DNA from: Phycisphaerales bacterium
GTDB taxonomy: Bacteria; Planctomycetota; Phycisphaerae; Phycisphaerales; UBA1924
Direction of reading: 5' to 3'
Assembly: GCA_045105315.1 (NCBI GenBank)
Contig: JBGCDI010000003.1
Location: 1,709 to 65,708 of the forward strand
Length of the DNA: 64,000 nucleotides
The notes under the pieces were generated by a model. It saw only the letters and a list, made by a program, of their open reading frames with translations, searched no databases and had not been told where the DNA came from. The translations under genes were made by a program, and so were the position numbers. Shown piece after piece: positions 1 through 64,000 of this stretch (position 1 is the stretch's first letter; each line of letters begins with the position of its first letter).

Positions 1-756
1 AGACCTGCTAAGTTCCCCTTCCCGCTCTTGCATATTGATACTGGTCACAACTTTCCTGAAGCGCTCGATTTTCGTGATTCGCTCGTTGAAGGTATTGGCG
101 AACGGCTCATCGTTCACAAGGTCCAAGACCTGATTGACAAAGGTATTGCCACCGAAGATCCTGGACCATATCCATCGCGGAACCGGGCGCAGATCCCGAC
201 GCTGCTTGATGCGATCGAGACCTACCGGTTTGATGCACTTTTCGGCGGCGCCCGTCGCGACGAAGAGAAAGCACGCGCCAAGGAACGGATCTTCTCGTTC
301 CGGGATGATTTCGGTCAGTGGGACCCCAAAAACCAGCGCCCAGAGCTTTGGAACCTGTATAACGGTCGTCACCAGATGGGCGAGAACATCCGCGTGTTCC
401 CGATCTCCAACTGGACCGAGATGGATGTCTGGCAGTACATCATGCTTGAAAAAATAGCAATCCCCGAGCTCTACTTCTCGCACACGCGCGATGTGGTCAC
501 ACGGATGGGTCAGTATGTCCCGGTCGGGGAAGCGCCGTTTGGTCCTCGCGAGGGCGAAGAGGTCACGACGCGGACAGTTCGTTTCCGCACAGTCGGAGAT
601 ATGAGCTGTACCGCAGCAACAGATTCACCCGCAGCGAACCTCGAAGAAATCGTTGCAGAAGTCGCGGCAGCGCGTGCATCAGAACGCGGAGCGCGGATGG
701 ACGATAAAACAAACGAAGCTGCGATGGAAGATCGTAAAAAAGAAGGATATTTCTAG
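1..756 (+). CDS. cysD: sulfate adenylyltransferase subunit 2 (CysD), 5'-truncated by window edge
   Basis: Frame 1 is open from nt 1 (RPAKFPFPLLHIDTGHNFPE...). It shows the CysD/PAPS-reductase-fold pattern HIDTGHNFPE and FGGARRDEE. cysN follows directly. Confidence 0.9.
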   Translation, partial: RPAKFPFPLLHIDTGHNFPEALDFRDSLVEGIGERLIVHKVQDLIDKGIATEDPGPYPSRNRAQIPTLLDAIETYRFDALFGGARRDEEKARAKERIFSFRDDFGQWDPKNQRPELWNLYNGRHQMGENIRVFPISNWTEMDVWQYIMLEKIAIPELYFSHTRDVVTRMGQYVPVGEAPFGPREGEEVTTRTVRFRTVGDMSCTAATDSPAANLEEIVAEVAAARASERGARMDDKTNEAAMEDRKKEGYF

Positions 757-759
757 GAC

Positions 760-2103
760 ATGGCTCCCGACACTACCCAAAGCGATCTATCGACCAGCAC
801 CAATGCCAATCAAGGGATGGAGTTCTCCACCGATGCGTACCTTGATATGGACCTGCTCAGGTTCCTGACCTGCGGCTCTGTCGATGACGGCAAGTCCACG
901 CTCATCGGACGGTTGCTCTATGACTCAAAGTCCATCTTTGAAGACCAGCTCGAAGCAGCAGAATCCGCGTCCCTCTCGCGAGGTGATCAACGCATGGATC
1001 TCGCGCTGCTCACCGACGGTCTTCGCGCCGAGCGTGAACAAGGGATCACCATCGATGTTGCGTACCGATACTTTGCAACACCCAAACGCAAGTTCATCAT
1101 CGCGGATTGCCCCGGCCATGTGCAGTACACACGCAACATGGTCACCGGCGCATCGACCGCAAACCTCGCGCTGATCCTGATTGATGCTCGGCACGGGGTC
1201 ATCGAACAAACCCGCCGACACTCGTTTATCACATCGCTGCTCCGCATCCCGCACTTGGTGGTGTGTATCAACAAGATGGATCTGGTTGATTGGTCAGAGG
1301 AAACCTACGAGAAGATCCGCGAGGACTTCGAGCAGTTTGCAGCCCGCTTTGAAATCAATGACATTACCTTCGTGCCGCTTTCAGCGCTGACCGGCGACAA
1401 TGTGGTCAATCGCTCAGACAAGATGGACTGGTACCAGGGGCCGTCGCTGCTGCATCATCTTGAGAATGTGCATATTGCGGGTGATCGCGACATGATCGAT
1501 CCTCGGTTCCCGGTCCAGTGGGTGATCCGGCCTCAAGGCGACGAACACCACGACTACCGGGGCTACGGAGGGCAGGTCGCGTCTGGGGTCTTTCAGCCTG
1601 GTGATGAAGTTGTCGCGCTCCCAAGCGGGATGACCAGCACGATCAAATCCATCGATATTGGAGGTGATGCGGTTGGATTCGCGAGTCCACCCCAGAGTGT
1701 GTCGATCCAGCTCGATGACGATATCGATGTCTCGCGAGGGGACATGCTCTGCAGACCAAACAACAAGCCCACAAGCGGCCAAGACATCGACGCGATGATC
1801 GTCTGGATGGCTGATACCCCGATGGTGGTAGGCAAGAAGTATTCAGTGCGGCACACAACCAATGAAGCGCGATGTGTCATTAAAGATCTGCGATACCGGA
1901 TGGATATTGAAACGCTGAGCAGGGTTGAAGAAGCGTCGGATCTTAAGCTCAACGAGATTGGTCGTGTTGCTTTCCGGATGACCAAGCCCTTGTTCTTTGA
2001 TCCGTACCGTCAGTGCCGATCGACCGGGAGCTTTATCATCATTGATGAGCAGACCAACAACACGGTTGGTGCTGCGATGATCATCGGTGAATCGAACTCG
2101 TAG
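760..2103 (+). CDS. cysN: sulfate adenylyltransferase subunit 1 (CysN GTPase), no CysC fusion
   Basis: 447 aa with GTPase motifs GSVDDGKSTLIGRLL, DCPGH and NKMD. Starts 4 nt after the cysD stop. The length fits CysN alone. Confidence 0.9.
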   Translation: MAPDTTQSDLSTSTNANQGMEFSTDAYLDMDLLRFLTCGSVDDGKSTLIGRLLYDSKSIFEDQLEAAESASLSRGDQRMDLALLTDGLRAEREQGITIDVAYRYFATPKRKFIIADCPGHVQYTRNMVTGASTANLALILIDARHGVIEQTRRHSFITSLLRIPHLVVCINKMDLVDWSEETYEKIREDFEQFAARFEINDITFVPLSALTGDNVVNRSDKMDWYQGPSLLHHLENVHIAGDRDMIDPRFPVQWVIRPQGDEHHDYRGYGGQVASGVFQPGDEVVALPSGMTSTIKSIDIGGDAVGFASPPQSVSIQLDDDIDVSRGDMLCRPNNKPTSGQDIDAMIVWMADTPMVVGKKYSVRHTTNEARCVIKDLRYRMDIETLSRVEEASDLKLNEIGRVAFRMTKPLFFDPYRQCRSTGSFIIIDEQTNNTVGAAMIIGESNS

Positions 2104-2117
2104 TTACGAGAGCTTAT

Positions 2118-2162
2118 AAAAACAGATAAAAGAAGACCCGCACCGAGTGATCGATGCGGGTC
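2118..2162 (-). terminator. hairpin plus T-tract (minus strand) downstream of the PEP-CTERM gene
   Basis: Stem gacccgca (2135-2142) pairs with tgcgggtc (2155-2162). On the minus strand it is followed by ttcttttatctgttttt. It lies between the convergent cysN and 2211..2891 genes. Confidence 0.5.
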
Positions 2163-2210
2163 GTTCATAACAAATCTGTGTACTGAATGAATCAGTATCG
2201 TCAACAGCTC

Positions 2211-2891
2211 TTAGCGGCGACGACGGATGGTTGTCGCTGCACCAAGTCCGAGGAGTGCGAGTGCACCTGGAGCTGGGATGGTGTAGGAGATGTTGTCGAA
2301 GCCCATTGAGCCGCCGAGGTTGATCTCTGCTTTGTCGAAACCACCAGCAACAGCGATTTCATCAATCAGGTTGATTGAGTTGTTTCCGAAGACTGCGCCG
2401 TTGTCATACGCGCCGCCTGCGAGGAAATCATTGAAGTCGACTTCGAGGACTGAAACGCCGCCGAGGAAGAACTCAACTGAGCTGTTCTCAGCAGTTACAT
2501 CTTCGAGGTCAACAACATGGAAACCGAATGACTGGACTGTGAAGTCGAAGTCAAAGATGAGGGTACCAGCGGGACGGCTGCCTTCGTCATCTGGGTTGCC
2601 GCTGTTTGATTCAGCGAGGATAAGGATGTTGCCCAGGTCGGTGTTCAGGTCGGTGTTACCAACTGCAAACGGATCTTCGAGGTCTGGATCGAGGGTTCCA
2701 GCGAGGTTGGTATCAAAGATCTGAGCAAGACCAAATACACGGTTCGGGTTCAACGCTGAGATGTTGACGCCTTGTGCCGCGTACTGGTTGGAGACGAAGT
2801 CTCCGTTGTTCAGGTCAGTAAAGTCGAGGGTATCAGCACCCGCCACTGCTGCCAGTGAGGCTGCAGTGATCGCTATCATTGTAAACTTCAT
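2211..2891 (-). CDS. PEP-CTERM sorting-domain secreted protein
   Basis: N-terminal signal peptide MKFTMIAITAASLAAVAGA. The C-terminus IPAPGALALLGLGAATTIRRRR has a PEP-like motif, a TM helix and an Arg cluster. Confidence 0.75.
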   Translation of the reverse strand: MKFTMIAITAASLAAVAGADTLDFTDLNNGDFVSNQYAAQGVNISALNPNRVFGLAQIFDTNLAGTLDPDLEDPFAVGNTDLNTDLGNILILAESNSGNPDDEGSRPAGTLIFDFDFTVQSFGFHVVDLEDVTAENSSVEFFLGGVSVLEVDFNDFLAGGAYDNGAVFGNNSINLIDEIAVAGGFDKAEINLGGSMGFDNISYTIPAPGALALLGLGAATTIRRRR

Positions 2892-3133
2892 GTCTAAATC
2901 TCTCTTTTTTGGGGTCTCTCTCTTATGCTCGTTGACAATCTCTCTCTAAAGATCGTCTTGGACATACGTATTATCCAATGAGCGCGTTAAATATACACAA
3001 CTGATAAATAGCTGTCAATATTCGAGTTAGAATTAACTTTTATTCTCTTGAATTTAAGCTAACCAATGTGAACATGGGTATTTTAGAGTCGACTTTTTGG
3101 TCCCATTTTGTACAACTACTTTGGAGTTGCTCG

Positions 3134-3667
3134 ATGCTTGAACCAGTAATCACAACCGATCGGCTCTTGATCGACCCCCCGTCGCACACCGATCTTGATG
3201 CCCTTGCTGAGCTCTGGAGCGATGAGCACACGATGCGCTACATCGGAGCGGGAAACGCTTGGAGTCGATCCCAGATTGCTGAGCGCATTGACCGCGCGAT
3301 CAAAACACATCGCCAGCACGGGATGACCTTCTGGACCATCAAGGAACGATCCACCGGAATGATCATTGGACAAGGAGGGCTGGTGCCCATCGAGTTCAAC
3401 GGCCCAGAAATTGAGCTCGGGTATCGACTCGGAAAAGACCATTGGGGCAAGGGATACGCAACAGAAATCGCGAAGGCATCCGCTCGGTACGGCTTGACGA
3501 GTCTCGGGCTCGATGAACTTGTCGCGGTGTGCGATGAGCACAATGACGCATCACGAGTTGTACTTAGTAAGGTGGGCTTCCGTGAGATAGGGCTCTCGCA
3601 AGCGTACTACAACACCTCAACCATACTCCATCGAATGAACCGCGACGATTTTGAGCGAGTAGGATGA
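3134..3667 (+). CDS. GNAT family N-acetyltransferase (RimJ/RimL-like)
   Basis: The ORF runs 3068..3667. I prefer the Met at 3134 (MLEPVITTDRLLI...). GNAT core IELGYRLGKDHWGKGYATE. Confidence 0.8.
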   Translation: MLEPVITTDRLLIDPPSHTDLDALAELWSDEHTMRYIGAGNAWSRSQIAERIDRAIKTHRQHGMTFWTIKERSTGMIIGQGGLVPIEFNGPEIELGYRLGKDHWGKGYATEIAKASARYGLTSLGLDELVAVCDEHNDASRVVLSKVGFREIGLSQAYYNTSTILHRMNRDDFERVG

Positions 3668-3670
3668 CCT

Positions 3671-4921
3671 ATGCCTCTCACTATCCTCCATATCTCTACT
3701 CGTCTCATTCTCGGAGGTTCGCAAGAGAACACCGTCCTCTCGTGTGAAGGTCAAGCGGAACTTGGTCATGATGTTCATCTCACGTTTGGTCCGATCTTTG
3801 GTCCCGAGGGTTCATTACTTGAAAGGGCGGAAGGCTTCCGAACCAAAGATGATCGACCAATACATTGTCACGAAGTCCCGAATCTGGTTCGTGAGATCAG
3901 CCCATCTGCAGACCGTCGATGTCTCTATGAGTTGATGGAACTCATGGAACGCATCAATCCTGATGTGGTCCACACACACTCATCGAAAGCGGGAGTACTC
4001 GGTCGGATAGCAGCATGGAAACGCTTTAAAAGCAGCACCAACGGACGACCAGCAGTCATCCATACCATCCACGGCCCGCCCTTTATGCCCATCGAAGGAG
4101 GCGCTCTCAGTCGATCAAAGGTCGCGTTTAAAAACTGGATGTACACCGTTGCAGAGCGCACAGCTGCGCGCTCATGCCACACCATTGTTTCAGTTGCCGA
4201 TGCGATGACCGATCAGTTTCGTGAACGGAGTATCGGGACTATGAATCAGTATGTCACTGTGCGTTCTGGGATGGAAGTCGAGAAGTTCCTAAAGCCTTTG
4301 CCAGATGAAGACCGCGCGAGCATGCGCGCCCAGCTTGGTTTTTCCGATGACGACTTTGTCATCGGGACCGTCGCAAGACTCGCACAACACAAGGGGCACG
4401 ACGATATTCTTGACGGATTGTGTGATGACCTCCGCGCGAATCCACGCTGGAAACTATTGTGGGTTGGTGATGGATGGTGGACCGATCGGTTGATTGATCG
4501 CGTCCGAGAACTCGGGTTTGAGGATCAACTCGTCCACACCGGGCTGGTTCCTCAGCATCGCGTTGGCGCGATGATGCGCGCGATGGATGTGCTGCTCCAC
4601 CCCAGTTATCGCGAGGGGCTTCCTAGAACGGTGCCTCAAGCATTGCTTTGTAGCGTCCCAGTCTGCGCCAGCAACACTGATGGCACCCCCGAGATTTGCG
4701 TTGATGCTCGCACAGATCCAAATAACGCGACCGGGTTGTTGTTTGAACCTGGAGATGCGCATGGGCTGGGCGATTCGATCCGGTGGATGTATGAGCATCC
4801 ACACGAGAGACGGAAGCTTGGTGTTCGTGGTCGCGAAATCTGCACCGATATGTTCAGCACCGAACGGATGGTGTCAGAACTCGAACGGGTGTACGCAGCG
4901 GCGCTTGCTCGCTCGTTCTAA
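3671..4921 (+). CDS. glycosyltransferase family 4 (GT-B fold)
   Basis: 416 aa with the C-terminal GT4 pattern HPSYREGLPRTVPQALLCSVPVCASNTDGTPEI. Starts 4 nt after the GNAT stop. Confidence 0.85.
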   Translation: MPLTILHISTRLILGGSQENTVLSCEGQAELGHDVHLTFGPIFGPEGSLLERAEGFRTKDDRPIHCHEVPNLVREISPSADRRCLYELMELMERINPDVVHTHSSKAGVLGRIAAWKRFKSSTNGRPAVIHTIHGPPFMPIEGGALSRSKVAFKNWMYTVAERTAARSCHTIVSVADAMTDQFRERSIGTMNQYVTVRSGMEVEKFLKPLPDEDRASMRAQLGFSDDDFVIGTVARLAQHKGHDDILDGLCDDLRANPRWKLLWVGDGWWTDRLIDRVRELGFEDQLVHTGLVPQHRVGAMMRAMDVLLHPSYREGLPRTVPQALLCSVPVCASNTDGTPEICVDARTDPNNATGLLFEPGDAHGLGDSIRWMYEHPHERRKLGVRGREICTDMFSTERMVSELERVYAAALARSF

Positions 4922-4970
4922 TAGACTCTGACTCAACAACCTGAAAGCCCGCAAACGATTCAGGATCAAT

Positions 4971-5006
4971 AAAAAAGAAATGCCTTCGGCGCTACCGAAG
5001 GCATTT
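4971..5006 (-). terminator. rho-independent-type terminator (T-tract on minus strand)
   Basis: 12-bp stem aaatgccttcgg (4978-4989) pairs with ccgaaggcattt (4995-5006), loop cgcta. The minus-strand tail is cttttttatt. It also sits 50 nt after the + strand GT4 stop. Confidence 0.6.
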
Positions 5007-5181
5007 CAATATCTCTCGGAGGGCTTTCGCCCGCCAAATGGGCCATAGAGCCCGATTTCCTACCAAGATCAATAGATCACAAAAATAGCGACATGCCAGT
5101 AATCCCGATAACAAATTAATCAAGATCACTATAAAGTGCTTATTGTCAAGTATTTATGAGCTTGTTTTTTTGCCTACAATC

Positions 5182-5625
5182 TCACGCAGCCGCTGATCTT
5201 GGATACTCAAGCTCAGAAACCGCCCAACGGACCACATCACGGATTGTGATAATCCCGACGCAGTGCCCCTGCTGATCAACAACAGGCAAACACGAAATCC
5301 GGTGATCAAGCATCACTCGAGCAGCGGATCGCAGCGCGGTGTTTGCACGCACCGCGATGAGCTGACGGGTCATGATCTGGTGCGCCTTGCGGTTGAGCAT
5401 CGCGACATCCGCTGACCGCTCTGCCATTTTGCCGACAAAGGGTGAGATGTTCTTGAGCAGGTCACGATCAGAGATTACACCGACGCATGAACCGTCATCG
5501 CCATGGACGATGAGGTGGTGGTAGTGGGAGGTCTCGAAGATCGTCTGAATTTTGCCCACAGCATCATCCATCGAAATGGTTTCGATCGGGTGGGACATGA
5601 CATCTCGTACAATGAGTGCGGGCAT
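5182..5625 (-). CDS. CBS domain-pair protein
   Basis: 147 aa with two CBS-like repeats (VMSHPIETISMDDAVGKI... and IMTRQLIAVRANTALRSAARVMLDHRISCLPVVD). Confidence 0.85.
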   Translation of the reverse strand: MPALIVRDVMSHPIETISMDDAVGKIQTIFETSHYHHLIVHGDDGSCVGVISDRDLLKNISPFVGKMAERSADVAMLNRKAHQIMTRQLIAVRANTALRSAARVMLDHRISCLPVVDQQGHCVGIITIRDVVRWAVSELEYPRSAAA

Positions 5626-5667
5626 GTATGTTCAATCGGGCAGTGGTCGCTGTTCCTATACTGATGT

Positions 5668-6270
5668 ATGAGTGATAACCGCGCGCAAGGTCAATCGGGG
5701 GGTGAAGGTGTAGGGTCTGGACCGGCTGCGATCTGGGCGCCGTGGCGATTAGCGTACATCGAGTCGTTATCGGAAGACCAGGATTCCAAAGACTCCGCTC
5801 CCTCGTCTCGAAGTGCAGCGCCTCCCGGTTCAACAAGCGGCAGTTTCCTGCTTGATTATTGGAACACTCCAGAACTTGACCAAGAGCACTATGTCATCGA
5901 GCGGACAGATGCTGGTCTGATTCTGCTTAATAGGTATCCGTATTCCAACGGGCACTTGCTGATCGCGCTGGGTGATGCTCGTCCAGCATTGATGGATTAC
6001 GAACCGGATCAACGCGCTGCCCTTTGGGAACTGGTTGACCGCGCGACCGCGCTCGCTGAGCTGGCGCTTGAACCACAAGGATTGAATATTGGGATCAATC
6101 AGGGACGGGCTGGGGGGGCGGGGGTGCCGAGCCATCTGCATGTGCATGTGATCCCCCGCTGGAGCGGGGATACGAACTTTATCACAAGCGTGGGGGGGAT
6201 CCGTGTGATCCCCGGGGCGCTTGAGGCGATGTATGAGCGCTACATGCGAGCAGTCGCGGCTTCGAACTAA
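5668..6270 (+). CDS. HIT family protein (Ap4A-phosphorylase-like)
   Basis: Histidine triad HLHVHVIPRW and N-terminal IWAPWRLAYI. The stop overlaps the convergent NeuB-like stop by 4 nt. Confidence 0.85.
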   Translation: MSDNRAQGQSGGEGVGSGPAAIWAPWRLAYIESLSEDQDSKDSAPSSRSAAPPGSTSGSFLLDYWNTPELDQEHYVIERTDAGLILLNRYPYSNGHLLIALGDARPALMDYEPDQRAALWELVDRATALAELALEPQGLNIGINQGRAGGAGVPSHLHVHVIPRWSGDTNFITSVGGIRVIPGALEAMYERYMRAVAASN

Positions 6271-7424
6271 ATGAGATCAGAAGCATTGATCGGGACATCG
6301 GCTTCGATTGCTTGGGCGGTTGTTGTACCGATGACAGATTCGAGATCGCACGCGAGGATGCCGGTGCCTGGCCGTTTGATGGTAAGCATGTCGCGGGTGA
6401 TGGTGGTGCCTGCGGGGATGTCGCATGTTGAGACGACGGACTGGCGGGAGACTGTGCGGACATCTTGTTCGCAGTCGAGGACTCGTTTGATTATCTCGCT
6501 TACTGACACTGCATAAATTGCATCCCAAAATGGATTCGGATGCTGAATCGCATCTGAATATTCTTTGAGCTTTTTTCCATCTCGCATTTGATCGACACTG
6601 TCGTCAATGGATCGCTGAATAGATTCTTTCCAATCAAATCCTTCTGATGCAAGCTTGATGTATCCACTCAGTTGTGCTGCAAGTAAAGATGCCGCGTGAT
6701 CAGGACCTGGTCGATGACGATCATCCGTTATGTGTTTTTCGAGAACACATGCACCAAATGCAACAGCAAGCTTTCCTGATCTGTGTGACTTTGTGTGATC
6801 ACTGTATCCAATAGGAACATTTAGTGCCTTGGTAAACTCAGTGATGCCACCAAAGCCTCGTTCCACACCTATGACGGGATAACTACTCACACATTGCAGT
6901 ATGGCAAATCGATTGCGTGCAGAATCGAGCCAATCGACTGCTCGAACAACTTCGTCCATCGTGCTCGCGCCGGTGCTCACAATCATTGACTTGCCGGTCT
7001 GCATCAATGCTTCAAGCAATGGCTTGTTCACAATATCCGGGCTCGCGGTTTTGTAGGCATCCCAGGAAAGCGTCTCAGCGATGGGGACAAGTTCGGTGCT
7101 GAAGACTGTGACGATCGCGTGGATGCCTTTGCTGTGGGCGCGCTGAACGACCAATGCCATCTCGTCGATGGTGAGTTCGAGTCTTCGGAGCATCTCTATC
7201 GGATCGGTTTCACCCGCGTTCTTCTGGTACGCAGCGAGTTTGGCGGCTTTGCTCATCAACCGGTCGGTCTCAAAGAACTGGAGCTTGATCGCATCAGCAC
7301 CAGCCTCCGCAGCGGCGTCGGTGAGTGACAATGCACGATCCACATCGCCGTCATGATTCACCCCGATCTCCGCAATCACATAGGGCGGATGATTGATTCC
7401 AATCTCTTGATCACCGATGCGCAT
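6267..7424 (-). CDS. N-acetylneuraminate/pseudaminate/legionaminate synthase family protein (NeuB-like)
   Basis: The ORF runs 6267..7502. The Met at 7424 gives MRIGDQEIGINHPPYVIAEIGVNHDGD. C-terminal SAF-like segment DIPAGTTITRDMLTIKRPGTGI. There is an extra ~40 aa before the SAF segment. Confidence 0.85.
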   Translation of the reverse strand: MRIGDQEIGINHPPYVIAEIGVNHDGDVDRALSLTDAAAEAGADAIKLQFFETDRLMSKAAKLAAYQKNAGETDPIEMLRRLELTIDEMALVVQRAHSKGIHAIVTVFSTELVPIAETLSWDAYKTASPDIVNKPLLEALMQTGKSMIVSTGASTMDEVVRAVDWLDSARNRFAILQCVSSYPVIGVERGFGGITEFTKALNVPIGYSDHTKSHRSGKLAVAFGACVLEKHITDDRHRPGPDHAASLLAAQLSGYIKLASEGFDWKESIQRSIDDSVDQMRDGKKLKEYSDAIQHPNPFWDAIYAVSVSEIIKRVLDCEQDVRTVSRQSVVSTCDIPAGTTITRDMLTIKRPGTGILACDLESVIGTTTAQAIEADVPINASDLI

Positions 7425-8172
7425 GGACTGCACTCCCCTCAACAGCTTGCTCGCGCAGCACCGCGTCAGCAACCAGCTGATCGATCCGCGAATCAATATC
7501 AATCACATCACCCTCATCAGTCACCACCGCGCGCCGGTCAGTCCCAAGAAACGCGTGCGGGCTTAGCAGGTCAAGCTCGGGGTTGTTGAGTTCGAGCATA
7601 AGTGATTCAGGAGTCACCGCGATCACGCCCCCATCAGGAACCATCGCGGGCGGGAGGTCTTGTCTGCGGAAACAGTTGTGGTAGAGCACATCCCCCTGCC
7701 AAGGCAGCACCGAGCCGTGCTCATCAACTCGCACCGTCCACCACGGATGGTGCTTGCCCACCCGCGCGTAGGACTGCACGCTATGGGCTTGGCTATCGAT
7801 CAGTTTGATCACCGCTTCGTCAATCAGTGCCGATGGTCGGACCGGAACATTGGCATACAGAATCACGATTGGGCCAGCGATCGAGCCGATCGTTTGGTAC
7901 GCGTGTCTTGCTGCGCTATCAATCGTTGCGTGGTCATTGGCAAACTCGAGCGGTCGATCCACCACAATGCACCCATGCGAAGACGCGATCTGCTGAACCT
8001 GAGCATCATCAGTCGAGACCACGACCGTACCGATCATGGATGACCGATGAGCAGCGTCAATCGTCCACTCAACGCAAGGCTTCCCCCCAACTACCGCATG
8101 GTTCTTTCCCGGGAGCCCTTTGGACCCAGCACGCGCCAGGATGATCGCGGTCGCTTTCTGATGACTGTTCAT
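7411..8172 (-). CDS. acylneuraminate cytidylyltransferase family protein (NeuA/PseF/LegF-like)
   Basis: 253 aa with motif ATAIILARAGSKGLPGKN. The 3' end overlaps the NeuB-like start. Confidence 0.85.
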   Translation of the reverse strand: MNSHQKATAIILARAGSKGLPGKNHAVVGGKPCVEWTIDAAHRSSMIGTVVVSTDDAQVQQIASSHGCIVVDRPLEFANDHATIDSAARHAYQTIGSIAGPIVILYANVPVRPSALIDEAVIKLIDSQAHSVQSYARVGKHHPWWTVRVDEHGSVLPWQGDVLYHNCFRRQDLPPAMVPDGGVIAVTPESLMLELNNPELDLLSPHAFLGTDRRAVVTDEGDVIDIDSRIDQLVADAVLREQAVEGSAVHAHR

Positions 8173-11100
8173 GCGCCCGCTCCTGCTGGTGTGATGTGCG
8201 ACTTTGGTTCGACCGAAGCAGCGTGGTCATGAACGCGGCGCAGCTGCGTGTACGCTTCGTGGACCCCGAGCTCGAATGCATTGATCGATCCGATCGGACG
8301 ACGGTGCGCATCAACAACGCGTCCATTACTTGCAATCCGCAGGATCTGATTGTCGAGTTGTTCTTGCCGGTCGCGTGGTACTTTGAGGGCTTGGATTCGG
8401 TCTGATGCTTCAGCACACAACGGCGCATCGATCGTTGCACACCCGCACACTGTGAGCCAGCGATCGTAGAATGATTCGATGTCGGCATACACCGCATCGC
8501 ACCGGGTCATGCGAGGAAGAATCCATGGACGCGGGAGCGAGCCAGAAATATCACTTGCTTGATTGTTGCGCGCACTGAATAACGACTGCATGACATCAAG
8601 CAGTCGCTCAAACCCATCAACTCCCGTCATCACCTCATAGAGCGAACGCGAGTTGGCGAGCACATCAACAGAAAGCACATCGATTCCGGATTCAATAATC
8701 TGTTCAGGAGTCGCTGTGGAGTTGACAATCAGATCAACAAGGTCAGTCCGGAGCTCAATGCTCGCGATGCCTTTAGATTTGAGAGTATCGATCATTGGGA
8801 ACACATCGGGATGAGTCAGTGGATCACCTCGGCCATGAATAAGCACCGAGCAATCTGGGCGAAGCGTGCGCGCTTGTGAACAGATCAGCTCAGCATGCTG
8901 AATGCTCATGCGGTTCATCGGATCGGTGTGCTGATTATGGAACGCCCACACACCACCGGATCGAGGCGCGTTGGTGATTTCGAGTTCAATGCGTGAAGGC
9001 GCATTGTTCTGCGCAAGTGCGAGCTCGTTGGTGTACGCTTGCATCAATACCTTGGTTTCTGCGTTTGATGCGTATGACCCAAGTCCGCGGTACGCTGAGG
9101 CCATTGCATTGGCGCGAACAGGAGTGTCCGCGATCACGCGGACGCCCGCATCTCGAGCGGCAAGATCAACCCCCACACAAAGCGGTGATGCAATCGGATC
9201 CGACTGTGGACCGATCGGAATATAACTCAACATCGCCCCGACCGAACCAAGCACACCCGATGCACTCGCAGCACGAGCAAGCGAATCCACCGCATCAGCA
9301 TCAAGCACACAACACCCGATCCCAGGAACCGCTTGCGAGAACGGCACCCGGCAACGCGACGGATCACCCCGGTACTGACTGACGATCTGATCGACAAGCA
9401 CAGGGTCAACCATCGCCCAGTCGCTTCCAACCACCGCGCACGCATCGATGTGGTGCTCCACCATCAGCGCTGAGAGCACAGCCGGGTCCAAACCTTCGTC
9501 ATAACAACTCATCGAACCGATCGAACCACGCCAGCACTCGCTTGATGCAAACCGGGCTTGCCCGATCACAGCACTCCGCTGACGATACTGCTGAGCGTCA
9601 ACTCCGACAACACGAACCGGAATCGTTTGTGCATCGATCGACATCATCCGGATCGATTCGGGATCAGGACTCACGATCGTGATCCCATCGATGGTGCTTG
9701 TGCGTGTCAACCTCTGAATCGTCAGCTCCAGCGCGTTGAGCCCTTCATGAATCGGTTGACCAAGCGGGCGAGCAATCCCGAGTGGACCAAATTCCGGATC
9801 AGCAAAGATCACCGCTTCGACGCGCTGTGCAGGCTGGTGTGACTGCGCGGATTGGTCTTGGCTCCCCATCTCGATCTGCTCATGAGCAAACTCATCACGC
9901 GTCATCGGTGGCTGAGTCCCATCGAGCACCGCCAGCACGCGCTCGACAAGGTTCTTGACTTCAAGCGCTGAACCTTTGACCCATTGCACATTGTGCGCAT
10001 CACGATCGAGCTGTTTGATTTGCCTTTCTGATTCATCGAGATCTTTGATCAGTGATATCTGGCGGTCGACCCGGAAACGGTTGAGCGCGCCCTTCTGATT
10101 GATAAAATTCACCAGCCCAAACCCGGGCTCGCTCGCGGTGACATCATCTCGGATCGTGTGTATTTGTCTGATGCACCGATCAACGGTTGCTGGGTCGTCG
10201 ATGTGTTCTTGTGCTTTGTTGATCAGCTCGATTGTTCGTTCACTGAGCCGATGGATTGAGGTGAGCTGACGGATAATGAGCTCAACGCGTGACCGCACAT
10301 CACGCGCGTGCTGATCATCGTTCATAAGTTCTGACGGCGTCAACGGAAGATCGATTTGCTCCAATGATCCGAACTCTTGGATCGCATCACAGAGTGTCAT
10401 GACCTCGGTGTTGCGGATATGCACCCCGCCTTGGGTCGCGTTGATAATCCGCATTGGCTGGTGATCAGGATTGTTTGGGTTCAACGCAGCGTCTTGCTGA
10501 AAGTCGCTCTCAAACTGCGCGATGTAGGTCGACATCTGCTCATCGGTGTAGATCGGCCGGCCTTGCACATCGGTGCGTTTGCGCAGCAGATTCTTCATCC
10601 GCATGATGCGTTCCCATTCAAACATCTCAAGCGTCCGATGCTCAGAAAGCTCACCCGCCCAGACCCGGTGAATAGAAGCCCCGCTCGCGTAGTACTGCCC
10701 GTCGGTAAACCCAAGATCCTGACCGATCAGGATCGCGGTTGTGCATCCAAGATAACGAGCGAGGTAATAGTTCAGGTGCGCGACGGTTGCGCCGCTTGGA
10801 AGCGTGCCCATCTCTCTAGATAGCTCATCACCAAGCAGCAAATCCAGCTGAGGTTCGCCAGCACACACAATCTCACCCGGAAACGCGTCAACGATCGCTG
10901 CGTTGGCTTTGGGCTCGACGACCAGCCGAACACCGTCCACATCTTCTGTGGTCAGCCCTTCATAAAACCGTTTGCTGATCTCATGGTGATCAAGCGCCGT
11001 AACAAAGTGGGGCTTGATCCCGCGCTCAAGCAAAGGCTTGAGCATTGTCTGGACCGCGATGATCACGAATCGATCGCGGATCGATGGATCTTCAAGCAGG

Positions 11101-11915
11101 TGCAGGTTCCGCTGAAGCGATGGACCCGCAGCAACCAAGATCGCTGCTTTGCCTGCGCACGAATCTTTAAGCGGGATGATCCCGCTTCGTGATGCGTACA
11201 CCCCGGTGTTCATCAATATATTGCGAAGCGTCACCCCTGAGTGGGCAAGCACCGTAACAAGGTGCGTGCGCGTTGAGCGCACCACATCGAGGAAGTTTGA
11301 AGAAAACGCTGACGCCCGGTCTCCCAATCGCTTCTTGCTCCCAGGATGAGATGCAAGCTCGACACCGGTCGACAAAAACGCTTCGGCGCCGCTAATCAGA
11401 TGCCCGATAGTCGACGCGTCGGTTGTCGTGCTCAGTACAAACAGAGAATCCTGGATCCACTCGCTGTGATCGACGCGCTCCAGAACCGCACGAAGCATCC
11501 CCACATCAGGCTCATAACACAACAACAACGAAAGCTTCCCATGCGCTTGCTGAAGGGCGCGCACATGGTACCCAAGACCAAACCCAAGAATCCCGATAAA
11601 CCCGCAATGCTGAGGATCGTACTGCTCAGCCCATGTACTTGCTTCGCGCGAGGGTTGACGCTTAGAGCACATCGCGCGGCCATCATGGATCGCAACCACC
11701 TCTCCATCAGGACTCCTGAGAAACTGGATGCTTGCATCAGCGTCTGCCGACTCAATTGCAAGCGCTGCCTGAGGCGAGCGCACGCGAATCGCTGCAAGGT
11801 TCCGTTCTAGAATCTCAGGATTCGGAACAACGATACCATCATCCGTCGAAGGGGTCGTACGCGTAGATGAAGTCATGATCCGCTCCAGCTCATTGATTCT
11901 CTTCTCGCAACTCAC
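8169..11915 (-). CDS. Maf/DUF115 (motility-accessory-factor-like) fusion protein carrying a C-terminal radical-SAM-like domain without the Cys triad
   Basis: 1,248 aa. DUF115 pattern AAILVAAGPSLQRNL...IKPHFVTALDHHE...GATVAHLNYYLARYLGCTTAILIGQDLGF. C-terminal IELEITNAPRSGG...IHGRGDPLTHPD...ELRTDL...SVDVL. ATGA overlap with the NeuA-like gene. Confidence 0.7.
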   Translation of the reverse strand: MSCEKRINELERIMTSSTRTTPSTDDGIVVPNPEILERNLAAIRVRSPQAALAIESADADASIQFLRSPDGEVVAIHDGRAMCSKRQPSREASTWAEQYDPQHCGFIGILGFGLGYHVRALQQAHGKLSLLLCYEPDVGMLRAVLERVDHSEWIQDSLFVLSTTTDASTIGHLISGAEAFLSTGVELASHPGSKKRLGDRASAFSSNFLDVVRSTRTHLVTVLAHSGVTLRNILMNTGVYASRSGIIPLKDSCAGKAAILVAAGPSLQRNLHLLEDPSIRDRFVIIAVQTMLKPLLERGIKPHFVTALDHHEISKRFYEGLTTEDVDGVRLVVEPKANAAIVDAFPGEIVCAGEPQLDLLLGDELSREMGTLPSGATVAHLNYYLARYLGCTTAILIGQDLGFTDGQYYASGASIHRVWAGELSEHRTLEMFEWERIMRMKNLLRKRTDVQGRPIYTDEQMSTYIAQFESDFQQDAALNPNNPDHQPMRIINATQGGVHIRNTEVMTLCDAIQEFGSLEQIDLPLTPSELMNDDQHARDVRSRVELIIRQLTSIHRLSERTIELINKAQEHIDDPATVDRCIRQIHTIRDDVTASEPGFGLVNFINQKGALNRFRVDRQISLIKDLDESERQIKQLDRDAHNVQWVKGSALEVKNLVERVLAVLDGTQPPMTRDEFAHEQIEMGSQDQSAQSHQPAQRVEAVIFADPEFGPLGIARPLGQPIHEGLNALELTIQRLTRTSTIDGITIVSPDPESIRMMSIDAQTIPVRVVGVDAQQYRQRSAVIGQARFASSECWRGSIGSMSCYDEGLDPAVLSALMVEHHIDACAVVGSDWAMVDPVLVDQIVSQYRGDPSRCRVPFSQAVPGIGCCVLDADAVDSLARAASASGVLGSVGAMLSYIPIGPQSDPIASPLCVGVDLAARDAGVRVIADTPVRANAMASAYRGLGSYASNAETKVLMQAYTNELALAQNNAPSRIELEITNAPRSGGVWAFHNQHTDPMNRMSIQHAELICSQARTLRPDCSVLIHGRGDPLTHPDVFPMIDTLKSKGIASIELRTDLVDLIVNSTATPEQIIESGIDVLSVDVLANSRSLYEVMTGVDGFERLLDVMQSLFSARNNQASDISGSLPRPWILPRMTRCDAVYADIESFYDRWLTVCGCATIDAPLCAEASDRIQALKVPRDRQEQLDNQILRIASNGRVVDAHRRPIGSINAFELGVHEAYTQLRRVHDHAASVEPKSHITPAGAGA

Positions 11916-12103
11916 GGATCAAAGAACGCTGATCCAACACCTCAACATCGGGTAGATGAGGCAAAATTGGCCAAATTCACTCTGAATCTGGAGCGGTCAA
12001 AAGACCAAATCAAGGACAAGGATCACAATCCATCCCAACCAACCGCGACCCTGCACGGATAGACCGGTACAGAGAACTACCAGTTGATAACGATCATCAC
12101 GAG

Positions 12104-12739
12104 ATGCACACAGGGGACCCGATGCAATCTGCACTCTTTGAACCAACCAACTTACCTGAAATCGAGCCTTCTTCACCACTCACCAGCGCGATGTTCGAAA
12201 GCCCGCTCATCGCTATGGTCGGGCTTGTGTTGATGGGTGTGCTGCTGCTGCTTGCGCTCAGATCTCGCGCCCAGATCAAAGCAGGATTGATTGCATTCCT
12301 GTGCTCACTGCTTCTTGCAGGGGGGCTTTGGGTCTCAAGCACCTTGGTTGAAACCGACCGTGAATCGGTTTCAAACATCGCGCGTCAGCTTGTCGATGCA
12401 ACCGCAACTGGTGACCGATCAAGATTGGAATCCATAATGATCCCAAGCATCACCGTCACCGCATCATTTGCCAGCGCCCAGGGACGGGACAAGGTGGTGG
12501 ACTTAGCAGCCAAACGAGTCCCACCGATCGTTGATTCCTACACGATCCCAGAAATCCGGGCTGATCTCCCAGGCCCTCGCGTCGCGCGGACCATGATCAA
12601 AATCCGCGCCAAAAGCGACTCCGCGCCACTCGGATCAAGCTGGTGGATGGTCAACTGGCAGCGATCATCGCCTGATTCATCAGACTGGCTTGCCACCTCA
12701 ATTCAACCGGTCTGGATTCAAGGAATCTCATCCCCATGA
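12104..12739 (+). CDS. hypothetical membrane protein
   Basis: 211 aa with two hydrophobic helices (PLIAMVGLVLMGVLLLLAL and LIAFLCSLLLAGGLWVSS) followed by a soluble domain. No motif recognised. Confidence 0.5.
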   Translation: MHTGDPMQSALFEPTNLPEIEPSSPLTSAMFESPLIAMVGLVLMGVLLLLALRSRAQIKAGLIAFLCSLLLAGGLWVSSTLVETDRESVSNIARQLVDATATGDRSRLESIMIPSITVTASFASAQGRDKVVDLAAKRVPPIVDSYTIPEIRADLPGPRVARTMIKIRAKSDSAPLGSSWWMVNWQRSSPDSSDWLATSIQPVWIQGISSP

Positions 12740-12847
12740 TCACCGAATCACACGATTCGATTGATTAACGATTGATTGACGATCTACAGACTCAGATTGA
12801 TCAAGTCAGCCCAGTGAACTGGCTCGATCGCGTGCACCGCGTGGGTA

Positions 12848-13801
12848 TTAAGGGATCCCAACAAGCGAAGACGGCTGAAGACGCGTCACGCGCTGACCAG
12901 ATGAAGATGTAATCGTTTCGCGCATCCCTTGACCATTTAAGTAGTTATACGGGAATCGCTTACGAAGTTCCTTGAGTCGTCCAGACTCAATCGCAGGCGT
13001 GGTCGATCCATCAAAATCACCATCACCAAACACACCAATCGTCACTGTGCTGCGAAGCGGCGCATGGTAATAGAACGCTCGTTCTCCTTGCTCGCGAAGC
13101 TCCGAGACCGCTTGTTCTGCTGAGGCACGGAACTCTCTGATTTCTGAGGAACTTGGGTTCGTTTGACCCACCGTGCCGTAGACCCCGATCTGAAGCGTGT
13201 ACAAAGCCGCGGGACCAAACCGCTCTTTGACAGTTCGTAAATCGAGCTCCGCATTCTTTCCAGATAACGCATCCCCGCTTGGTGGCGCGAGGAACGCTGC
13301 AGCAAACGGGCGAGACCCATCGGACTGCATCTCGCGGACACGATCAAGATCCAGAAGCGCCCGGCGATCATCCGGCCCGGTGTACTTGCCGTAACTGATA
13401 ACCGTTTTGTCCGCGCGTTCAGTGATGTAGGCACTCAGAAGACCAAACTTGGTTTGGACCGTATTGAGAACCACCGGCGCCATCTCAGGTTTCGGGAGGG
13501 TCACCAGCACAATGGACCACTGGAACGCATCATCTACATCGTCGCTGGATTCGAAGTCTGGAATATCGAGCGCTTCATTGTCAGTAAATACCGCAGCGCC
13601 CTCACTTTTGAGGGATCCGGATTCATCCTTTGAGCTTGAGCCGAACGATCCGCATCCTTGTACCAACAGCATGAAAACAGCCGAAATGAGACCCAAAAAC
13701 AAGAAATGTGTGTGATGAGCAACAATTGCGCGACAACCGAACAAACAGAAAACCGGCTTGTGATGGGTAATTCGTGGGGTTGTGCGTATGTGTGTAAACA
13801 T
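12848..13801 (-). CDS. putative lipoprotein with SPOR-like repeats
   Basis: Lipobox-like LLVQGC. Two SPOR-like segments (WSIVLVTLPKPE...VISYGKYTG and YTLQIGVYGTVGQ...VTIGVFGD). Start uncertain. Confidence 0.55.
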   Translation of the reverse strand: MFTHIRTTPRITHHKPVFCLFGCRAIVAHHTHFLFLGLISAVFMLLVQGCGSFGSSSKDESGSLKSEGAAVFTDNEALDIPDFESSDDVDDAFQWSIVLVTLPKPEMAPVVLNTVQTKFGLLSAYITERADKTVISYGKYTGPDDRRALLDLDRVREMQSDGSRPFAAAFLAPPSGDALSGKNAELDLRTVKERFGPAALYTLQIGVYGTVGQTNPSSSEIREFRASAEQAVSELREQGERAFYYHAPLRSTVTIGVFGDGDFDGSTTPAIESGRLKELRKRFPYNYLNGQGMRETITSSSGQRVTRLQPSSLVGIP

Positions 13802-14036
13802 TTTTCGTCGGTCCCTTGTTGTGTTATCATTCGTAACTCGTTACGATGTTGGTAGTTAGGCTGTTTGAACGTTTTTTGTGCTTTTGTGTTCTTCCACTGA
13901 AGTGGCTGACGATAGTGTTTGTGAAGGATGGTGGAACACTCCTTCGACAACAACATGTAGTGGTGTCCGAGTGGTGGACTCCTGTAAGACACATGATGGA
14001 CACGAGTAGGCAGGTAACAAAAGGAGGTCATCCTCT

Positions 14037-14339
14037 ATGACAGACATTTCCCCGATCAACACAAGCGCCGCTGCGAGCGTTGGCAGAATCCGATCCGAGC
14101 AAATCTCACGACCGGATGCTGCGATTGACAATACGCGAGCCAGACCAACCCGATCCAATGATCAGGTTGAGTTCTCGAGTGTTGCCCGATTCCTCTCTGA
14201 GCTCAAGACAGGGACCGCTGAGCGTGCAGAGCTCATCAACCGGGTCCGCGAAGAAATCGATGCGGGCACATACGACACCCCAGAGAAGCTCGAAGCAGCA
14301 ATCGATGGCGTGAAAGAAGATCTTGAGTTCACACTCTAA
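14037..14339 (+). CDS. flgM: anti-sigma-28 factor FlgM
   Basis: 100 aa with FlgM C-terminal pattern VEFSSVARFL...LINRVREEIDAGTYDTPEKLEAAIDGV. SD-like aaaggagg upstream. Confidence 0.75.
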   Translation: MTDISPINTSAAASVGRIRSEQISRPDAAIDNTRARPTRSNDQVEFSSVARFLSELKTGTAERAELINRVREEIDAGTYDTPEKLEAAIDGVKEDLEFTL

Positions 14340-14400
14340 GAACAGCTCATCACTGATCAGAATCCACAAAGGATCCTGATCAAGCGAGATACCAAAGTAC

Positions 14401-14437
14401 ACACAGGCATCGGCTATCCGCTGATGCCTGTGTTTTT
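14401..14437 (+). terminator. rho-independent terminator after flgM
   Basis: Stem acacaggcatc (14401-14411) pairs with gatgcctgtgt (14423-14433), followed by tttt. Confidence 0.65.
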
Positions 14438-14478
14438 ATATTCAGATTCAGATCAATAGCCGCTTCATTCAATCTGAG

Positions 14479-15420
14479 TCATACCAGCTTGGTTCTCAGC
14501 ACGCTCATAGCTGGGTCAATTGTTCGGAGCTGATCAACTTCCTGACTCCCCAGATGACCCAGCACGAACATTGTTGATCCGGACCCTGAAAGCTTTGCAT
14601 CAATCCCGGCTTGACGGATTTTTGACATGAGTGTGCTCAGTTCAGGGACAGACCTGAGCGCGGGACTGGTCAGATCATTGACCAAGGACCCAGGATCAAG
14701 AGTGCTATTCTGAGCTGCGCCATGGACAGCACTCATATCAGAAACCCCGATTTTGCTTTCAGCAGCAAGCTGATCAAACGCGCGGTATACATCACCAGTC
14801 GGACACCCAAAGTCTGGGATCAGCAAGGTCAGCTCGTGATCCACACGATGAGTTCGCGTGATCTGATCCCCGATTCCTTCAACAACCGCTGGTCCAGCAG
14901 CACTCGACGCGTTGAATGATTCAAGATCAACAAAGAACGGGATATCGCTCCCGATCTTGTGGACCAGCTCTTGGAGTTCGCGCTCACTGAATGAACACGA
15001 AAAGAGTTGATTGAGCGCCATCGCCATACCCGCAGCGTTCGATGACCCTCCACCTAAACCACCACCAGATGGAATCGACTTCTTGAGCACCACACGGACA
15101 GGCATTGGTCTGCTCATGCGCTGCTCCATGCGTTGATGGACTTTGAACACAAGATCCGACTCAAGCGTCCAATCGACAGCTCGCCCATCATCCCACCGGA
15201 TATCAAACTCGGATGTACTCCCTGAGATGTGTTCAACGCTCAGCTCGTCCCAGAGATTGATCGAATGCATCCATGAACAAATCGGGTGCATCCCAGATTG
15301 GTCCAGCTGACCAACTTTGAGGATCAGATTGATCTTCGCGTAGGTGCGGGCTGTCAAAAGACCTGATTTTGGATCCGGGTCTGTGTTTTGCTCAGGATGT
15401 TGAGTATGAACTGGAGACAT
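14479..15420 (-). CDS. ispE: 4-diphosphocytidyl-2-C-methyl-D-erythritol kinase
   Basis: GHMP motif PSGGGLGGGSSNAAG and ARTYAKINLILKV near the N-terminus. The ORF extends to 15498, but the Met at 15420 avoids overlap with the divergent NIF3 start. Confidence 0.85.
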   Translation of the reverse strand: MSPVHTQHPEQNTDPDPKSGLLTARTYAKINLILKVGQLDQSGMHPICSWMHSINLWDELSVEHISGSTSEFDIRWDDGRAVDWTLESDLVFKVHQRMEQRMSRPMPVRVVLKKSIPSGGGLGGGSSNAAGMAMALNQLFSCSFSERELQELVHKIGSDIPFFVDLESFNASSAAGPAVVEGIGDQITRTHRVDHELTLLIPDFGCPTGDVYRAFDQLAAESKIGVSDMSAVHGAAQNSTLDPGSLVNDLTSPALRSVPELSTLMSKIRQAGIDAKLSGSGSTMFVLGHLGSQEVDQLRTIDPAMSVLRTKLV

Positions 15421-15497
15421 TACCCAAGCGTAGTCATGTACTGCCGGCGCTACGATATCAACAGACGCGATCAATCGGTGTTTGATTACGGAGGTCA

Positions 15498-16652
15498 ATG
15501 ATGAATGTGCAAGACCTGATGGATGCTATGGAACAGATTGCTCCGCTCAAGTTCGCGGAGCCTTGGGATAAGGTCGGGCTTCAGCTGGGGGTTCCGGATC
15601 GTGCGATCGGTGGACCGATCATGCTGACGATTGATCTGACCGAAGCGGTGCTTCAGGAAGCATTGGACAAACGCGTTGGCGCGATCATCGCGTACCACCC
15701 ACCGATCTGGAATCCGCTCACATCGCTAACGGATGAAACCCACACAATGCGGATTATCCGCGGTGCTGCGGAATCTGGGATCGCGGTCTATACCCCGCAC
15801 ACCGCGCTCGATGCCACTCCAGGCGGAGTCACCGATTGGTTGTGCGAAGGAATCGGATCGTCTATCGGGGGGTCCAAGCCTGGCGTGATTGCGGGGGATT
15901 GCCGGGCGCTCTCACCAGCGACTGGAGGGGATCCAAGCAGGGAAGTCAAAGTCATCACCTTTGTTCCCAAAGACCAGATCGATCATGTCCGCAATGCCCT
16001 TGGAACCGCAGGAGCGGGGGGGATCGGGAACTACAAGCTGTGTTCATTTACCACTCCCGGACAAGGCACTTTCCTTCCAGGTGAAGGCACCAACCCCGTC
16101 ATCGGGACGCCGGGATCACTCGCACGCGTTGATGAAGATCGACTCGAAATGGTCTGTGCTCATCGGGCGCTCCCGCTTGTGATTGAAACCCTTAAGCAGC
16201 TGCATCCATACGAAGAGCCAGCATATGACATTGTTGAGCTAGTCCCCGAACCGATGCGCCGTGTTGGGGCTGGGCGCCGATTGGTGCTTGATCAACCCGC
16301 GAGCATGAGTGATCTGATCGATCGACTCAAAGTCCATTTAGGACGATCACGGATGCGGTTTGCCCTTGCTGGGGACGATCGCCCGTTCCGCACGATCGGG
16401 GTGGTTCCCGGATCTGGCGCGTCGCTTGTTGACCTGGCACGCTCGGAAGGGTGTGATGTGTTTATCACAGGGGAAATGACCCACCACGATATCCTCTCAG
16501 CCCGTCATGCTGGGGTCTCGGTCTTGCTTGCGGGACACACCAATACCGAGCGCGGATACCTTCCCAGACTGCAGTTTAAGCTCGAACAGATCAATAAAGA
16601 CTTTGATATTGTGCTTTCAGAACAAGACCGTGACAACATTGTGGTTGGTTGA
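15498..16652 (+). CDS. NIF3-like dinuclear-metal-centre protein (YbgI/GTP cyclohydrolase 1 type 2 family)
   Basis: 384 aa with LMDAMEQIAPLKFAEPWDKVGLQLG...AYHPPIW...GHTNTERGYL. This is the long form with an inserted domain. Confidence 0.85.
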   Translation: MMNVQDLMDAMEQIAPLKFAEPWDKVGLQLGVPDRAIGGPIMLTIDLTEAVLQEALDKRVGAIIAYHPPIWNPLTSLTDETHTMRIIRGAAESGIAVYTPHTALDATPGGVTDWLCEGIGSSIGGSKPGVIAGDCRALSPATGGDPSREVKVITFVPKDQIDHVRNALGTAGAGGIGNYKLCSFTTPGQGTFLPGEGTNPVIGTPGSLARVDEDRLEMVCAHRALPLVIETLKQLHPYEEPAYDIVELVPEPMRRVGAGRRLVLDQPASMSDLIDRLKVHLGRSRMRFALAGDDRPFRTIGVVPGSGASLVDLARSEGCDVFITGEMTHHDILSARHAGVSVLLAGHTNTERGYLPRLQFKLEQINKDFDIVLSEQDRDNIVVG

Positions 16653-16687
16653 TCTCAGCGGATACGCTGAGCATCACTGGCTGAGCT

Positions 16688-17209
16688 TCACTGGCTGAGC
16701 GTTGACGCAGCGGGTTGATCAACATCGATCTTGCCTCGCAGTGTGAACTCCGACTTTGGAACAATGACCTTCGAATCATACAGCACTTCGTTGAACTTGC
16801 CCGGCTTAAGATACTTGGTTGAACCCACCAAGGTGTAGTCAACAATCCCAGCGATCTGGTTTGAACCAATCTCAAAGACCGCGGGAATTTCAAACTCGTG
16901 CTGACCGTAGATATGAAGCGTTGTTTCCGGGCTCCGCACTCCGCTGAAGGTGTACTGGTTGTCAAGCGTCACGCGATAGGTGACTTCGCGCAGCGGGATC
17001 GGTTCTCGGTTCGGATTGGTCGCTTGCATCCGGAAGGAATACACCGTGCGTGTCTCCGTGCGCTCCACCTCACGCACACCAAGCATCGTAAACTTCGGCG
17101 CTTGGATATTGGAACACCCAACAGAAGTCATCGCAGCGATCCCAGCCAACAAGATCAGTAGAAATCGGGAGAAGCTGGTGAGTGTATGATTTGGGCATTG
17201 CTCGTTCAT
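16688..17209 (-). CDS. LEA_2/WHy-type lipoprotein
   Basis: Signal peptide plus lipobox (AAMTSVGCS). LEA14-like pattern TVYSFRMQATNPNREPIPLREVTYRVTLDN. Confidence 0.65.
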   Translation of the reverse strand: MNEQCPNHTLTSFSRFLLILLAGIAAMTSVGCSNIQAPKFTMLGVREVERTETRTVYSFRMQATNPNREPIPLREVTYRVTLDNQYTFSGVRSPETTLHIYGQHEFEIPAVFEIGSNQIAGIVDYTLVGSTKYLKPGKFNEVLYDSKVIVPKSEFTLRGKIDVDQPAASTLSQ

Positions 17210-17274
17210 GATCGAGCGTATGCACGAATCTACCCGCAGATTCGCGTTGGCTGCGACTAGTTCGGAGGATTCGT

Positions 17275-17769
17275 TTAGGGGATCACTTGCCGAGGATCGA
17301 TTCTTGAACCAGCAGCGCTTGGTTCAAAGAACACCCAGCTGGGATCCCCGAGCGCATTGATCTGGATTGGATCCTGGGTCATCCGTGAATGCTCCTCGAT
17401 GTACGCGACCCAGTGGGACATCAAAAGCCCAAGAATCAGACATCCGATCCACGCGCCCATTTCGGCGCTTCGTCGATGACGGATGAATGCAAGGATCCCG
17501 ACCCCCAACGCAACCGTTGCAAGCTTCCAGATCCCCAGAATCGCGGGTGATTGATATTCCATCATCGCTCGGGCGATCGGATTGACCTCGTTCATGCCCG
17601 AATGGGTCACATAGAGAATCGTGAGGTATAAATCCACCATCGACATCGCGGCGATCAGTGCGATCAGCAGAATCACCCGGAATGAACGCTTCCCAAATGG
17701 GAGTACCAGCGAGTGTGTCCAAGAATGATTGATTGCTGAAAAATCAGGTGACTGGATAGAAGAATCCAT
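17275..17769 (-). CDS. small polytopic membrane protein (DUF5658-like)
   Basis: 164 aa with about 4 TM helices. The motif DLYLTILYVTHSGMNEVNPIARAMM resembles DUF5658 as I remember it. Confidence 0.5.
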   Translation of the reverse strand: MDSSIQSPDFSAINHSWTHSLVLPFGKRSFRVILLIALIAAMSMVDLYLTILYVTHSGMNEVNPIARAMMEYQSPAILGIWKLATVALGVGILAFIRHRRSAEMGAWIGCLILGLLMSHWVAYIEEHSRMTQDPIQINALGDPSWVFFEPSAAGSRIDPRQVIP

Positions 17770-18039
17770 TGGGTGTGTATCGTCTGATCATTCGATGGAT
17801 CTCATCAAGCAATGCGTTGCATTTGAAAGATCACGGTTCTCGGTCGATCCATAGCATTCATACGGGCAAATCCTCTATAATGCAGTCGGATTTGGGCCGC
17901 AACTCGGATGATTCTCGGATGTTCAACTTCTGGGACAGGTTCCAATCACGCATCCGAAAGCCCAGCACCAGAACGGAGCATTCCGCTGAATCTATCACGA
18001 TTGAATCGAATTTTTCCGAGTCCTGCAGGATTCCGCTTG

Positions 18040-21000
18040 ATGGGGCGTGCATGTACACGCACACAGACCCGCACTCAGACTCCCACTCAGACACATTCGT
18101 TGATCAAGCTGAGTGTGTGTGTTGGTGTATGTGCTGTAGCCCAGCTGGCGCATGGACAGCGCGTCAACCAAAGCGCCGTCGCCAACCCAGTCTACATCGC
18201 TGATGCGCCCCTCGCGATCGAAACCATCGAACGCGCCCTCGCACTCTCAGAGCAAGGCAGCGACAACGAAGCAGCACGGACCCTTACCGAACTCATCATC
18301 AATCAAGGCCAGCGCTTTACGCTCCGAGATCCTGTTCCTGAATCAGAAGATCCAGATACAGCCAGCCCAGATACACCCAGTAATACAGAGAACCCTGTGT
18401 GGATCCCGGTGCGCACGCGCGTGCACATGATTCTCCAGTCAAAGCCATCCCTGCTCAGTGCATACCGGCGCATCAACACCCCGAAAGCTCAACGGCTACT
18501 CGATGCAAATCAATGGGAACAAGCACGGGAAAAGTACTGGCTGACTACACCCGGCGCAAACGCGTCGCTCAACTACGCGCAGGTGCTGATCGAAAGCGCT
18601 CGGTTTGCGCCCGGTCTGCGAGAGCTGGATCGTCTGCTTTCGCATCCTGACGCGAGCTCGATATCTTTGCGAGCTTTATCACTCGTTGAGCTGTGTGCCC
18701 GTGCAAGCGATCAATCGAATGTTGATTCGCGTATCAACACACTCCTTGATCAATGGTCCTCGCGTGCAGGTCGCGCTCCAGATGTGGGCGACCCGTTCAC
18801 AAGACCACCGCAAAGCGGTGACCAGGTCCGTGCTTTGCTCTCGGCGCCGATTGATCTAAACCAAGAAAGCCTGCGTCTCAACGGGATTGTCCCGCGTCCG
18901 ATTGCGGGGGCCAAGCTCACACCGCCCCCAACTTCTGATGAGCTTGGTTCGGTGAGTGATCAACCCGCGCCCGGCGCGGTGAGTCAGCCCAAGCCTTGGA
19001 CAATGCCTGTGCTGCTTGGGGATACATTGATTGCCAATGACGGGATCACGATCACCTCGTTTGATCGCTTTACCCTCCGCCCGAAGTGGCGCTTGACCAC
19101 CACTGAGCTCGACACTGATGACCAAGACAGGTCAAGCATCGGTGTCCGGTCTCGCATCGCTCGCACGGTCGAAGATTTGTCGACCGCAACGATCCACAGC
19201 GATCGTGTCTATCTTGCTGCGGGACTCGCTCGCACCGGAGGACGAACAGGCGACAACCGGATCCTCTCCATCGACGCCCAGTCAGGCGCGCTCGTCAAAC
19301 AAACCACACTCGCTGAGCTCGACCCAGCACTCGAAGGATCAACCGTCCGAGGCACACTTCTCGTTGACGGGGACACACTGATCATCGCAGCACGCAAAAA
19401 CCTCAGACGCGAACGACTGGTCGTGCTAGCACTGGTAGGAATCAATCGCCATACCTTTGAGCACCAATGGACACGAGAAATCGGCAGCGCCGGCTCACTC
19501 CCATTCCAGCAGATCGGACAGATTTCGCATTCAGGAATCCTCGATCAAGGCATCATCTACTGGACCGACATGATGGGGCTCGTGTGCGCCGTCGAATCAG
19601 CAACAGGCGAAGCACTCTGGGCAAAATCGATGCCCACCACAGATATCTACGCACGCTATGAACGGGATCCCTGGACCGTGTCGACCCCGATTGTTCGTGA
19701 TGACAATCTCTTCATTCTCGCAGCAGCGGGTCAGCGGATCGACAAAATCAACGCACGCACTGGTGATCGCATTTCCTCCACACGATCGATGGTCAGCGGT
19801 CAAGGGTTGTACCTTCTCGAAACCCCGACCTCCCTGGTGTGCATCAACAACACCGCGATCGCTCTCCATCGCTTTGATAAGTTCGCAGTCAATAAACCGA
19901 TCCTCGCCACACCGACAAGCGACGGAAGGGCTGCGTTCCGAGGCCGGGTCGTGACGACCGGAGAATCACTCCTGGTTCCCATCCTTGATGGTGTCGGGGT
20001 CATCGACACGACTCAATACATCAACAACCAACCAGCCAATGCGCGCCAGCTCATCACACTCGAAACCACCGGCATGATCACTGCGCTCGATGGTCAGCTC
20101 ATCGTCGCGGGTGAAAGCGAAATCTGGAGCTACCTCTCGTGGGATATCGCTCGACAGTTCCTCAATGATCGGATCGAGAATCTGAACGATGTGCACGCCG
20201 CGATCACGATGGGTGATCTTGCATACCGGTCAGATCATCACAGCGAAATTATCCCCGCGATCGACCGCGCCATCGAGATGCTCCGCTCATCGAATCTCAA
20301 CAGTTCAAGAGTCAATGCAGACCACGCTGATGCTCGTCAGCGACTGTTTGCGATCATGCAAGATATGGTCGGTCTCCCTGGACACACCTCAGCAGACTCC
20401 ACATCAACACCAGATAGCCCAACGGAAATCATCAGCAGTGAGATCCGTGATCAGCTCATCGAGCGCTGCGGGATCGTTGCCAGAACTGCAGACCAGGTCC
20501 TTGCCCATCAAATGACCCAAGGCGCCTGGCAAACCGTGCTCGGTCAAATTCCCGATGCGGTCCGCGTCTATCACGGCATCCTGAGTAACCCATCACTCGC
20601 CAACGGGATGTGGCAAGGAACCGGACTCGCGATCCGCGCCGAGCTCGAAGCAACCAATCAGCTCAGCCGCATCGTGAGTGAGCACGGCCGAAACGCATGC
20701 GCGATGTTCGATCAGCTCGCGCTCGCAGACACCCAAGCACTCTCTGGTTCACGCAATCCAGAAGACTTCGAGCAACTCGCGCGACAATATCCGTGGGCAC
20801 CAACAATCCCGGCAGTCTGGTCGCAAGCTGCAGACCTCTGGGCACTCAACGACAACCACGCTGCGTCCGTCCGCGCCGCCCAGTCAGGATTTGATGCACT
20901 CGAGCGCCTCCAAGTTCATGGATTAGCACCTGACCAAACCACGCTGGACTCCCTTGGTTCATCTCTCATCACCGGACTCCTCGGCGCTCAGCGCCAAAGC

Positions 21001-22485
21001 GATGCATCACGAGCAGCAACCAGACTCGCAAGCGACTATCCATCAATCAGCATCACCGTCAACGGCCAACCCATCGACGCAGGACAACTCTCGATCGGTC
21101 TCTCCTCAGCCCAGCCCGCGCCGATACTGGGAAGCCGGTTCGTGATCGACCAACAACCTGCATTGCTCACCGGGTCACCCGTCAAATCTCCGATCCGCAC
21201 AGAGTTTGACACCATCGTCATGTACGCGCCCCAGCTCGGACAAGCACGGATGATCAGGCTTACTGATCCAACCAATCCTGAGTTGCTCTGGACCAGACAA
21301 GCACCCGATGTTGAGCCTCCGATTGTTGCGGTGCACAACGAGTACCAGACCGTGCTGATTTGGCCCGGGACTGGTTCTGAACCCGCTGCAAACTCGATTG
21401 AGTCCATCGAAACCGTGACCGGAAAGACACGATGGAAACTCGAAAGCATCGGACAACAAATGCGATCACGATCGATGCGCGTTCCCGATGAAACAGCTCT
21501 TGTTGACGGACAGTTCACCACACCAACACAAGGCGTAGTCATCCCCGATCAGATCATCACCACAAGCGATGGATCCGTCATCGTCATGGTTGATCGGATT
21601 GGCCGAGCAATCGGAATCGATATCCTCTCGGGACAAGTCTTGTGGGCAGGTGAACTCCCGGTCAACCGTGTGCACAGCGTCGATCTCGCATCAGGAGTGC
21701 TTGGTGTTGCCGGCATGTGGTATGTTGATCATGATCCCGAGCGCGGACAAGTATTGATGCGCGCACCCCGCATCGCATCGATCGACGCGCGGACCGGTCA
21801 AACTCTCCAGCTCGTTGATGCCCAGACCTCAACCCCGCGCTGGCTCCGCGTCGCTCCATCAGGGAATCTGATCGTGGGCACAAGCCAGCGGATACTCTCG
21901 GTGTCAACCCGGACCGGATCACTCGACTGGGTCATCCGCAACGATCAACTCTTTAACACAACCGCGGGATGGATCGTGGATGATTCACTCTTTGTGCTCG
22001 ATGAGTTTGTGAATCTTTGGCCAATCGGGCTCGGTGATGGAAATCTCCAAACCAATCCGCTGGACACACAAAACCGAATCACCGAACGCGGATGGGTGAA
22101 TGTCAAACCGCACAAGCAGTACCTCAGTGTTGCTGCGTCGGGTGGATTTGGTATCTTCTCTCACGACGGACGAACCCTGGGCATTGACGCTCAGCAAAGC
22201 AGTTGGCCATATATTGATGCCGGCTGGGCAACCGATCGGATCGCGATGGTCACGCGAGCTCAACCCGGAAACCGAGCAACGGATCAAGCTGGGAATGAAC
22301 CCAATGATCAATCAAAGATGCATATCGAGATCAACATGTTTGAGCAAACCAACGCGCTGCTCACCGATTCAATGACCCTCACGCTCCCAAGCGCGATTCA
22401 ACGGCAGCCCACAACAGTACAAGCAGCCAACGGCGTTGTGGTCGTTGGGTTCGGTGAAGTGAGTGTGCTTTTGCAAACACAGTGA
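18040..22485 (+). CDS. giant secreted PQQ-like/BamB-like double beta-propeller protein
   Basis: The ORF starts at 17908. The Met at 18040 precedes a signal-like LIKLSVCVGVCAVAQLAHGQ. Repeated ...TG[EKQ]xxW... strands (ESATGEALWAKS, ETVTGKTRWKLE, ILSGQVLWAGE, STRTGSLDWVI) are separated by a helical region. Confidence 0.7.
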   Translation: MGRACTRTQTRTQTPTQTHSLIKLSVCVGVCAVAQLAHGQRVNQSAVANPVYIADAPLAIETIERALALSEQGSDNEAARTLTELIINQGQRFTLRDPVPESEDPDTASPDTPSNTENPVWIPVRTRVHMILQSKPSLLSAYRRINTPKAQRLLDANQWEQAREKYWLTTPGANASLNYAQVLIESARFAPGLRELDRLLSHPDASSISLRALSLVELCARASDQSNVDSRINTLLDQWSSRAGRAPDVGDPFTRPPQSGDQVRALLSAPIDLNQESLRLNGIVPRPIAGAKLTPPPTSDELGSVSDQPAPGAVSQPKPWTMPVLLGDTLIANDGITITSFDRFTLRPKWRLTTTELDTDDQDRSSIGVRSRIARTVEDLSTATIHSDRVYLAAGLARTGGRTGDNRILSIDAQSGALVKQTTLAELDPALEGSTVRGTLLVDGDTLIIAARKNLRRERLVVLALVGINRHTFEHQWTREIGSAGSLPFQQIGQISHSGILDQGIIYWTDMMGLVCAVESATGEALWAKSMPTTDIYARYERDPWTVSTPIVRDDNLFILAAAGQRIDKINARTGDRISSTRSMVSGQGLYLLETPTSLVCINNTAIALHRFDKFAVNKPILATPTSDGRAAFRGRVVTTGESLLVPILDGVGVIDTTQYINNQPANARQLITLETTGMITALDGQLIVAGESEIWSYLSWDIARQFLNDRIENLNDVHAAITMGDLAYRSDHHSEIIPAIDRAIEMLRSSNLNSSRVNADHADARQRLFAIMQDMVGLPGHTSADSTSTPDSPTEIISSEIRDQLIERCGIVARTADQVLAHQMTQGAWQTVLGQIPDAVRVYHGILSNPSLANGMWQGTGLAIRAELEATNQLSRIVSEHGRNACAMFDQLALADTQALSGSRNPEDFEQLARQYPWAPTIPAVWSQAADLWALNDNHAASVRAAQSGFDALERLQVHGLAPDQTTLDSLGSSLITGLLGAQRQSDASRAATRLASDYPSISITVNGQPIDAGQLSIGLSSAQPAPILGSRFVIDQQPALLTGSPVKSPIRTEFDTIVMYAPQLGQARMIRLTDPTNPELLWTRQAPDVEPPIVAVHNEYQTVLIWPGTGSEPAANSIESIETVTGKTRWKLESIGQQMRSRSMRVPDETALVDGQFTTPTQGVVIPDQIITTSDGSVIVMVDRIGRAIGIDILSGQVLWAGELPVNRVHSVDLASGVLGVAGMWYVDHDPERGQVLMRAPRIASIDARTGQTLQLVDAQTSTPRWLRVAPSGNLIVGTSQRILSVSTRTGSLDWVIRNDQLFNTTAGWIVDDSLFVLDEFVNLWPIGLGDGNLQTNPLDTQNRITERGWVNVKPHKQYLSVAASGGFGIFSHDGRTLGIDAQQSSWPYIDAGWATDRIAMVTRAQPGNRATDQAGNEPNDQSKMHIEINMFEQTNALLTDSMTLTLPSAIQRQPTTVQAANGVVVVGFGEVSVLLQTQ

Positions 22486-22487
22486 GA

Positions 22488-22970
22488 TCAAACCGCAGTT
22501 GTTGAAGGATCATGCCCTTGTTCAATCCGGGTGATCTTGTCGACGCGCCGCTCGTGACGACCCCCATCAAAGGGTGTGTTGATCCAGACCTCAACAATCT
22601 TGTCCATGAGCCTGGCACCAAGAAGATCCGCAGACAAACACAACACATTGGCATCGTTGTGCGAGCGAGAGAGCTGAGCAGTCAGCTCGTCATGAACAAG
22701 CGCCGCGCGGAGCCCATCGATTTTGTTTGCGGCGATCGACATCCCGATCCCGGTCCCGCAGATCAGGATTCCGCGATTCGCTTTGTCGCTGGTGACCTGC
22801 TGACCAACCTGCCACGCTTTCTCAGGATAATCACATGGCTGATCATCGCATTCACCAACAACCCAGCCATCATGACCAAGGTTCTGAATGGTTTCAAGAA
22901 TCTGATTCGCTGCAGAAGACCCGCGATGGTCTGAACCGATCGCAATAGTCAGCGGTGTTGAAGGGCTCAT
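22488..22970 (-). CDS. rpiB: ribose-5-phosphate isomerase B
   Basis: 160 aa with IAIGSDHRG...ILICGTGIGMSIAANK. There is a 4-nt overlap with the upstream gene. Confidence 0.9.
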   Translation of the reverse strand: MSPSTPLTIAIGSDHRGSSAANQILETIQNLGHDGWVVGECDDQPCDYPEKAWQVGQQVTSDKANRGILICGTGIGMSIAANKIDGLRAALVHDELTAQLSRSHNDANVLCLSADLLGARLMDKIVEVWINTPFDGGRHERRVDKITRIEQGHDPSTTAV

Positions 22971-24139
22971 ATCCGTATCTCCTGGAATCGCTGGTTGATC
23001 AACTCTTTGAGCCGATCCGCGGTGTGTTGGTACACTTCGATCTCTTGTCCGATTGGATCAGGCACGCCTTGTATTTCATCAAGCACAAAGACCTTGTGTA
23101 CCGAGTTGGGGGCCATGGTCATGACGCCTTGTGCGTGCGACGGGGTCATGGTGTAGATCACTTCTGCGTTGTCGATCATCTCCAGTGTCAACAACTTGGA
23201 CTGATGATCCTCAAGCCCAAACCCAGCGTCAACCCCCATGCGTTTGATCACTTCAATCGCGTGTTTGGTCGCGGGGATATTGGTGCTCGCTGCCACCCCG
23301 GCGCTGTCGATGTGGGTGGTGATCCCCTCGCGTTCTTGATCGTTGAACAACTGCCGCGCGATCGCAAGAGCCATCGGAGATCGGCAAGTGTTCCCGGTAC
23401 ACACAAACAGAATTGTGCGCTCAAGCTCATTGAGCACATCGCGCTCAGTAAGGACCCCATACTCGCTGACCTCAATGCGTCCGTTGATTGAAAGCGTAAT
23501 AGTTGTGGAACCCTTTTGATGCAGCGTTGGACCATCGTCGATGATGATGCCTGGAGTCGGTACTTCACCTGATTCAAAGCTGATCGGGATCGGACCAATG
23601 TCAACACCGGGATTCTCACCCTGGGCCCAAGACGCCGCACCAAGACGACGAGCGATACACGCAGCCCCGCTGTTGCGGATCACCTGCCTGCACACCGGAT
23701 GATCCGGGATGCGGATCGCGATGTGCGTCCCATCATCAATGACCCCACGAGGAATTGACAGCGATTGACACAACGCAGCAATCGCATGCTCAGGCTGTTC
23801 AATCACCAAACGCGAAGGACCAGGCAAAAGCCGATGCACCAATCGGCGCACAGTTGCTGCTTCAAGCACAAGATGTTCGAGTATGACATCCAAATCCGCA
23901 ACATGCAGTGTCATGCGCGGCTGACCGTCCACCTCAGGATTCCCAGTAATCGAATCAAGTAATCCAGCGCCCTGATCATCAGCTCGCGCAAACAGACCAT
24001 ACAGCGTATCAGTTGGCATAACCACACACTGATGATCAAGCAACCCATCAGCTGCTCGCTGAATCGTTGCGGTGCGCGCTTCGGGATTCATCTTCGAATA
24101 TTGCAGTCCGACTTCAGGCATAGAACACAATAGGTGCAC
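22967..24139 (-). CDS. fusion of a TsaC/Sua5/YwlC-like domain and a low-molecular-weight protein phosphatase domain
   Basis: N-terminal VVMPTDTLYGLFARADD (YrdC/Sua5 fold). C-terminal ILFVCTGNTCRSPMA...DSAG...VPDPIG (LMW-PTP/YwlE-type CX5R loop). Confidence 0.8.
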   Translation of the reverse strand: MHLLCSMPEVGLQYSKMNPEARTATIQRAADGLLDHQCVVMPTDTLYGLFARADDQGAGLLDSITGNPEVDGQPRMTLHVADLDVILEHLVLEAATVRRLVHRLLPGPSRLVIEQPEHAIAALCQSLSIPRGVIDDGTHIAIRIPDHPVCRQVIRNSGAACIARRLGAASWAQGENPGVDIGPIPISFESGEVPTPGIIIDDGPTLHQKGSTTITLSINGRIEVSEYGVLTERDVLNELERTILFVCTGNTCRSPMALAIARQLFNDQEREGITTHIDSAGVAASTNIPATKHAIEVIKRMGVDAGFGLEDHQSKLLTLEMIDNAEVIYTMTPSHAQGVMTMAPNSVHKVFVLDEIQGVPDPIGQEIEVYQHTADRLKELINQRFQEIRI

Positions 24140-24407
24140 GATGCGCTCGAAGCGCCACGCTCAAATCACCCCCTATCACACCTCAGCGTCTGCCAGCACG
24201 CGCATCAACTGTACCATCGCGCAGAAACCCAAAACTAATTTCGTTGAATTCAGTTCGCGTTGCCTTGTTCTGGATGTTGACGGTTGACAAAGACCCCACT
24301 TGGATTTAGGGTAGGTGTTGCTGTTGGGCTGTGGTTTTAGGACGCTCATCAGCAGGGACACATGTTAAACTCCATTTGGAAACTCGGATTACCTATCAGC
24401 TGCACTC

Positions 24408-26087
24408 ATGAACGGTCCACCACACCGCTCATCAACTCAGCTCGTGAGTAAATCCTCAGCACGAAAGCTCATGATCACGATGGGGCAAGTTGACCGCTAT
24501 CACGATCGAAAGCAGGACCAAGCGGTCCTGAACGATGTCTTGGCGCAGATCCGCGCTCAGCATCCCGAGCATGCGCGCAAATGGTTTGATGAGCTCGAAC
24601 CCCTCGGTACCGTCGCAAGCTCTTTCGGGATCCGCGCCCAGAGTGAAATGCACCGCGACTATCTCAGGCGTACATGTCTAGATGCATTCAACGAAGCGCT
24701 CCGAGACATCACTCTTGAGCTGCTCGCGGTCCGGTTCCTTGGACCCCAAGACCAATGGGAAACACCACCAAACACACCCAAGAAATCAAACAAGCAAGCA
24801 ATCCCAAATCAGCTCCCAGCTCAACAAATCGAGCATTCACCCTCGATCAAAAATGATCACACCGCATCCATTCCCCCCACTGAACGCGCTCCAGTGACCC
24901 AAAGCCAATCCAACTCAATCTGGGCTGACGAAGCAGGTGTCCCCCAAAACGAGCTTGATCGCCAAAGTCAGACCAACAACCAAACAGTCAACACCCCGAT
25001 CGTCCACGCGAGCTCAGAACGATCCAGACTCGATTCAAGCGGAGCCCTCCCGATCAATCCTGATTATGGATTCGGCGAGTTCGTCATCGGACCAAACAAC
25101 AGACTCGCCCACGCAGCCTCCGTCGCGGTCTCTGAAAACCCAGGATTCGCGTACAACCCCCTCTTCATCCATGGCGGGGTCGGGCTTGGTAAAACCCACC
25201 TGCTCCAAGCGATCTGCCTGAAAATAACCCAAGAAAATCCCGGGATCAACCTCCATTATGTTTCCTGCGATGGATTCATGACCCAGTTCATGAACGCGGT
25301 CCAGTCCGGACAGATGGCTGAGTTCAGACACACCTTCCGCGATATCGACCTCCTCGTCATCGATGACATCCACTTCCTGGCGCGCAGGGACCGCACGCAA
25401 GAAGAGTTCTTCCATACCTTCAACGCTCTCTATCAAGGCAACAAACAAATCATCCTCTCATCAGACGCTCCACCAGAAGAAATCCCCGATCTCGAAGAAC
25501 GGCTCGTCTCCCGGTTCATGTGGGGGCTGGTAGCCAAAGTCGAGAAGCCGGGATTCGAAACCCGGATCGAGATTCTCAAACGCAAAGCAGATGCTCGCGG
25601 GATCAAACTCCCCGAACCCGTCGTCACCGAAATCGCGCACTACATCGATACCAACATCCGCGAGCTCGAAGGAGCAATCACCAAACTCCAGATATTCGCC
25701 AATGTCGAAAAACGAGACATCGATCTGGACCTCGCGCGCGATGCGCTCGGTCAAGAGTTTGCCAGTGCCGTCAGCGCCCAAGGCACCGGACCAACCATCG
25801 AACGCATCATCTCCGAAATCTCAGGGTACTACTCCGTCAAACGCACCGAAATCCTGGGCAAACGACGACACAAATCCATCGCACTCCCCAGACAAGTCGG
25901 GATGTACCTCACACGCAAATACACCAGACACTCCCTCGAAGAAATCGGCGCCCACTACGGCGGACGAGACCACACCACCGTCATGCACGCGGTCAAAACC
26001 ATCACCGCACGAAGCAAAGAAGACGAATCCCTCCACAGCGATGTCCTCGCAATCGAATCCCGGCTCCGCGTCGGATCTGGCAGCTAA
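24408..26087 (+). CDS. dnaA: chromosomal replication initiator protein DnaA
   Basis: Walker A GGVGLGKTHL, Walker B LLVIDDIHF, C-terminal HTH RRHKSIALPRQVGMYLTRKYT...GGRDHTTVMHA. Long Q/N/P-rich linker. The start may instead be the Met at 24471 or 24480. Confidence 0.92.
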   Translation: MNGPPHRSSTQLVSKSSARKLMITMGQVDRYHDRKQDQAVLNDVLAQIRAQHPEHARKWFDELEPLGTVASSFGIRAQSEMHRDYLRRTCLDAFNEALRDITLELLAVRFLGPQDQWETPPNTPKKSNKQAIPNQLPAQQIEHSPSIKNDHTASIPPTERAPVTQSQSNSIWADEAGVPQNELDRQSQTNNQTVNTPIVHASSERSRLDSSGALPINPDYGFGEFVIGPNNRLAHAASVAVSENPGFAYNPLFIHGGVGLGKTHLLQAICLKITQENPGINLHYVSCDGFMTQFMNAVQSGQMAEFRHTFRDIDLLVIDDIHFLARRDRTQEEFFHTFNALYQGNKQIILSSDAPPEEIPDLEERLVSRFMWGLVAKVEKPGFETRIEILKRKADARGIKLPEPVVTEIAHYIDTNIRELEGAITKLQIFANVEKRDIDLDLARDALGQEFASAVSAQGTGPTIERIISEISGYYSVKRTEILGKRRHKSIALPRQVGMYLTRKYTRHSLEEIGAHYGGRDHTTVMHAVKTITARSKEDESLHSDVLAIESRLRVGSGS

Positions 26088-26561
26088 ATACCAGCCCAAA
26101 TCAAACCGTTGGAATGGATTGCGTGCAAGCAAATCACTCCATATCCATGCGCCGATGAGACCGATCCAACCTGTCGCAAACGCTGGGGATAACCAGTGGA
26201 TAAGCGCGTGATTGCGCTCGCCAGCGCCAATTCAAATCACAAGACTCATTCACCCCCCGATCGACAAACACCCAACTCATGAGCGCATCAATCAATAACC
26301 AACAGATAACCGACAAGACACTCACCCAATCAATGCAATCATAAACATATGAAGCAAATACGCTTGTAGCACACAAGCCGGATTCATACACCAAATAGGC
26401 GCTTCAATTACTACCACCATCAATTCAATTCACTAATTGAATTAGAAGAGAAGAGACTTCCAGGATGCACACCAACGAGACGCTGAGTAGCTCTGCACAT
26501 GAGTGTGGACAGATGCGGGATAAGGCATCAAATACGTTTCAGGACGCAGATGCGTCGAGGA

Positions 26562-26646
26562 TTTCATATTGAGGGTATCCACATCAGCAGTTTCACATCA
26601 GCGATTTCATATCAGGGGCTTCATATCAGGAGTTTCACTTGGATTC
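26562..26646. repeat. about six tandem 14-bp units, core T[TC]CA[CT]ATCAG
   Basis: tttcatattgaggg / tatccacatcagcag / tttcacatcagcga / tttcatatcagggg / cttcatatcaggag / tttcacttgg. One unit contains gTATCCACA. The last unit runs into the tadA stop. Confidence 0.6.
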
Positions 26647-27162
26647 CCGATGAGCATCCCTCAGACGCTTGAAGAACGACTTGAGCAGCGCCGATGAGTC
26701 GGATGCTCTAACCCCGGTCAAGATCGCTGAGCGATGGTTCAGACGCTCGTCATCACAGATCCGGTACAACGAACGGACCGCGCCCGCTTTGGGATCGTCC
26801 GCGCCGTAGATCACCCGTCCGATCCGAGCATTGACAATCAATCCCGCGCACATCACGCAAGGCTCAAGCGTGACCGCAAGTGAACAATGATTCAATCGCC
26901 AATCCTTGATGGACCGTGATGCATTGAGAATCGCGATGAACTCCGCATGACCCGCTGGGTCCTTGTCACACTCGCGTGTGTTGGACCCTTCTCCAAGCAC
27001 CACCCCGGTCTCGGTTTCATACACCACCGCGCCGACCGGAACCTCACCAAGTTCCCCAGCTTGCTGCGCAAGCACGAGCGCCCGTTCCATCATCTGGATA
27101 TCGAGTTCGCTCGCAGACTCTGACGATTGATCAGCTTGAGGATTGTTCGCGTGCCCGTCCAT
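26635..27162 (-). CDS. tadA: tRNA adenosine(34) deaminase
   Basis: 175 aa with the CDA zinc motifs HAEFIAI and PCVMCAG. The start overlaps the tatC stop. Confidence 0.9.
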   Translation of the reverse strand: MDGHANNPQADQSSESASELDIQMMERALVLAQQAGELGEVPVGAVVYETETGVVLGEGSNTRECDKDPAGHAEFIAILNASRSIKDWRLNHCSLAVTLEPCVMCAGLIVNARIGRVIYGADDPKAGAVRSLYRICDDERLNHRSAILTGVRASDSSALLKSFFKRLRDAHRESK

Positions 27163-28301
27163 CAGATCTGCTCGTCGTCTCTTGTGACCGCGCTCAGATC
27201 TTGCTGAGACCTCAGATCCTTGTCCGCGTCTCCGATGACCCGAGAAATCGGGAACACCCGCAAGATCGCGAGTCCAAGCTCATAGAGCGCGTAGAGCGGA
27301 CCCGCAAGCAGCAGCATCGAGAGCGGATCAGCGGGAGTCAACAACGCACCAAGCACCGCACACACCGCGATCGCGTGCTTGCGGTATTTACCCATCGCTC
27401 GCGGATCAAGCAGCCCGACCCACCCAAGCATCACCACAACCACTGGAGTCTGGAACGCAATCCCAAACGCGAGCCCCATATTCAGGACCGCTTTGATGTA
27501 CTCGCTGATGCGGTATTGCTGAATGATCCCGATATCGGTGGTCAGCTGAATGGTGCGGATGATGGGTGATTGGTCCGAAGGGTTGATCCCGATCACGACG
27601 CGCTGCTGCATGAGCGATTCATTGATCCAGGTCATCCCAATGGTTGCGATTTCTGGGTCTGCATCAAGGATCGGGATCGTTGGGAGGATCATCCCATCAG
27701 GGATCGGGGCTGTTGCTATGACAGGATTCCCCGAAACGCTCGATCCATACCCGATGAAGAACGAGAGAATGACCGGGAGAATCACAAAGTACAAGAACAG
27801 CATGCTCAGCACAGTCAGCAGCGCCGAAAACGGGATCAGTAAGTACACAACCTTCCGCTCATGCTTGTACAGACCAGGCGATACAAACTTCCACAAATGA
27901 TACAAAATCCAAGGCGATCCGATCAGCAAAGTCACCACAATCGCAAGATGTACTACCGTCCCGAAGGTTTCAAATGGTCCCGTCGCAAGAAGCGATGACC
28001 CCTGCCCTCCATCGAGCAGTTTATTGCGAGCTGGGGTAATCAGCAGGTTCAAAAGCCATCGCCCCGAAGCAAACGCGATCACAAAGATCGGGATAACACC
28101 GATTAACGCAAAGAAAACCCGCTTTCTGAGGTCTTCGAGATGATCACCAAGCGACATGATCGAATCCGGTTCCTCGACCCGTCCCGGGATCTTGCTCGCG
28201 GTCTTGATCTGGTGCCCAGATCCACCCCGATGACCAGATTGCTGTTCAGATTGCTGTCTAGAACTTGGGCTATCAGGTTGTGAAGAATCGAATTCGCTCA
28301 T
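27162..28301 (-). CDS. tatC: twin-arginine translocase subunit TatC (extended form)
   Basis: The canonical opening MSLGDHLEDLRKRVFFALIG lies at the Met at 28157, after a ~48-aa Q/S-rich extension. Multi-TM pattern with a ~85-aa loop insertion. Confidence 0.85.
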   Translation of the reverse strand: MSEFDSSQPDSPSSRQQSEQQSGHRGGSGHQIKTASKIPGRVEEPDSIMSLGDHLEDLRKRVFFALIGVIPIFVIAFASGRWLLNLLITPARNKLLDGGQGSSLLATGPFETFGTVVHLAIVVTLLIGSPWILYHLWKFVSPGLYKHERKVVYLLIPFSALLTVLSMLFLYFVILPVILSFFIGYGSSVSGNPVIATAPIPDGMILPTIPILDADPEIATIGMTWINESLMQQRVVIGINPSDQSPIIRTIQLTTDIGIIQQYRISEYIKAVLNMGLAFGIAFQTPVVVVMLGWVGLLDPRAMGKYRKHAIAVCAVLGALLTPADPLSMLLLAGPLYALYELGLAILRVFPISRVIGDADKDLRSQQDLSAVTRDDEQI

Positions 28302-28442
28302 ATGGATGCAACTCTAGGGGCTCCTCACCCAGTAATACTGTCTGAGACCGATGGATCAGTTCTGGACCTATGGGATATTCAATTTCAGTTATCGGCAGAA
28401 TTGATTGATAATTCTGACAAGATCATGACTGCTCGCTCGCTA

Positions 28443-28466
28443 TGAACCATCCAGTAACACAGTCGT
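28443..28466 (+). promoter_or_regulatory. possible ECF-type promoter (GAAC-N16-CGT) upstream of the sigma gene
   Basis: tGAACcatccagtaacacagtCGTgg lies ~40 nt upstream of the GTG start at 28506. This is pattern match only. Confidence 0.25.
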
Positions 28467-28505
28467 GGTCCGGTGGAATGACACCAAGAAGGGGATTGCA
28501 GGGTC

Positions 28506-29246
28506 GTGAATCAAGGAAGTGAACCGACATCAGGGAATGAAACTGCTGGGAATGGACCGGGTACCGACCAGGCCCATACTGCTCAGCAGTTTCTGGATCA
28601 ATCGCTCCCAGTCCAAGCAGCAATCGCGGGACACAGCGATGCCCTCTCGCAGGTTTGGGTCGGGGTGCGCCGTTGGGTCGCTGCGATCCTGATCGCTCAT
28701 AAACCCCGCGAAGCAGATCTGGAGGATCTCTTGCAACTCGTCGCGTTACAACTCTGCAGAAAGATCCATGAGGTGCGGGACCCGGCGCTCTTTAAGCCTT
28801 GGCTGCGGACCGTCACGATTAACATCGCGCGAGAGCAGGGACGCAAGGTTTCAAGAAAGCGCGTCGGGATGCTCAAACTTGTTGGTAGACACAAAGCAGA
28901 AACCACAAAAAAAGAAATCCCCACCCAGATCGGGAACATGATGCTCTCAGAAGACGCAACACGAGTTCTGGACGCAGCCCTCTCGCTTCCAGAAAAATAC
29001 CGCGAGCCCGTCTTGATGCGTTGCCAGCAGTCCATGAGCTACAAGCAGATCGCCCAGGTGCTCTCGCTGCCAGAAACAACAATCGAAACACGCATCGCGC
29101 GAGGACGCAAGATGCTCAGACAAGCGATTGAACTCCAAAAAGAAAATCAGCAACAGAATCAATCTGATCTAAACCAATCTGATCTAAACAGTTCCCAACA
29201 CGCAGATACACACGCCCGGCTGAGCCGTGCAGGAGGTGTGCGATGA
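28506..29246 (+). CDS. ECF-family RNA polymerase sigma factor
   Basis: GTG start. Region 2 LEDLLQLVALQL...FKPWLRTVTINIAREQGRK. Region 4 LPEKYREPVLMRCQQSMSYKQIAQVLSLPETTIETRIARGRKMLRQ. Confidence 0.8.
   Translation: MNQGSEPTSGNETAGNGPGTDQAHTAQQFLDQSLPVQAAIAGHSDALSQVWVGVRRWVAAILIAHKPREADLEDLLQLVALQLCRKIHEVRDPALFKPWLRTVTINIAREQGRKVSRKRVGMLKLVGRHKAETTKKEIPTQIGNMMLSEDATRVLDAALSLPEKYREPVLMRCQQSMSYKQIAQVLSLPETTIETRIARGRKMLRQAIELQKENQQQNQSDLNQSDLNSSQHADTHARLSRAGGVR
29160..29189 (+). repeat. perfect in-frame 15-bp tandem duplication (QSDLN x2) in the sigma-factor tail
   Basis: caatctgatctaaac occurs twice back to back. Confidence 0.8.
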
Positions 29247-29938
29247 CCGAAGATAAAAACACTCCCCACACAACACATTCCAACCCAGTCACTCCCCACG
29301 ACGCACACCTGCGTGACTTGTTGATATCCCGGGTCATCGATGGTTCCGCAAGCGCGCAAGACTGGTCGTCTTTCCGATCACTCGCAGCAACCGACCCAGA
29401 AGTCTGGACAGAACTCGGTAATGCCCAGCAAGAACACGAAGCGCTCTGTGAAGTCATGTACGCAGCTTCAAACATCGCAGACTGCGTAGATCTCCCCGGA
29501 GGTTCAGGATCTCCGATGGTCTTTGAAAGCAGAGTCAGTGCCGCGACCCGGTGGGGGGGATGGGCGATCGCTGCGGTTCTGGCGCTCGGATGGTTTACCG
29601 GTGCGATCTCCTGGAACCAGAACACCAACAACGGGCTCACTCAGCCTGGTCCCGCAACTGCGAGCATGATCCCGCTTACCCAAGCCAACACCGACGAAGC
29701 GTTCGGACAATACCTCAACGCAGGACAATCCAGCGGACGCGTCGTCGGAGAAATGCCCGATCAGATCGTCGTCGAAACCCGTCCACAAGAAGACGGCACA
29801 ATCGAGGTCATCTTCCTGCGCCAGATCATCGAACGCAAAGTCCTTAACCGTGCGTACCGCGAAACAGTTGATGAGTTCGGAAACCGGGTCGTGATCCCGG
29901 TAGACCTCTCCGGTCTCCGCACCCAGAACTCATACTAA
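29243..29938 (+). CDS. putative anti-sigma factor (single-pass membrane protein)
   Basis: ATGA overlap with the sigma gene. It has a cytoplasmic N-terminal domain, one TM helix (WGGWAIAAVLALGWFTGAI) and a periplasmic C-terminal domain. Confidence 0.5.
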   Translation: MTEDKNTPHTTHSNPVTPHDAHLRDLLISRVIDGSASAQDWSSFRSLAATDPEVWTELGNAQQEHEALCEVMYAASNIADCVDLPGGSGSPMVFESRVSAATRWGGWAIAAVLALGWFTGAISWNQNTNNGLTQPGPATASMIPLTQANTDEAFGQYLNAGQSSGRVVGEMPDQIVVETRPQEDGTIEVIFLRQIIERKVLNRAYRETVDEFGNRVVIPVDLSGLRTQNSY

Positions 29939-30084
29939 TACATTGGTGTACACGATCCCATCAATGACCATAACCAGCAACTAATTCTGTAATTCTTCTT
30001 CGATCCATGACAGATGAACTTGAAGAGCGCATCTAGTACAGCAGAACCACAACCCATACACAACAGCTTGAACGGAGATTACTT

Positions 30085-31551
30085 ATGAAACGAACACTCA
30101 CCACCACACTAACAACCGTCGCGGTGCTCTCAGCACTGACTGGATCAGCATTGAGCATGGCCCAGATCGACAACTCACATGCGGACAACCACTCTGAAAG
30201 TCATTCAGATAACCAGGTCGAAGGCTTTGTCTTTGAAAAGGCAGCACACCCGCACGACCACGACTCCAACACAACTACACACAACTCATGGACACAAACA
30301 GTCAGCGATGGCACCCATGTCTACAAACTCACAATGCACGGCGATGACTACACAGTCATCGTCGACGGGAAAGAAATCCCAAAGTCACAAATCAACAAAG
30401 AAGGCACAACATTCATCGTGTCCAACGCTGATGGTGAAGTGATTCACACCTTTGAAAACTACAAGAACGCACAGACACCAACAACCCCTTGGAAAGTCAA
30501 TGCGTTTCCCAGCGGCGCAGTGGGTGCGATCGGTGGTGCGGGTGTAAGCGGTCGCAACTTTGAAATCGTGATCAACACTGATGATGAAGATGGATTCGCA
30601 CACCAAGCACTCGTCACCGGTGTCCAGTCCAAGCCCAAAGTGATGCTCGGGATCTACTCTGGAGAGCCTTCAGAATCCCTCCGCGAACAGCTTGGAATCG
30701 AGAACGATGCACTCCTAGTCGAGCGAGTGATCAAAGGATTGTCAGCTGATAAAGCGGGCATCAAAGATCACGACATCATCATCTCGATCGACGGGTCAAA
30801 GGGCATGACCTCAAGCGACCTGACCAAACTGCTCACCAAACACACACCAGGCGATGAAATCAAAGTCGTCGTCATCCGCAACGGTAAAGAAATCAAACTC
30901 GCAACCAAACTCCTCGCATACGACGCTGGAGCACTCGGTCATAGCTTCCCATCAGGTGGAGCAACAAGCATCTGGAATAATGATGGTAATCTTCCCGGAA
31001 GAATCATCACCGACTCCGATACCAACAGCTTCTTCAGCAGAAGCGCCGGAAGCAAAGCGCACGAAAGCATCCTCAAAGCACTCCGCGAGAACGGCATCGA
31101 CGAAGATCAGATCAAAGCAATCGAGAAACAAATCCAAGAATCACTGGGTGCCAATGCTTGGTCACTCTTCAGTGATGACGGGCAAGGAGATATCGTCGAG
31201 TTCGATATGGATAATCAAACCAACGATGCACGCAGGGTCATCGTTGAACGACGATTCGCTGAAAACATGCAACGCAAAGCTGAGCAAGCGGCTCGTGAAG
31301 TTGAGCGTATGACCATGGAATACAGAGACGGTCAGCTCCTGCTCAAACGACAAAGCAAAGGACTCGAAGATCAGCTCAGCAAGCTCCAAGGCATGGTCGA
31401 CTCAGCAATGCCTGAGATCGAAGAAGAGTTTGAAGATCGCATCGAAGTTCTTGAAGAACGCTTTGAAAGACTCGAAGATGCGCTTGAAGAACGGATGGAT
31501 AGTCTTTCCTCACTCATCGAGCGCCTCATCGATCGCTTAGACGACAACTAA
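30085..31551 (+). CDS. secreted PDZ-domain protein with His-rich N-terminal region and acidic coiled-coil C-terminus
   Basis: Signal peptide. HADNHSESHSDNQ...HPHDHD. PDZ segment GIENDALLVERVIKGLSADKAGIKDHDIIISIDG...GDEIKVVVIRNGKEIKL. Tail EIEEEFEDRIEVLEERFERLEDALEERM. Confidence 0.7.
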   Translation: MKRTLTTTLTTVAVLSALTGSALSMAQIDNSHADNHSESHSDNQVEGFVFEKAAHPHDHDSNTTTHNSWTQTVSDGTHVYKLTMHGDDYTVIVDGKEIPKSQINKEGTTFIVSNADGEVIHTFENYKNAQTPTTPWKVNAFPSGAVGAIGGAGVSGRNFEIVINTDDEDGFAHQALVTGVQSKPKVMLGIYSGEPSESLREQLGIENDALLVERVIKGLSADKAGIKDHDIIISIDGSKGMTSSDLTKLLTKHTPGDEIKVVVIRNGKEIKLATKLLAYDAGALGHSFPSGGATSIWNNDGNLPGRIITDSDTNSFFSRSAGSKAHESILKALRENGIDEDQIKAIEKQIQESLGANAWSLFSDDGQGDIVEFDMDNQTNDARRVIVERRFAENMQRKAEQAAREVERMTMEYRDGQLLLKRQSKGLEDQLSKLQGMVDSAMPEIEEEFEDRIEVLEERFERLEDALEERMDSLSSLIERLIDRLDDN

Positions 31552-31866
31552 TCTGCGATCCTGAGACCAAACCAATGCGCTGGATCTACATCAAGCGATG
31601 CGTTTCTTAAGTCTGGTATGCACAAAAGACCCCAGAAACGCAGGTCCAATATCCAGATCATGTTGAGAACAAGTTTACAGCATATTCAGAATCTGTAAAA
31701 GAGCAAACAATTGCAGAACCTGAACACGATTACCTGCACCCCGCAAGACCACCAAGCGGTACAGATCTAAGCAGGAAACTGACTGAAAGAACGATTCACA
31801 GAATCCCAATCAGTCACAGGCCGATATTCAGGCGAACATTCAGGCCGATCAATATGACCACGACGC

Positions 31867-31935
31867 CGGTTTTGCTTACGCAAAACCGTTCCCGGCGGCT
31901 GCGCGACGAGACCCCGTGCAGCCGCCACTTTTTTT
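31867..31935 (+). terminator. double hairpin plus U-tract with no ORF upstream (orphan intrinsic terminator, candidate sRNA 3' end)
   Basis: Hairpin 1: cggttttgc/gcaaaaccg (31867-31888). Hairpin 2: ggcggctgc (31894-31902) / gcagccgcc (31918-31926), followed by acttttttt. Confidence 0.55.
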
Positions 31936-32082
31936 ACACTCTTGAGCCTACTACTCAACACGCAACATACCCAAACAATCAACCTGCGTGCAAGATACCG
32001 GTATGATGATCGTCAAGCTGGAACCTTGAGCTGTTCATTTGCTCGAGTTCAGACCCGATCCGCATCCATCAGGAGCAGCCGC

Positions 32083-33183
32083 ATGAGCCAGAACGATCCG
32101 ACCGACCACGCGACCGACCACTCCTCTGCCCAATCAGGCGAAGAAATGATCGCCCTCGTCCGCGAAAGCTATGACCACCTGCGCGCCGAAATCTCCAAAG
32201 TCATCGTCGGTCAAGACGAAGTCGTCGATCAGATCCTCATGGCGATCTTCTCCAGAGGTCACGCAATGCTCGTCGGGGTCCCCGGACTCGCAAAGACGCT
32301 GGTTATTTCAACCATCGCCCAGACCATGGACCTCGGGTTCTCCCGCGTCCAGTTCACTCCCGACCTCATGCCCAGCGATATCACCGGGACCGAAGTCATC
32401 GAAGAAGACAAAGCAACCGGGAAACGAGCACTCCGGTTCGTTCAAGGCCCAATCTTCTCCAATGTCATCCTCGCAGACGAAATCAACCGCACCCCTCCAA
32501 AGACCCAAGCTGCGCTCCTCGAAGCGATGCAAGAACGACAAGTCACCGCAGGCGGGACCAGACACACCCTCCCAGACCCGTTCTTTGTGCTCGCGACCCA
32601 GAACCCGCTCGAGCAAGAAGGCACCTACCCCCTCCCCGAAGCTCAGCTCGACAGATTCATGTTCCAGATTCTGGTTCAGTATCCGACCGAAGCAGAGGAA
32701 CTCGAAGTCATCAAACGCAGCGCCACCAAGGGCGAGCAAACCGTTCAATCCGTGATCGATGCCAAACGCATCCTCGAAATTCAGCAGATCATCAAGCACA
32801 CCCCGGTCCCCGATCATGTGTGCCGATACGCATTGCGTCTGGTTCGCGCGACCCGTGTCAACGACGCATCCTCATCCACTCAACTCCCCGACGCGGTCCG
32901 CGATTATGTATCGTGGGGAGCTGGACCCCGCGCGAGTGAAGCGCTGGTCCACGCTGCCAAAGCCCACGCGATGCTCGTTGGGGACGGGCTGGTGACGGTC
33001 GAGACCATCCGCGCGATCGCAATGCCCGTTCTCAGACACCGAGTTGTGCTCAACTTCAACGCCCAAGCTGATCAGGTCACTCCTGAAATGGTGATCAACA
33101 ACCTGCTTGAATCCATCCCAGCAGATGGGCTCGATGACCAATCTCGTGCCCAGGTTCGCTCAATGATCGATTCAGGCAGCTAA
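32083..33183 (+). CDS. MoxR-family AAA+ ATPase
   Basis: The Met at 32083 is preceded by aggag. Walker A GVPGLAKT, Walker B ILADEINR. MoxR pattern LEAMQERQVT and FFVLATQNPLEQEGTYPLPEAQLDRF. Confidence 0.9.
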   Translation: MSQNDPTDHATDHSSAQSGEEMIALVRESYDHLRAEISKVIVGQDEVVDQILMAIFSRGHAMLVGVPGLAKTLVISTIAQTMDLGFSRVQFTPDLMPSDITGTEVIEEDKATGKRALRFVQGPIFSNVILADEINRTPPKTQAALLEAMQERQVTAGGTRHTLPDPFFVLATQNPLEQEGTYPLPEAQLDRFMFQILVQYPTEAEELEVIKRSATKGEQTVQSVIDAKRILEIQQIIKHTPVPDHVCRYALRLVRATRVNDASSSTQLPDAVRDYVSWGAGPRASEALVHAAKAHAMLVGDGLVTVETIRAIAMPVLRHRVVLNFNAQADQVTPEMVINNLLESIPADGLDDQSRAQVRSMIDSGS

Positions 33184-33315
33184 ACAGAGCCAAAACGATC
33201 GGATCTCTACGCAGGTACCCAAAGCGGACCATTTTTGCACTAGTTGTTTACACCCATACCGTAGAATCATTCCATTTTGTCCAGTATCAGCTTGTTGTGC
33301 AAGTTTGAATGCCGT

Positions 33316-33336
33316 ATTGTGAAGATTGTTCACAAT
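33316..33336. promoter_or_regulatory. 8-bp-arm palindrome upstream of the rrf2 gene (candidate operator)
   Basis: ATTGTGAA-gattg-TTCACAAT lies 28 nt upstream of the TTG start at 33364. Confidence 0.4.
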
Positions 33337-33363
33337 TCCGGGCTTTAAGATACGGAGGTCCGT

Positions 33364-33825
33364 TTGCTTTCACAAACCACAGAATATGCGCTGCGAGCAA
33401 CCATTTGTCTCGCCTATGCCCCGGACCGGTTGGTCTCGACTTCCGAGCTTGCGGACCAGACCAAGGTCCCGATGAACTACCTCGCAAAGGTTCTTCAGCT
33501 CCTTGCCCGCGCCGAGATAGTCACCGGCAGACGAGGGGTTGGTGGCGGCTACAAACTCACCAAGACCGCTTCTGAGATCTCGATGCTCGATGTCATCGAC
33601 GCGATCGACCCGATCCGCAGGATTACCTCCTGCCCTCTCAGTCTTGACAACCACTCAGGCGCCCTGTGTCCGCTCCACCGAACCCTGGACACCACCATCA
33701 GCATGATGATCAAGCAGTTCACCGGAATTACCCTCGCAGACCTCATCGGAGAACGCGGGGAGAGCAAACCACTGTGTGACAAAGAAATGACCGCAAAGGT
33801 CGAGCTCACACTCGGCGGCCTCTAG
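33364..33825 (+). CDS. Rrf2-family transcriptional regulator
   Basis: TTG start. LSQTTEYALRATICLAY...STSELADQTKVPMNYLAKVLQLLARAEIVTGRRGVGGGYKL. Cys residues at ITSCP...ALCP are possible Fe-S ligands. Confidence 0.85.
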   Translation: MLSQTTEYALRATICLAYAPDRLVSTSELADQTKVPMNYLAKVLQLLARAEIVTGRRGVGGGYKLTKTASEISMLDVIDAIDPIRRITSCPLSLDNHSGALCPLHRTLDTTISMMIKQFTGITLADLIGERGESKPLCDKEMTAKVELTLGGL

Positions 33826-33847
33826 TCCAGTCAAAATCCCATTAACG

Positions 33848-33873
33848 GCCATGTCATAAAGCCATGTCATAAA
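33848..33873. repeat. perfect 13-bp tandem duplication between rrf2 and lysS
   Basis: gccatgtcataaa occurs twice back to back. Confidence 0.8.
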
Positions 33874-33930
33874 TCGTTCCCAAGAACACCGCCCCAAGAT
33901 CAATCGCGGTTCTTTGGGTACGATCCTCTG

Positions 33931-35610
33931 ATGACTGAAAACACCACACTCAACACCGATTCTGCTCCAAGCGATCCCGCATCATCCTCCGGCGATGCTC
34001 AGCCGCAAGACTTGCACCGACTCGAGCTTCAACGACGCGCCAATCGTGATGAAATCGCTCAACTCGGCCTGCTCCCCTACGGCCAGCGCACCGACGACCT
34101 CCTGCTCCTCCAAGACGCGCACAATGCGTTTGATGAAGCAGCCGACACCGAAAACAAAGAATCCACCCAAGCACGCAAAGCAGCCAAACGTGAAGATCCT
34201 CAAGCAGATGAATCAACGCTTCCTTCGATCGTTGATGAGCGCCCTCGCGTAAAGATCGCGGGACGCGTCGTGCTCGCTCGTGACAACGGCAAACTCATCT
34301 GGCTCAACCTCCGCGATCACACACGCGAGACTTTCCAAGTCGCGGTCTCCAAACGCGACTGCGATGAGCTCGGTTTCGCGCTGGCCAAGAAGCTCGATGT
34401 CGGTGATATTGTCATCGCGACGGGACCACTCACCAAAACCAATACAGGCGAGATCACCTGCTGGGCAGATACTCTCCTGCCCGCAAGCAAGTGCTTGATC
34501 CCACCCCCCGAAAAGCACGCAGGCCTCACCGACACCGAGCTCCGGTATCGTCAGCGCTATCTTGACATGTGGGTCAATCCAGAAACTACACAGGTGTTTA
34601 TGCTGCGCTCAAAGATGATGCAGCGACTCCGGAGTTATCTCGACAACCAAAGCTTTGTCGAGGTCGATACACCTGTCCTCCAAACCCAAGCGGGCGGCGC
34701 TGCGGCGCGTCCGTTCTTTACCCATATGAATGCGCTGGGTATTGATCTGTCGCTGCGCATCGCGCCCGAGCTCTTCCTCAAGCGATTGCTTGTGGGCGGG
34801 ATGCCTCGGGTGTACGAAGTCAGCAGAAACTTCCGCAACGAAGGGCTCGACAAATCTCATAATCCCGAGTTCACGAGTTTAGAACTCTACCAAGCATTCG
34901 GGAACTACGAAACCATGCGCGAGATCACCGAAGGGTTGATCCGCGAACTCGCGATTGTTGCAGCTGACGAAACCGGGAACGATCCCAAAGCGATGCCCTT
35001 CGGAGATCTCGCAATCAACTATGCCGATGAGTTCGCTCGCGTGACCTACCGCGATCTCTACAAGCAAGCACTCGGATTTGAGATCGATGATATAGAGCAA
35101 GCACGCGCCCAAGCAGCAAAGCGCCATATCAAAACCAAATCCGAAGACGGCACTCCGATCGCTGACATCTTCATCATCAACGAACTCTTCGAAGATGTTG
35201 CTGAGCCTTTGATCGATCCGGCAAAGCCAACCTTCGTGCTGGACTATCCCGCGGCGCTCTCGCCCCTCACCAGACCCAAAGCCGACACCCTCAACGATCC
35301 GGTCCCGCTCGCAGAACGATGGGATATCTTCATCGGAGGCATGGAAATCGGCCCCGCATACACCGAACTCAATGACCCCGACATCCAAGAAGCAAAGTTC
35401 CGCGAACAACTCGCGGGTGTCGATGACGAAGAATCAACCTTCCGCAACTTCGATGAAGACTTCATCAACGCACTCAAAGTAGGCATGCCCCCAGCAGGAG
35501 GCATGGGCCTAGGTATCGATCGTCTGGTGATGCTCATGAGCAACTCGCGCACCATCCGCGATGTGCTCCCATTCCCAATGATGCGTCCGTTGCCAAACCA
35601 GTCCTCGTAG
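33931..35610 (+). CDS. lysS: lysine--tRNA ligase (class II)
   Basis: 559 aa. Motif 2 region YEVSRNFRNEG, motif 3 GGMGLGIDRLVMLM. The OB-fold N-domain is preceded by an acidic extension. Confidence 0.92.
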   Translation: MTENTTLNTDSAPSDPASSSGDAQPQDLHRLELQRRANRDEIAQLGLLPYGQRTDDLLLLQDAHNAFDEAADTENKESTQARKAAKREDPQADESTLPSIVDERPRVKIAGRVVLARDNGKLIWLNLRDHTRETFQVAVSKRDCDELGFALAKKLDVGDIVIATGPLTKTNTGEITCWADTLLPASKCLIPPPEKHAGLTDTELRYRQRYLDMWVNPETTQVFMLRSKMMQRLRSYLDNQSFVEVDTPVLQTQAGGAAARPFFTHMNALGIDLSLRIAPELFLKRLLVGGMPRVYEVSRNFRNEGLDKSHNPEFTSLELYQAFGNYETMREITEGLIRELAIVAADETGNDPKAMPFGDLAINYADEFARVTYRDLYKQALGFEIDDIEQARAQAAKRHIKTKSEDGTPIADIFIINELFEDVAEPLIDPAKPTFVLDYPAALSPLTRPKADTLNDPVPLAERWDIFIGGMEIGPAYTELNDPDIQEAKFREQLAGVDDEESTFRNFDEDFINALKVGMPPAGGMGLGIDRLVMLMSNSRTIRDVLPFPMMRPLPNQSS

Positions 35611-35631
35611 TAGCTCCATGTAAAAAACGAT

Positions 35632-35662
35632 AAAAAAAGCCCCAGCATCTTGCTGGGGCTTT
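35632..35662. terminator. bidirectional hairpin terminator between the convergent lysS and 35685..36761 genes
   Basis: aaagccccagca / tgctggggcttt flanked by an A-run (35632-35638). The T-tract is on the minus strand. Confidence 0.6.
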
Positions 35663-35684
35663 CACATATATATTCTTGATGAAC

Positions 35685-36761
35685 TCAGTCGTCAGAGTTC
35701 TCGACTTCTTTACCTTCTTTTTGTGCTTCGAGTTCTTCTTGTTGTTTGCGAAGTTTCTCGTTGTTTGCTTCACGGTTTTTACGAGTATCAATGACTCGTC
35801 CGTCTTTTGTTGTGATGAACCCTTGCATGGTGTCTTTATCGCTGATGTCGACCTTGCGAGAGTGCATGACATTGACGACCTTCACAGCAGGTGAAATATC
35901 AGGATTCTTTCGTTTGGTCCGCATCAAAGTGAGGAGTTCAATTCCCTCATCAACACTGAGCTTGCGGATCGCTGCGTTCATCGCGCGTTGCTGTTCGAGC
36001 TGAACCTCAGGCTCGGTTTCAAGTGGGCTTTGGAGTTTGGCAAGTTCCATCGCTGCAGTTGAAGTGAACCCGAGTTCACCGATTAGATCACCAACTTGCG
36101 AGGTGAGCTCTGCGATCATCGCGCGGTAGGCTTGTCTGGTCTCATGGATCGAATCTTCGAGCACGAACCGCATGATCTCGCTCAACGGATCCTCAGCATC
36201 AAACTGGATCTCGTTGGTGACCGCTTGCTTGTATTCGTTGACGATGTGCTCATTCATGCCCGCTTGGGTGCGGGTCAAAATGCCTCGGTTACGAAGCTCT
36301 TGCGAAAGAGTTGTCCGTCCAACCAAAGGCTTGATCATCTCGGCGATTGATGCCATGTTCTGGATATCTTGGAGATCCATGGTGTCCACGCGACCGTCAG
36401 TTGCGAGCCAGTACAGATCGAGATTGTCGATAGTGATCCGCTCGAAACGAGCACGCCTGCCATACAGAACAGGCATGATTGCTTGAACAGATTTCTGACC
36501 AATGGTCGGGTTCGATCGCAGAGCAAGGATGTCTGGAAGTTCTGAGAGACGAACAACCTTGCCGTTTTCATCCTTTGAAATAAGCTTCGGGTATGGAGTG
36601 GTGGTCGGAAGTGATTCAACCCTGTCCACCCCGCGTTGGGGCTGGGCATTTTGTGGAACTGGCTGCGCCATCGCGCTGCTTCCAAGAGTTCCGATCGCAA
36701 GACCAGCGATCAACAATGTACGGTAAGATGTACGGTTAGTACGGCGTGCATCAAGTTTCAT
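35685..36761 (-). CDS. hypothetical secreted protein with Lys/Glu-rich tail
   Basis: 358 aa. Signal-like LLIAGLAIGTLGSSAMAQ. C-terminal REANNEKLRKQQEELEAQKEGKEVENSDD. No motif recognised. Confidence 0.55.
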   Translation of the reverse strand: MKLDARRTNRTSYRTLLIAGLAIGTLGSSAMAQPVPQNAQPQRGVDRVESLPTTTPYPKLISKDENGKVVRLSELPDILALRSNPTIGQKSVQAIMPVLYGRRARFERITIDNLDLYWLATDGRVDTMDLQDIQNMASIAEMIKPLVGRTTLSQELRNRGILTRTQAGMNEHIVNEYKQAVTNEIQFDAEDPLSEIMRFVLEDSIHETRQAYRAMIAELTSQVGDLIGELGFTSTAAMELAKLQSPLETEPEVQLEQQRAMNAAIRKLSVDEGIELLTLMRTKRKNPDISPAVKVVNVMHSRKVDISDKDTMQGFITTKDGRVIDTRKNREANNEKLRKQQEELEAQKEGKEVENSDD

Positions 36762-37144
36762 ATATAGATCCTCCCGAATCTTTCAAGCTTTCGTTGACAA
36801 TCATCGCAAATACGATCATCGTGTCGTTCATGAACACCAGAGCACAAAGCTCCGCATATCCATCCATTCACCATCCCTGGCCGAGTATCAAATCAGATCT
36901 TGAATCGATCAAAGAGATCATCCAGCTCTGCACATCAAATCATCGGCAACGCAAGGGGTATGCTTCATCCCAATGCAAGGGTCACATACCCAAACGCATA
37001 CAGGCGCCAATTATGACGCGCAAACCATAAAAAACCGCTTAAATCCAGCTTTTTATCCCCAAGATCAACACAATTCCCGGACTAAAATCAACCATACTTA
37101 TACACAAATTACCCACCAACACCATCAAACACCCCGTTTCCAAT

Positions 37145-37717
37145 ATGAATGCGAGATCACCCATGAACGCGCCGCACTCCGCAACCACACTCGCGCAGCA
37201 CATCGCCGACGCATCCCTCCTCCGAGGCGAGTTCACCCTCCGTTCCGGTCGAACAAGTTCCTACTACCTCGATAAATACAAGTTCTCCACCAAACCCGAA
37301 ATCCTCAAACAACTCGGGCCGCTGTTTGACCAAATTATCAACTCGATCGCAACCACGCATGGTTCAATCAATCGCCTGGCCGGCGCTGAGCTTGGAGGGA
37401 TCCCGCTCGTCACCGTCGCGGCGATGGAAACCGGGCTCCCCGCGATCTTCGTCCGAAACGCCAAAAAAGAATACGGCACCGCAAAGCAGGTCGAAGGTGA
37501 TGTCCAAGAAGGTGATGTCGTGATCTTCATCGAAGATGTCGCCACCACCGGTGGTCAAGCACTCGAAGCAGTCGAGATCCTCAAATCACTCGGCGCGACG
37601 GTCCCCGCGATCATCAGCGTAATTGACCGTCAAGAAGGCGCCCGCGAGAACATCGAATCAGCAGGAGTCGAGTTCCACGCACTCTTCACTAAACACGATC
37701 TTGGTGTCCAAGACTAA
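37145..37717 (+). CDS. pyrE: orotate phosphoribosyltransferase
   Basis: 190 aa with FTLRSGRTSSYYLDKYKF and the PRPP loop VVIFIEDVATTGGQ. Confidence 0.9.
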   Translation: MNARSPMNAPHSATTLAQHIADASLLRGEFTLRSGRTSSYYLDKYKFSTKPEILKQLGPLFDQIINSIATTHGSINRLAGAELGGIPLVTVAAMETGLPAIFVRNAKKEYGTAKQVEGDVQEGDVVIFIEDVATTGGQALEAVEILKSLGATVPAIISVIDRQEGARENIESAGVEFHALFTKHDLGVQD

Positions 37718-37749
37718 ACTGCATGATTCAGGATTAACGAGAAGCCAAA

Positions 37750-38697
37750 TCAGTCCCGGCTGGCAAGCTCTTCTTCAATCTTCCGCGCTTCCTCAGCTTG
37801 CACCTCATACCGCTCGCGGTTCATCCGGTGGTCCATCAAGAAGTGAACCTTCTCTGAAAGCTCCTTGCCCGCAGCATCAACAAGCGCCTTGCGCGCCTGT
37901 CCCAGATGCGTCCGCCGAGAAACATGACAGATCACCATGTGCTCGCACTGCGCCACCTTGAGCCATTCCGCGATGTCGTTGACATGCATGTGCATACCGG
38001 TTTTGGCACGCTTGATGTGGTCCGCATCAAAAAAAGTACACTCAGAAATAATCACCTGCGCGTTCATCACATCAGGGCGCAGCAAATGAGCGCCCGGAAG
38101 CGTGTCACCGGTATACGCAACAAGCGGGACCTCAAAGTGGTTCACAATCTCTTCGCCCCGCTGGCGCAGCTCCCGAATCTTCTCCTGAGGCAACCCCACA
38201 AGCTCAGGCTTGAGCTTGGTCCGCTTCTCAATAATCGTGTATCCAGACGATGGGCATGTGTGCTCAGTATGGAACGGGCGAAGCACGATGTTGTTCTTGA
38301 TCTCCAGATCCTCACCATCATCAAGCGTGATGAGTTCATATGGAGTCTGCTGGCGCTCGAGCTTATGGAACCCATCCATCATCGTGCGGACATCACCCTC
38401 GATCCGCTTATCGCACACAATCGTCCCAGGCCCCATCCCCTGAAAGTTCCGCTGAGAACACCAGTACGCCAAACCCCCGATATGGTCCATATGCCCATGC
38501 GAGAGCACGCAGTACTTGGGAGCAAGATGCGCCCGCGGCGCTTTGCCCATATCAAAGCAGACATCCATTTCTGGAATCGAGATCGTCGTCGCTTCGCCAG
38601 CAACTGAATATCCCTGCACACGGAAGGGTGGAAGATACAGAAAGCCCAGTGAGCCCTCACGAGGAGGCGGATGCGGAATCATATCGAAACTCTCCAA
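37750..38697 (-). CDS. MBL-fold metallo-hydrolase (RNase Z-like)
   Basis: 315 aa with HGHMDHIGG (HxHxDH) and downstream His/Asp ligands. Confidence 0.8.
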   Translation of the reverse strand: MESFDMIPHPPPREGSLGFLYLPPFRVQGYSVAGEATTISIPEMDVCFDMGKAPRAHLAPKYCVLSHGHMDHIGGLAYWCSQRNFQGMGPGTIVCDKRIEGDVRTMMDGFHKLERQQTPYELITLDDGEDLEIKNNIVLRPFHTEHTCPSSGYTIIEKRTKLKPELVGLPQEKIRELRQRGEEIVNHFEVPLVAYTGDTLPGAHLLRPDVMNAQVIISECTFFDADHIKRAKTGMHMHVNDIAEWLKVAQCEHMVICHVSRRTHLGQARKALVDAAGKELSEKVHFLMDHRMNRERYEVQAEEARKIEEELASRD

Positions 38698-38765
38698 AGA
38701 CCCACGCTTTGGCGCGGGCGGAAACAGGTGTATATTTCACCCAGTTATCTGGGCGCTGCGTGAGT

Positions 38766-39446
38766 TTAGGCGTGAGATTGATCCTTGGTTTCCGAAGCTG
38801 ATTCAAAGGGAACGGTATGAAAGTTGCCGCATTCAGGGCACCGCAACGATTCAAGGTTCGCACAGAGGTATCCACAATGGATACATAAACCACGGTTTCT
38901 CTTACGAGCATGGCGAATGGATCGATCCATCTCAAACACAAACTTGATGAACAACACCACCAGAGTTGAAAATATTGAAATGGCCGCGAGCCGAAGAATC
39001 GTGTACCCAAGAAGCCTCCATGAAAATCGAGTTTGTGGAGGTTCTCCAGGTCGAAACGGGATCATGTTTGGATCCGCATTGGCATACTGAATCAACGCTT
39101 GATGAGCACGATCAGTTTCCTCATCCGTGAGTAGTTGCTGCCTGGGATAGATGTTGTCCGCTGTACTAAAAATAGACTCTTGTACTGACCACTCGATTAA
39201 TCCTTTGACAGGACCATTATGGATCACTGGTTCGTACACCGCTTGAGCAAACGCAAGTTTAGAGCCTTGGCCATTACCCAAAGCAATCAGGTAATCATCT
39301 GTAGTTAATACAATCACGCCTTGTTCGGTATCAAGGATGTAAATCCAGTTCTGATTTGACAATGGTGTAATATGAAACGGAAGTTGAAGGATACAGATCA
39401 TAGAAAAAATCAATACCCAAACTATCCGAAACCAGCGCTTGGACAT
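38766..39446 (-). CDS. hypothetical two-TM protein with C-terminal zinc-ribbon
   Basis: 226 aa. N-terminal TM, ectodomain, second TM, then CIHCGYLCANLESLRCPECG. GC content is noticeably lower than in the flanks (by eye). Confidence 0.55.
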   Translation of the reverse strand: MSKRWFRIVWVLIFSMICILQLPFHITPLSNQNWIYILDTEQGVIVLTTDDYLIALGNGQGSKLAFAQAVYEPVIHNGPVKGLIEWSVQESIFSTADNIYPRQQLLTDEETDRAHQALIQYANADPNMIPFRPGEPPQTRFSWRLLGYTILRLAAISIFSTLVVLFIKFVFEMDRSIRHARKRNRGLCIHCGYLCANLESLRCPECGNFHTVPFESASETKDQSHA

Positions 39447-39504
39447 AACGAATAATAGGAATCACTTTTTTCTTTGTTTCAAACGCTTCGGCATACCATC
39501 CCCC

Positions 39505-40311
39505 ATGACCGAATCCCCAGAAAACCAAGCTCCAGCAACTACAACCAGCCCCGACCAATCCGCCGGCGCGATCTTCAAACGACTCGGACCCGCTGCGATC
39601 CTCGGCGTGCTCTGGGCCGCGATGCCCGCGGTTGCTGGGATCGTGCTCCTGAGCAATATGAAAACCGCGTCCGACTTCCTCCTCCAAAAAAACGATGAAG
39701 GCGGAGGATCGCTCGCACTCGGAATCGCGATGTACATCGGGATCTTCATCCTCAGTGCTGGGGTCGGGCTCCTCCCAACATACTCCCAAGCCATCCTCGC
39801 AGGATTCGTCTTCGGAATCGGGATCGGGTTCCCCGCAGCCCTCGCTGGGTTCACCGGCGCCTCAATCATCGGATACTTCATTGCCAGGCTCGTCGCCCGC
39901 AAGCGCGTCGAACAAGAACTCCACCTCCACCCCAAAGCAGCAATCGTCCGCGATGCATTCGTCAAGCACGGCTGGTGGCGCGCGATGGGCATCCTCACCC
40001 TCCTCCGCGTCTCGCCCGCATCACCCTTCTCACTCATGAACGGATTGATGTCCGTCTCAGGAGTCAAACTCTTCCCCTATGTGCTCGCCACCGCGGTCGG
40101 AATGGCGCCCAGAACATTCGCAGCGGTCTGGATCGGACACCAAATCACCAGCTGGGACGAATACGACAAACCCAAATGGCTCGTCATCGCTGGAATCGTC
40201 CTGATGGTGGGGGTCCTCATCCTGCTGGGCAAACTCGCCAACGCAGCGATCGAAAAAGCAATCGCAGCAGGTGATCTCCCCCCCGAATCTGACCAACCAG
40301 ATCAGGACTAA
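39505..40311 (+). CDS. TVP38/TMEM64 (DedA-related) family membrane protein
   Basis: The ORF starts at 39439; the Met at 39505 is preferred. FKRLGPAAILGVLWAAMPAVAGIVLL...LLRVSPASPFSLMNGLMSVSGVKLFPY. Confidence 0.75.
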   Translation: MTESPENQAPATTTSPDQSAGAIFKRLGPAAILGVLWAAMPAVAGIVLLSNMKTASDFLLQKNDEGGGSLALGIAMYIGIFILSAGVGLLPTYSQAILAGFVFGIGIGFPAALAGFTGASIIGYFIARLVARKRVEQELHLHPKAAIVRDAFVKHGWWRAMGILTLLRVSPASPFSLMNGLMSVSGVKLFPYVLATAVGMAPRTFAAVWIGHQITSWDEYDKPKWLVIAGIVLMVGVLILLGKLANAAIEKAIAAGDLPPESDQPDQD

Positions 40312-40338
40312 ACAAGATCGAGGGTCTACGATCTGATA

Positions 40339-41544
40339 ATGACCCTTATTGATACACAGTCTCAATTGGAATCTGTTTCCAGCAAGCCTGATTCTGATCA
40401 GCAATCCGGGTCGCGCTCCGCCATCACTTCAAAGACCGTGTCCCTCGATCTGCACACCGATCCTGCTGCAAGCTGTTGCGATGACTCCACATGCGAAGGC
40501 TGCGCAGGACCGGGTTCGTTTGCACAAGCCGCGACGTGCGCGATGGTCGGTGCCTCTTCGCGGTCCAATCAGCCCAAGACCCTCAAATCCCGGTTAATCA
40601 TCCAAAGCTTCTACTGGAGCATCACCTTTATCGCGGCGATTGTCTCGCTTCCCGCGCTGGTCCCGGTCATGAGCGACTCTCTCCGACTCTGGACCCAGTC
40701 GACCATCCTCAACTCCGCGCTCGGCACCGCAATCGCATGGGCCCTCTCAATCCTCTTTGCAATCGGATTCGTCCACAAACTCGGACGCGATCGACTCACC
40801 GGTGGATGCGCCATGATCCGCAGACTCGGTCCCGCTGCCATCCTCGGCGTCGCATGGGCAACCCTCCCAAGCTTCGCAGGTGTCCTGCTGGTCCTGAACA
40901 TGGAACCCATCCGCATTGCCCTCGTTGGTGATGCTGGTTCAAGCATCCAGCTCATGACCGGACTCGGGATCTACACAGTCGCCTTCATCATCCTAGCTGG
41001 ACTCGGATGCCTCCCAACAGTCTCCCAAGCGATCCTCGCTGGGTACACCTTCGGGATCGGTCTCGGACTCCCCGCAGCCCTCATCGGATTCGGCGGAGCA
41101 TCACTCATCGGATACGAGCTCGTCCAACGACTCGCACGCGGACGCGTTGAAACCGAACTCTCGCGCTCATCCAAAATCACCACCGTCCGCGATGCGCTCT
41201 TGACCGCAAGCACCCCTAGAGCGATCCTGATCATCACGCTCCTCCGCGCCTCTCCCAGCGCCCCCTTCGCACTGACGAATCTCATGCTCGGTTGCTTGGG
41301 TGTTTCCCGCAAAGCATTCTTCGTGGGAACAGTCCTCGGCATGTTCCCACGCACGCTCGCAGCCGTCATGATCGGGATTTCCTTCACCGGATGGAACGGG
41401 GGCTTCGATCAACCCCGATGGATCATTATCGCGGGAATGGTCGCGACGATCATGCTCCTGATCGTGATCAGCAAAGTCGCTGCGTCAGCACTCATCAAAG
41501 TCTCACGCAAAGACCACCCCGCAGCCCAGCCCGTCGCTGCCTGA
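40339..41544 (+). CDS. TVP38/TMEM64 family paralog with ~150-aa N-terminal extension
   Basis: IRRLGPAAILGVAWATLPSFAGVLLV...LLRASPSAPFALTNLMLGCLGVSRKAFF is colinear with the upstream gene. The extension contains AASCCDDSTCEGCAGPG. Confidence 0.7.
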   Translation: MTLIDTQSQLESVSSKPDSDQQSGSRSAITSKTVSLDLHTDPAASCCDDSTCEGCAGPGSFAQAATCAMVGASSRSNQPKTLKSRLIIQSFYWSITFIAAIVSLPALVPVMSDSLRLWTQSTILNSALGTAIAWALSILFAIGFVHKLGRDRLTGGCAMIRRLGPAAILGVAWATLPSFAGVLLVLNMEPIRIALVGDAGSSIQLMTGLGIYTVAFIILAGLGCLPTVSQAILAGYTFGIGLGLPAALIGFGGASLIGYELVQRLARGRVETELSRSSKITTVRDALLTASTPRAILIITLLRASPSAPFALTNLMLGCLGVSRKAFFVGTVLGMFPRTLAAVMIGISFTGWNGGFDQPRWIIIAGMVATIMLLIVISKVAASALIKVSRKDHPAAQPVAA

Positions 41545-41555
41545 GTAGATTCCAC

Positions 41556-43160
41556 TCAGATAAACACCGGATCTTTGAGCAAGTTTACAAAGAGAATCAT
41601 AAACACAACAAGCGTTGCGTTGTGCACAAAGTGTGCTGTGATGGGCGCGATGATCGAGCCGCGCCACTGACGCATAAACGCAAACATAAACCCAAGAGCA
41701 ATCAACGGCGCCACCATCAAAGGCCCATACGAATGCATATACGCAAACAACAACGCAGTCAGCAGCGCCGCGAGTATCCAGTGCAATCGTCCACGCATAT
41801 GACGGTACAACGCGCCCCGAAAAATCAACTCCTCGGTAATCGGTGCCCAGATCGTCGCAAGCGTCAAAATCAACAACGCGCCAACAATCCCAGAACCCGC
41901 AAGCATCTCAAGAATCGGATTGGTGGGCATGGGCTCAGGATCACCGCCACCACTGCCAGACCCCATCGAGACAAGCCCTTGCAAAATCATGATCAGGAAA
42001 GTGATCCCGACACCAACCGCATACAACGGAACACTCGCAAGATACGCAAGCACACCGCACCCGATCTCTTTCATCACGCCCTCACCAGAATGCAGCCCGA
42101 TCGCGCGTCTCCAATCCGGTGATTTCATCCCACGCATCAGCGCCCACGCGGGAACCACCATCAGCAACCACTGAAGCGGGAGCGATAAAACCCCAAGCAT
42201 CGGATTCACCTTGCTCGCTAGCAAAAAGACTCCGATCGAAAGCACACCAAACGCAAGCAAGAACACCGCGTAGGTCTCAAGAAACACCGAACCACCCGCG
42301 GCCGGTTTCTCGCACCGCATCACAAGCTTGCCCTCAAACATCCGGACTATCCCGATAATCAAAAGCACAAGCCCAGATAAAAATCCGAATACAAACAGCC
42401 CGATCAATCCAAACATCAACAACGCAATCCATATGAATCCATTGACAATCGGTTGGCGACGAGGATCAGAATCATCAATCCCATGCGTGACCGCTGCCTG
42501 TCCAAGTATCCCATACCGAACCAACAGCTGATCCCTCATAGACTCTTCGATTGAGTCCGGTCCAGTTGAATAAATTGAACCAAGCGAATCAAGTTCATCA
42601 AACACAATACTCAAACGAGAAAGCTCAGCCGACCCTGATTCATCGAGTTCTTCAAGCACGATTCCATCACCCTGGACGACTCTGCCGTTCTCCGATACTT
42701 CAACATCATCAAGCCGGCTCTTGAGTTCGAGCCGAGTGGTTTCGATTAGGCTAAGCGCCGATTCAGCGCCCCCAAACTCCCCGCTCATAATGATCCTGCG
42801 GATCTGATCCTCAGGCTCATACGCAAGTTCAAACTGACTCATGACCATCTCAGAATGCTCAGCAAGCATCGACTTGCCCCGAATGAACATCCGGGCCGGG
42901 AGATCAAACTGCCCAAACATCCCTGGCGCCGAGACCTCAGCACTGATCACCGTTTCTGGGACAGGTTCCCCGATCAGCGCGTACTGTGAGTCCTCAGACA
43001 GGTTCTGCCAAAGAATGATCCCGCTCGCAAAGACCACCGCAGCAATCAAAGCCAAAAACCCACTCAGCAGCGTTCCAGGATCAGAATGGGGTCTTTGGTC
43101 GGAATTTGATAGTGTATTCGATAGATTGTCGTCGACTGAATCATGCATGGGTGTTCTCAT
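41556..43160 (-). CDS. CPBP (CAAX-type) intramembrane glutamic endopeptidase with large N-terminal domain
   Basis: 534 aa with motifs ITEELIFRGALY, FAYMHSYG and AHFVHN near the C-terminus. Confidence 0.75.
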   Translation of the reverse strand: MRTPMHDSVDDNLSNTLSNSDQRPHSDPGTLLSGFLALIAAVVFASGIILWQNLSEDSQYALIGEPVPETVISAEVSAPGMFGQFDLPARMFIRGKSMLAEHSEMVMSQFELAYEPEDQIRRIIMSGEFGGAESALSLIETTRLELKSRLDDVEVSENGRVVQGDGIVLEELDESGSAELSRLSIVFDELDSLGSIYSTGPDSIEESMRDQLLVRYGILGQAAVTHGIDDSDPRRQPIVNGFIWIALLMFGLIGLFVFGFLSGLVLLIIGIVRMFEGKLVMRCEKPAAGGSVFLETYAVFLLAFGVLSIGVFLLASKVNPMLGVLSLPLQWLLMVVPAWALMRGMKSPDWRRAIGLHSGEGVMKEIGCGVLAYLASVPLYAVGVGITFLIMILQGLVSMGSGSGGGDPEPMPTNPILEMLAGSGIVGALLILTLATIWAPITEELIFRGALYRHMRGRLHWILAALLTALLFAYMHSYGPLMVAPLIALGFMFAFMRQWRGSIIAPITAHFVHNATLVVFMILFVNLLKDPVFI

Positions 43161-43488
43161 CGGGCTGATCGATCAAAAAATCAGAATCCTTCTGCGAATC
43201 CTTCCCAGAAAGATACCCGAACCAACCCCCTCAGTTGACGCTTTGAGCACATCAAGCACGAATCAATTTGACCCTGACCCAATACACGCCTAATTTCTTA
43301 GTCCCCAGCGGTTTGCTGCTGGGCATATTTTACAAACATGCTGGTGTGTTCACGCTCATCAGCCCGCCCTGCCCGGTAGGCAGCGTACCAAGCACCCCCT
43401 CACCGAGGAGCGGCTGCCCGTTCGTCGACCCGACTGAACTTCTCGCACCCGCACACACGACGCTGAGCCGTCTGTTTAGGAGATCCAC

Positions 43489-43944
43489 ATGGGAAGCAAG
43501 CCACAACGCCATCACCTACGCCGCCAAACATTCATGGCAAAGAACGGCGATGTCGCCAAACAATGGCGCATCGTTGACGCAACCGATCAATCACTCGGTC
43601 GTCTCGCATCCGACATCGCGACCGTCCTCATGGGCAAGCACCGCCCAGAGTACACCCCCCATGTCGATTGCGGCGATTTCGTCATCGTCACCAACGCGTC
43701 CAAGGTCAAGCTCACCGGTAAGAAAGCAGAGCAAAAGCTCCGCCTCACCTACTCCGGTTACCCAGGTGGTCAGTCCGCTGAATCACTCGGCCACCTCCGT
43801 GATCGTCGATCAGACATCCTCGTCTCCGAAGCTGTCCGTCGCATGCTCCCCAAGAACCGTCTCGGTCGTCAGATGCTCAAGAAGCTCAAGGTCTACGACG
43901 GAGCGGATCACCCGCACGCCGGCGTCAACCCAACCGCCCTCTAA
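43489..43944 (+). CDS. rplM: 50S ribosomal protein L13
   Basis: aggag upstream. RQTFMAKNGDVAKQWRIVDATDQSLGRLASDIATVLMGKHRPEYTPHVDCGDFVIV. Confidence 0.92.
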   Translation: MGSKPQRHHLRRQTFMAKNGDVAKQWRIVDATDQSLGRLASDIATVLMGKHRPEYTPHVDCGDFVIVTNASKVKLTGKKAEQKLRLTYSGYPGGQSAESLGHLRDRRSDILVSEAVRRMLPKNRLGRQMLKKLKVYDGADHPHAGVNPTAL

Positions 43945-44067
43945 ATGCAATCCCCCAACTAGAGCCAACGCTCAAAGTTGACAAACAACACAAACTCACT
44001 GTCCAAAGCGGTCTTGGGTGTACCAAGATTCGTGGATGCGGACAGTTCAAACAAGGAAAGTGAACAC

Positions 44068-44598
44068 ATGGCTGGATACGAAACCACCATCACCAACCCA
44101 GAACTCACCGGCGAATCCGTCGCCGACCAAGGACCCGCAGAGGTCCAAGCACGCGTCCTCCCAGACCCAAAGCCCGCTGACAAGCACGGCTGGTGGTGGG
44201 GAACCGGTCGCCGCAAGCGCGCAGTCGCTCGCGTACGCTTCCGCCCAGCAGCAGACGCTGGCAAAGGCTCCGTGCAAATCCAGATCAACAACAAGAAGTT
44301 CAAATCAATCGAAGAGTACTTCTCAGAAATGCGTGACCGCTCCGACGCAGTCTCACCACTCAAACTCACCGATACCGAAGGCAAACTCGATGTTTTCGTC
44401 CGCACCCACGGCGGCGGATACATGGGCCAAGCCCAAGCAATCCGTCTCGGAATCGCTCGTGCGCTCGTTGGATACGATCCAAACTTCGAGCCCGCACTCC
44501 GTGATGCAGGATACCTGACCCGCGACGCCCGTAAGGTCGAACGCAAGAAGTACGGTCAGCCTGGTGCTCGTCGCCGCTTCCAGTTCTCCAAGCGTTAA
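44068..44598 (+). CDS. rpsI: 30S ribosomal protein S9 (N-terminally extended)
   Basis: The ORF starts at 43978 (TTG); the ATG at 44068 is preferred. [14 protein letters not shown]...[19 protein letters not shown]...[17 protein letters not shown]. Confidence 0.9.
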
Positions 44599-44647
44599 TC
44601 ACGCCCCGGAACAGATACGAACGACTTCACAAAACATATTCACTCAG

Positions 44648-44673
44648 CAGCCCGGTTTCGCCGGGCTGTTTTT
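44648..44673 (+). terminator. rho-independent terminator after rpsI
   Basis: cagcccgg-tttcg-ccgggctg followed by ttttt. Confidence 0.7.
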
Positions 44674-44685
44674 CTATAGTCATCC

Positions 44686-45354
44686 GTGAGCACACGATCA
44701 AAATCACGACGACCCGCATCCCGCTCTGACCGAGTCACGATCGCATTCATCGGCGCGATCATTGCGATTATTCTGCTGACCATCGTGCTCATCTGGAAAC
44801 TCTCAACGCTCAACAACACCCCGTCATGGTGGAGCCAAAGCGAATCCAACACACGCATCACCGAGCAAGCAGGAATCGAACTCGAAAACAGAATCACCAG
44901 CGCCCTCACGCGACTTCGGCCAACAGACCAACAAAGCTGGTCCGCCGCGATCGATCAAGACCAACTCAACAGCTGGCTCACCCACCGATTCGAAGACACC
45001 GTCCGATCCTTCACCGACGACGACTGGATCAATCAAATCAACGACATCCGCGTCAACATCACACCACGCGGACTCACCATCGGCGCACGCTTCACCCACA
45101 CCCACGGCTCATCAATCCTCTGGGCAATCGTCGAACCCGATATCGACACCAACAACAACCTCATCATCAGACCACGCAAACTCTACCTCGGAACCACACG
45201 CATCCCGACCACAATCGTCAGTAACCATCTCCGCTCAAACACACTCGGAAACGCAAAGGTTGATCTGGGAGACGGACGATCAGTCCACATCCAAGGCATC
45301 AGACCCGGAGAACACCGACTCGAGTTCGCGCTCCGCACCCAGATCAACCAGTAA
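44686..45354 (+). CDS. hypothetical membrane-anchored protein
   Basis: 222 aa with a GTG start and one N-terminal TM helix (IAFIGAIIAIILLTIVLIW). No motif recognised. Confidence 0.45.
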   Translation: MSTRSKSRRPASRSDRVTIAFIGAIIAIILLTIVLIWKLSTLNNTPSWWSQSESNTRITEQAGIELENRITSALTRLRPTDQQSWSAAIDQDQLNSWLTHRFEDTVRSFTDDDWINQINDIRVNITPRGLTIGARFTHTHGSSILWAIVEPDIDTNNNLIIRPRKLYLGTTRIPTTIVSNHLRSNTLGNAKVDLGDGRSVHIQGIRPGEHRLEFALRTQINQ

Positions 45355-45378
45355 CTCACATCCGATCACCATCTCCCA

Positions 45379-45966
45379 TCAATGACTCATTTTTTTCACA
45401 AGCTTGCGCGCAACCGGAGTCTGGATCGTTCTGATCGTGTCCGCATGATTCACAAACGCTGCTTTGAACGAATCATCCTTCTTCATGACATGCTCAATAG
45501 ATTCAATAATCGACCGCGTCCCGTTCTGTAACGAACGAGATCGGACAACCGACGCAACCAACGCTGCGCCAAGAACAAGCGGAGCCTGCAACGGCGCAGG
45601 AACAAAGGGCGAAACAGAATCTGCAGCGATCGTCAGCGGATCACTCGGATTCCGCGCCTCACCAATCACCTGATCCGCATGCACAATCGCTGCATCAACA
45701 ACAGACAACTTCACACGAATTTGCGAAATCAACGAATCGATCGAAGCGCCTTCCGCGCTCCCATCTGGAATCGATTCGCGCATCAATGACAACTCGTCAA
45801 GCTCTTGATTCAGACCGCTTTGAATCTCGCTCGCTTGATCCCGCACAGATTCAAGCTGATCAATCGACTCGCCCACACCCGCGCACCCGCTCGTCGCAAA
45901 TACACTGACCACCAACCAAACCATCACGCACAACATGAATACACACTTAAAAACACGATTCTTCAT
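45379..45966 (-). CDS. hypothetical lipoprotein
   Basis: 195 aa. Signal plus lipobox (VSVFATSGCAG). Helical, Ser/Asp-rich. Confidence 0.5.
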   Translation of the reverse strand: MKNRVFKCVFMLCVMVWLVVSVFATSGCAGVGESIDQLESVRDQASEIQSGLNQELDELSLMRESIPDGSAEGASIDSLISQIRVKLSVVDAAIVHADQVIGEARNPSDPLTIAADSVSPFVPAPLQAPLVLGAALVASVVRSRSLQNGTRSIIESIEHVMKKDDSFKAAFVNHADTIRTIQTPVARKLVKKMSH

Positions 45967-46133
45967 CGGTACTTACCCCACGCTCAAAACACAGCACACC
46001 CGCATCGAGCGCAAGATGCAAAGCGAGCACGGGATTCAAATCAAAGAAAGTGGGGGGACTGAATTATACCAGATAAATCAATGCGCCTGCACACCAACGC
46101 GTCAACGCAGCCGATAAATGCGCACAAAACAAG

Positions 46134-47045
46134 TCACTCTGAAGTAAATCTTGTGAGCTTGCGTTGGATTTCAATCGCCAGCTTATGCGCGAGCCGGTGT
46201 CCAGATTTGTGAGCGGTGTACTCAGCAATCACACACTCACCAACGAGTGCGACATCACCAATCAGATCAAGAAGCTTATGAAGCCCGCACTCATCGGGAT
46301 CACGCAGCGCCGTTCCCATCGGTCCATCAGCGCCAAGCACCAACATCTGACCAATATCAAGATGTGCAAAGAGTCCCGCATTCTTCAGCACTACTGCTTC
46401 ATGTTCCAAACAAAATGTCCGCGCCGGCGCGATCCGTCTCGTGTACTCATCCGCATCACCATCCCACCGAACGGTGGTCTGTTTGATCGGTGAGTCATCG
46501 CCATAATCTATTGTGTACGCATACGAGCTCTGCGACCGATCGGTAGGCTGCGCCTGGATCCAAGAATCACCGTCTTCAACGCGCACAGTCTCGTCGAGCT
46601 TGATCGCATTGAGTGGTGCAACCTGAGCAACAGTACCCGCGCTTTGTATCGCGTCTACAAAGGGCAACGCAGATCCATCACCGATCGGAACCTCAGAATG
46701 ATCAAGCTCGATTCTTGCATTGGTAATCCCAAGACCAGCAAGCGCCGAGAGGACATGCTCAACAAGCCACACAGTCGAAGCACCAGATTCAAGAGCGCTG
46801 CATCGTGCCGGCATATGCGCAAACGCAGCATGCACAGGACGCTCACTGATCGCGCTGGCACCGACAGGTATCGACACGGTATCTATCGAAAACATGATCC
46901 CGTGATTCGCATCAGCAGGATGGATTGTGCACCGGCAATCCTTGCCCGTAAACAAACCAACCCCGTCAACCATCGCAGCCCTTGCGAGTGTCCGCTGGGA
47001 TTGAAGCGTGTGTGTATTCAATGTGGGTGATTCCATCGCGCTCAA
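46134..47045 (-). CDS. lpxC: UDP-3-O-acyl-N-acetylglucosamine deacetylase
   Basis: QRTLARAAMVDGVGLFTG...VEHVLSALAGLGITNARIELDHSEVPIGDGSALPFV. Confidence 0.9.
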   Translation of the reverse strand: MSAMESPTLNTHTLQSQRTLARAAMVDGVGLFTGKDCRCTIHPADANHGIMFSIDTVSIPVGASAISERPVHAAFAHMPARCSALESGASTVWLVEHVLSALAGLGITNARIELDHSEVPIGDGSALPFVDAIQSAGTVAQVAPLNAIKLDETVRVEDGDSWIQAQPTDRSQSSYAYTIDYGDDSPIKQTTVRWDGDADEYTRRIAPARTFCLEHEAVVLKNAGLFAHLDIGQMLVLGADGPMGTALRDPDECGLHKLLDLIGDVALVGECVIAEYTAHKSGHRLAHKLAIEIQRKLTRFTSE

Positions 47046-48185
47046 TCACGAGCCCGATTGCTGAGATTCAAGCTTCTTGAGTCGTTTCTCAACCGTGCGA
47101 ACAAACGAGCTTAGATCACGAAGCGATCCATAGTTTGCCAGCGCTTGCCGCGCCGGGATCGCGGGGATCCCTGCATAGGTTTCCCCTGCTGGGACCGTCT
47201 CAAGCACGATCGCGCCCCCCGCAACGCGTGCGCTCTTTCCGACCGTCGCGTGATCATTGAGCACAACCGCTCCACCAATCATCGCGTGATCACCAACAAC
47301 ACACGAACCACCAAGGGTCGTCCGCCCGCAGATCAACGCATCGGTCCCGACCACGCAGTTATGCGCGATGTGAACCTGGTTATCGATTTTGGTCCGGTCA
47401 CCGACCGTGGTTGATCCAAACTTCGCGCGATCAATCGTTACGCACGCGCCAAGCTCAACCTCATCACCAATCTCAACCGTCCCGATCTGAGGGACCTTAA
47501 TCGCAGCCCGGCTTTCCGTTGGAGGCAAATATCCAAACCCATCAGCGCCAATCACGCAGTTGGCGCCAAAGTCGCAATCGCTCCCGACAATACATCGATC
47601 TTCGATCACAACCCCAGAACCAAGCACCGTGTTCTCCCCGATCACAACTTCCGCACCAAGCGTCACATTGCTCACAAGAACAGCACCGCAGCCAACCTTC
47701 GTACCCGCACCAACACAGCACCCAGGCCCAACCGAAGCATCCTGATGAATCTCAGCAGTCGCATCAACAACCGCCGACGGATGAACCCCGCGTTCTGGGA
47801 GCGAGCGAGCAGGATTGATCGCACGCAAGATAGTCACCAATGCCAAATCCGCATCATCAACAACAATCAACGCACGCTCAGCTGGGTTGTGGCCCTCGAC
47901 ATCAACCCCCCTGGTCACCAGTGCGCATGCACACTTTGAATCCGCCCAAAGCTTCGCAAAGCTCTTCCCGCGGATAAAGGTCAGCGATCCAGAAACACCG
48001 TCCTCAATCGATCCAAGCGTTGAAACTTCAATATCAGGATTGCCAATCAGCTCTCCACCAAGAAGCACGCTCAGCTCTCCCGAGGTCATCGGAAAAGCGA
48101 TTGTGCTTTGCTGAGCAACAGGGTGGGCTGGTGTTTCGGTATCTGGTGAAGCCATAGAACTCATCGCAGTCTCAGTATACATCAT
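47046..48185 (-). CDS. lpxD: UDP-3-O-(3-hydroxyacyl)glucosamine N-acyltransferase
   Basis: 379 aa with a long left-handed beta-helix hexapeptide run (IGENTVLGSGVVIEDRCIVGSDCDFGANCVIG...). Abuts lpxC. Start uncertain. Confidence 0.9.
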   Translation of the reverse strand: MMYTETAMSSMASPDTETPAHPVAQQSTIAFPMTSGELSVLLGGELIGNPDIEVSTLGSIEDGVSGSLTFIRGKSFAKLWADSKCACALVTRGVDVEGHNPAERALIVVDDADLALVTILRAINPARSLPERGVHPSAVVDATAEIHQDASVGPGCCVGAGTKVGCGAVLVSNVTLGAEVVIGENTVLGSGVVIEDRCIVGSDCDFGANCVIGADGFGYLPPTESRAAIKVPQIGTVEIGDEVELGACVTIDRAKFGSTTVGDRTKIDNQVHIAHNCVVGTDALICGRTTLGGSCVVGDHAMIGGAVVLNDHATVGKSARVAGGAIVLETVPAGETYAGIPAIPARQALANYGSLRDLSSFVRTVEKRLKKLESQQSGS

Positions 48186-48237
48186 TTTGAAGATCGATTA
48201 CAGATCGAACTCTGCCATTCCAACCACCGAGCATGGT

Positions 48238-48852
48238 TTATGGCGAGTTAAACTCATTATTCATGAGTGTAATGACCTGCTGAGTGATATCAATCGATTC
48301 ATGGCGATACACAACACTCTTGGTGATGATCGCGCGATACACATCAGCATCAGGCGCATTCTCTGGAAGCGGGAACTGTGAGTCATCCATCAACACAATG
48401 TCGTACCCATCACGATTCGCGATATCCGCGATCGCTTGCTCGACCTTCATGTACATCCCAGCTCGCACCGAACCAAGATCAATCGAAACGATCTGCGACA
48501 AAACCTCTCTGCGAGCTTTGGCAACCGCTTGCTTCTCAAGGTACTCACGAAGCTTCTCGCGATGCTCATCGGTGCCACGCGTGAGCATCTGCAGATCCGC
48601 TTCAAGGATCTTAAGCTCTTCAACAATCTCGTCGAGCTGACGCTGACGAAGCTCGCGCCGGCTATTGAGCTGCTCCTCAAGAACCGCAGGCTCATCAAGC
48701 CCAGCAATCACATCAACAATATCAACCACCGCAATCGCAGTCGGTTGAGCAGGCGGACGAGCAGAACTCGCGCCAGCACGCAGCGCAAGAGCGCCGCCAA
48801 TCAAAAGGATCGAAGCAAAAAAAGTCGTCAGGGTGGTGTTCTTATTGAGCAT
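48238..48852 (-). CDS. skp: OmpH/Skp-family periplasmic chaperone
   Basis: 204 aa with a signal peptide and a coiled-coil Arg/Glu-rich body. Lies in the canonical position between bamA and lpxD. Confidence 0.8.
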   Translation of the reverse strand: MLNKNTTLTTFFASILLIGGALALRAGASSARPPAQPTAIAVVDIVDVIAGLDEPAVLEEQLNSRRELRQRQLDEIVEELKILEADLQMLTRGTDEHREKLREYLEKQAVAKARREVLSQIVSIDLGSVRAGMYMKVEQAIADIANRDGYDIVLMDDSQFPLPENAPDADVYRAIITKSVVYRHESIDITQQVITLMNNEFNSP

Positions 48853-48948
48853 TCAAGCAGTCTCCTAAGTCGTGGTTAAGTCGCTCCAATGGTATACCGC
48901 CCCCAGCGACCAGGGGTTGACATAAAAAACACAAGAAGATCAAAGCAA

Positions 48949-51696
48949 TCAGTTAAACGGGAGATCCACCGAGAAGGTGAACAAACGCTCTTCGTCTGTA
49001 TCTTCCTTCACAACCGGGAATCCGAAGTCAAACGCGAGCGGTGCCGGGGATAATGCCGGCATGTAGATCCGGAACCCGAACCCCACCGATACCCGGTATT
49101 CATCAAACCCAGGATCGAAGCTCACCGTACCCGAATCTATAAACGCCACCACCGACAACACCTCTTCATAGACCGGCTGCTGAATCTCAGCGCCAAGGAA
49201 GAACTGGAAAGTACCACCGATCGGATCCTCGGACGGAAGACCATTGTCATTCCGTACACCGCGAGGCGAAACCGTACGGAAGTCAAACCCCCGCATGTCC
49301 TGACCACCCATGTAGTACCGCTCGTAAGTGGGGGTGTTGTCGCGCCCTTGCGGGATATATCCAAGCTCGCTGCTGAACTTGAGAATAGTTGATCGACCCA
49401 GATAATCCTCGCGGATCGGGACAAAGGTCGTGTGCCTGATATTCATCGGGGTGAACTCAAAGTCACCCACAACCTGCTCAATACTCAGCGAAGTCCGTGA
49501 ACCACGCGTCGGTCGGAACTGTGAATCAAGCGTTGTGCGCGAAAGCGAAGCAGACAATCCAACAAGCGTCGTCGGATCAGCAACCGCAAACACATCAGTC
49601 GTCCGTGATGGATCAATATTCCCAAGCTCAATCAGGTTGTACCGGAACCCAATGTTCCCGGTCCATCGTGATCCAAACCGCCGGCCAACCCCAAGAGTCG
49701 CCCCTGCCCGCTGCTCATCAAACTCATCGAAGTCTCGGTTCCGGAAGAACGCACTCGCTGATCCAGAATAGTTTGACTCAAACAGATACGGATCAGAAAG
49801 CGAAATCCGGTAGGTCTGCACCTCATTACCAGGAAGCACTTCAATCTGGAATGTTTGTCCGCCGCCGCGGAAAGCACGCCCAGAAATGAACTCGCCAAAC
49901 GAATCGGGTGTATCGCGGATATCAAAGTTCCGCTGAGTGACCGCGATCCGTCCAACCACACCAGAGTCCGAGGACACCGCGCCACCAAGGTCAAAGTTCC
50001 CCGTATTGGTTTCTTCGATTTCAATCAGCACATCGCGGAACTTCGAGTTATCCGGAGGAGTCAGCGTTAACGAGATCGGGTCTGTGAGCGGATCGCCAAC
50101 TGACTGCCTTGTCCCGTTTCCCGTTCCTGCATCCGCATCATCACTTGGTGGTGCCGACGGCGCCCGTCGAGCACGAGGCACAAACTCATCGTCCCAAACC
50201 TGCGCCAAAAATTCAACCCCAGATTCCTGCGGAGTCACCTTCGCGCCGCTGCGATCATTAAACAACCGAAGCAAACGCAAACGAGTCTTAGAACGCTCCA
50301 TCGCATTGGAATCAAGCGGCCGAGTCGGGCGCAGCTCCACCTGCCTGCGAATCACTTCCTGGCGCGTCAGATCATTCCCCTGAACAATCACCTCACCCAC
50401 ACGCGACCGGCCACCCTCAGAGATCGCAATCACCAAATCAACCAAAGGGTCATTCTCGTCACGGCGCTCTAAACGCTCAACCTGCGCATCGATGTACCCC
50501 ATCTGACCATACGCTTCGCGCACAATGTCAAGCGATTCATCCAAATCACGCACAGAATACACATCACCAGGCTTAATCGTCATCAGTCCCGCGATCTGAT
50601 CCCCGCTCAAAATCGGTTCACGATCCTCACCAGTCTGAATATCGACCTGCACCTCGCGCATCGTGTACAGCGAACCCTCTTCAATCAAATAAGTCACAAT
50701 CGCTTCACGACCATTGGGAGCAGGCTGAACCAACCGGTCCGCGCGAATATCAAGATAACCCCGGTCCCGGTAGAACTCGATCAGGTTCCCAATATCAACC
50801 GCAAGCACCTCGTCATCAAGCTGACCCCTCCGGAACAAGTTCGCCTTCTTGGTTTCAATCTCGCGCCTGAGCTTCTTGTTCTCGAATGCTTCATTCCCTG
50901 AGAAACGGATACCGGTCACGCGGAGCCGGTTACCCTCAAGCACACGGAAGATCACGAGCCCAGTATCGGCTAGCTCTTCTTCATCGATATTCACGCGCAC
51001 AAAGTAGTACCCTTTGCCGCGGTACAGTTCTTCAATCCTGCGTGCAGATCGATCAATCTGGAACCGGTCGATCGGTGTCCCCGCGATCACATCAACAACC
51101 CCTTGGATCTCAGCATCGCTGATCTCTGTGTTGCCTGTAACCTGAACATCAATCACCTGCATCCGTTCGAGCAGATCAAACGCGATTTCAACCTCGCCTG
51201 TATCAGTCAACCCAGCATAAATCTCAACGCGTTGAAACAGCCCAAGCCTATTGAGCTGACGAACATCATCACGGACCTGCTGAGCATCAAAGATCCCGCC
51301 CGATTGTGATCGAAGCACATTGATCGCTTGTTGACGAGCTTCCGGACTCAGCGTCGACCGCTCCCCGTCGCTCAAAATCGAACCACGCACAAGCACCTGA
51401 TAGATCGGCCGGTTCTCGTAGACATCAATGTCCCGAACCTCACCCGGCCCACCAAACCCATCATCTTGACCATGCGCGACCTGTGCGAACCCGCCAATTC
51501 CAATCCCAACCCCAGCAAGACTCGCGAGTGATCCCGCAGACCATCCCGAACCAACAACAATCCCCATCGCAGCGCCCGCGCGCAGCGACCCGCTCCCAGC
51601 AAACGAGAATCTCTGCATGAATCTTGAGGACCGGTTCGAGGACCGGTCAGCAGTAGATGGTTGTTCAAAGCGCGTCATACGAACTGGACAATACAC
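48949..51696 (-). CDS. bamA: outer-membrane protein assembly factor BamA
   Basis: POTRA-like repeats followed by an Omp85 barrel (GGQDMRGFDFRTVSPRG...RISLSDPYLF...). The likely start is the Met at 51618 (MQRFSFAGS...). Confidence 0.88.
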   Translation of the reverse strand: MYCPVRMTRFEQPSTADRSSNRSSRFMQRFSFAGSGSLRAGAAMGIVVGSGWSAGSLASLAGVGIGIGGFAQVAHGQDDGFGGPGEVRDIDVYENRPIYQVLVRGSILSDGERSTLSPEARQQAINVLRSQSGGIFDAQQVRDDVRQLNRLGLFQRVEIYAGLTDTGEVEIAFDLLERMQVIDVQVTGNTEISDAEIQGVVDVIAGTPIDRFQIDRSARRIEELYRGKGYYFVRVNIDEEELADTGLVIFRVLEGNRLRVTGIRFSGNEAFENKKLRREIETKKANLFRRGQLDDEVLAVDIGNLIEFYRDRGYLDIRADRLVQPAPNGREAIVTYLIEEGSLYTMREVQVDIQTGEDREPILSGDQIAGLMTIKPGDVYSVRDLDESLDIVREAYGQMGYIDAQVERLERRDENDPLVDLVIAISEGGRSRVGEVIVQGNDLTRQEVIRRQVELRPTRPLDSNAMERSKTRLRLLRLFNDRSGAKVTPQESGVEFLAQVWDDEFVPRARRAPSAPPSDDADAGTGNGTRQSVGDPLTDPISLTLTPPDNSKFRDVLIEIEETNTGNFDLGGAVSSDSGVVGRIAVTQRNFDIRDTPDSFGEFISGRAFRGGGQTFQIEVLPGNEVQTYRISLSDPYLFESNYSGSASAFFRNRDFDEFDEQRAGATLGVGRRFGSRWTGNIGFRYNLIELGNIDPSRTTDVFAVADPTTLVGLSASLSRTTLDSQFRPTRGSRTSLSIEQVVGDFEFTPMNIRHTTFVPIREDYLGRSTILKFSSELGYIPQGRDNTPTYERYYMGGQDMRGFDFRTVSPRGVRNDNGLPSEDPIGGTFQFFLGAEIQQPVYEEVLSVVAFIDSGTVSFDPGFDEYRVSVGFGFRIYMPALSPAPLAFDFGFPVVKEDTDEERLFTFSVDLPFN

Positions 51697-51929
51697 ACCG
51701 CAACCCGCTTACACCATCGACTGCCCGAATGAATCACACAAGAATCATTCTATAGACAGCCGACCCGCATTCAATCCACGAATGCCTCCGCCAACTACCC
51801 AGCACGCAATCTCCGGAATCTTTCCAAACTGTATTGGTCATCACACCATCCCCCCGATATTGTGTGACCAGGCGACCACAGATTGAACCAGACACGCCAT
51901 TCGTTCCACAACACGCGCGAAAGCACCCA

Positions 51930-52400
51930 ATGACCATGCGTACCCAGTCATCACACTTCCGCTCTCCACAACAATCAGCACTCGGCTCAACCATCCAGTG
52001 GACGGCGCTGGTATCAATCGCTGTGCTCACTGTCCTCACCGGGATCGCCGTCCTGATCGCTCTCATGAGCCCCGCAACAATCCAGTCCGCACCCACAATC
52101 GCCCTGGTCTGTGTCCTGGTCCTGCTCTGTGTCCCCGTCCCAGTCCTGATGCTCGAAAGAAACAAACGCAAAAACCCAGCCAGTATCCGCACTAACACCC
52201 CCACACAACTCCACCAACCCACCTCCAAACAGAATCACCTCAACCCAGATTCACTCCAACACAACGATCGAACCCGGACCAGCAGACCAACCATCACCCA
52301 CGGCCCTCACGATCCCGATCCCACACACGCTTCCCAAGACCACCAAACACACAAAAACAACCGCCAAACCCAAGAACGAGCAAAACAAGCCGGCATGTAA
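51930..52400 (+). CDS. possible small two-TM protein with low-complexity T/P/H/Q tail
   Basis: Lies in a 776-bp gap between bamA and dnaN. TM-like WTALVSIAVLTVLTGIAVLIAL and IALVCVLVLLCVPVPVLML. It could be a chance ORF in a T-poor strand. Confidence 0.3.
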   Translation: MTMRTQSSHFRSPQQSALGSTIQWTALVSIAVLTVLTGIAVLIALMSPATIQSAPTIALVCVLVLLCVPVPVLMLERNKRKNPASIRTNTPTQLHQPTSKQNHLNPDSLQHNDRTRTSRPTITHGPHDPDPTHASQDHQTHKNNRQTQERAKQAGM

Positions 52401-52472
52401 ATGCAGGCTCATGCCATAACTCGCGCCACAGCTTGTTGTGTAAGTATTTTGTTGTAAACAACTTGGGCGTGT

Positions 52473-53642
52473 CTAGCTCAGATTCACAGGCATCACAACA
52501 TACACAAAGTCGGTCCCCGCTTTGAATAAGCCAGGCTTATTCCCAGACTTAAGCTCGATCATCACCTCAGCATCATCGATCACCTTGAGCGCATCGGTGA
52601 TAAACGCAGGGTTAAACCCAATCTCGATATCATCCCCGTCATATCCCGCAAGCTCAACCTGAATCGTTGCTTCACCCATTTCTGGAGCGCGAGAAGAAAG
52701 TTCCAAAGATTTCTCGCCACCATTAAACGCGAGACGAACGCCCCGAGATTCCTCATTAGTCAACAGTGCAGCACGCTTCACCGCTGATGCGAGCACTTCC
52801 TTCCGAAAGGTCACCTTGATGTCCTGATCCTTGGGAATCACATCCTCATAAGGCGGGAAAGTCCCCTCAACCAGATTCGTCGAAAGGGTCGCCCGAGCAT
52901 CCATCGGATCCTCACCAAACACGATCACGCCCTGATTGTCGGTCACCGCGATGTGCACCAGTTCACTGTCGTCTGCGACCATCTTCTGGATCATCGAGAG
53001 CGCTTTGGATGGAAGAATGCACTGCGCCGGATCACCCTTAGAATCAATCGTCGCGTGACTCTTTGCAAGCCGGCGACCATCAGTCGCAATCAAATCCAGC
53101 TTCTTACCATCACGAACCAAAAGCACACCATTAATCGCGTACCGCGAGTTCTCACGAGCCGCGGCAAACAGCGTCCGAGCAATCAACGAATCAAGCGTAC
53201 CCGCTTCAATCGAGAAGATCGATTTAGCTGCAGGACTCGAAGCAGAACCGCTCGAAACCCCTTTGAAATCAGCAAGTTGCGGGAAGTCGCCCGCACTAAA
53301 TCCATGAAGCTGGAAGTGGGCATCAGCGCCACGGATGTGCGTAGTTTCACCGCTGGATTCGATCGTAAGCGTCGGTTCATTGTCCTCAGCAGACACGATC
53401 TGGCGAAGCTTGTCCGCCGGAACCAAACAGCTCCCCTCTTGCTCAACCTCGACGCGTCCGATCCGCACACTGAGCGCAATCTCTGCATCAGTTCCCGAGA
53501 GGGTAAGTTCAGCACCCTGTGCATCGTTGGTCGCTGTGAGCTTGATACAGGTCAGCTGAGGACGAGGGGAGCGTGAAGCCACCACACCTGAGACCTGATT
53601 GACCGCTTCGAGCAGCGCCGCTCGTTCGCAGATAACTTTCAT
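52473..53642 (-). CDS. dnaN: DNA polymerase III subunit beta (sliding clamp)
   Basis: The Met at 53642 gives MKVICERAALLEAVNQVSGVV. Three-domain clamp pattern ending ...YVVMPVNLS. Confidence 0.92.
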   Translation of the reverse strand: MKVICERAALLEAVNQVSGVVASRSPRPQLTCIKLTATNDAQGAELTLSGTDAEIALSVRIGRVEVEQEGSCLVPADKLRQIVSAEDNEPTLTIESSGETTHIRGADAHFQLHGFSAGDFPQLADFKGVSSGSASSPAAKSIFSIEAGTLDSLIARTLFAAARENSRYAINGVLLVRDGKKLDLIATDGRRLAKSHATIDSKGDPAQCILPSKALSMIQKMVADDSELVHIAVTDNQGVIVFGEDPMDARATLSTNLVEGTFPPYEDVIPKDQDIKVTFRKEVLASAVKRAALLTNEESRGVRLAFNGGEKSLELSSRAPEMGEATIQVELAGYDGDDIEIGFNPAFITDALKVIDDAEVMIELKSGNKPGLFKAGTDFVYVVMPVNLS

Positions 53643-53700
53643 AGATTCGCTCCATCCGCCCATTCAAGCGGTCTTCATTCCCACAGACCGAGTCCAAAGC

Positions 53701-53718
53701 CTCGATTCTAGAATCGAG
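53701..53718. promoter_or_regulatory. perfect 18-bp palindrome in the dnaN/tkt divergent intergenic region
   Basis: CTCGATTCTAGAATCGAG lies about 60 nt upstream of the dnaN start. Confidence 0.4.
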
Positions 53719-54019
53719 ACACAACTCGTCAACTAGATCCAGACACAGGCACAGCGCCCAGATGTCCGGGTTTGGGGCCTGTATATTAGCAGAGCCTCGC
53801 TCCCAAAGCTCTCCCCGCAACCACCCCTTACCATCATTATCCATCAATTTCACACCCCCTAAACCTCCCAACAGATGTTGCACCCAACAACCGGTGCTAG
53901 ACTTACACTCAGTACACAACTTACCCGCGACCGCCGCGCTCCGGACCCCTATTTCCTCGTGTTGAGGCCGGTGACAGGGGTCCAGGAAGGGCGGCATCGT
54001 CGTTTTTGGAGGTCCCCCT

Positions 54020-55990
54020 ATGTCATTCGAAGCCGCAATCCATGCCCAAGCAATCGAACTCGATCGCCTCTCCCTCGAGATGACCGCCGCCTCAGGCACC
54101 GGTCACCCCACCAGCGCCATGAGCATCGGACACATCGTCACGACCCTCATGTTCTCCGCGATGCGATGGTCACCAGACTACCCAAACTACCCGACCTCAG
54201 ACCGTCTCGTCCTCTCCGAAGGACACGCTGTCCCCGCGGTCTACGCCGCGATGGCCACACTGGGCGTCGTTGTTGGTAAAGCAGACGACCGCCGCAAACT
54301 CACCGTCGATGACCTAAGCACACTCCGCGAATGGCACTCCGTCCTCGATGGTCACCCAAACCCAATGGAAGGGGTCGACTTCTTCGACGCCGCAACCGGT
54401 TCACTCGGTCAAGGACTCTCCGTCGCTGCAGGGGTTGCCAAAGCCGCCCGCATCGATGGTCTCGAGCGCCGGATCTTCTGCATCTGTGGCGACGGCGAAG
54501 TCCGCGAAGGACAAATCGCCGAAGCAATGGACTTCATCGTTGATCACCAACTCTCCAATGTCTGCACCATCGTCAACTGCAACGAGTACGGACAAGCAGA
54601 CCGCGTCTCGGGACAACAATCCCCAGAAGTCCTCGCCGCCAAGTTCGCTGCCTACGGCTTCGAAGTCATCAGCATCGACGGACACGCACCAGATCAAATC
54701 AAATCAGCATTCGATCGCTTCGCAGAAATCTCAAACGATCCAAACGCCAAACCAGTCGCCGTCATCGCAACCACAGTCAAAGGTTGGGGCTGCCCATCAC
54801 TCCAAGGAGGAGGATGGCACGGCAAACCCGCCACCGGTGACGCACTCGAAAAAGCAATCGCAGAACTCAACGAAGCACGCATCGAACTCACCTCCTCACT
54901 CGCAGGAACCGACCAGTTCACCATCGACCCACCAGTCCAAGCACCAGACCGCGCCCTCCCATCAGACGAACTCCTCACGCTCTCCGAAGCGATGAAAGAT
55001 CTCGACATGGAAAGCGTCCTCCACACCGGAAAGTTCGCCACCCGCAAAGCCTACGGCGTTGCCCTCCGTGCACTGGGAGCCACCAACCCAGATGTCGTCG
55101 TCCTCGACGCCGATGTCTCCAACTCAACCTTCTCAGAAACCTTCGCAAAGAACAAAGACAACGCACCCCGGTTCATCGAATGCAAAATCGCTGAGCAAAA
55201 CATGATCAGCGTCGGCGCAGGAATGTCCGCTGCTGGCAAAATCCCGTTCTGCTCAAGCTTCGCCAAGTTCCTCACCCGCGCCTACGACCAAATCGAAATG
55301 GGTATGAACTCAGGCGCGAACCTCAAGATCGTCGGTTCACACTCCGGGATCACCCTCGCAGCAGACGGCCCATCCCAGATGTCACTCCCCGATGTCGCGT
55401 GGTTCCGTTCACTCTCACAAACCACAGATCACAACGGCAACCCCGGATGCTACATCCTCCAGCCATCCGACGCCTACGCCGCCTACGCACTCACCTCAAC
55501 CATGGCTGAGTACGAAGGCATGTGCTACATGCGTACCCTCCGCGCTGACACCGAACTGTTGTACTCCGACGACCATGTCTTTAACCTGGGTGGATTCGAA
55601 ACCCTCGCACAAGGACGCGACATCGTCCTCGCTGCATCAGGAATCATGGTCCACGAAGGCAACAAAGCCGTCGAACTCCTCGACAAAGCAGGCGTCTCCG
55701 CAACCCTCCTCGATATGTACTCGATCCCGTTCGACACCGACAAACTCTTGGACATCGTCGCCGCCAACGGCGGATTCGTCATCTCCCTCGAAGACAACTA
55801 CGGAGGAGGACTGGGCTCAGCAATCGCAGACGCTCTCATGGAATCCGGAGACGGTTTCGAACTCACACAAATGTTCGTAAACAAAATCCCCAAGAGCGCC
55901 AAGACCCCAGAAGAAATGCTCCAGATGACCGGCCTGACCGCAGAAGACATTGTCAACAAAGTCATGGCCCTCCTCGGCGTCCCCGTCTAA
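54020..55990 (+). CDS. tkt: transketolase
   Basis: 656 aa with GTGHPTSAMSIGHIV, SEGHAVPAVYA and the TPP motif GDGEVREGQIAEAMDF...N. Pyrimidine-binding and C-terminal domains are present. Confidence 0.9.
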   Translation: MSFEAAIHAQAIELDRLSLEMTAASGTGHPTSAMSIGHIVTTLMFSAMRWSPDYPNYPTSDRLVLSEGHAVPAVYAAMATLGVVVGKADDRRKLTVDDLSTLREWHSVLDGHPNPMEGVDFFDAATGSLGQGLSVAAGVAKAARIDGLERRIFCICGDGEVREGQIAEAMDFIVDHQLSNVCTIVNCNEYGQADRVSGQQSPEVLAAKFAAYGFEVISIDGHAPDQIKSAFDRFAEISNDPNAKPVAVIATTVKGWGCPSLQGGGWHGKPATGDALEKAIAELNEARIELTSSLAGTDQFTIDPPVQAPDRALPSDELLTLSEAMKDLDMESVLHTGKFATRKAYGVALRALGATNPDVVVLDADVSNSTFSETFAKNKDNAPRFIECKIAEQNMISVGAGMSAAGKIPFCSSFAKFLTRAYDQIEMGMNSGANLKIVGSHSGITLAADGPSQMSLPDVAWFRSLSQTTDHNGNPGCYILQPSDAYAAYALTSTMAEYEGMCYMRTLRADTELLYSDDHVFNLGGFETLAQGRDIVLAASGIMVHEGNKAVELLDKAGVSATLLDMYSIPFDTDKLLDIVAANGGFVISLEDNYGGGLGSAIADALMESGDGFELTQMFVNKIPKSAKTPEEMLQMTGLTAEDIVNKVMALLGVPV

Positions 55991-56011
55991 ATCTTCTGAA
56001 TCGCATCAAGT

Positions 56012-56044
56012 AAAAAGAACCCCGGACTCGTCCGGGGTTCTTTC
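56012..56044. terminator. bidirectional hairpin terminator between the convergent tkt and 56083..57129 genes
   Basis: gaaccccgga-ctcg-tccggggttc flanked by aaaaa and ttt. Confidence 0.6.
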
Positions 56045-56082
56045 GTATATTGATCAGTCCTGAATCAACTCACATCGAATAC

Positions 56083-57129
56083 TCAAGGACAGCCAGCCGC
56101 AAACGCAGCAAGGAACGCAGACACATCCAAGAAGTTGAAACTCCCATCCGTCTCAAAGTCCGCCGATGGATCCATCGCTCCATACGCACTGAGAAAAGCT
56201 GAAACATCCAAGAAGTTCAAATCACCCTCGCCGGTCAAATCAGCAAGACACGCTCCCCCAGCTTCCTCAACCACAAGCGTCACCGCGTCCCATGTCTGAC
56301 TCGATTCGATCACCCCAACCTCACTCGCAGCACCCGTCGAAGTATCAACCGTAAACAAACTGCTCGAAATTTCAACAAACACATCAGGGGAAACCTCATT
56401 AAATCCCTGCACAACCGCATAAAGCGTTCCATCAGGCGCAAAGTCCAACCCAGTCTCAAACTGAGCACTAAACCCGATCCCACTCACAGAAAGCGTTGAT
56501 GCAATCGTGTTGGCTCCGAGGTCCACTTCAACAAGCTGCACACCGCCGCCGTTTGTGGTAGCAAGCCCATACAAATCGCCCGCATCCAGGGTCGGATGCC
56601 CCTCCGGAACAATCGCCAAAGATGAGATCGGATTGAAACTCAAAATATTGTTCACGCTCAGCACTTCGCCCGTTGCTGCATCCGCCTGGATAAACCGCAA
56701 GAACGCGCCGACAGTGTTGACCACAATCGCGGTCGACCCATCATTAGTCAATGCCATCCCGACCACACCCGATTCCATAAACCCAATCGAATCAATCAGC
56801 GTGTTCCCGCCGCCCATCACATCAAGCGCCCGAAGCGAGTTGGTCGTATTCTCCACCGCGATCAACGAGCCCGACGAGCTCATATCCGCACCGCCAAACC
56901 GAAGCACATCCCCAGCCATCGGGAAAACCTCAACATCACTCGGATCACTCAGGTTCACCCGCCCAACCACCGCAAGCTCAATCCCCGGCGCACCAAAGAA
57001 TCCCGACCCTTCAATAATGTACGCGTGTGTTGATCCTCCAAAAGAAGACCCAGCACACCCCGTAACAACCAAAGCGCCCGCAAGCACACCATGGATCCGA
57101 TTCTTCGTCGTAGTCATTGCGTATCTCAT
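56083..57129 (-). CDS. secreted lipoprotein, beta-propeller-like body plus double dockerin-like C-terminal tag
   Basis: Lipobox ALVVTGCAG. The last 55 aa are CLADLTGEGDLNFLDVSAFLSAYGAMDPSADFETDGSFNFLDVSAFLAAFAAGCP. ATGA overlap with the upstream gene. Confidence 0.7.
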   Translation of the reverse strand: MRYAMTTTKNRIHGVLAGALVVTGCAGSSFGGSTHAYIIEGSGFFGAPGIELAVVGRVNLSDPSDVEVFPMAGDVLRFGGADMSSSGSLIAVENTTNSLRALDVMGGGNTLIDSIGFMESGVVGMALTNDGSTAIVVNTVGAFLRFIQADAATGEVLSVNNILSFNPISSLAIVPEGHPTLDAGDLYGLATTNGGGVQLVEVDLGANTIASTLSVSGIGFSAQFETGLDFAPDGTLYAVVQGFNEVSPDVFVEISSSLFTVDTSTGAASEVGVIESSQTWDAVTLVVEEAGGACLADLTGEGDLNFLDVSAFLSAYGAMDPSADFETDGSFNFLDVSAFLAAFAAGCP

Positions 57130-58262
57130 TTCTTCACCCCCATTTCATTCATCTCAATCAACTCGCCGCGCTCATCACGCATGATGAGCTCTCGATCCCG
57201 AAGATCAGGCTCCGCTTCCCGATCAACCAACTCAAGATCAACACCACGAATCCGTTTAGGGATCCCAGGCAATACATGCGCCGTGATATACCGGAATCCA
57301 TCACCCGCCGCTTCAGTATCAACAACAAGCCCCGCCCGAGTCACCTCAAAGACACCGCTCGTCGTCGTCACCAGCAGATTCCCATTCCCAAGCTCCGCAA
57401 TACCCCGGTACAACTCAAGTGTCCCAGGATCGTACTGACCCACAAGCGATCCGCTGGAATCAAACTCCAAAATAAACCCGCTGCTAAACGCGCACACGAG
57501 CAAGTTCCCATTACTCGCCACCGCCATCTGCTGAGGAAAGTCCAGCTGCGGAACCGTGATCCCGTTCACAAACCGCTCATTAAACTTCCCCGCAAGCGTG
57601 TACCGAACAATCTTGTCCTGCCCCTCATCCGCAACAAGCACCTCCCCGTTGTACTCAATCGCATCAAACGGCCCCCGGATCCCGCCGTACCTATTAAACG
57701 CAAAATCAGTCATCTCTGATCCGTCAACCGAATCAAGCATCTTCACATTCTTCTGCGAAACAACCAAGTCATTATTCGATCCCGAGTTCGTCACAAGCAC
57801 GCTCCCCGCATGAGGACCACCCGTCAATACATGCCCGCCCCGTATGTTGTCCATGATGCTTGTATCACGCACGCCCCCAAGAGAATAGATCCCAAGATAA
57901 GTCAGCCCATCACTGCTGAACTGCGAGACCACATCAGCAAACTGATCCACCACCAAAAGCGTCCCGTCGCCCCCAACCAAAACCTCCAAAGGCCGATTAA
58001 AAACGTCAACCCCGCCATCACTCCCCGGATCAGTAATAAACCCAGTATCAAGCAGCGATCCATCAAACGCATCAAACATCCACACCGAATCCGACACCGA
58101 ATCAGGAATCAAAAGCACATCCTGAGCCATGCTTACAGGAGCAACCCCGCACACACACACGCACACTGCCCTGATCACATTCGGACCAGCAAAGTATCGA
58201 ATCACATCCTTCACGCCGCACATTTTCATACAAATCCCTTTCCTTTGGATCAGTAGCTTCAA
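57126..58262 (-). CDS. secreted NHL-like beta-propeller protein (no C-terminal tag)
   Basis: 378 aa. Signal-like AVCVCVCGVAPVSMAQ. Repeated ...LVVDQFADVVSQFSSDG..., ...VLVADEGQDKIVRYTLAG..., ...LLVCAFSSGFILEFDSSG... Confidence 0.6.
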   Translation of the reverse strand: MKLLIQRKGICMKMCGVKDVIRYFAGPNVIRAVCVCVCGVAPVSMAQDVLLIPDSVSDSVWMFDAFDGSLLDTGFITDPGSDGGVDVFNRPLEVLVGGDGTLLVVDQFADVVSQFSSDGLTYLGIYSLGGVRDTSIMDNIRGGHVLTGGPHAGSVLVTNSGSNNDLVVSQKNVKMLDSVDGSEMTDFAFNRYGGIRGPFDAIEYNGEVLVADEGQDKIVRYTLAGKFNERFVNGITVPQLDFPQQMAVASNGNLLVCAFSSGFILEFDSSGSLVGQYDPGTLELYRGIAELGNGNLLVTTTSGVFEVTRAGLVVDTEAAGDGFRYITAHVLPGIPKRIRGVDLELVDREAEPDLRDRELIMRDERGELIEMNEMGVKK

Positions 58263-58450
58263 TCAGTGTTCTCAATCGTACCACAACGCTCCCAAAACGT
58301 GAATACAAAAAATAATGAATAATCCGGTATTGGCCAGTGTTTCATTCATCCCGCCCCAGTGCCCATCAAAACCGTATGAAAACAATCCATATCTACTCTC
58401 AGAAATATACAGCACAAACCTCCACCTTCATATTCCTGAAAGGAACCATC

Positions 58451-58939
58451 ATGAAAACGCTCACAATCACTGCTCTGCTCACAACCTCCCTCATGCTCAC
58501 CGGATGCACAAAATCCGACTCGCAAACCGCTTCCGATTCAGCTCCAGCTCAAGATTCAATCGTTGATTCAATGACCGATCAAGCACAAGAAGTCATCCAA
58601 GACCAAATCGACGCAGTCGAAGAATCCGCTCTCCACACCGGATCATTCTCCGGACGCAACGACCACATCGTCACCGGCACCGTCACCATCGTCAAAGCAG
58701 GCGACAAACAGTTCCTCGTCCTCGGACCAGCATTCACCCTCGACGGCGCACCAGATCCAAAAATCGGATTCGGTTCAAACGACACCTACGACGCCGAATC
58801 AATGTTCACACCGCTCAACAAACTCACCGGCACCCAGCGCTACGAGATCCCCGCAAACATCGATCCATCAAGCTACAACCAGGTCTACATCTGGTGCGAC
58901 AAGTTCTCCGTCGCCCTCGGCGTTGCATCAATCGAATAA
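58451..58939 (+). CDS. DM13-domain lipoprotein
   Basis: The Met at 58451 follows aaaggaacc. Lipobox LMLTGC. GSFSGRNDHIVTGTVTIVKAGDKQFLVLGPAFTLDGAPDPKIGFG...IWCDKFSVALGVA. Confidence 0.75.
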   Translation: MKTLTITALLTTSLMLTGCTKSDSQTASDSAPAQDSIVDSMTDQAQEVIQDQIDAVEESALHTGSFSGRNDHIVTGTVTIVKAGDKQFLVLGPAFTLDGAPDPKIGFGSNDTYDAESMFTPLNKLTGTQRYEIPANIDPSSYNQVYIWCDKFSVALGVASIE

Positions 58940-58970
58940 CCCAACAACAAACAGTCATCAACGACCATAA

Positions 58971-59009
58971 AAAAAGACACGCGAGCACCGCTCGCGTGTC
59001 TTCATTTTT
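58971..59009. terminator. bidirectional hairpin terminator between the convergent genes
   Basis: agacacgcgagc (58975-58986) pairs with gctcgcgtgtct (58990-59001), flanked by aaaaa and tcattttt. Confidence 0.6.
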
Positions 59010-59035
59010 ATGCATACATCAAACTCACACTCACA

Positions 59036-61027
59036 TCACGGACAACCCGCCCCAAACGCCGTCAGAAACGCCGAAACATCAAAGAAGTCAAAGCTCCCGT
59101 CCCCAGTAAAGTCCGCCGAAGGATCAGAGTTCCCGAACGCGGTTAAGAATGCACTCACATCAAAGAAGTCCAGCACCCCGTCGCCAGTGAGGTCAGCCAA
59201 ACAAACACTGGTATCCTCAACAATGTCGAGATTGATCCCGAACAAAACCTCGTTGATTTCATACAACAAACCTGCTGGTGCATCAGGAAGAACCACAGCA
59301 TCAAACGCCCCGACAACTTCGGTTCCAACCTCACCAAAGACCAATCTGAATGAGTCTCCAGCTGTTGGTGTATACTCGTCAACAAACTCAACACGCAGCT
59401 CTCCGCCAAGATTCAGCAACGCGCCGATATCGACAAAGAGCTCACCATCGTCATTTAACGATTCATGTCCAATCAGTAACTCAACCTTGCTCGTCGAGGT
59501 CAGTGTCATCTCGTCGAGAATTTCAAACCTTGGCTGCGGAACGAGTTTGCCCTCCACTGTGTAGTTGCCGTCAAACTCAGCCTCGCCCGAAATACGCTGA
59601 CCAGATCCAAAAGTCGCATTCGTCGCGCTAAAACCTCCGAGCGGGTAGTCAACATGAAACCCGCCAGTACCCTCGATTACAGCATCACTCCCGAACTCGA
59701 TGTCCATCGGGAAGATTTCGTCTGGATCAGTCTGGATGAGACCGTTATTCGTAAAGTTCCCCGAGATCCGAAGTTCCCCGTCACCTGATATCGAGAAGAG
59801 CCCATCGTTCGTACCTCCGATGAGATCGACCTGCGCGTAGTACACCGAGATATACCCATCCCCAAGCGTATTGAAGTAGCAATCCACCATGTTCGCAAAC
59901 TCACCAAGTCCAAGGCCCGATCCGCTCGCAGCTCCAAAGAGCCCAGACCCAGAGAAGCTATCAGTTAGTAGAAGCAGAAATTCAGGATCATCCGCGATGA
60001 TGGATCCGTTGTTCACAAAGTTGCCTCCGGATCCATCAGGGGTACCAATGACCCCCGCTCCTCGCACGGTCATGTTCTGCCCGATTGTTCCGGTGACTCC
60101 ACTATTGGTCGTCATATATGCCTTCGACGAGAAACCGGAGTGCAAGATAATCTCACCATTGCCCAGGATCGAAGCGTCAGAGGTAATCCTGAGCTCAGGC
60201 TCGTTCGCATCGACCTCGCTATTGATAACAATCTGGCCATTATTCAAGACAGAACCATCAACATGCAATCGGTGAAACGAATCAATCACATCGATCCGCC
60301 CGTTGATTTGCACATTGCTGATCGTTGCTGCAATACCACTAAGAATATATGGCCCCTCCACACGGATCACGCCGCCGTTAGTCGTAAACAACTCACCGCC
60401 GGTGATTGAGAGGCCGCCTTGGAGCAAGATTTCCCCGCCGTTGGCGCCGATGCGCCCGCTTGGTCCCTGCGTGATTGTGAAATCGAGTTCGAGCCCGACA
60501 CCGCCAATGTCATCTGCAACCACAATCCCATCATTATGGAAACTGCCTTCTATCCGTCCAGAGCCACCAATGGTATGTCCGGGTCCATTGGTAAGCGATG
60601 CGTTGTTCAGCGCATCAATGGTTGCGCCGCCCATTTCAAAAACTGCTCCCAATTCCACGCGTCCGTTTCCATCGAACCGACGATCTAAACTAAGATCGAT
60701 TTTTCCCGACTCGAGCCGCAGCGTTCCACTATTCAAGACATCTCCAGCAAGATCTAACTCCGCTCCCTGAATCAGCAGCGTTGCATCCGGATTCTGAATC
60801 GTAATATCACGAACCAGCGTTGGCATGTCGACTGTAACTGTGTACGGCAAGACATGCCCAAGCAGCACATCCGACCCCCCAAAATCAGGCACAACGCCAA
60901 GCGACCAGTTCGACGCCAGATGCCAATCCCCATCAACAGGAGAAACCCATTCATGCAACTGAGCGTGTCCAGAAGTAGCAGTACATCCAAATGCAACGAG
61001 CGTAGCAAAGAGAATTGATCGCATCAA
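59036..61027 (-). CDS. secreted beta-helix (autotransporter-associated beta-strand-repeat-like) protein with double dockerin-like C-terminal tag
   Basis: Signal MMRSILFATLVAFGCTATSGHAQ. GDWHLASNWSLGVVP opening and repetitive G/N/I-rich strands. Tail CLADLTGDGVLDFFDVSAFLTAFGNSDPSADFTGDGSFDFFDVSAFLTAFGAGCP. Confidence 0.7.
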   Translation of the reverse strand: MMRSILFATLVAFGCTATSGHAQLHEWVSPVDGDWHLASNWSLGVVPDFGGSDVLLGHVLPYTVTVDMPTLVRDITIQNPDATLLIQGAELDLAGDVLNSGTLRLESGKIDLSLDRRFDGNGRVELGAVFEMGGATIDALNNASLTNGPGHTIGGSGRIEGSFHNDGIVVADDIGGVGLELDFTITQGPSGRIGANGGEILLQGGLSITGGELFTTNGGVIRVEGPYILSGIAATISNVQINGRIDVIDSFHRLHVDGSVLNNGQIVINSEVDANEPELRITSDASILGNGEIILHSGFSSKAYMTTNSGVTGTIGQNMTVRGAGVIGTPDGSGGNFVNNGSIIADDPEFLLLLTDSFSGSGLFGAASGSGLGLGEFANMVDCYFNTLGDGYISVYYAQVDLIGGTNDGLFSISGDGELRISGNFTNNGLIQTDPDEIFPMDIEFGSDAVIEGTGGFHVDYPLGGFSATNATFGSGQRISGEAEFDGNYTVEGKLVPQPRFEILDEMTLTSTSKVELLIGHESLNDDGELFVDIGALLNLGGELRVEFVDEYTPTAGDSFRLVFGEVGTEVVGAFDAVVLPDAPAGLLYEINEVLFGINLDIVEDTSVCLADLTGDGVLDFFDVSAFLTAFGNSDPSADFTGDGSFDFFDVSAFLTAFGAGCP

Positions 61028-61119
61028 TAACCCCTATCTATTCAGTAAAGCAGCATCACGCCCAATGACGCGATGTTGCACAGTGTAAGCAATCTTCACT
61101 AAGAACACAAGGTAATTTC

Positions 61120-63153
61120 TTACGAACACCCCGCCGCAAACGCCGCGAGAAAAGCAGACACATCCAAGAAGTTAAAGTTCCCATCCCCAGCAAAGTCCGC
61201 AGCCGGATCCTGACTCCCAAACGCCGCGAGAAACGCCGAGACATCCAAGAAGTTCAGATCACCCTCGCCCGTCAGATCCGCCGGGCAATCATCCCCGTCA
61301 AGATACACAATCGATAAATCGTCAAGCCCATCATCACCCAAAGTAAACTCACCAACCTCAGCATCAAGCGTACTCTCACCAGGCGCGACCTGACCAAACT
61401 CAAAGTTCATATTCCCGCGCAGTTTCATGTACAAATCATTCCAATCGTCATGCCCGACATGCACCTCAAGATTCGGAGGCGCCATCGGATTAATACGATT
61501 CACATCAAGCGCAAACCCCTCAGTGTTCAGCGCCCCGTCGACATCCCAGTCAACAGAATCCCCGGGTCCGCCGCGAGCCGCCCAAATCTGATTGTCCCCG
61601 CTGGGATTCACCGGAGAGTCATTCCCAAACACAAACAAACGATCAGCAGTGGAGGGGTCACTCGATGCGATACCCGCAGACTCAGACAAGTTAAACTCAT
61701 CCACATCCGGAAGCTTGCTCCTCGAAAAATCTGTCCGCAGCGCATCATTCCAACCAGCCCCCCAGTTCGTCCGCCGGTACACATGCATGTAGTTCATCAC
61801 ACTAAAGTAGTTGGGTTTATAGTTCACATTGTCATCGCCCCCGTGCCGCAATCCAAGATTGTGCCCAAGCTCATGCATAATCGTCCGCGCCTGATCACCA
61901 GGATCAAGATCCGGATTCTGCAAGGTAATGACAAAGTCATCCCCAATAATCTCGCCCATGCCCCCAGGTGTAAACATTCTGCCAGGAATAATCACAGTAA
62001 GCTTCCCGCCAACAACACCATACCGGTACACCAACGACTTCGCCTGAATCACCGCTTCCGATATTGGCGATGCCCGCTCCGCCGGGGTCCCAAAGAAGTT
62101 CTCCCGCTGAGCCTGAAGCTGATTCCGGATCGTGCTGGTATTACTCCCCGATTGATCATCCACATAGTTCATGTCAGTAATACTGTTCTCATCAATATCC
62201 ATATGCAGATTGATGCCCTCAAACCCGTTCGGATTTGAAACAGGCGCATTCTCAAATGAATCAACCACCTGATCAAGCACATCCTGCGAAACATTCCCGC
62301 TCGCGTGCACATCAATCTCAACAAACAAGTCCTTCTGATCAACAGCCGCCCCCATCCCAGGCAGATCAATCTCAGGAACCCCGTCCATCTCAAAGTCAAT
62401 CCCCTCATCCTCCCACGCATCAAACAGCCCGTCCTGATCCGTATCAACATAATCCAGCCGAGCCACAAACCGCCCGCTCAGCTCCGCAACACTCGCCGCC
62501 CCGCTCTCATCCACTCCCGTCGACACCGTCGCCTGCACCAAAAGCGAGTACATCCCATCAGGATACAGCGTCACCGTATCAATAAACCGAATCTCGTTAC
62601 TGACATTCCCATCCATCGCAAACGAACTCAGCTCGCTCTGAACATTCACAAACTCACCCGGATTCGATGGACTAAACCCAAGCAACTGAAAACGAACCAA
62701 CACAACCGCGCCCGATGTAAACCCCATCGGCAAAGGCTGATCCAAAATAAACCCGCCCGATACCGCAACATCAGTCTCAAACACCGTTGTCAACGCCGCC
62801 CCCGCCGCCCCACCAGCATTGGCAGAAATATTGAGCGCATTGCCAAGCGTCACCTGCGACGACAACTCCGTCACAAACTCAAGCCCCAGATCATCAAGAC
62901 GGATCGCAACATCCGCAGAAGCAACCCCGCTCCCACCATCAATCCCAACAAACGCAGATAGATCCTCAACAAGCGACCCCGCCACCATCAGCTCGCGCTC
63001 TTGCTCATCAAGAAAAGACTCAAATGTACCCCGTTCTGTCCCCGACGCCTCAACCCTCGTCGTCAGATTCACCTCCCCAACCTCAAGCTGCCCCCAGCAC
63101 ACCGAAGTAAGCATCGCAAAACAAACACCCAAAGCACACACTGAACGAATCAT
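61120..63153 (-). CDS. secreted zinc metalloprotease (HExxH...H) with double dockerin-like C-terminal tag
   Basis: Signal MIRSVCALGVCFAMLTSVCWG. TIMHELGHNLGLRHGG. Tail CPADLTGEGDLNFLDVSAFLAAFGSQDPAADFAGDGNFNFLDVSAFLAAFAAGCS. Confidence 0.75.
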   Translation of the reverse strand: MIRSVCALGVCFAMLTSVCWGQLEVGEVNLTTRVEASGTERGTFESFLDEQERELMVAGSLVEDLSAFVGIDGGSGVASADVAIRLDDLGLEFVTELSSQVTLGNALNISANAGGAAGAALTTVFETDVAVSGGFILDQPLPMGFTSGAVVLVRFQLLGFSPSNPGEFVNVQSELSSFAMDGNVSNEIRFIDTVTLYPDGMYSLLVQATVSTGVDESGAASVAELSGRFVARLDYVDTDQDGLFDAWEDEGIDFEMDGVPEIDLPGMGAAVDQKDLFVEIDVHASGNVSQDVLDQVVDSFENAPVSNPNGFEGINLHMDIDENSITDMNYVDDQSGSNTSTIRNQLQAQRENFFGTPAERASPISEAVIQAKSLVYRYGVVGGKLTVIIPGRMFTPGGMGEIIGDDFVITLQNPDLDPGDQARTIMHELGHNLGLRHGGDDNVNYKPNYFSVMNYMHVYRRTNWGAGWNDALRTDFSRSKLPDVDEFNLSESAGIASSDPSTADRLFVFGNDSPVNPSGDNQIWAARGGPGDSVDWDVDGALNTEGFALDVNRINPMAPPNLEVHVGHDDWNDLYMKLRGNMNFEFGQVAPGESTLDAEVGEFTLGDDGLDDLSIVYLDGDDCPADLTGEGDLNFLDVSAFLAAFGSQDPAADFAGDGNFNFLDVSAFLAAFAAGCS

Positions 63154-63334
63154 AATTTAAATCTCATCAATCAAGTATCAACACCCACACCCAAGATCAA
63201 CAAACCGATCCAAAGCTCAGTGTCATAAATAAATCGAACCACTAATATACATAAAAACGACTCCTGATCAAAACCAGAAGTCGTAAGAATGATCACAAAT
63301 TTGTGAACTCAATTCAGCATTCTGCCCTCGATGC

Positions 63335-64000
63335 TCACGGACACCCCATCCCAAACCGCAACAAGAACTCCGAAACATCAAAGAAGTTCAACGCCCCATC
63401 GTCGTTGAGATCAACAACACAAGCATCAGGATCGGAGCGGACAGCAAGGATCGCCGTATCACTCGTTACATCACCATACGGGTTTGTGATCAAACAGTCG
63501 TAAAAACCTACAGCACCCTCATCTCCCAAGACCTGCAACACAGCTGAGTTGACGCCCATAACCGTGAGACTATCCATGAGCGGAACCCCATCGCGCCTCC
63601 ACTGGTAATCAGCATCTGAATCATCGTTGAGCGTGATACTAAAGCTCGCAAACACGCCAGCATCAACAATGATCGATTCTGGTTGCTGATCCACTATCGG
63701 CCCAAGGTAGTACACATACGCCGAGCCAATGTCCACACCCTCTTTACCATCACCACGCGGCGCCCCGGCGACAATTGTGTTCCCAGAGATCCCAACCGAT
63801 GTGCCAAACAGATCAAACATCGCGCCGTCAGAGGAAGTCAGCTCCAAGATCTGCTCACCGGTCGCTATATCAAAGACAAAGGCTGTGCCGGTATTGGTAG
63901 TAACACCCTCGGAGTTCAGTGCCCCGATGACCGCTATGTCGCCCGAGATTGCCACAGATTCCCCAAAGAAGTCGCTCTCCATAGCGTCTGTCGCAGTCAG
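63335..64000 (-). CDS. FG-GAP-like repeat plus Ig-like domain protein with single dockerin-like C-terminal loop, 5'-truncated by window edge
   Basis: The frame is open to nt 64000. FFGESVAISGDIAVIGA and LFGTSVGISGNTIVAGAP. Ig-like YQWRRDG...YDCLITNPYGDVTS. Tail CVVDLNDDGALNFFDVSEFLLRFGMGCP. Confidence 0.65.
   Translation of the reverse strand: MTATDAMESDFFGESVAISGDIAVIGALNSEGVTTNTGTAFVFDIATGEQILELTSSDGAMFDLFGTSVGISGNTIVAGAPRGDGKEGVDIGSAYVYYLGPIVDQQPESIIVDAGVFASFSITLNDDSDADYQWRRDGVPLMDSLTVMGVNSAVLQVLGDEGAVGFYDCLITNPYGDVTSDTAILAVRSDPDACVVDLNDDGALNFFDVSEFLLRFGMGCP

Follow-up and report, generated by a model that had tools for sequence, protein, structure and literature searches.

The window, a stretch of 64,000 nucleotides from a Phycisphaerales bacterium, harbours on its minus strand an uninterrupted open reading frame (8169-11915; 1,248 codons counted from the GTG at 11915), while the plus-strand translation of the same region contains stops throughout. 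The ATG at 11876 is the probable start of this gene, giving a coding sequence (8169..11876) for a Maf fusion protein of 1,235 amino acids plus stop, which is identical to database gene call P0001 and has more than 120 full-length homologues with 40-61% identity. As pointed out in the initial annotation, the stop codon of the fusion gene (TGA, 8169-8171) overlaps the ATG of a NeuA-like CMP-nonulosonate synthetase gene directly downstream (7411..8172, minus strand; PF02348, E=4e-17; best NCBIfam match PseF, E=4e-22, below its cut-off), which is kept at this place in nearly all related loci. The adjoining NeuB-like nonulosonate synthase gene (6267..7502, minus strand; true start probably near 7400) is also conserved in synteny. 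Its product matches PF03102 (E=4e-60), carries a SAF domain and resembles NeuB_NnaB (E=4e-83) better than PseI (E=8e-51), both scores being below the cut-offs of these models. On the plus strand (14037..14339) lies a gene for an FlgM-like anti-sigma-28 factor (TIGR03824, E=2.6e-5, below cut-off), the equivalents of which in two related loci, L001 and L002, match PF04316. In a conserved order, FlgM and two unknown genes precede the Maf fusion, which NeuA and NeuB follow; in most loci FlgM is upstream and the NeuA and NeuB genes are downstream. The FlgM-like gene, whose position is likewise kept in most loci, is the sole flagellar marker near the locus; flagellin genes were absent both from the window and from the 8-10 kb around the fusion gene in all 87 loci.

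Judged by sequence comparison and structural modelling, residues 1-651 are a complete three-domain Maf. The AlphaFold model of residues 1-675 (pLDDT 90, pTM 0.87) has as by far its best PDB match the Maf structure 5MU5, which is matched over all three domains (E=8.7e-19, TM 0.52/0.54) and is also recovered by a sequence profile (E=4e-6), whereas the identity to 5MU5 is only about 15%. The best NCBIfam match is the PseD flagellin-modification model (E=3e-13, below its cut-off). The N-terminal Rossmann-like domain (11349..11819, minus strand; residues ~20-176; pLDDT 90) gives a weak match to PF20157 Maf_flag10_N (E=0.004) and is collinear with the N-terminal domain of 5MU5. It is followed by the predicted catalytic Maf_flag10/MptE-like (DUF115) domain (10437..11222, minus strand; residues ~219-480), in which the motifs AGPSL, LDxHE, GATVAH and GQDLGF are invariant. 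The assignment of DUF115 to the N-terminal half, proposed initially from the letters, is borne out by PF01973 (residues 219-392; E=1.2e-32, 113.5 bits against a cut-off of 34.6), and the motifs quoted in its favour (AAILVAAGPSLQRNL, IKPHFVTALDHHE and GATVAHLNYYLARYLGCTTAILIGQDLGF) are all present in the protein and occupy invariant or nearly invariant columns in an alignment of 120 homologues. The third domain (9924..10316, minus strand; residues ~521-651) is modelled as a bundle of long alpha-helices, the counterpart of the helical third domain of Mafs (PMC11339370).

The same plan, with a Rossmann-like domain first, Maf_flag10/DUF115 in the centre and a helical domain last, is found in the Mafs of Magnetospirillum magneticum AMB-1 (5MU5), Clostridium botulinum (CbMaf) and Aeromonas caviae (Maf1), and the fusion gene, like those of known Mafs, adjoins nonulosonate synthase and cytidylyltransferase genes. 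The Maf-type glycosyltransferase unit is probably active. The fusion differs from the known Mafs in the absence of a flagellin gene nearby, in its host lineage (Phycisphaerae) and in a C-terminally added 550-residue module of two folds, which doubles its size. Known Mafs are indeed about half as long, as had been remarked (666 aa in 5MU5 and 641-657 aa in unfused Mafs of Phycisphaerae). Literature searches on Maf and on the glycosylation of flagellin in Phycisphaerae yielded no paper.

The Maf unit is joined to the module by a low-complexity linker (9822..9923, minus strand; residues ~652-685), which is predicted with low confidence (pLDDT <50) in both AlphaFold models, where it closes the N-terminal one and opens the C-terminal one, the latter being otherwise of high confidence (pLDDT 91, pTM 0.91). 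The first domain of the module (9132..9821, minus strand; residues ~686-915) adopts a cytidylyltransferase fold with a remodelled nucleotide loop. Foldseek matches it to a Leptospira cytidylyltransferase (6oew; TM 0.73, target-normalised), KdsB (1gqc) and CMP-Neu5Ac synthetase (6ifd), and the alpha/beta fold is thus shared with the CMP-nonulosonate and CMP-Kdo synthetases NeuA, KdsB and 6oew. The nucleotidyltransferase-like character first suspected for this region therefore stands at the level of fold. At the level of sequence the signal is weak (NTP_transf_3 PF12804, E=0.32; hhalign against NeuA, E=0.05 over 52 columns), and no cytidylyltransferase HMM passes its threshold over residues ~686-915, whereas the neighbouring NeuA-like gene product passes PF02348. 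The conserved motifs of the domain are DPxxxGLGxxR, CWRG, YDE and GxDWxxVDP, the last of which may correspond to the conserved Asp-Pro motif of CMP-sugar synthetases. The N-terminal, P-loop-like CTP-binding motif of these enzymes, PARxxSKxxPxKN, is however replaced by ADPxxGxLGxxR, ARAGSKGLPGKN of NeuA being aligned opposite ADPEFGPLGIARP of the fusion.

A helical connector (8994..9131, minus strand; residues ~916-961, helices 244-283 of the C-terminal model) leads to a partial TIM barrel of the radical-SAM fold (8427..8993, minus strand; residues ~962-1150), for which Foldseek returned BlsE (7vob), SuiB (5v1q), a viperin-like protein (9dfn) and DesII (8hzy) with E-values of about 1e-7. It is followed by a C-terminal subdomain (8172..8426, minus strand; residues ~1151-1235), a remnant of the SPASM/twitch type. 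A partial TIM barrel with a C-terminal extension is shared with SuiB, BlsE, viperin, DesII, MoaA and PqqE-type maturases, and the GGEP-like (GRGDPL) and strand-end motifs of radical-SAM/SPASM enzymes are recognisable. The fusion differs from these enzymes in lacking both the CxxxCxxC motif and the auxiliary-cluster cysteines. The expected CxxxCxxC site is occupied by TNAPRSGG; the motif is absent from all 263 relatives as well as from the window protein, in which even the first cysteine is missing, and PF04055 Radical_SAM remains below threshold (E=0.023, model positions 39-139 only). The radical-SAM core pattern originally assigned to the last ~270 residues was accordingly correct as to the fold, supported by both AlphaFold and Foldseek, but the missing cysteine motif had been overlooked. 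Since this motif is lacking, the barrel cannot hold the SAM-cleaving [4Fe-4S] cluster, and radical-SAM chemistry by the module is excluded on sequence grounds. In the alignment, the C-terminal subdomain of the fused branch has lost every cluster cysteine, whereas standalone relatives retain those of GCG, CRQ, CDQDW and CxxCxEWHRP and match PF13186.

The three-module architecture (Maf, nucleotidyltransferase-like, radical-SAM-like) described initially is confirmed by fold and is conserved in related genomes, with a single reading frame spanning the Maf unit and the module in 82 of the 84 related loci. Relatives of the module are encoded in 146 species genomes, and the fusion was present in all of the best 80 of these 146, which were examined; 528 representative clusters match the module at E<1e-30, and all relatives found belong to Phycisphaerae or Planctomycetota. 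In sister lineages (L084-L087) two genes, divided at the linker, encode Maf and module: the module gene lies directly after a Maf gene of 641-657 aa in all four loci and overlaps it by 4 bp in three, so that fused and split forms have interconverted. These forms differ systematically, the fused branch having the linker and having lost the SPASM cysteines. About 25 residues (WRG, YDE, DW..D, GxGD.L, TD and others), located in the loops and at the C-terminal ends of strands in the two folds, are invariant in fused and split families alike and point to purifying selection on the module.

All 33 module sequences that were compared with NCBIfam have TIGR04321, "spiro-SPASM protein", as their top match (best E=2.9e-44), although every score checked is below its cut-off of 250 bits (33 bits for the window protein, 118 bits for the standalone relative P0226). 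As P0226 covers model positions 88-506 of 510, both domains of the module are collinear with TIGR04321; the window protein aligns to positions 224-405 only. Some standalone relatives are annotated as "spiro-SPASM protein" by JGI. The name of the model refers to spirochetes and gives no function, and no mention of TIGR04321 or the spiro-SPASM protein was found in the literature searched. The fusion departs from TIGR04321 in the lack of SPASM cysteines, in being joined to a Maf and in belonging to Planctomycetota rather than spirochetes.

On balance, we lean towards a transferase that attaches nonulosonic acid to flagellin and carries an accessory module of its own, one that does no radical chemistry. 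If it works like the characterised Mafs, the Maf unit would act in the cytoplasm and move a CMP-activated nonulosonic acid to Ser/Thr residues of flagellin. This sugar would be made by the NeuB-like and activated by the NeuA-like product; judged by the similarity of the synthase, it would be of the Neu/Leg rather than the Pse type. We infer flagellin as the acceptor from knowledge of the family and from the weakly scoring FlgM neighbour. The spiro-SPASM-like module (residues 686-1235) would descend from real enzymes, one of the cytidylyltransferase fold followed by one of the radical-SAM/SPASM fold. The conserved pocket residues suggest binding of a ligand or substrate, and the loss of the radical-SAM [4Fe-4S] cysteines precludes radical chemistry. 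As an obligate accessory of Maf, the module would bind a nucleotide, the CMP-sugar as donor or flagellin as acceptor and would then confer specificity or coupling; it probably aids Maf and takes no part in activation or modification of the sugar.

The conserved pocket-lining residues, as aligned and modelled, are as compatible with a non-radical enzyme that is still active as with a binding module. Such an enzyme might hold a nucleotide or SAM in the conserved pockets and decorate the nonulosonic acid or glycosylated flagellin with a substituent or remodel one already there. In agreement with this, invariant charged and aromatic residues occupy canonical active-site positions in fused and split families, the split relatives retain the auxiliary-cluster site, and viperin, BlsE and DesII, which are among the top structural neighbours, bind nucleotides or nucleotide sugars. 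However, we are aware of no radical-SAM barrel that catalyses a reaction without its cluster, and no characterised enzyme family matched the module at threshold. Moreover, the fused branch kept the module despite dropping all cluster cysteines, which suggests that the clusters are dispensable. The possibility of a still-active enzyme seems rather unlikely. More doubtful is the view that flagellin is not the substrate of the N-terminal unit, which would then glycosylate a different protein or a glycan or serve as a pterin diphosphokinase like MptE. The lack of a flagellin gene near the locus is consistent with it, PF01973 also includes MptE, a kinase of archaea, and structures of MptE are matched by the central domain (8sd5, E about 1e-4); yet the three-domain match to Maf 5MU5 is 14 orders of magnitude better, and the PseD match, the tight coupling to NeuA and NeuB and the conserved FlgM-like neighbour speak against it.

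The initial annotation had suggested that one polypeptide unites transfer of the sugar with its activation or modification. As a trifunctional enzyme, it would activate the sugar with CTP in the middle domain, modify it by radical-SAM chemistry in the C-terminal one and transfer it by Maf. The two folds, the retained GxGDPL motif and the setting in a nonulosonic-acid locus would agree with such a trifunctional enzyme, but with the CxxxCxxC motif missing from all 263 relatives, the CTP-binding loop replaced, PF04055 and the cytidylyltransferase HMMs all below threshold and a separate, translationally coupled NeuA-like gene adjoining, this suggestion is not upheld and appears very improbable. 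Finally, a single-base error could in principle have joined a Maf gene to the next one, given the 4-bp overlap of the separate genes in some relatives, but an assembly artefact can practically be dismissed in view of the single ORF in 82 of 84 loci, which were assembled independently and comprise 80 species-representative genomes, and of the systematic differences between fused and split forms.

For a flagellin transferase with an accessory module, a parallel is provided by Shewanella oneidensis, where Maf-1 has a C-terminal TPR domain and Maf-2 a cis-encoded factor, GlfM; these extra elements supply flagellin binding and site specificity and interconvert between fused and separate forms (bioRxiv 10.1101/2023.12.03.569772). 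In the Phycisphaerae, too, the Maf core is extended or partnered by a cis element that is fused or adjacent depending on the lineage. Unlike the TPR domain and the four-helix bundle of Shewanella, this element is a cytidylyltransferase-fold plus radical-SAM/SPASM-fold module, the role of which is predicted by analogy, the Shewanella elements being a precedent for an accessory module that confers specificity.

The open reading frame of 1,248 codons assigned to 8169-11915 by the initial annotation is indeed present and runs without interruption on the minus strand, the plus-strand translation of the same interval being broken by many stops. This longest frame begins at a GTG codon; with the ATG at 11876 as start (8169-11876, minus strand) the product has 1,235 residues and is identical to the database gene call. 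The TGA stop of this gene overlaps the ATG of the NeuA-like gene (7411-8172, minus strand) as ATGA, exactly as had been described from the sequence. Comparison with related loci revealed that the Maf part (residues 1-651) and the module which follows it (residues 686-1235) lie in one frame without a stop in 82 of 84 cases, and the explanation of the fusion as an assembly artefact is rejected on these grounds.

The assignment of the N-terminal half to DUF115 was borne out by the profile search: Maf_flag10/DUF115 (MptE-like, PF01973) matches residues 219-392 with 113.5 bits (gathering cut-off 34.6, E=1.2e-32), and the three Maf motifs pointed out earlier were all found, at alignment positions with complete or almost complete conservation among 120 homologues. 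The match to the Maf N-terminal domain PF20157 is weak (17.1 bits vs. a cut-off of 23.5); the fold of this domain is collinear with that of 5MU5, the Maf structure of Magnetospirillum magneticum AMB-1, and some of the homologues carry a precomputed PF20157 match. Within NCBIfam, the N-terminal part is matched best by the flagellin modification protein PseD (NF050051), in the catalytic domain only and, with 49.1 bits, far under the curated cut-off of 670. The AlphaFold model of residues 1-675 with 50 homologues (pLDDT 90.3, pTM 0.87) comprises an alpha/beta domain at the N-terminus, a second one in the centre and a helical bundle at the C-terminus, the same arrangement of three domains as has been described for Maf (PMC11339370). 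The best Foldseek neighbour of this model in the PDB was by far 5MU5 (E=8.7e-19, TM 0.52/0.54, 750 alignment columns, whole length), followed by the archaeal kinase MptE (8sd5, E=8.7e-5), matched in the central domain only. A single-sequence search of the PDB with the N-terminal half gave no match; 5MU5 was reached by the fold search and by the family profile (E=4e-6 against PDB sequences). Residues 1-651 constitute a complete, bona fide Maf.

The remainder of the protein was also modelled with confidence (residues 676-1235, pLDDT 91.2, pTM 0.91), and Maf, cytidylyltransferase and radical-SAM folds were all matched in the models, in agreement with the three modules of the initial annotation. 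At the level of Pfam profiles only the first of the three domains was recovered, the middle domain giving no match to PF02348 and the C-terminal part staying under the gathering cut-off of Radical_SAM PF04055 (15.3 bits vs. 29.5, E=0.023). Foldseek placed the middle part next to the Leptospira cytidylyltransferase 6oew (TM 0.73 normalised to the target), 1gqc (KdsB), 1h7e, 6ifd (CMP-Neu5Ac synthetase) and 2xwn; NTP_transf_3 (PF12804) matched it under threshold (E=0.32). In the hhalign comparison with 80 neighbouring NeuA proteins only the first beta-alpha-beta aligns (52 columns, E=0.05), hence the homology of the middle domain to NeuA rests on fold and not on sequence. This alignment pairs the CTP-binding ARAGSKGLPGKN of NeuA with ADPEFGPLGIARP of the middle domain, which means that key Arg and Lys residues of the CTP-binding loop are replaced. 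Canonical cytidylyl transfer by the middle domain is unlikely, and it would be redundant with the adjacent NeuA.

The C-terminal part resembles BlsE, SuiB, viperin-like enzymes, DesII and MoaA (Foldseek, E 1e-7 to 1e-5) in the form of a partial TIM barrel, and the module profile reached radical-SAM proteins among the PDB sequences only marginally (NifB, E=0.05). A GGEP-like ‘GxGDPL’ is retained in this domain, and its PF04055 match is confined to model positions 39-139, beyond the region of the Cys motif. After the first barrel strand, where CxxxCxxC is expected, the window protein has IELEITNAPRSGG, with IELEITNAPRSGGVW at the motif position; most homologues have ‘LELCTGRLxGG’ there, with one Cys, and CxxxCxxC occurs nowhere in any of the 263 family sequences collected. 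Since the motif is absent from all these relatives, the reading of the domain as an active radical-SAM enzyme was rejected; judged from sequence, radical-SAM chemistry by the module is excluded.

Full-length homologues of the fusion protein form at least 120 clusters (1,186-1,295 aa, 40-61% identity) with the source names ‘DUF115 domain-containing’ or ‘hypothetical’, and those named by taxon all derive from Phycisphaerales MAGs, except one labelled ‘bacterium’ only. With a profile restricted to the module, 528 representative clusters (50% identity) were matched at <1e-30, the best 150 matches being nearly all proteins of 1,150-1,300 aa with the module at the C-terminus. In one-genome-per-species data a relative is encoded in 146 genomes, the best 80 of which are MAGs of Phycisphaerales, Phycisphaeraceae or Planctomycetota, the exceptions being three with no label but ‘uncultured bacterium’ and one with a Cyanobacteria label. 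The latter locus (L056, RHKP01000023.1, ‘Cyanobacteria bacterium CYA’), one of the 80 species loci with the fused gene, has a gene order of the Phycisphaerae type, so the contig is probably mis-binned.

The exhaustive search of representative sequences with the module profile, in which the 150 matches listed belong mostly to the fused family, gave the first standalone versions of the module. Short matches in the representative search led to the two unfused loci among the 84, where a module-only gene of 552-562 aa comes directly after a Maf gene of 641-657 aa and overlaps it by 4 bp; two further standalone loci keep the Maf-then-module order, and in the split locus L086 NeuA and a NeuC-type epimerase also lie downstream. 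A search seeded with the standalone relative P0226 yielded at least 120 clusters of standalone module proteins from Planctomycetota and Phycisphaeraceae, many of them with Pfam SPASM PF13186, under the source names ‘SPASM domain-containing protein’ or ‘spiro-SPASM protein’. Maf and module form an obligate evolutionary partnership, fused or adjacent: throughout an entire clade of marine Planctomycetota the fusion is fixed, and in sister lineages the module is a separate gene next to Maf.

Whether fused or split, each of the 33 module sequences tested has the ‘spiro-SPASM protein’ TIGR04321 as its best NCBIfam family (best E=2.9e-44). Below the curated cut-off of 250 bits, which none of the scores checked reaches, P0226 aligns to model positions 88-506 of 510 with 117.6 bits, collinear in both domains, and the window module to positions 224-405 only (33 bits, E=2.5e-8). 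The collinear two-domain layout with a Cys-rich SPASM end is seen in the standalone relatives (PF13186) but not in the window protein, from which the SPASM cysteines are absent. Alignment of the two groups showed that the radical-SAM cysteines are missing from both; five conserved cysteines in the C-terminal subdomain of the standalone group (GCG, CRQ, CDQDW, CxxCxEWHRP), typical of an auxiliary-cluster site, have all been lost in the fused group. The spirochete TIGR04321 proteins are likewise not known to carry the radical-SAM cysteines. About 25 residues are invariant across the fused and standalone groups and are located, according to the secondary structure of the model, at strand ends and loops of both folds, which are the usual ligand-binding places of such folds. 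The Maf part is fused to a spiro-SPASM-like module, and this pairing, fused or split, links a family without an assigned function to nonulosonic-acid protein glycosylation. No function for TIGR04321 was found in the literature, and a 2026 paper on Treponema flagella mentions neither Maf nor SPASM.

The NeuA-like gene (PF02348, E=4e-17) and, after it, a NeuB-like synthase gene (6267-7502, minus strand; PF03102, E=4e-60, plus SAF) lie directly downstream of the Maf fusion, an arrangement that nearly all of the 84 compared loci share. The recurrent order in these loci is FlgM-like gene, lipoprotein-like gene, divergent two-TM gene, Maf fusion, NeuA and NeuB. In the window, the gene divergent from the Maf fusion (12104-12739, plus strand) codes for a two-TM protein of 211 aa and the next one (12848-13801, minus strand) for a lipoprotein-like protein (317 aa, ‘GC’ lipobox), both without a Pfam or NCBIfam match, and the conserved FlgM-like anti-sigma factor is encoded at 14037-14339 (plus strand). 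The order and orientation of these three genes are kept in most of the 84 loci, and by function they may be part of the glycosylation or flagellar locus. The FlgM-like gene is the only conserved neighbour of flagellar type; a flagellin gene was detected neither in the window nor, up to a distance of 8-10 kb, in any of 87 loci (tblastn with an approximate E. coli FliC query), and nothing relevant was found in the literature on Phycisphaera and flagellin glycosylation.

The NeuB of the window is nearer to Neu5Ac/legionaminate-type synthases than to PseI. Its longest ORF begins at a TTG at 7502 and overlaps the 3' end of NeuA by ∼90 nt; since NeuB of homologues starts a few bases past the NeuA end, the start in the window probably lies near 7400. 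A NeuC-type epimerase gene follows NeuB in more distant relatives, whereas it is absent at that place in the clade of the window (3068-6270 compared with the loci L001, L002 and L086), where genes for HIT (ATP adenylyltransferase-like), CBS-pair, GT4 glycosyltransferase and GNAT acetyltransferase proteins are found instead, likewise in L004, L005, L008, L009, L011 and L018. Such a replacement points to another sugar, or to relocation of this step of the pathway. The locus is flanked by CysD- and CysN-like sulfate adenylyltransferase genes (28-2103, plus strand), and TPR-sulfotransferase genes occur near the NeuA/NeuB cluster of relatives (flanks of L001 and L002), a hint that the glycans of this group may be sulfated.

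Several other features of the window were recorded. DnaA (24408-26087, plus strand) and DnaN (52473-53663, minus strand) are both present, 26 kb apart on opposite strands, and the plus-strand GC skew over 1-64000 is slightly positive to ∼8 kb and strongly negative past ∼18 kb; the locus may be situated near a replication landmark. The skew is most negative around three consecutive minus-strand ORFs of 348, 663 and 677 aa (56083-57129, 59036-61027 and 61120-63153), which have no Pfam match. A protein of 1,525 aa with beta-propeller repeats of the PQQ-like type is encoded at 17908-22485 (plus strand), with a 1,483-aa counterpart at the same relative position in L001.

Given what is known of the Maf family and the FlgM neighbour, the Maf part would be expected to transfer the NeuB/NeuA product to flagellin, and the module would act as a built-in accessory binding the donor, the nucleotide or the acceptor. 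Peptides or proteins are the usual substrates of SPASM-type radical-SAM enzymes, hence a SPASM descendant is plausible as an acceptor-binding device; that the module is such a device is speculation. In Shewanella, Maf-1 has a flagellin-binding TPR domain, Maf-2 depends on GlfM, a factor encoded in cis, and the Maf elements interconvert between a fused and a separate form from lineage to lineage (bioRxiv 10.1101/2023.12.03.569772). These proteins are the nearest precedent for an extra Maf element, fused or separate; however, the module is structurally unrelated to both the TPR domain and GlfM.

We tentatively propose, as a possibility that falls somewhat short of probable, that the module is an unrecognised dedicated partner of Maf, a pseudoenzyme with a maturase that modifies peptides and an enzyme that activates sugars as its ancestors, which would select the flagellin acceptor or gate the CMP-sugar donor. 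The main rival explanation is that the module is still catalytic by way of non-radical chemistry, which the conserved pockets would allow. The module is also a clear case of two enzyme folds kept after the loss of their catalytic cofactor sites. The combination of sugar activation, radical modification and transfer in one polypeptide, as envisaged in the initial annotation, seems unlikely, since CxxxCxxC is absent, the residues of the CTP loop are replaced and a NeuA is encoded next door.

No paper describing this architecture, including DUF115 with SPASM, was found in the literature, and what is new here is best classed as a type of accessory module on a Maf glycosyltransferase, Maf itself being already known. 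For the choice of flagellin acceptor and sugar donor by Maf proteins two solutions are known, a TPR domain fused to the enzyme and GlfM, a small separate factor. If the module is indeed a dedicated partner of Maf, it would join these two as a third class of elements that give Maf its specificity, and would provide the first functional context for the ‘spiro-SPASM’ family TIGR04321, its spirochete members included. The architecture thereby yields a testable hypothesis for this uncharacterised family.

Follow-up and report, generated by a model that had tools for sequence, protein, structure and literature searches.

The C-terminal tails shared by a group of exported proteins encoded in the window (the whole 64,000-nucleotide stretch of Phycisphaerales DNA that was analysed) are GC-type dockerins, a family that has already been named and catalogued by NCBI as NCBIfam NF041540, "GC-type dockerin domain-anchored protein" (dockerin_GC). 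Against the curated cut-off of 29 bits, the tails of proteins p1, p2 and p3 scored 41.1 (residues 294-347), 44.3 and 45.7 bits, with E-values of 1.8e-10, 1.8e-11 and 6.6e-12, respectively, and covered profile positions 1-67 of 67. Moreover the GenBank protein P0178 from a Phycisphaerales MAG is 100% identical to p3 and carries the annotation "GC-type dockerin domain-anchored protein". The tail of a further protein, p4, gave no match to NF041540, and p4 is a truncated relative of the family, not a scored member. The first-pass annotation had mentioned a GC-type dockerin label for such tails and recognised them rightly, and the main value of the analysis is that they are now explained as a catalogued domain family. 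The finding is less new than that annotation implied, since public annotation already has a name for the family as well as for these very proteins. Knowledge of the family comes from databases, not from experiment: the term "GC-type dockerin" was found in no paper of the literature searched, so that the word "anchored" in the family name is an inference of the annotation, and nothing has been published on the partner, location or role of these domains.

The four minus-strand genes that had been described were all confirmed by the ORF list. Gene p1 (56083..57129, minus strand) encodes a 348-aa exported protein with a lipobox-type signal peptide (...LVVTGC, lipobox VVTGC) and a full tail at 56083..56250 (minus strand; 55 aa plus stop codon), a Cys-bracketed double-loop module (CLADLTGEGDLNFLDVSAFLSAYGAMDPSADFETDGSFNFLDVSAFLAAFAAGCP). 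Its body has a weak, sub-threshold match to DUF4394 and is 63-70% identical to orthologues in the related loci L007, L017, L036, L063 and L075. The stop codon of gene p5 (57126..58262, minus strand), which encodes a tail-less 378-aa signal-peptide protein with weak NHL/SGL beta-propeller-like matches, overlaps the p1 start (ATGA). This gene is a conserved partner of p1, as it accompanies the p1 orthologue in synteny in five loci of Phycisphaerales (68-75% identity). Inside the tagged cluster there is also a plus-strand gene (58337..58939) for a DM13-domain lipoprotein (PF10517, E 1.9e-13; lipobox LMLTGC after an internal Met), which is mentioned for context only and had no homologue among 79 related loci.

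Gene p2 (59036..61027, minus strand) encodes a protein of 663 aa that has a signal peptide and a repetitive body resembling a beta-helix; its full tail (59036..59203, minus strand; 55 aa plus stop codon; CLADLTGDGVLDFFDVSAFLTAFGNSDPSADFTGDGSFDFFDVSAFLTAFGAGCP) is of the F/F, D/D flavour. The body gave no significant Pfam match and is 26-34% identical to large repetitive proteins of related loci. The product of p3 (61120..63153, minus strand) is a 677-aa signal-peptide metalloprotease of the metzincin type, with the motif HELGHNLGLRH at about residues 423-433 and matches to Reprolysin, M10, M11 and M66 that are all sub-threshold; its full tail (61120..61287, minus strand; 55 aa plus stop codon) ends in GCS (CPADLTGEGDLNFLDVSAFLAAFGSQDPAADFAGDGNFNFLDVSAFLAAFAAGCS). 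Gene p4 (63335..64000, minus strand) is open up to base 64000 (222 codons), with its N-terminus beyond the window, and the visible part encodes the C-terminal 221 aa of an FG-GAP and Ig-like protein (FG-GAP_2, E 1.3e-23; weak Ig I-set match, E 0.0017). Its tail (63335..63421, minus strand; 28 aa plus stop codon) is a single-loop, Cys-bracketed half-module, CVVDLNDDGALNFFDVSEFLLRFGMGCP. The bodies of p1-p4 are mutually unrelated, as had been claimed; signal peptides, which had been noted at every visible N-terminus, could be read from the sequence in p1, p2 and p3.

The translations bear out a shared 55-aa module on p1, p2 and p3 and a single-loop version on p4. The full module reads C-x2-[12-residue loop]-helix-linker-[12-residue loop]-helix-G-C-[P/S]-stop, the end G-C-[P/S]-stop is common to all four tails, and both F/F and L/L flavours occur in the window. 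A six-frame motif scan found no copy in the 64-kb window besides those of p1-p4. The three full tails show many synonymous differences, including Ser codons of the TCN and AGY types, while the protein sequence is conserved, so they are not recent DNA copies of one another.

Tails of the NF041540 type form 17,831 clusters at 50% identity. Tagged genes are multi-copy in Phycisphaerales MAGs and frequently clustered, with at least ten copies of the tag per genome in several of these MAGs. The module is strictly C-terminal, as proposed: in 150 of 152 motif-bearing ORFs the motif lies within 12 aa of the stop, the top representatives end in GCP in 133 cases out of 145, and Pro is the last residue in 275 of 281 distinct tails. 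The cargo is diverse and includes FG-GAP, LVIVD and other beta-propellers, beta-helices, Chlam_PMP, metzincins (M66/reprolysin), GH16 and CBM56. That the cargo is exported also held, since 62 of 88 tagged proteins (about 70%) had signal-peptide-like N-termini against nine of 38 untagged window ORFs (24%; p = 1.6e-6), by a home-made heuristic and with these 38 ORFs as a small control set. Orthologues at 50-70% body identity retain the tail. Homologues of p3 in other lineages carry, at the same position, a T9SS tail (seen only on the distant homologue P0202), TM and basic tails or other flavours of GC-type dockerin. Ten such flavours were scored and nine passed NF041540; the window flavour (NF[FL]DVSAFL), at 41-46 bits, scores below, for example, the 70 bits of a VNTQDFIAYL tail, and it shares with the family the end-to-end match, the C-terminal position, the bracketing Cys residues and the Gly-Cys(-Pro) end.

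Position statistics were drawn from 281 distinct tails. The first and penultimate Cys, to which the first-pass annotation had drawn attention, are invariant (Cys1 and Cys54 in 100%, with G53 in 99%), and no clear case of a tail with just one of the two was found. Both loops keep the 12-residue spacing of EF-hands and dockerins, in agreement with the two loops of that type described before. In these loops position 1 and position 12 are Asp in 100% of tails, position 3 is Thr or Asn in 94% (loop 1) and 70% (loop 2), position 5 is Asp or Glu in 95-97%, position 6 is Gly in 94-97%, position 8 is hydrophobic and position 9 is Asn or Asp in 99-100%. Phe occupies positions 10 (100%) and 16 and Phe or Leu position 11 in both repeats, position 11 being F/F or L/L across the repeats in 275 of 276 tails; the two halves of the module are 73% identical. 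Thr at position 3 is unusual in Ca2+ loops. Judging from the loop residues the tail would bind Ca2+. Some relatives have AEPFG loops, in which positions 3 and 5 cannot provide a side-chain ligand, so that in part of the family Ca2+ may be dispensable.

The HMM search of the tails that had been proposed gave a divided answer, with p1-p3 above the NCBIfam cut-off and all matches to Pfam Dockerin_1 (PF00404) and to EF-hand models sub-threshold. The gathering score of Dockerin_1 is 22.9 bits, and the window tails reached 12.7-13.6 bits (two tails) or gave no match. Dockerin_1 is nevertheless the Pfam family matched by most tails in a set of 27, with 19 at E<=1 and a best E-value of 4.9e-4 (about 21 bits), although none of the 27 attains the gathering score. 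Among the ten other NF041540 flavours on p3 homologues four pass it (24.0, 28.4, 28.9 and 30.9 bits), and the link of the window tails to dockerins is thus transitive, as it is these flavours and not the window tails that pass Dockerin_1. The EF-hand models (EF-hand_1, _5, _6 and _7) were not reached either, the best window-tail match being 18.1 bits against 25 for EF-hand_6; EF-hand families were the second commonest weak Pfam matches, with EF-hand_1 weakly matched by 11 of the 27 tails. When the 27-tail profile was compared with PDB sequences, dockerins came top (2y3n_B, E 0.009; 2b59_B, 0.12; 5lxv_B, 0.14; 3kcp, 0.44).

The AF2 model of the tail (pLDDT 93.3) has two helices (residues 16-27 and 43-55), each straight after a loop, and none ahead of loop 1, which suggests an F-hand unit as in dockerins. 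The best PDB TM-score was to the C. cellulolyticum dockerin 2vn5 (TMq 0.56-0.57, TMt 0.58-0.59, rmsd 2.8 A over 51 columns), while calmodulins gave about 0.3. Foldseek returned no match at E<=0.001 for this very small domain, and 2vn5 itself had an E-value of about 8. In solved dockerins a three-residue stretch before loop 1 forms a clasp with the C-terminus (PMC3821032). Cys1 lies three residues ahead of D1, and together with the penultimate Cys it occupies the clasp-forming positions of these structures; the two residues most likely form a disulfide.

GC-type dockerins are most likely a divergent branch, centred on Planctomycetota, within the type I dockerin/F-hand family. Type I dockerins (PF00404; PDB 2vn5, 2y3n, 5lxv) likewise consist of a duplicated 12-residue Ca2+-type loop and helix, lie C-terminally on secreted proteins of diverse bodies and have their termini brought together by a clasp, as the GC tails probably do, and the GC tails share the high internal symmetry of dual-binding-mode dockerins. 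The tandem duplication is present in the GC tails with deviations at position 3 (Thr, some Asn) and position 5 (Asp or Glu). They differ also in a shorter inter-repeat linker (alignment gaps of 4-6 residues) and in an invariant Cys pair instead of an aromatic/Pro or electrostatic clasp. Loop positions 10-11, the counterpart of the cohesin-recognition dyad in classical dockerins, are hydrophobic here, F-[FL], and their constancy among the tails favours a common partner. Furthermore, the hosts of cellulosomal type I dockerins are Gram-positive anaerobes whereas the GC tail belongs to a diderm planctomycete, and the GC-tail cargo is non-cellulolytic and has no known cohesin partner.

The favoured explanation, which we hold to be slightly more likely than not, is that the tail acts as a docking module built on Ca2+-type loops and closed by a disulfide clasp, by which exported proteins would be tethered to a single, common putative receptor. 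In such a mechanism the two nearly identical Ca2+-type loops of a full tail are each followed by a short helix, and the helices would pack antiparallel, so that the two ends of the module meet; there the first and penultimate Cys most likely form a disulfide, a covalent counterpart of the non-covalent "intramolecular clasp" of cellulosomal dockerins. Cargo of many body types would leave by Sec, and the tail would then dock it non-covalently on the putative cell-envelope receptor, cohesin-like or other. The tagged proteases, adhesin-like propellers and beta-helices would thereby be kept on the surface of the cell or within an assembly of several proteins, and the single-loop tail of p4 would be a half-dockerin, probably acting in pairs. 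It speaks against this explanation that p1 already has a lipoprotein signal, so that its tail would not be needed for mere anchoring.

The strict C-terminal position, the near-invariant G-C-P end and the presence on many unrelated exported proteins would also suit a secretion or sorting signal, read by a dedicated outer-membrane translocon or processing enzyme and possibly removed or modified at Gly-Cys-Pro, like a T9SS C-terminal domain or a PEP-CTERM/exosortase signal. The logic is the same in these tags, as well as in LPXTG/sortase and MYXO-CTERM, all extreme-C-terminal modules on unrelated Sec-exported proteins, and some are positionally interchangeable with the GC tail, given that homologous p3 proteases bear T9SS or TM-type sorting tails instead. 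The window encodes BamA, Skp and LpxC, which indicates a diderm organism; a Sec-exported protein therefore arrives in the periplasm, a point that weighs against the docking explanation, and a step across the outer membrane would be needed. The window also contains a PEP-CTERM-like protein (ORF 2211-2891, ending in PAPGALALLGLGAATTIRRRR, unlike the GC tails) and a CPBP-type intramembrane protease, but the latter is encoded 14 kb away and its similarity to sorting proteases is weak and below cut-offs. The tails are acidic and amphipathic, with no TM helix, hydrophobic span or Arg/Lys cluster, which sets them apart from exosortase, sortase, rhombosortase and myxosortase signals. They gave no Pfam or NCBIfam match to the T9SS C-terminal domain (Por_Secre_tail, PF18962/TIGR04183, a beta-sandwich of ~70-100 aa), and their model is two-helical. 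No processing enzyme is known for them, and dockerins are their nearest relatives in sequence and fold. Moreover in P0036 and P0037, two distant relatives, the module occurs internally and in tandem, with each copy Cys-bracketed, which a terminal signal does not explain. We regard a secretion signal as quite improbable.

Only a little less doubtful, in our view, is a role that needs no dedicated protein receptor, in which the module would bind Ca2+ and serve stabilisation or self-association; its ligands may be polysaccharide or glycans of the envelope, or several tails may pair to form an extracellular protein matrix. Such a role would be consistent with the lack of a Pfam Cohesin match in the 36 window ORFs scanned, with single-loop tails that probably must pair, with the rank of EF-hand families among the weak Pfam matches and with a module so rich in Phe that it has more aromatics than a 55-aa core seems to need. 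However, the helix faces are extremely conserved over cargo of unrelated kinds and the halves of the module vary together, which fits one specific partner better, and self-association alone would leave retention at the cell unexplained. The shortness of the module is the one point in favour of an artefact, that is chance similarity, low complexity or a recently copied functionless DNA cassette. This reading is refuted by the NF041540 E-values (as low as 6.6e-12), the number of database clusters, the synonymous divergence of the three window copies under protein conservation and the retention of the tail in orthologues, and we give it practically no credence.

The first-pass annotation saw neither a receptor nor a processing enzyme in the window, which agrees with our scan, and among the recurrent neighbours of tagged genes that were inspected there was no cohesin-like or other candidate receptor. 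Cohesins do exist in the class Phycisphaerae (PMC11557425, PMC6461901), and a cohesin/dockerin "planctosome" with reprolysin-like peptidases was proposed for Phycisphaerae of the Nemodlikiaceae (Andrei et al. 2019; PMC6461901). It is of the same class as the present organism, and its dockerin-bearing Zn peptidases, including reprolysin-like M12B, on an envelope-tethered scaffold resemble p3, a metzincin with a dockerin-type tail. The "planctosome" rests on Pfam cohesin/dockerin matches in specific freshwater MAGs and is itself a hypothesis, and no cohesin was seen in this window. A more far-reaching proposal, which we hold to be rather unlikely as a whole, is that Phycisphaerae and related Planctomycetota possess an undescribed system for surface display of which GC-type dockerins form the cargo half, with a receptor other than a canonical cohesin, disulfide-locked docking, F/F and L/L tails addressing two different receptors or sites, and half-dockerins that dimerise and so restore a full module. 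If surface display were true, each cell would have tens of its proteases, adhesin-like propellers and beta-helices in a "planctosome"-like assembly on a diderm envelope. GC-type tags decorate exported proteins of planctomycetes that are abundant in marine and fresh waters. Discovery of the receptor would reveal by what means proteases and adhesin-like proteins are retained at the unusual envelope of these bacteria and would put the "planctosome" idea to the test.

The single-loop architecture of p4 is found also in locus L063, where an Ig domain and tail are 43% identical to p4 over 124 aa, and in L050 and L058, where the body is a different one. In Ruminococcus flavefaciens naturally truncated single-repeat (group-2) dockerins are functional and two can occupy one cohesin (PMC12270676). 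They consist of one loop-helix unit as in these four tails, whereas the present half-modules retain a Cys at either end; by analogy with them the half-modules may pair. A docking tag this small and putatively disulfide-locked (55 aa, or 28 aa in the half version) could serve protein engineering.

Four minus-strand genes of the window, p1 (56083-57129, 348 aa), p2 (59036-61027, 663 aa), p3 (61120-63153, 677 aa) and p4 (called as an ORF at 63335-63982), carry a Cys-bracketed C-terminal tail. The frame of p4 is open to base 64000 (222 codons) and its N-terminus therefore lies outside the window. The ORF listing agrees with the first-pass annotation in that p1, p2 and p3 end in a common 55-residue module, C-x2-D-x10-D-V-S-A-F-L-...-D-x10-D-V-S-A-F-L-...-G-C-[P/S]-stop (56083-56250, 59036-59203 and 61120-61287, respectively, all on the minus strand), and p4 in a 28-residue one-loop version, CVVDLNDDGALNFFDVSEFLLRFGMGCP (63335-63421, minus strand). 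A six-frame scan found no additional copy of the tail anywhere in the window. The four bodies have differing Pfam profiles and are unrelated, as had been claimed. The p1 protein has a lipobox-type signal peptide and a weak DUF4394 match, p2 has no significant Pfam match, p3 contains the metzincin motif HELGHNLGLRH with reprolysin, M10, M11 and M66 matches that are all sub-threshold, and p4 contains FG-GAP_2 repeats (E 1.3e-23) and a weak Ig match. Signal peptides are readable from the sequence at the N-termini of p1, p2 and p3, that is, wherever the N-terminus is visible.

By profile search p1, p2 and p3 are members of the NCBIfam family NF041540 ('GC-type dockerin domain-anchored protein'), the closest known entity, with scores of 41.1, 44.3 and 45.7 bits over the whole 67-position model and a curated cut-off of 29 bits; the single-loop tail of p4 gave no match to this model. 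The 'GC-type dockerin' label, which had earlier been suggested, is also used in public annotation. The record of P0178, which was returned by the p3 homologue search and is 100% identical to p3 on a 66,964-bp NCBI contig, is named 'MAG: GC-type dockerin domain-anchored protein [Phycisphaerales bacterium]'. The phrase 'GC-type dockerin' was not found in the literature searched. Both the family and the window proteins are catalogued in public databases and the finding as such is already known. What is added here is the disulfide-clasp reading, the strict -G-C-P terminus, the coupled F/F and L/L flavours (tail variants differing in the residue at loop position 11 of both repeats), a recurrent Cys-bracketed half-dockerin missed by the NCBIfam model and the swapping of tags on the p3 protease family. 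As the family numbers 17,831 clusters, knowledge of its receptor and biology could be valuable.

The proposed relation to dockerin and EF-hand models held for NF041540 and failed for Pfam, where the window tails reached 12.7-13.6 bits with Dockerin_1 (PF00404, threshold 22.9) and 18.1 bits with EF-hand_6 (threshold 25). Dockerin_1 is the Pfam family matched most (19 of 27 tails at E<=1, best 4.9e-4; EF-hand_1, 11 of 27), and in a comparison of the tail profile with all PDB sequences dockerins came at the top (2y3n_B, E 0.009; 2b59_B, 0.12; 5lxv_B, 0.14; 3kcp, 0.44). Homologues found with the 58-aa tail as query were all short fragments of genes, which served profile building and not architecture. 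Homologues of the p3 protease from other lineages bear different flavours of a Cys-bracketed, G-C-ended double-loop tail, e.g. ...DLNGDGAVGSADLAVVLGSWG...ACP and ...VNTQDFIAYLNLW...GC. With scores of up to 70 bits, nine out of ten of these tails exceed the cut-off of NF041540, and four out of ten the Dockerin_1 gathering score. These three lines link the window tails to dockerins; judged from these comparisons, the 'NF[FL]DVSAFL' tails form a divergent flavour within a family that otherwise consists of ordinary Pfam dockerins.

The AlphaFold2 model of the p3 tail (27 sequences, mean pLDDT 93.3) predicts helices at residues 16-27 and 43-55, one straight after each loop. Its top TM-score in the PDB is with the Clostridium cellulolyticum dockerin 2vn5 (0.56-0.59, rmsd 2.8 A, 51 columns), calmodulins scoring about 0.3; Foldseek E-values are uninformative at such small domain size. 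Like cellulosomal type I dockerins, GC tails are built of a duplicated F-hand, are internally symmetric and sit at the terminus, and they would share the clasp logic; they are unlike them in the sub-threshold Pfam score, the shorter linker, the hydrophobic F-[FL] dyad, the Cys pair, the non-cellulolytic cargo, the diderm host and the lack of a known cohesin.

Loop anatomy was drawn from 281 distinct tails of canonical length, taken from the window, from 79 related loci (L001-L079) and from database proteins P0001-P0177. Asp at positions 1 and 12 and Phe at position 10 are found in 100% of the tails. Position 3 is T/N (94% in loop 1; 70% in loop 2, with 15% E), position 5 is D/E (95-97%), position 6 is G (94-97%), position 8 is L in loop 1 and F/Y in loop 2, position 9 is N/D (99-100%) and position 11 is F or L, and V-S-A-F-L stands directly after each loop. 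The 12-residue loop spacing is that of EF-hands and dockerins, and the Asp at position 12 is shared with dockerins. The two 20-residue halves of the tail have a mean identity of 73%.

The first Cys, three residues ahead of D1, and the penultimate Cys are both 100% conserved in these tails, and the final residue is Pro in 275 of the 281. In intact dockerins an 'intramolecular clasp' joins the three residues preceding loop 1 with the C-terminal residues, in a report that does not mention a disulfide (Slutzki et al., PMC3821032). The Cys pair of the GC tails is placed at exactly the clasp positions, so that a putative covalent (disulfide) clasp is the natural reading. Consistent with such a clasp, the distant relatives P0036 and P0037 contain four tandem internal double-loop modules with their own Cys pair around each, both Cys are kept in the half-module of p4, and no clear tail with one Cys alone was found in the sample, a weak test as almost all of its tails have both. 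In P0036 and P0037 the module is thus used at a non-terminal place, ahead of a Gly-rich stretch and a C-terminus that is peptidoglycan-binding-like. Loops of the type 'ADLAEPFG...', with Ala/Pro at positions 3 and 5, were seen in L007 (nt ~4694), L045 (~5514) and L076 (~5511), and likewise in P0194, P0199, P0209 and P0212. Judging by their residues, they probably do not bind Ca2+ through side chains; both Cys and the remaining module are retained.

At loop position 11 both repeats have F in 151 tails and L in 124, and 1 of 276 is mixed. These counts are not phylogenetically independent, and a p-value drawn from them is too strong. The repeats also co-vary at position 9 (N/D) and at the helix F/Y. 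In classical dockerins loop positions 10-11 are the cohesin-recognition dyad. The title of PDB entry 2vn5 mentions a dual binding mode, and the repeat symmetry fits a module with two faces held equivalent. Loci with multiple tags keep to one flavour (31 L, 10 F) and the window is the lone mixed one, with L/L in p1 and p3, F/F in p2 and an F half-module in p4.

A word-index search with the Ig region and single-loop tail of p4 returned no homologue; that the half-module recurs was seen among the loci. In L063 (Phycisphaerales JB052) an Ig-like region with a single-loop tail has 43% identity to p4 over 124 residues, and its gene is immediately upstream of the orthologues of p1 and of p5, the untagged neighbour of p1. 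L050 and L058 have a single-loop tail with a GCPE end on a different, beta-helix-like body. Naturally truncated single-loop dockerins of Ruminococcus flavefaciens are functional, with two units per cohesin (PMC12270676). On this precedent the half-module would probably work as a pair, bringing the N-side Cys of one chain to the C-side Cys of its partner.

The 27-tail profile matched 17,831 representatives (50% identity) at E<=0.001 and 3,201 at E<=1e-10, and the GCP ending is present in 133 of 145 new top representatives. Among the matches listed, most are a single stretch running to the last residue, the outliers being multi-repeat dockerin/EF-hand-like proteins. With one genome per species there are, at the least, more than 590 matching stretches, 569 of them confirmed. 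All loci with an informative lineage belong to Phycisphaerales, Phycisphaeraceae or Planctomycetota MAGs (five are given just as 'bacterium'), and several genomes have about 10 or more copies, counted within the top 79 loci alone. Two or more tagged genes occur in 42 of 80 sequences, with a maximum of five within 6 kb.

The extreme C-terminal rather than internal position of the module was borne out. All 79 primary matches are directly 5' of a stop codon, and an unbiased six-frame scan of the 79 loci and the window for the loop-helix core gave 152 ORFs, in 150 of which (145 double-loop and five with a single core match, four of these being true half-modules) the motif ends no more than 12 residues from the stop. 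Of the two ORFs that deviate, one holds an N-masked copy and the other a degenerate double-loop copy devoid of Cys, ...GNFFDLSWFLTEF...RFDFFDVSFFLSAYTQGLP..., on the minus strand of L074 (frame 1; the ORF ends at aa index 462). Behind this second copy, which is probably a decayed one, the frame stays open for about 200 codons, antisense to other tag genes. The expected enrichment in signal peptides was also found, 62 of 88 tagged representatives (>=250 aa) being signal-peptide-like vs 9 of 38 untagged window ORFs (Fisher p = 1.6e-6), by a simple heuristic some of whose 'negatives' plainly have signal peptides without Lys/Arg, or mis-called starts. The cargo is diverse: Pfam matches of 87 tagged representatives include FG-GAP_2 (20), LVIVD (16), Beta_propel (8), Chlam_PMP (3), Peptidase_M66 (2), Reprolysin_3 (2), di-haem peroxidase, GH16, CBM56 and others. 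P0067 (350 aa) has a GC tail at its end and a cytoplasmic FAD/NAD Rossmann-like N-terminus (VLVIGGGIAGIQAALDLA), and may be a gene-call fusion or a true exception to the exported-cargo rule.

The gene p5 (57126-58262, minus strand) encodes a protein with a signal peptide, weak NHL/SGL-like matches and no tail, and its stop overlaps the start of p1 (ATGA). Five other Phycisphaerales MAG loci (L007, L017, L036, L063, L075) have the p5-p1 pair in synteny at 63-75% identity, so p5 may be carried by the tagged p1. In the middle of the cluster, on the opposite strand (58337-58939, plus), is the gene of a DM13-domain lipoprotein (PF10517, E 1.9e-13; lipobox LMLTGC after an internal Met). It was considered as a receptor. 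The 79 related loci have no homologue of it close to their tagged genes. Clustering of all ORFs of these loci yielded no receptor candidate; the recurrent untagged clusters are antisense shadow ORFs or, by eye, housekeeping-looking genes (e.g. methionine synthase- and shikimate-pathway-like). Around the tag gene of P0009 (119-kb contig) there are just transporters and glycosyltransferases. It had been stated that no receptor is recognisable in the window, and indeed no Pfam cohesin was found among the 36 window ORFs scanned; Rfam gave no RNA family in the window. The remaining genes of the window are housekeeping, with CysH- and CysN-type domains, NeuB, DnaA, TatC, an ECF sigma factor, LysRS, DnaN, LpxC, Skp and BamA, and a transketolase-like ORF read by eye (54020-55990). 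With BamA, Skp and LpxC present, the envelope is diderm.

We lean towards reading the tail as a small dockerin that has two Ca2+-type loops and would be closed by a disulfide clasp: proteins with varied bodies would be exported by Sec, and the tail would dock them onto one shared envelope receptor. The analysis establishes that the tails belong to the family, their architecture and terminal position, the diversity of the cargo, its enrichment in signal peptides and the spread over lineages; Ca2+ binding, the disulfide, the docking and its place in the envelope are inferred. As the organism is diderm, this would need a route across the outer membrane, or the docking would be periplasmic. Cohesins have precedents in the class Phycisphaerae, namely a hypothetical peptidase-bearing cohesin/dockerin 'planctosome' in Nemodlikiaceae (PMC6461901) and a two-cohesin scaffoldin in Limihaloglobus (PMC11557425). 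The weak points of docking are the AEPFG loops, which lack side-chain ligands in some relatives, and the fact that p1 is already a lipoprotein. That the tail is a receptor-less module for Ca2+, glycan or self-association is unlikely in our judgement.

Among the p3-protease homologues the C-terminal tag position is occupied by a T9SS Por_Secre_tail in P0202, by transmembrane plus poly-basic tails in, for instance, P0235, P0240 and P0249 (Bathyarchaeota MAG), by Gly-Cys-rich TM tails in P0211 and P0222 and by other GC-dockerin flavours in others; this swap with known retention signals lends indirect support to an anchoring role. It is doubtful that the tail is a secretion or sorting signal. An artefactual origin of the shared tail is hardly conceivable. 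The DNA of the three full tails has many synonymous differences, including serine TCN vs AGY codons; their likeness is therefore one of conserved protein sequence and does not stem from recent copying of DNA.

The same genome also uses a TM-type C-terminal sorting signal, as the ORF at 2211-2891 (minus strand, 226 aa, signal peptide) has a PEP-CTERM-like tail, ...PAPGALALLGLGAATTIRRRR; its end, ...IPAPGALALLGLGAATTIRRRR*, consists of motif, TM helix and Arg cluster. The match to an NCBIfam PEP-CTERM family, 20.6 bits, is well under the cut-off of 80. A CPBP/Rce1-like intramembrane glutamic protease (41556-43160, minus strand, 534 aa; PF02517, E 2e-18) has weak, sub-cutoff NCBIfam similarity to the Mrt-type sorting proteases that belong to the JDVT-, Synerg- and MYXO-CTERM systems. 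As an enzyme that might process the C-terminal Cys it was weighed and rejected, being unlinked, 14 kb from the tag cluster, with sub-cutoff scores, and the GC tail having no CAAX-type or TM-type signal. We found no reason to connect either gene with the GC tails.

A 1248-aa protein encoded on the minus strand at 8169-11915 combines an MptE-like domain, which has PseD-like flagellin-modification similarity, with a radical-SAM/SPASM-like region at the C-terminus. Its gene adjoins genes for a NeuB-type sialic/pseudaminic acid synthase and a cytidylyltransferase (6267-7502, 7411-8172), a nonulosonic-acid glycosylation locus. The genes dnaA (24408-26087) and dnaN (52473-53663) are 26 kb apart and not adjacent. 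From 18000 to 64000, over about 46 kb with genes on both strands, the GC skew of the plus strand is persistently negative (to -0.33) and the AT skew positive.
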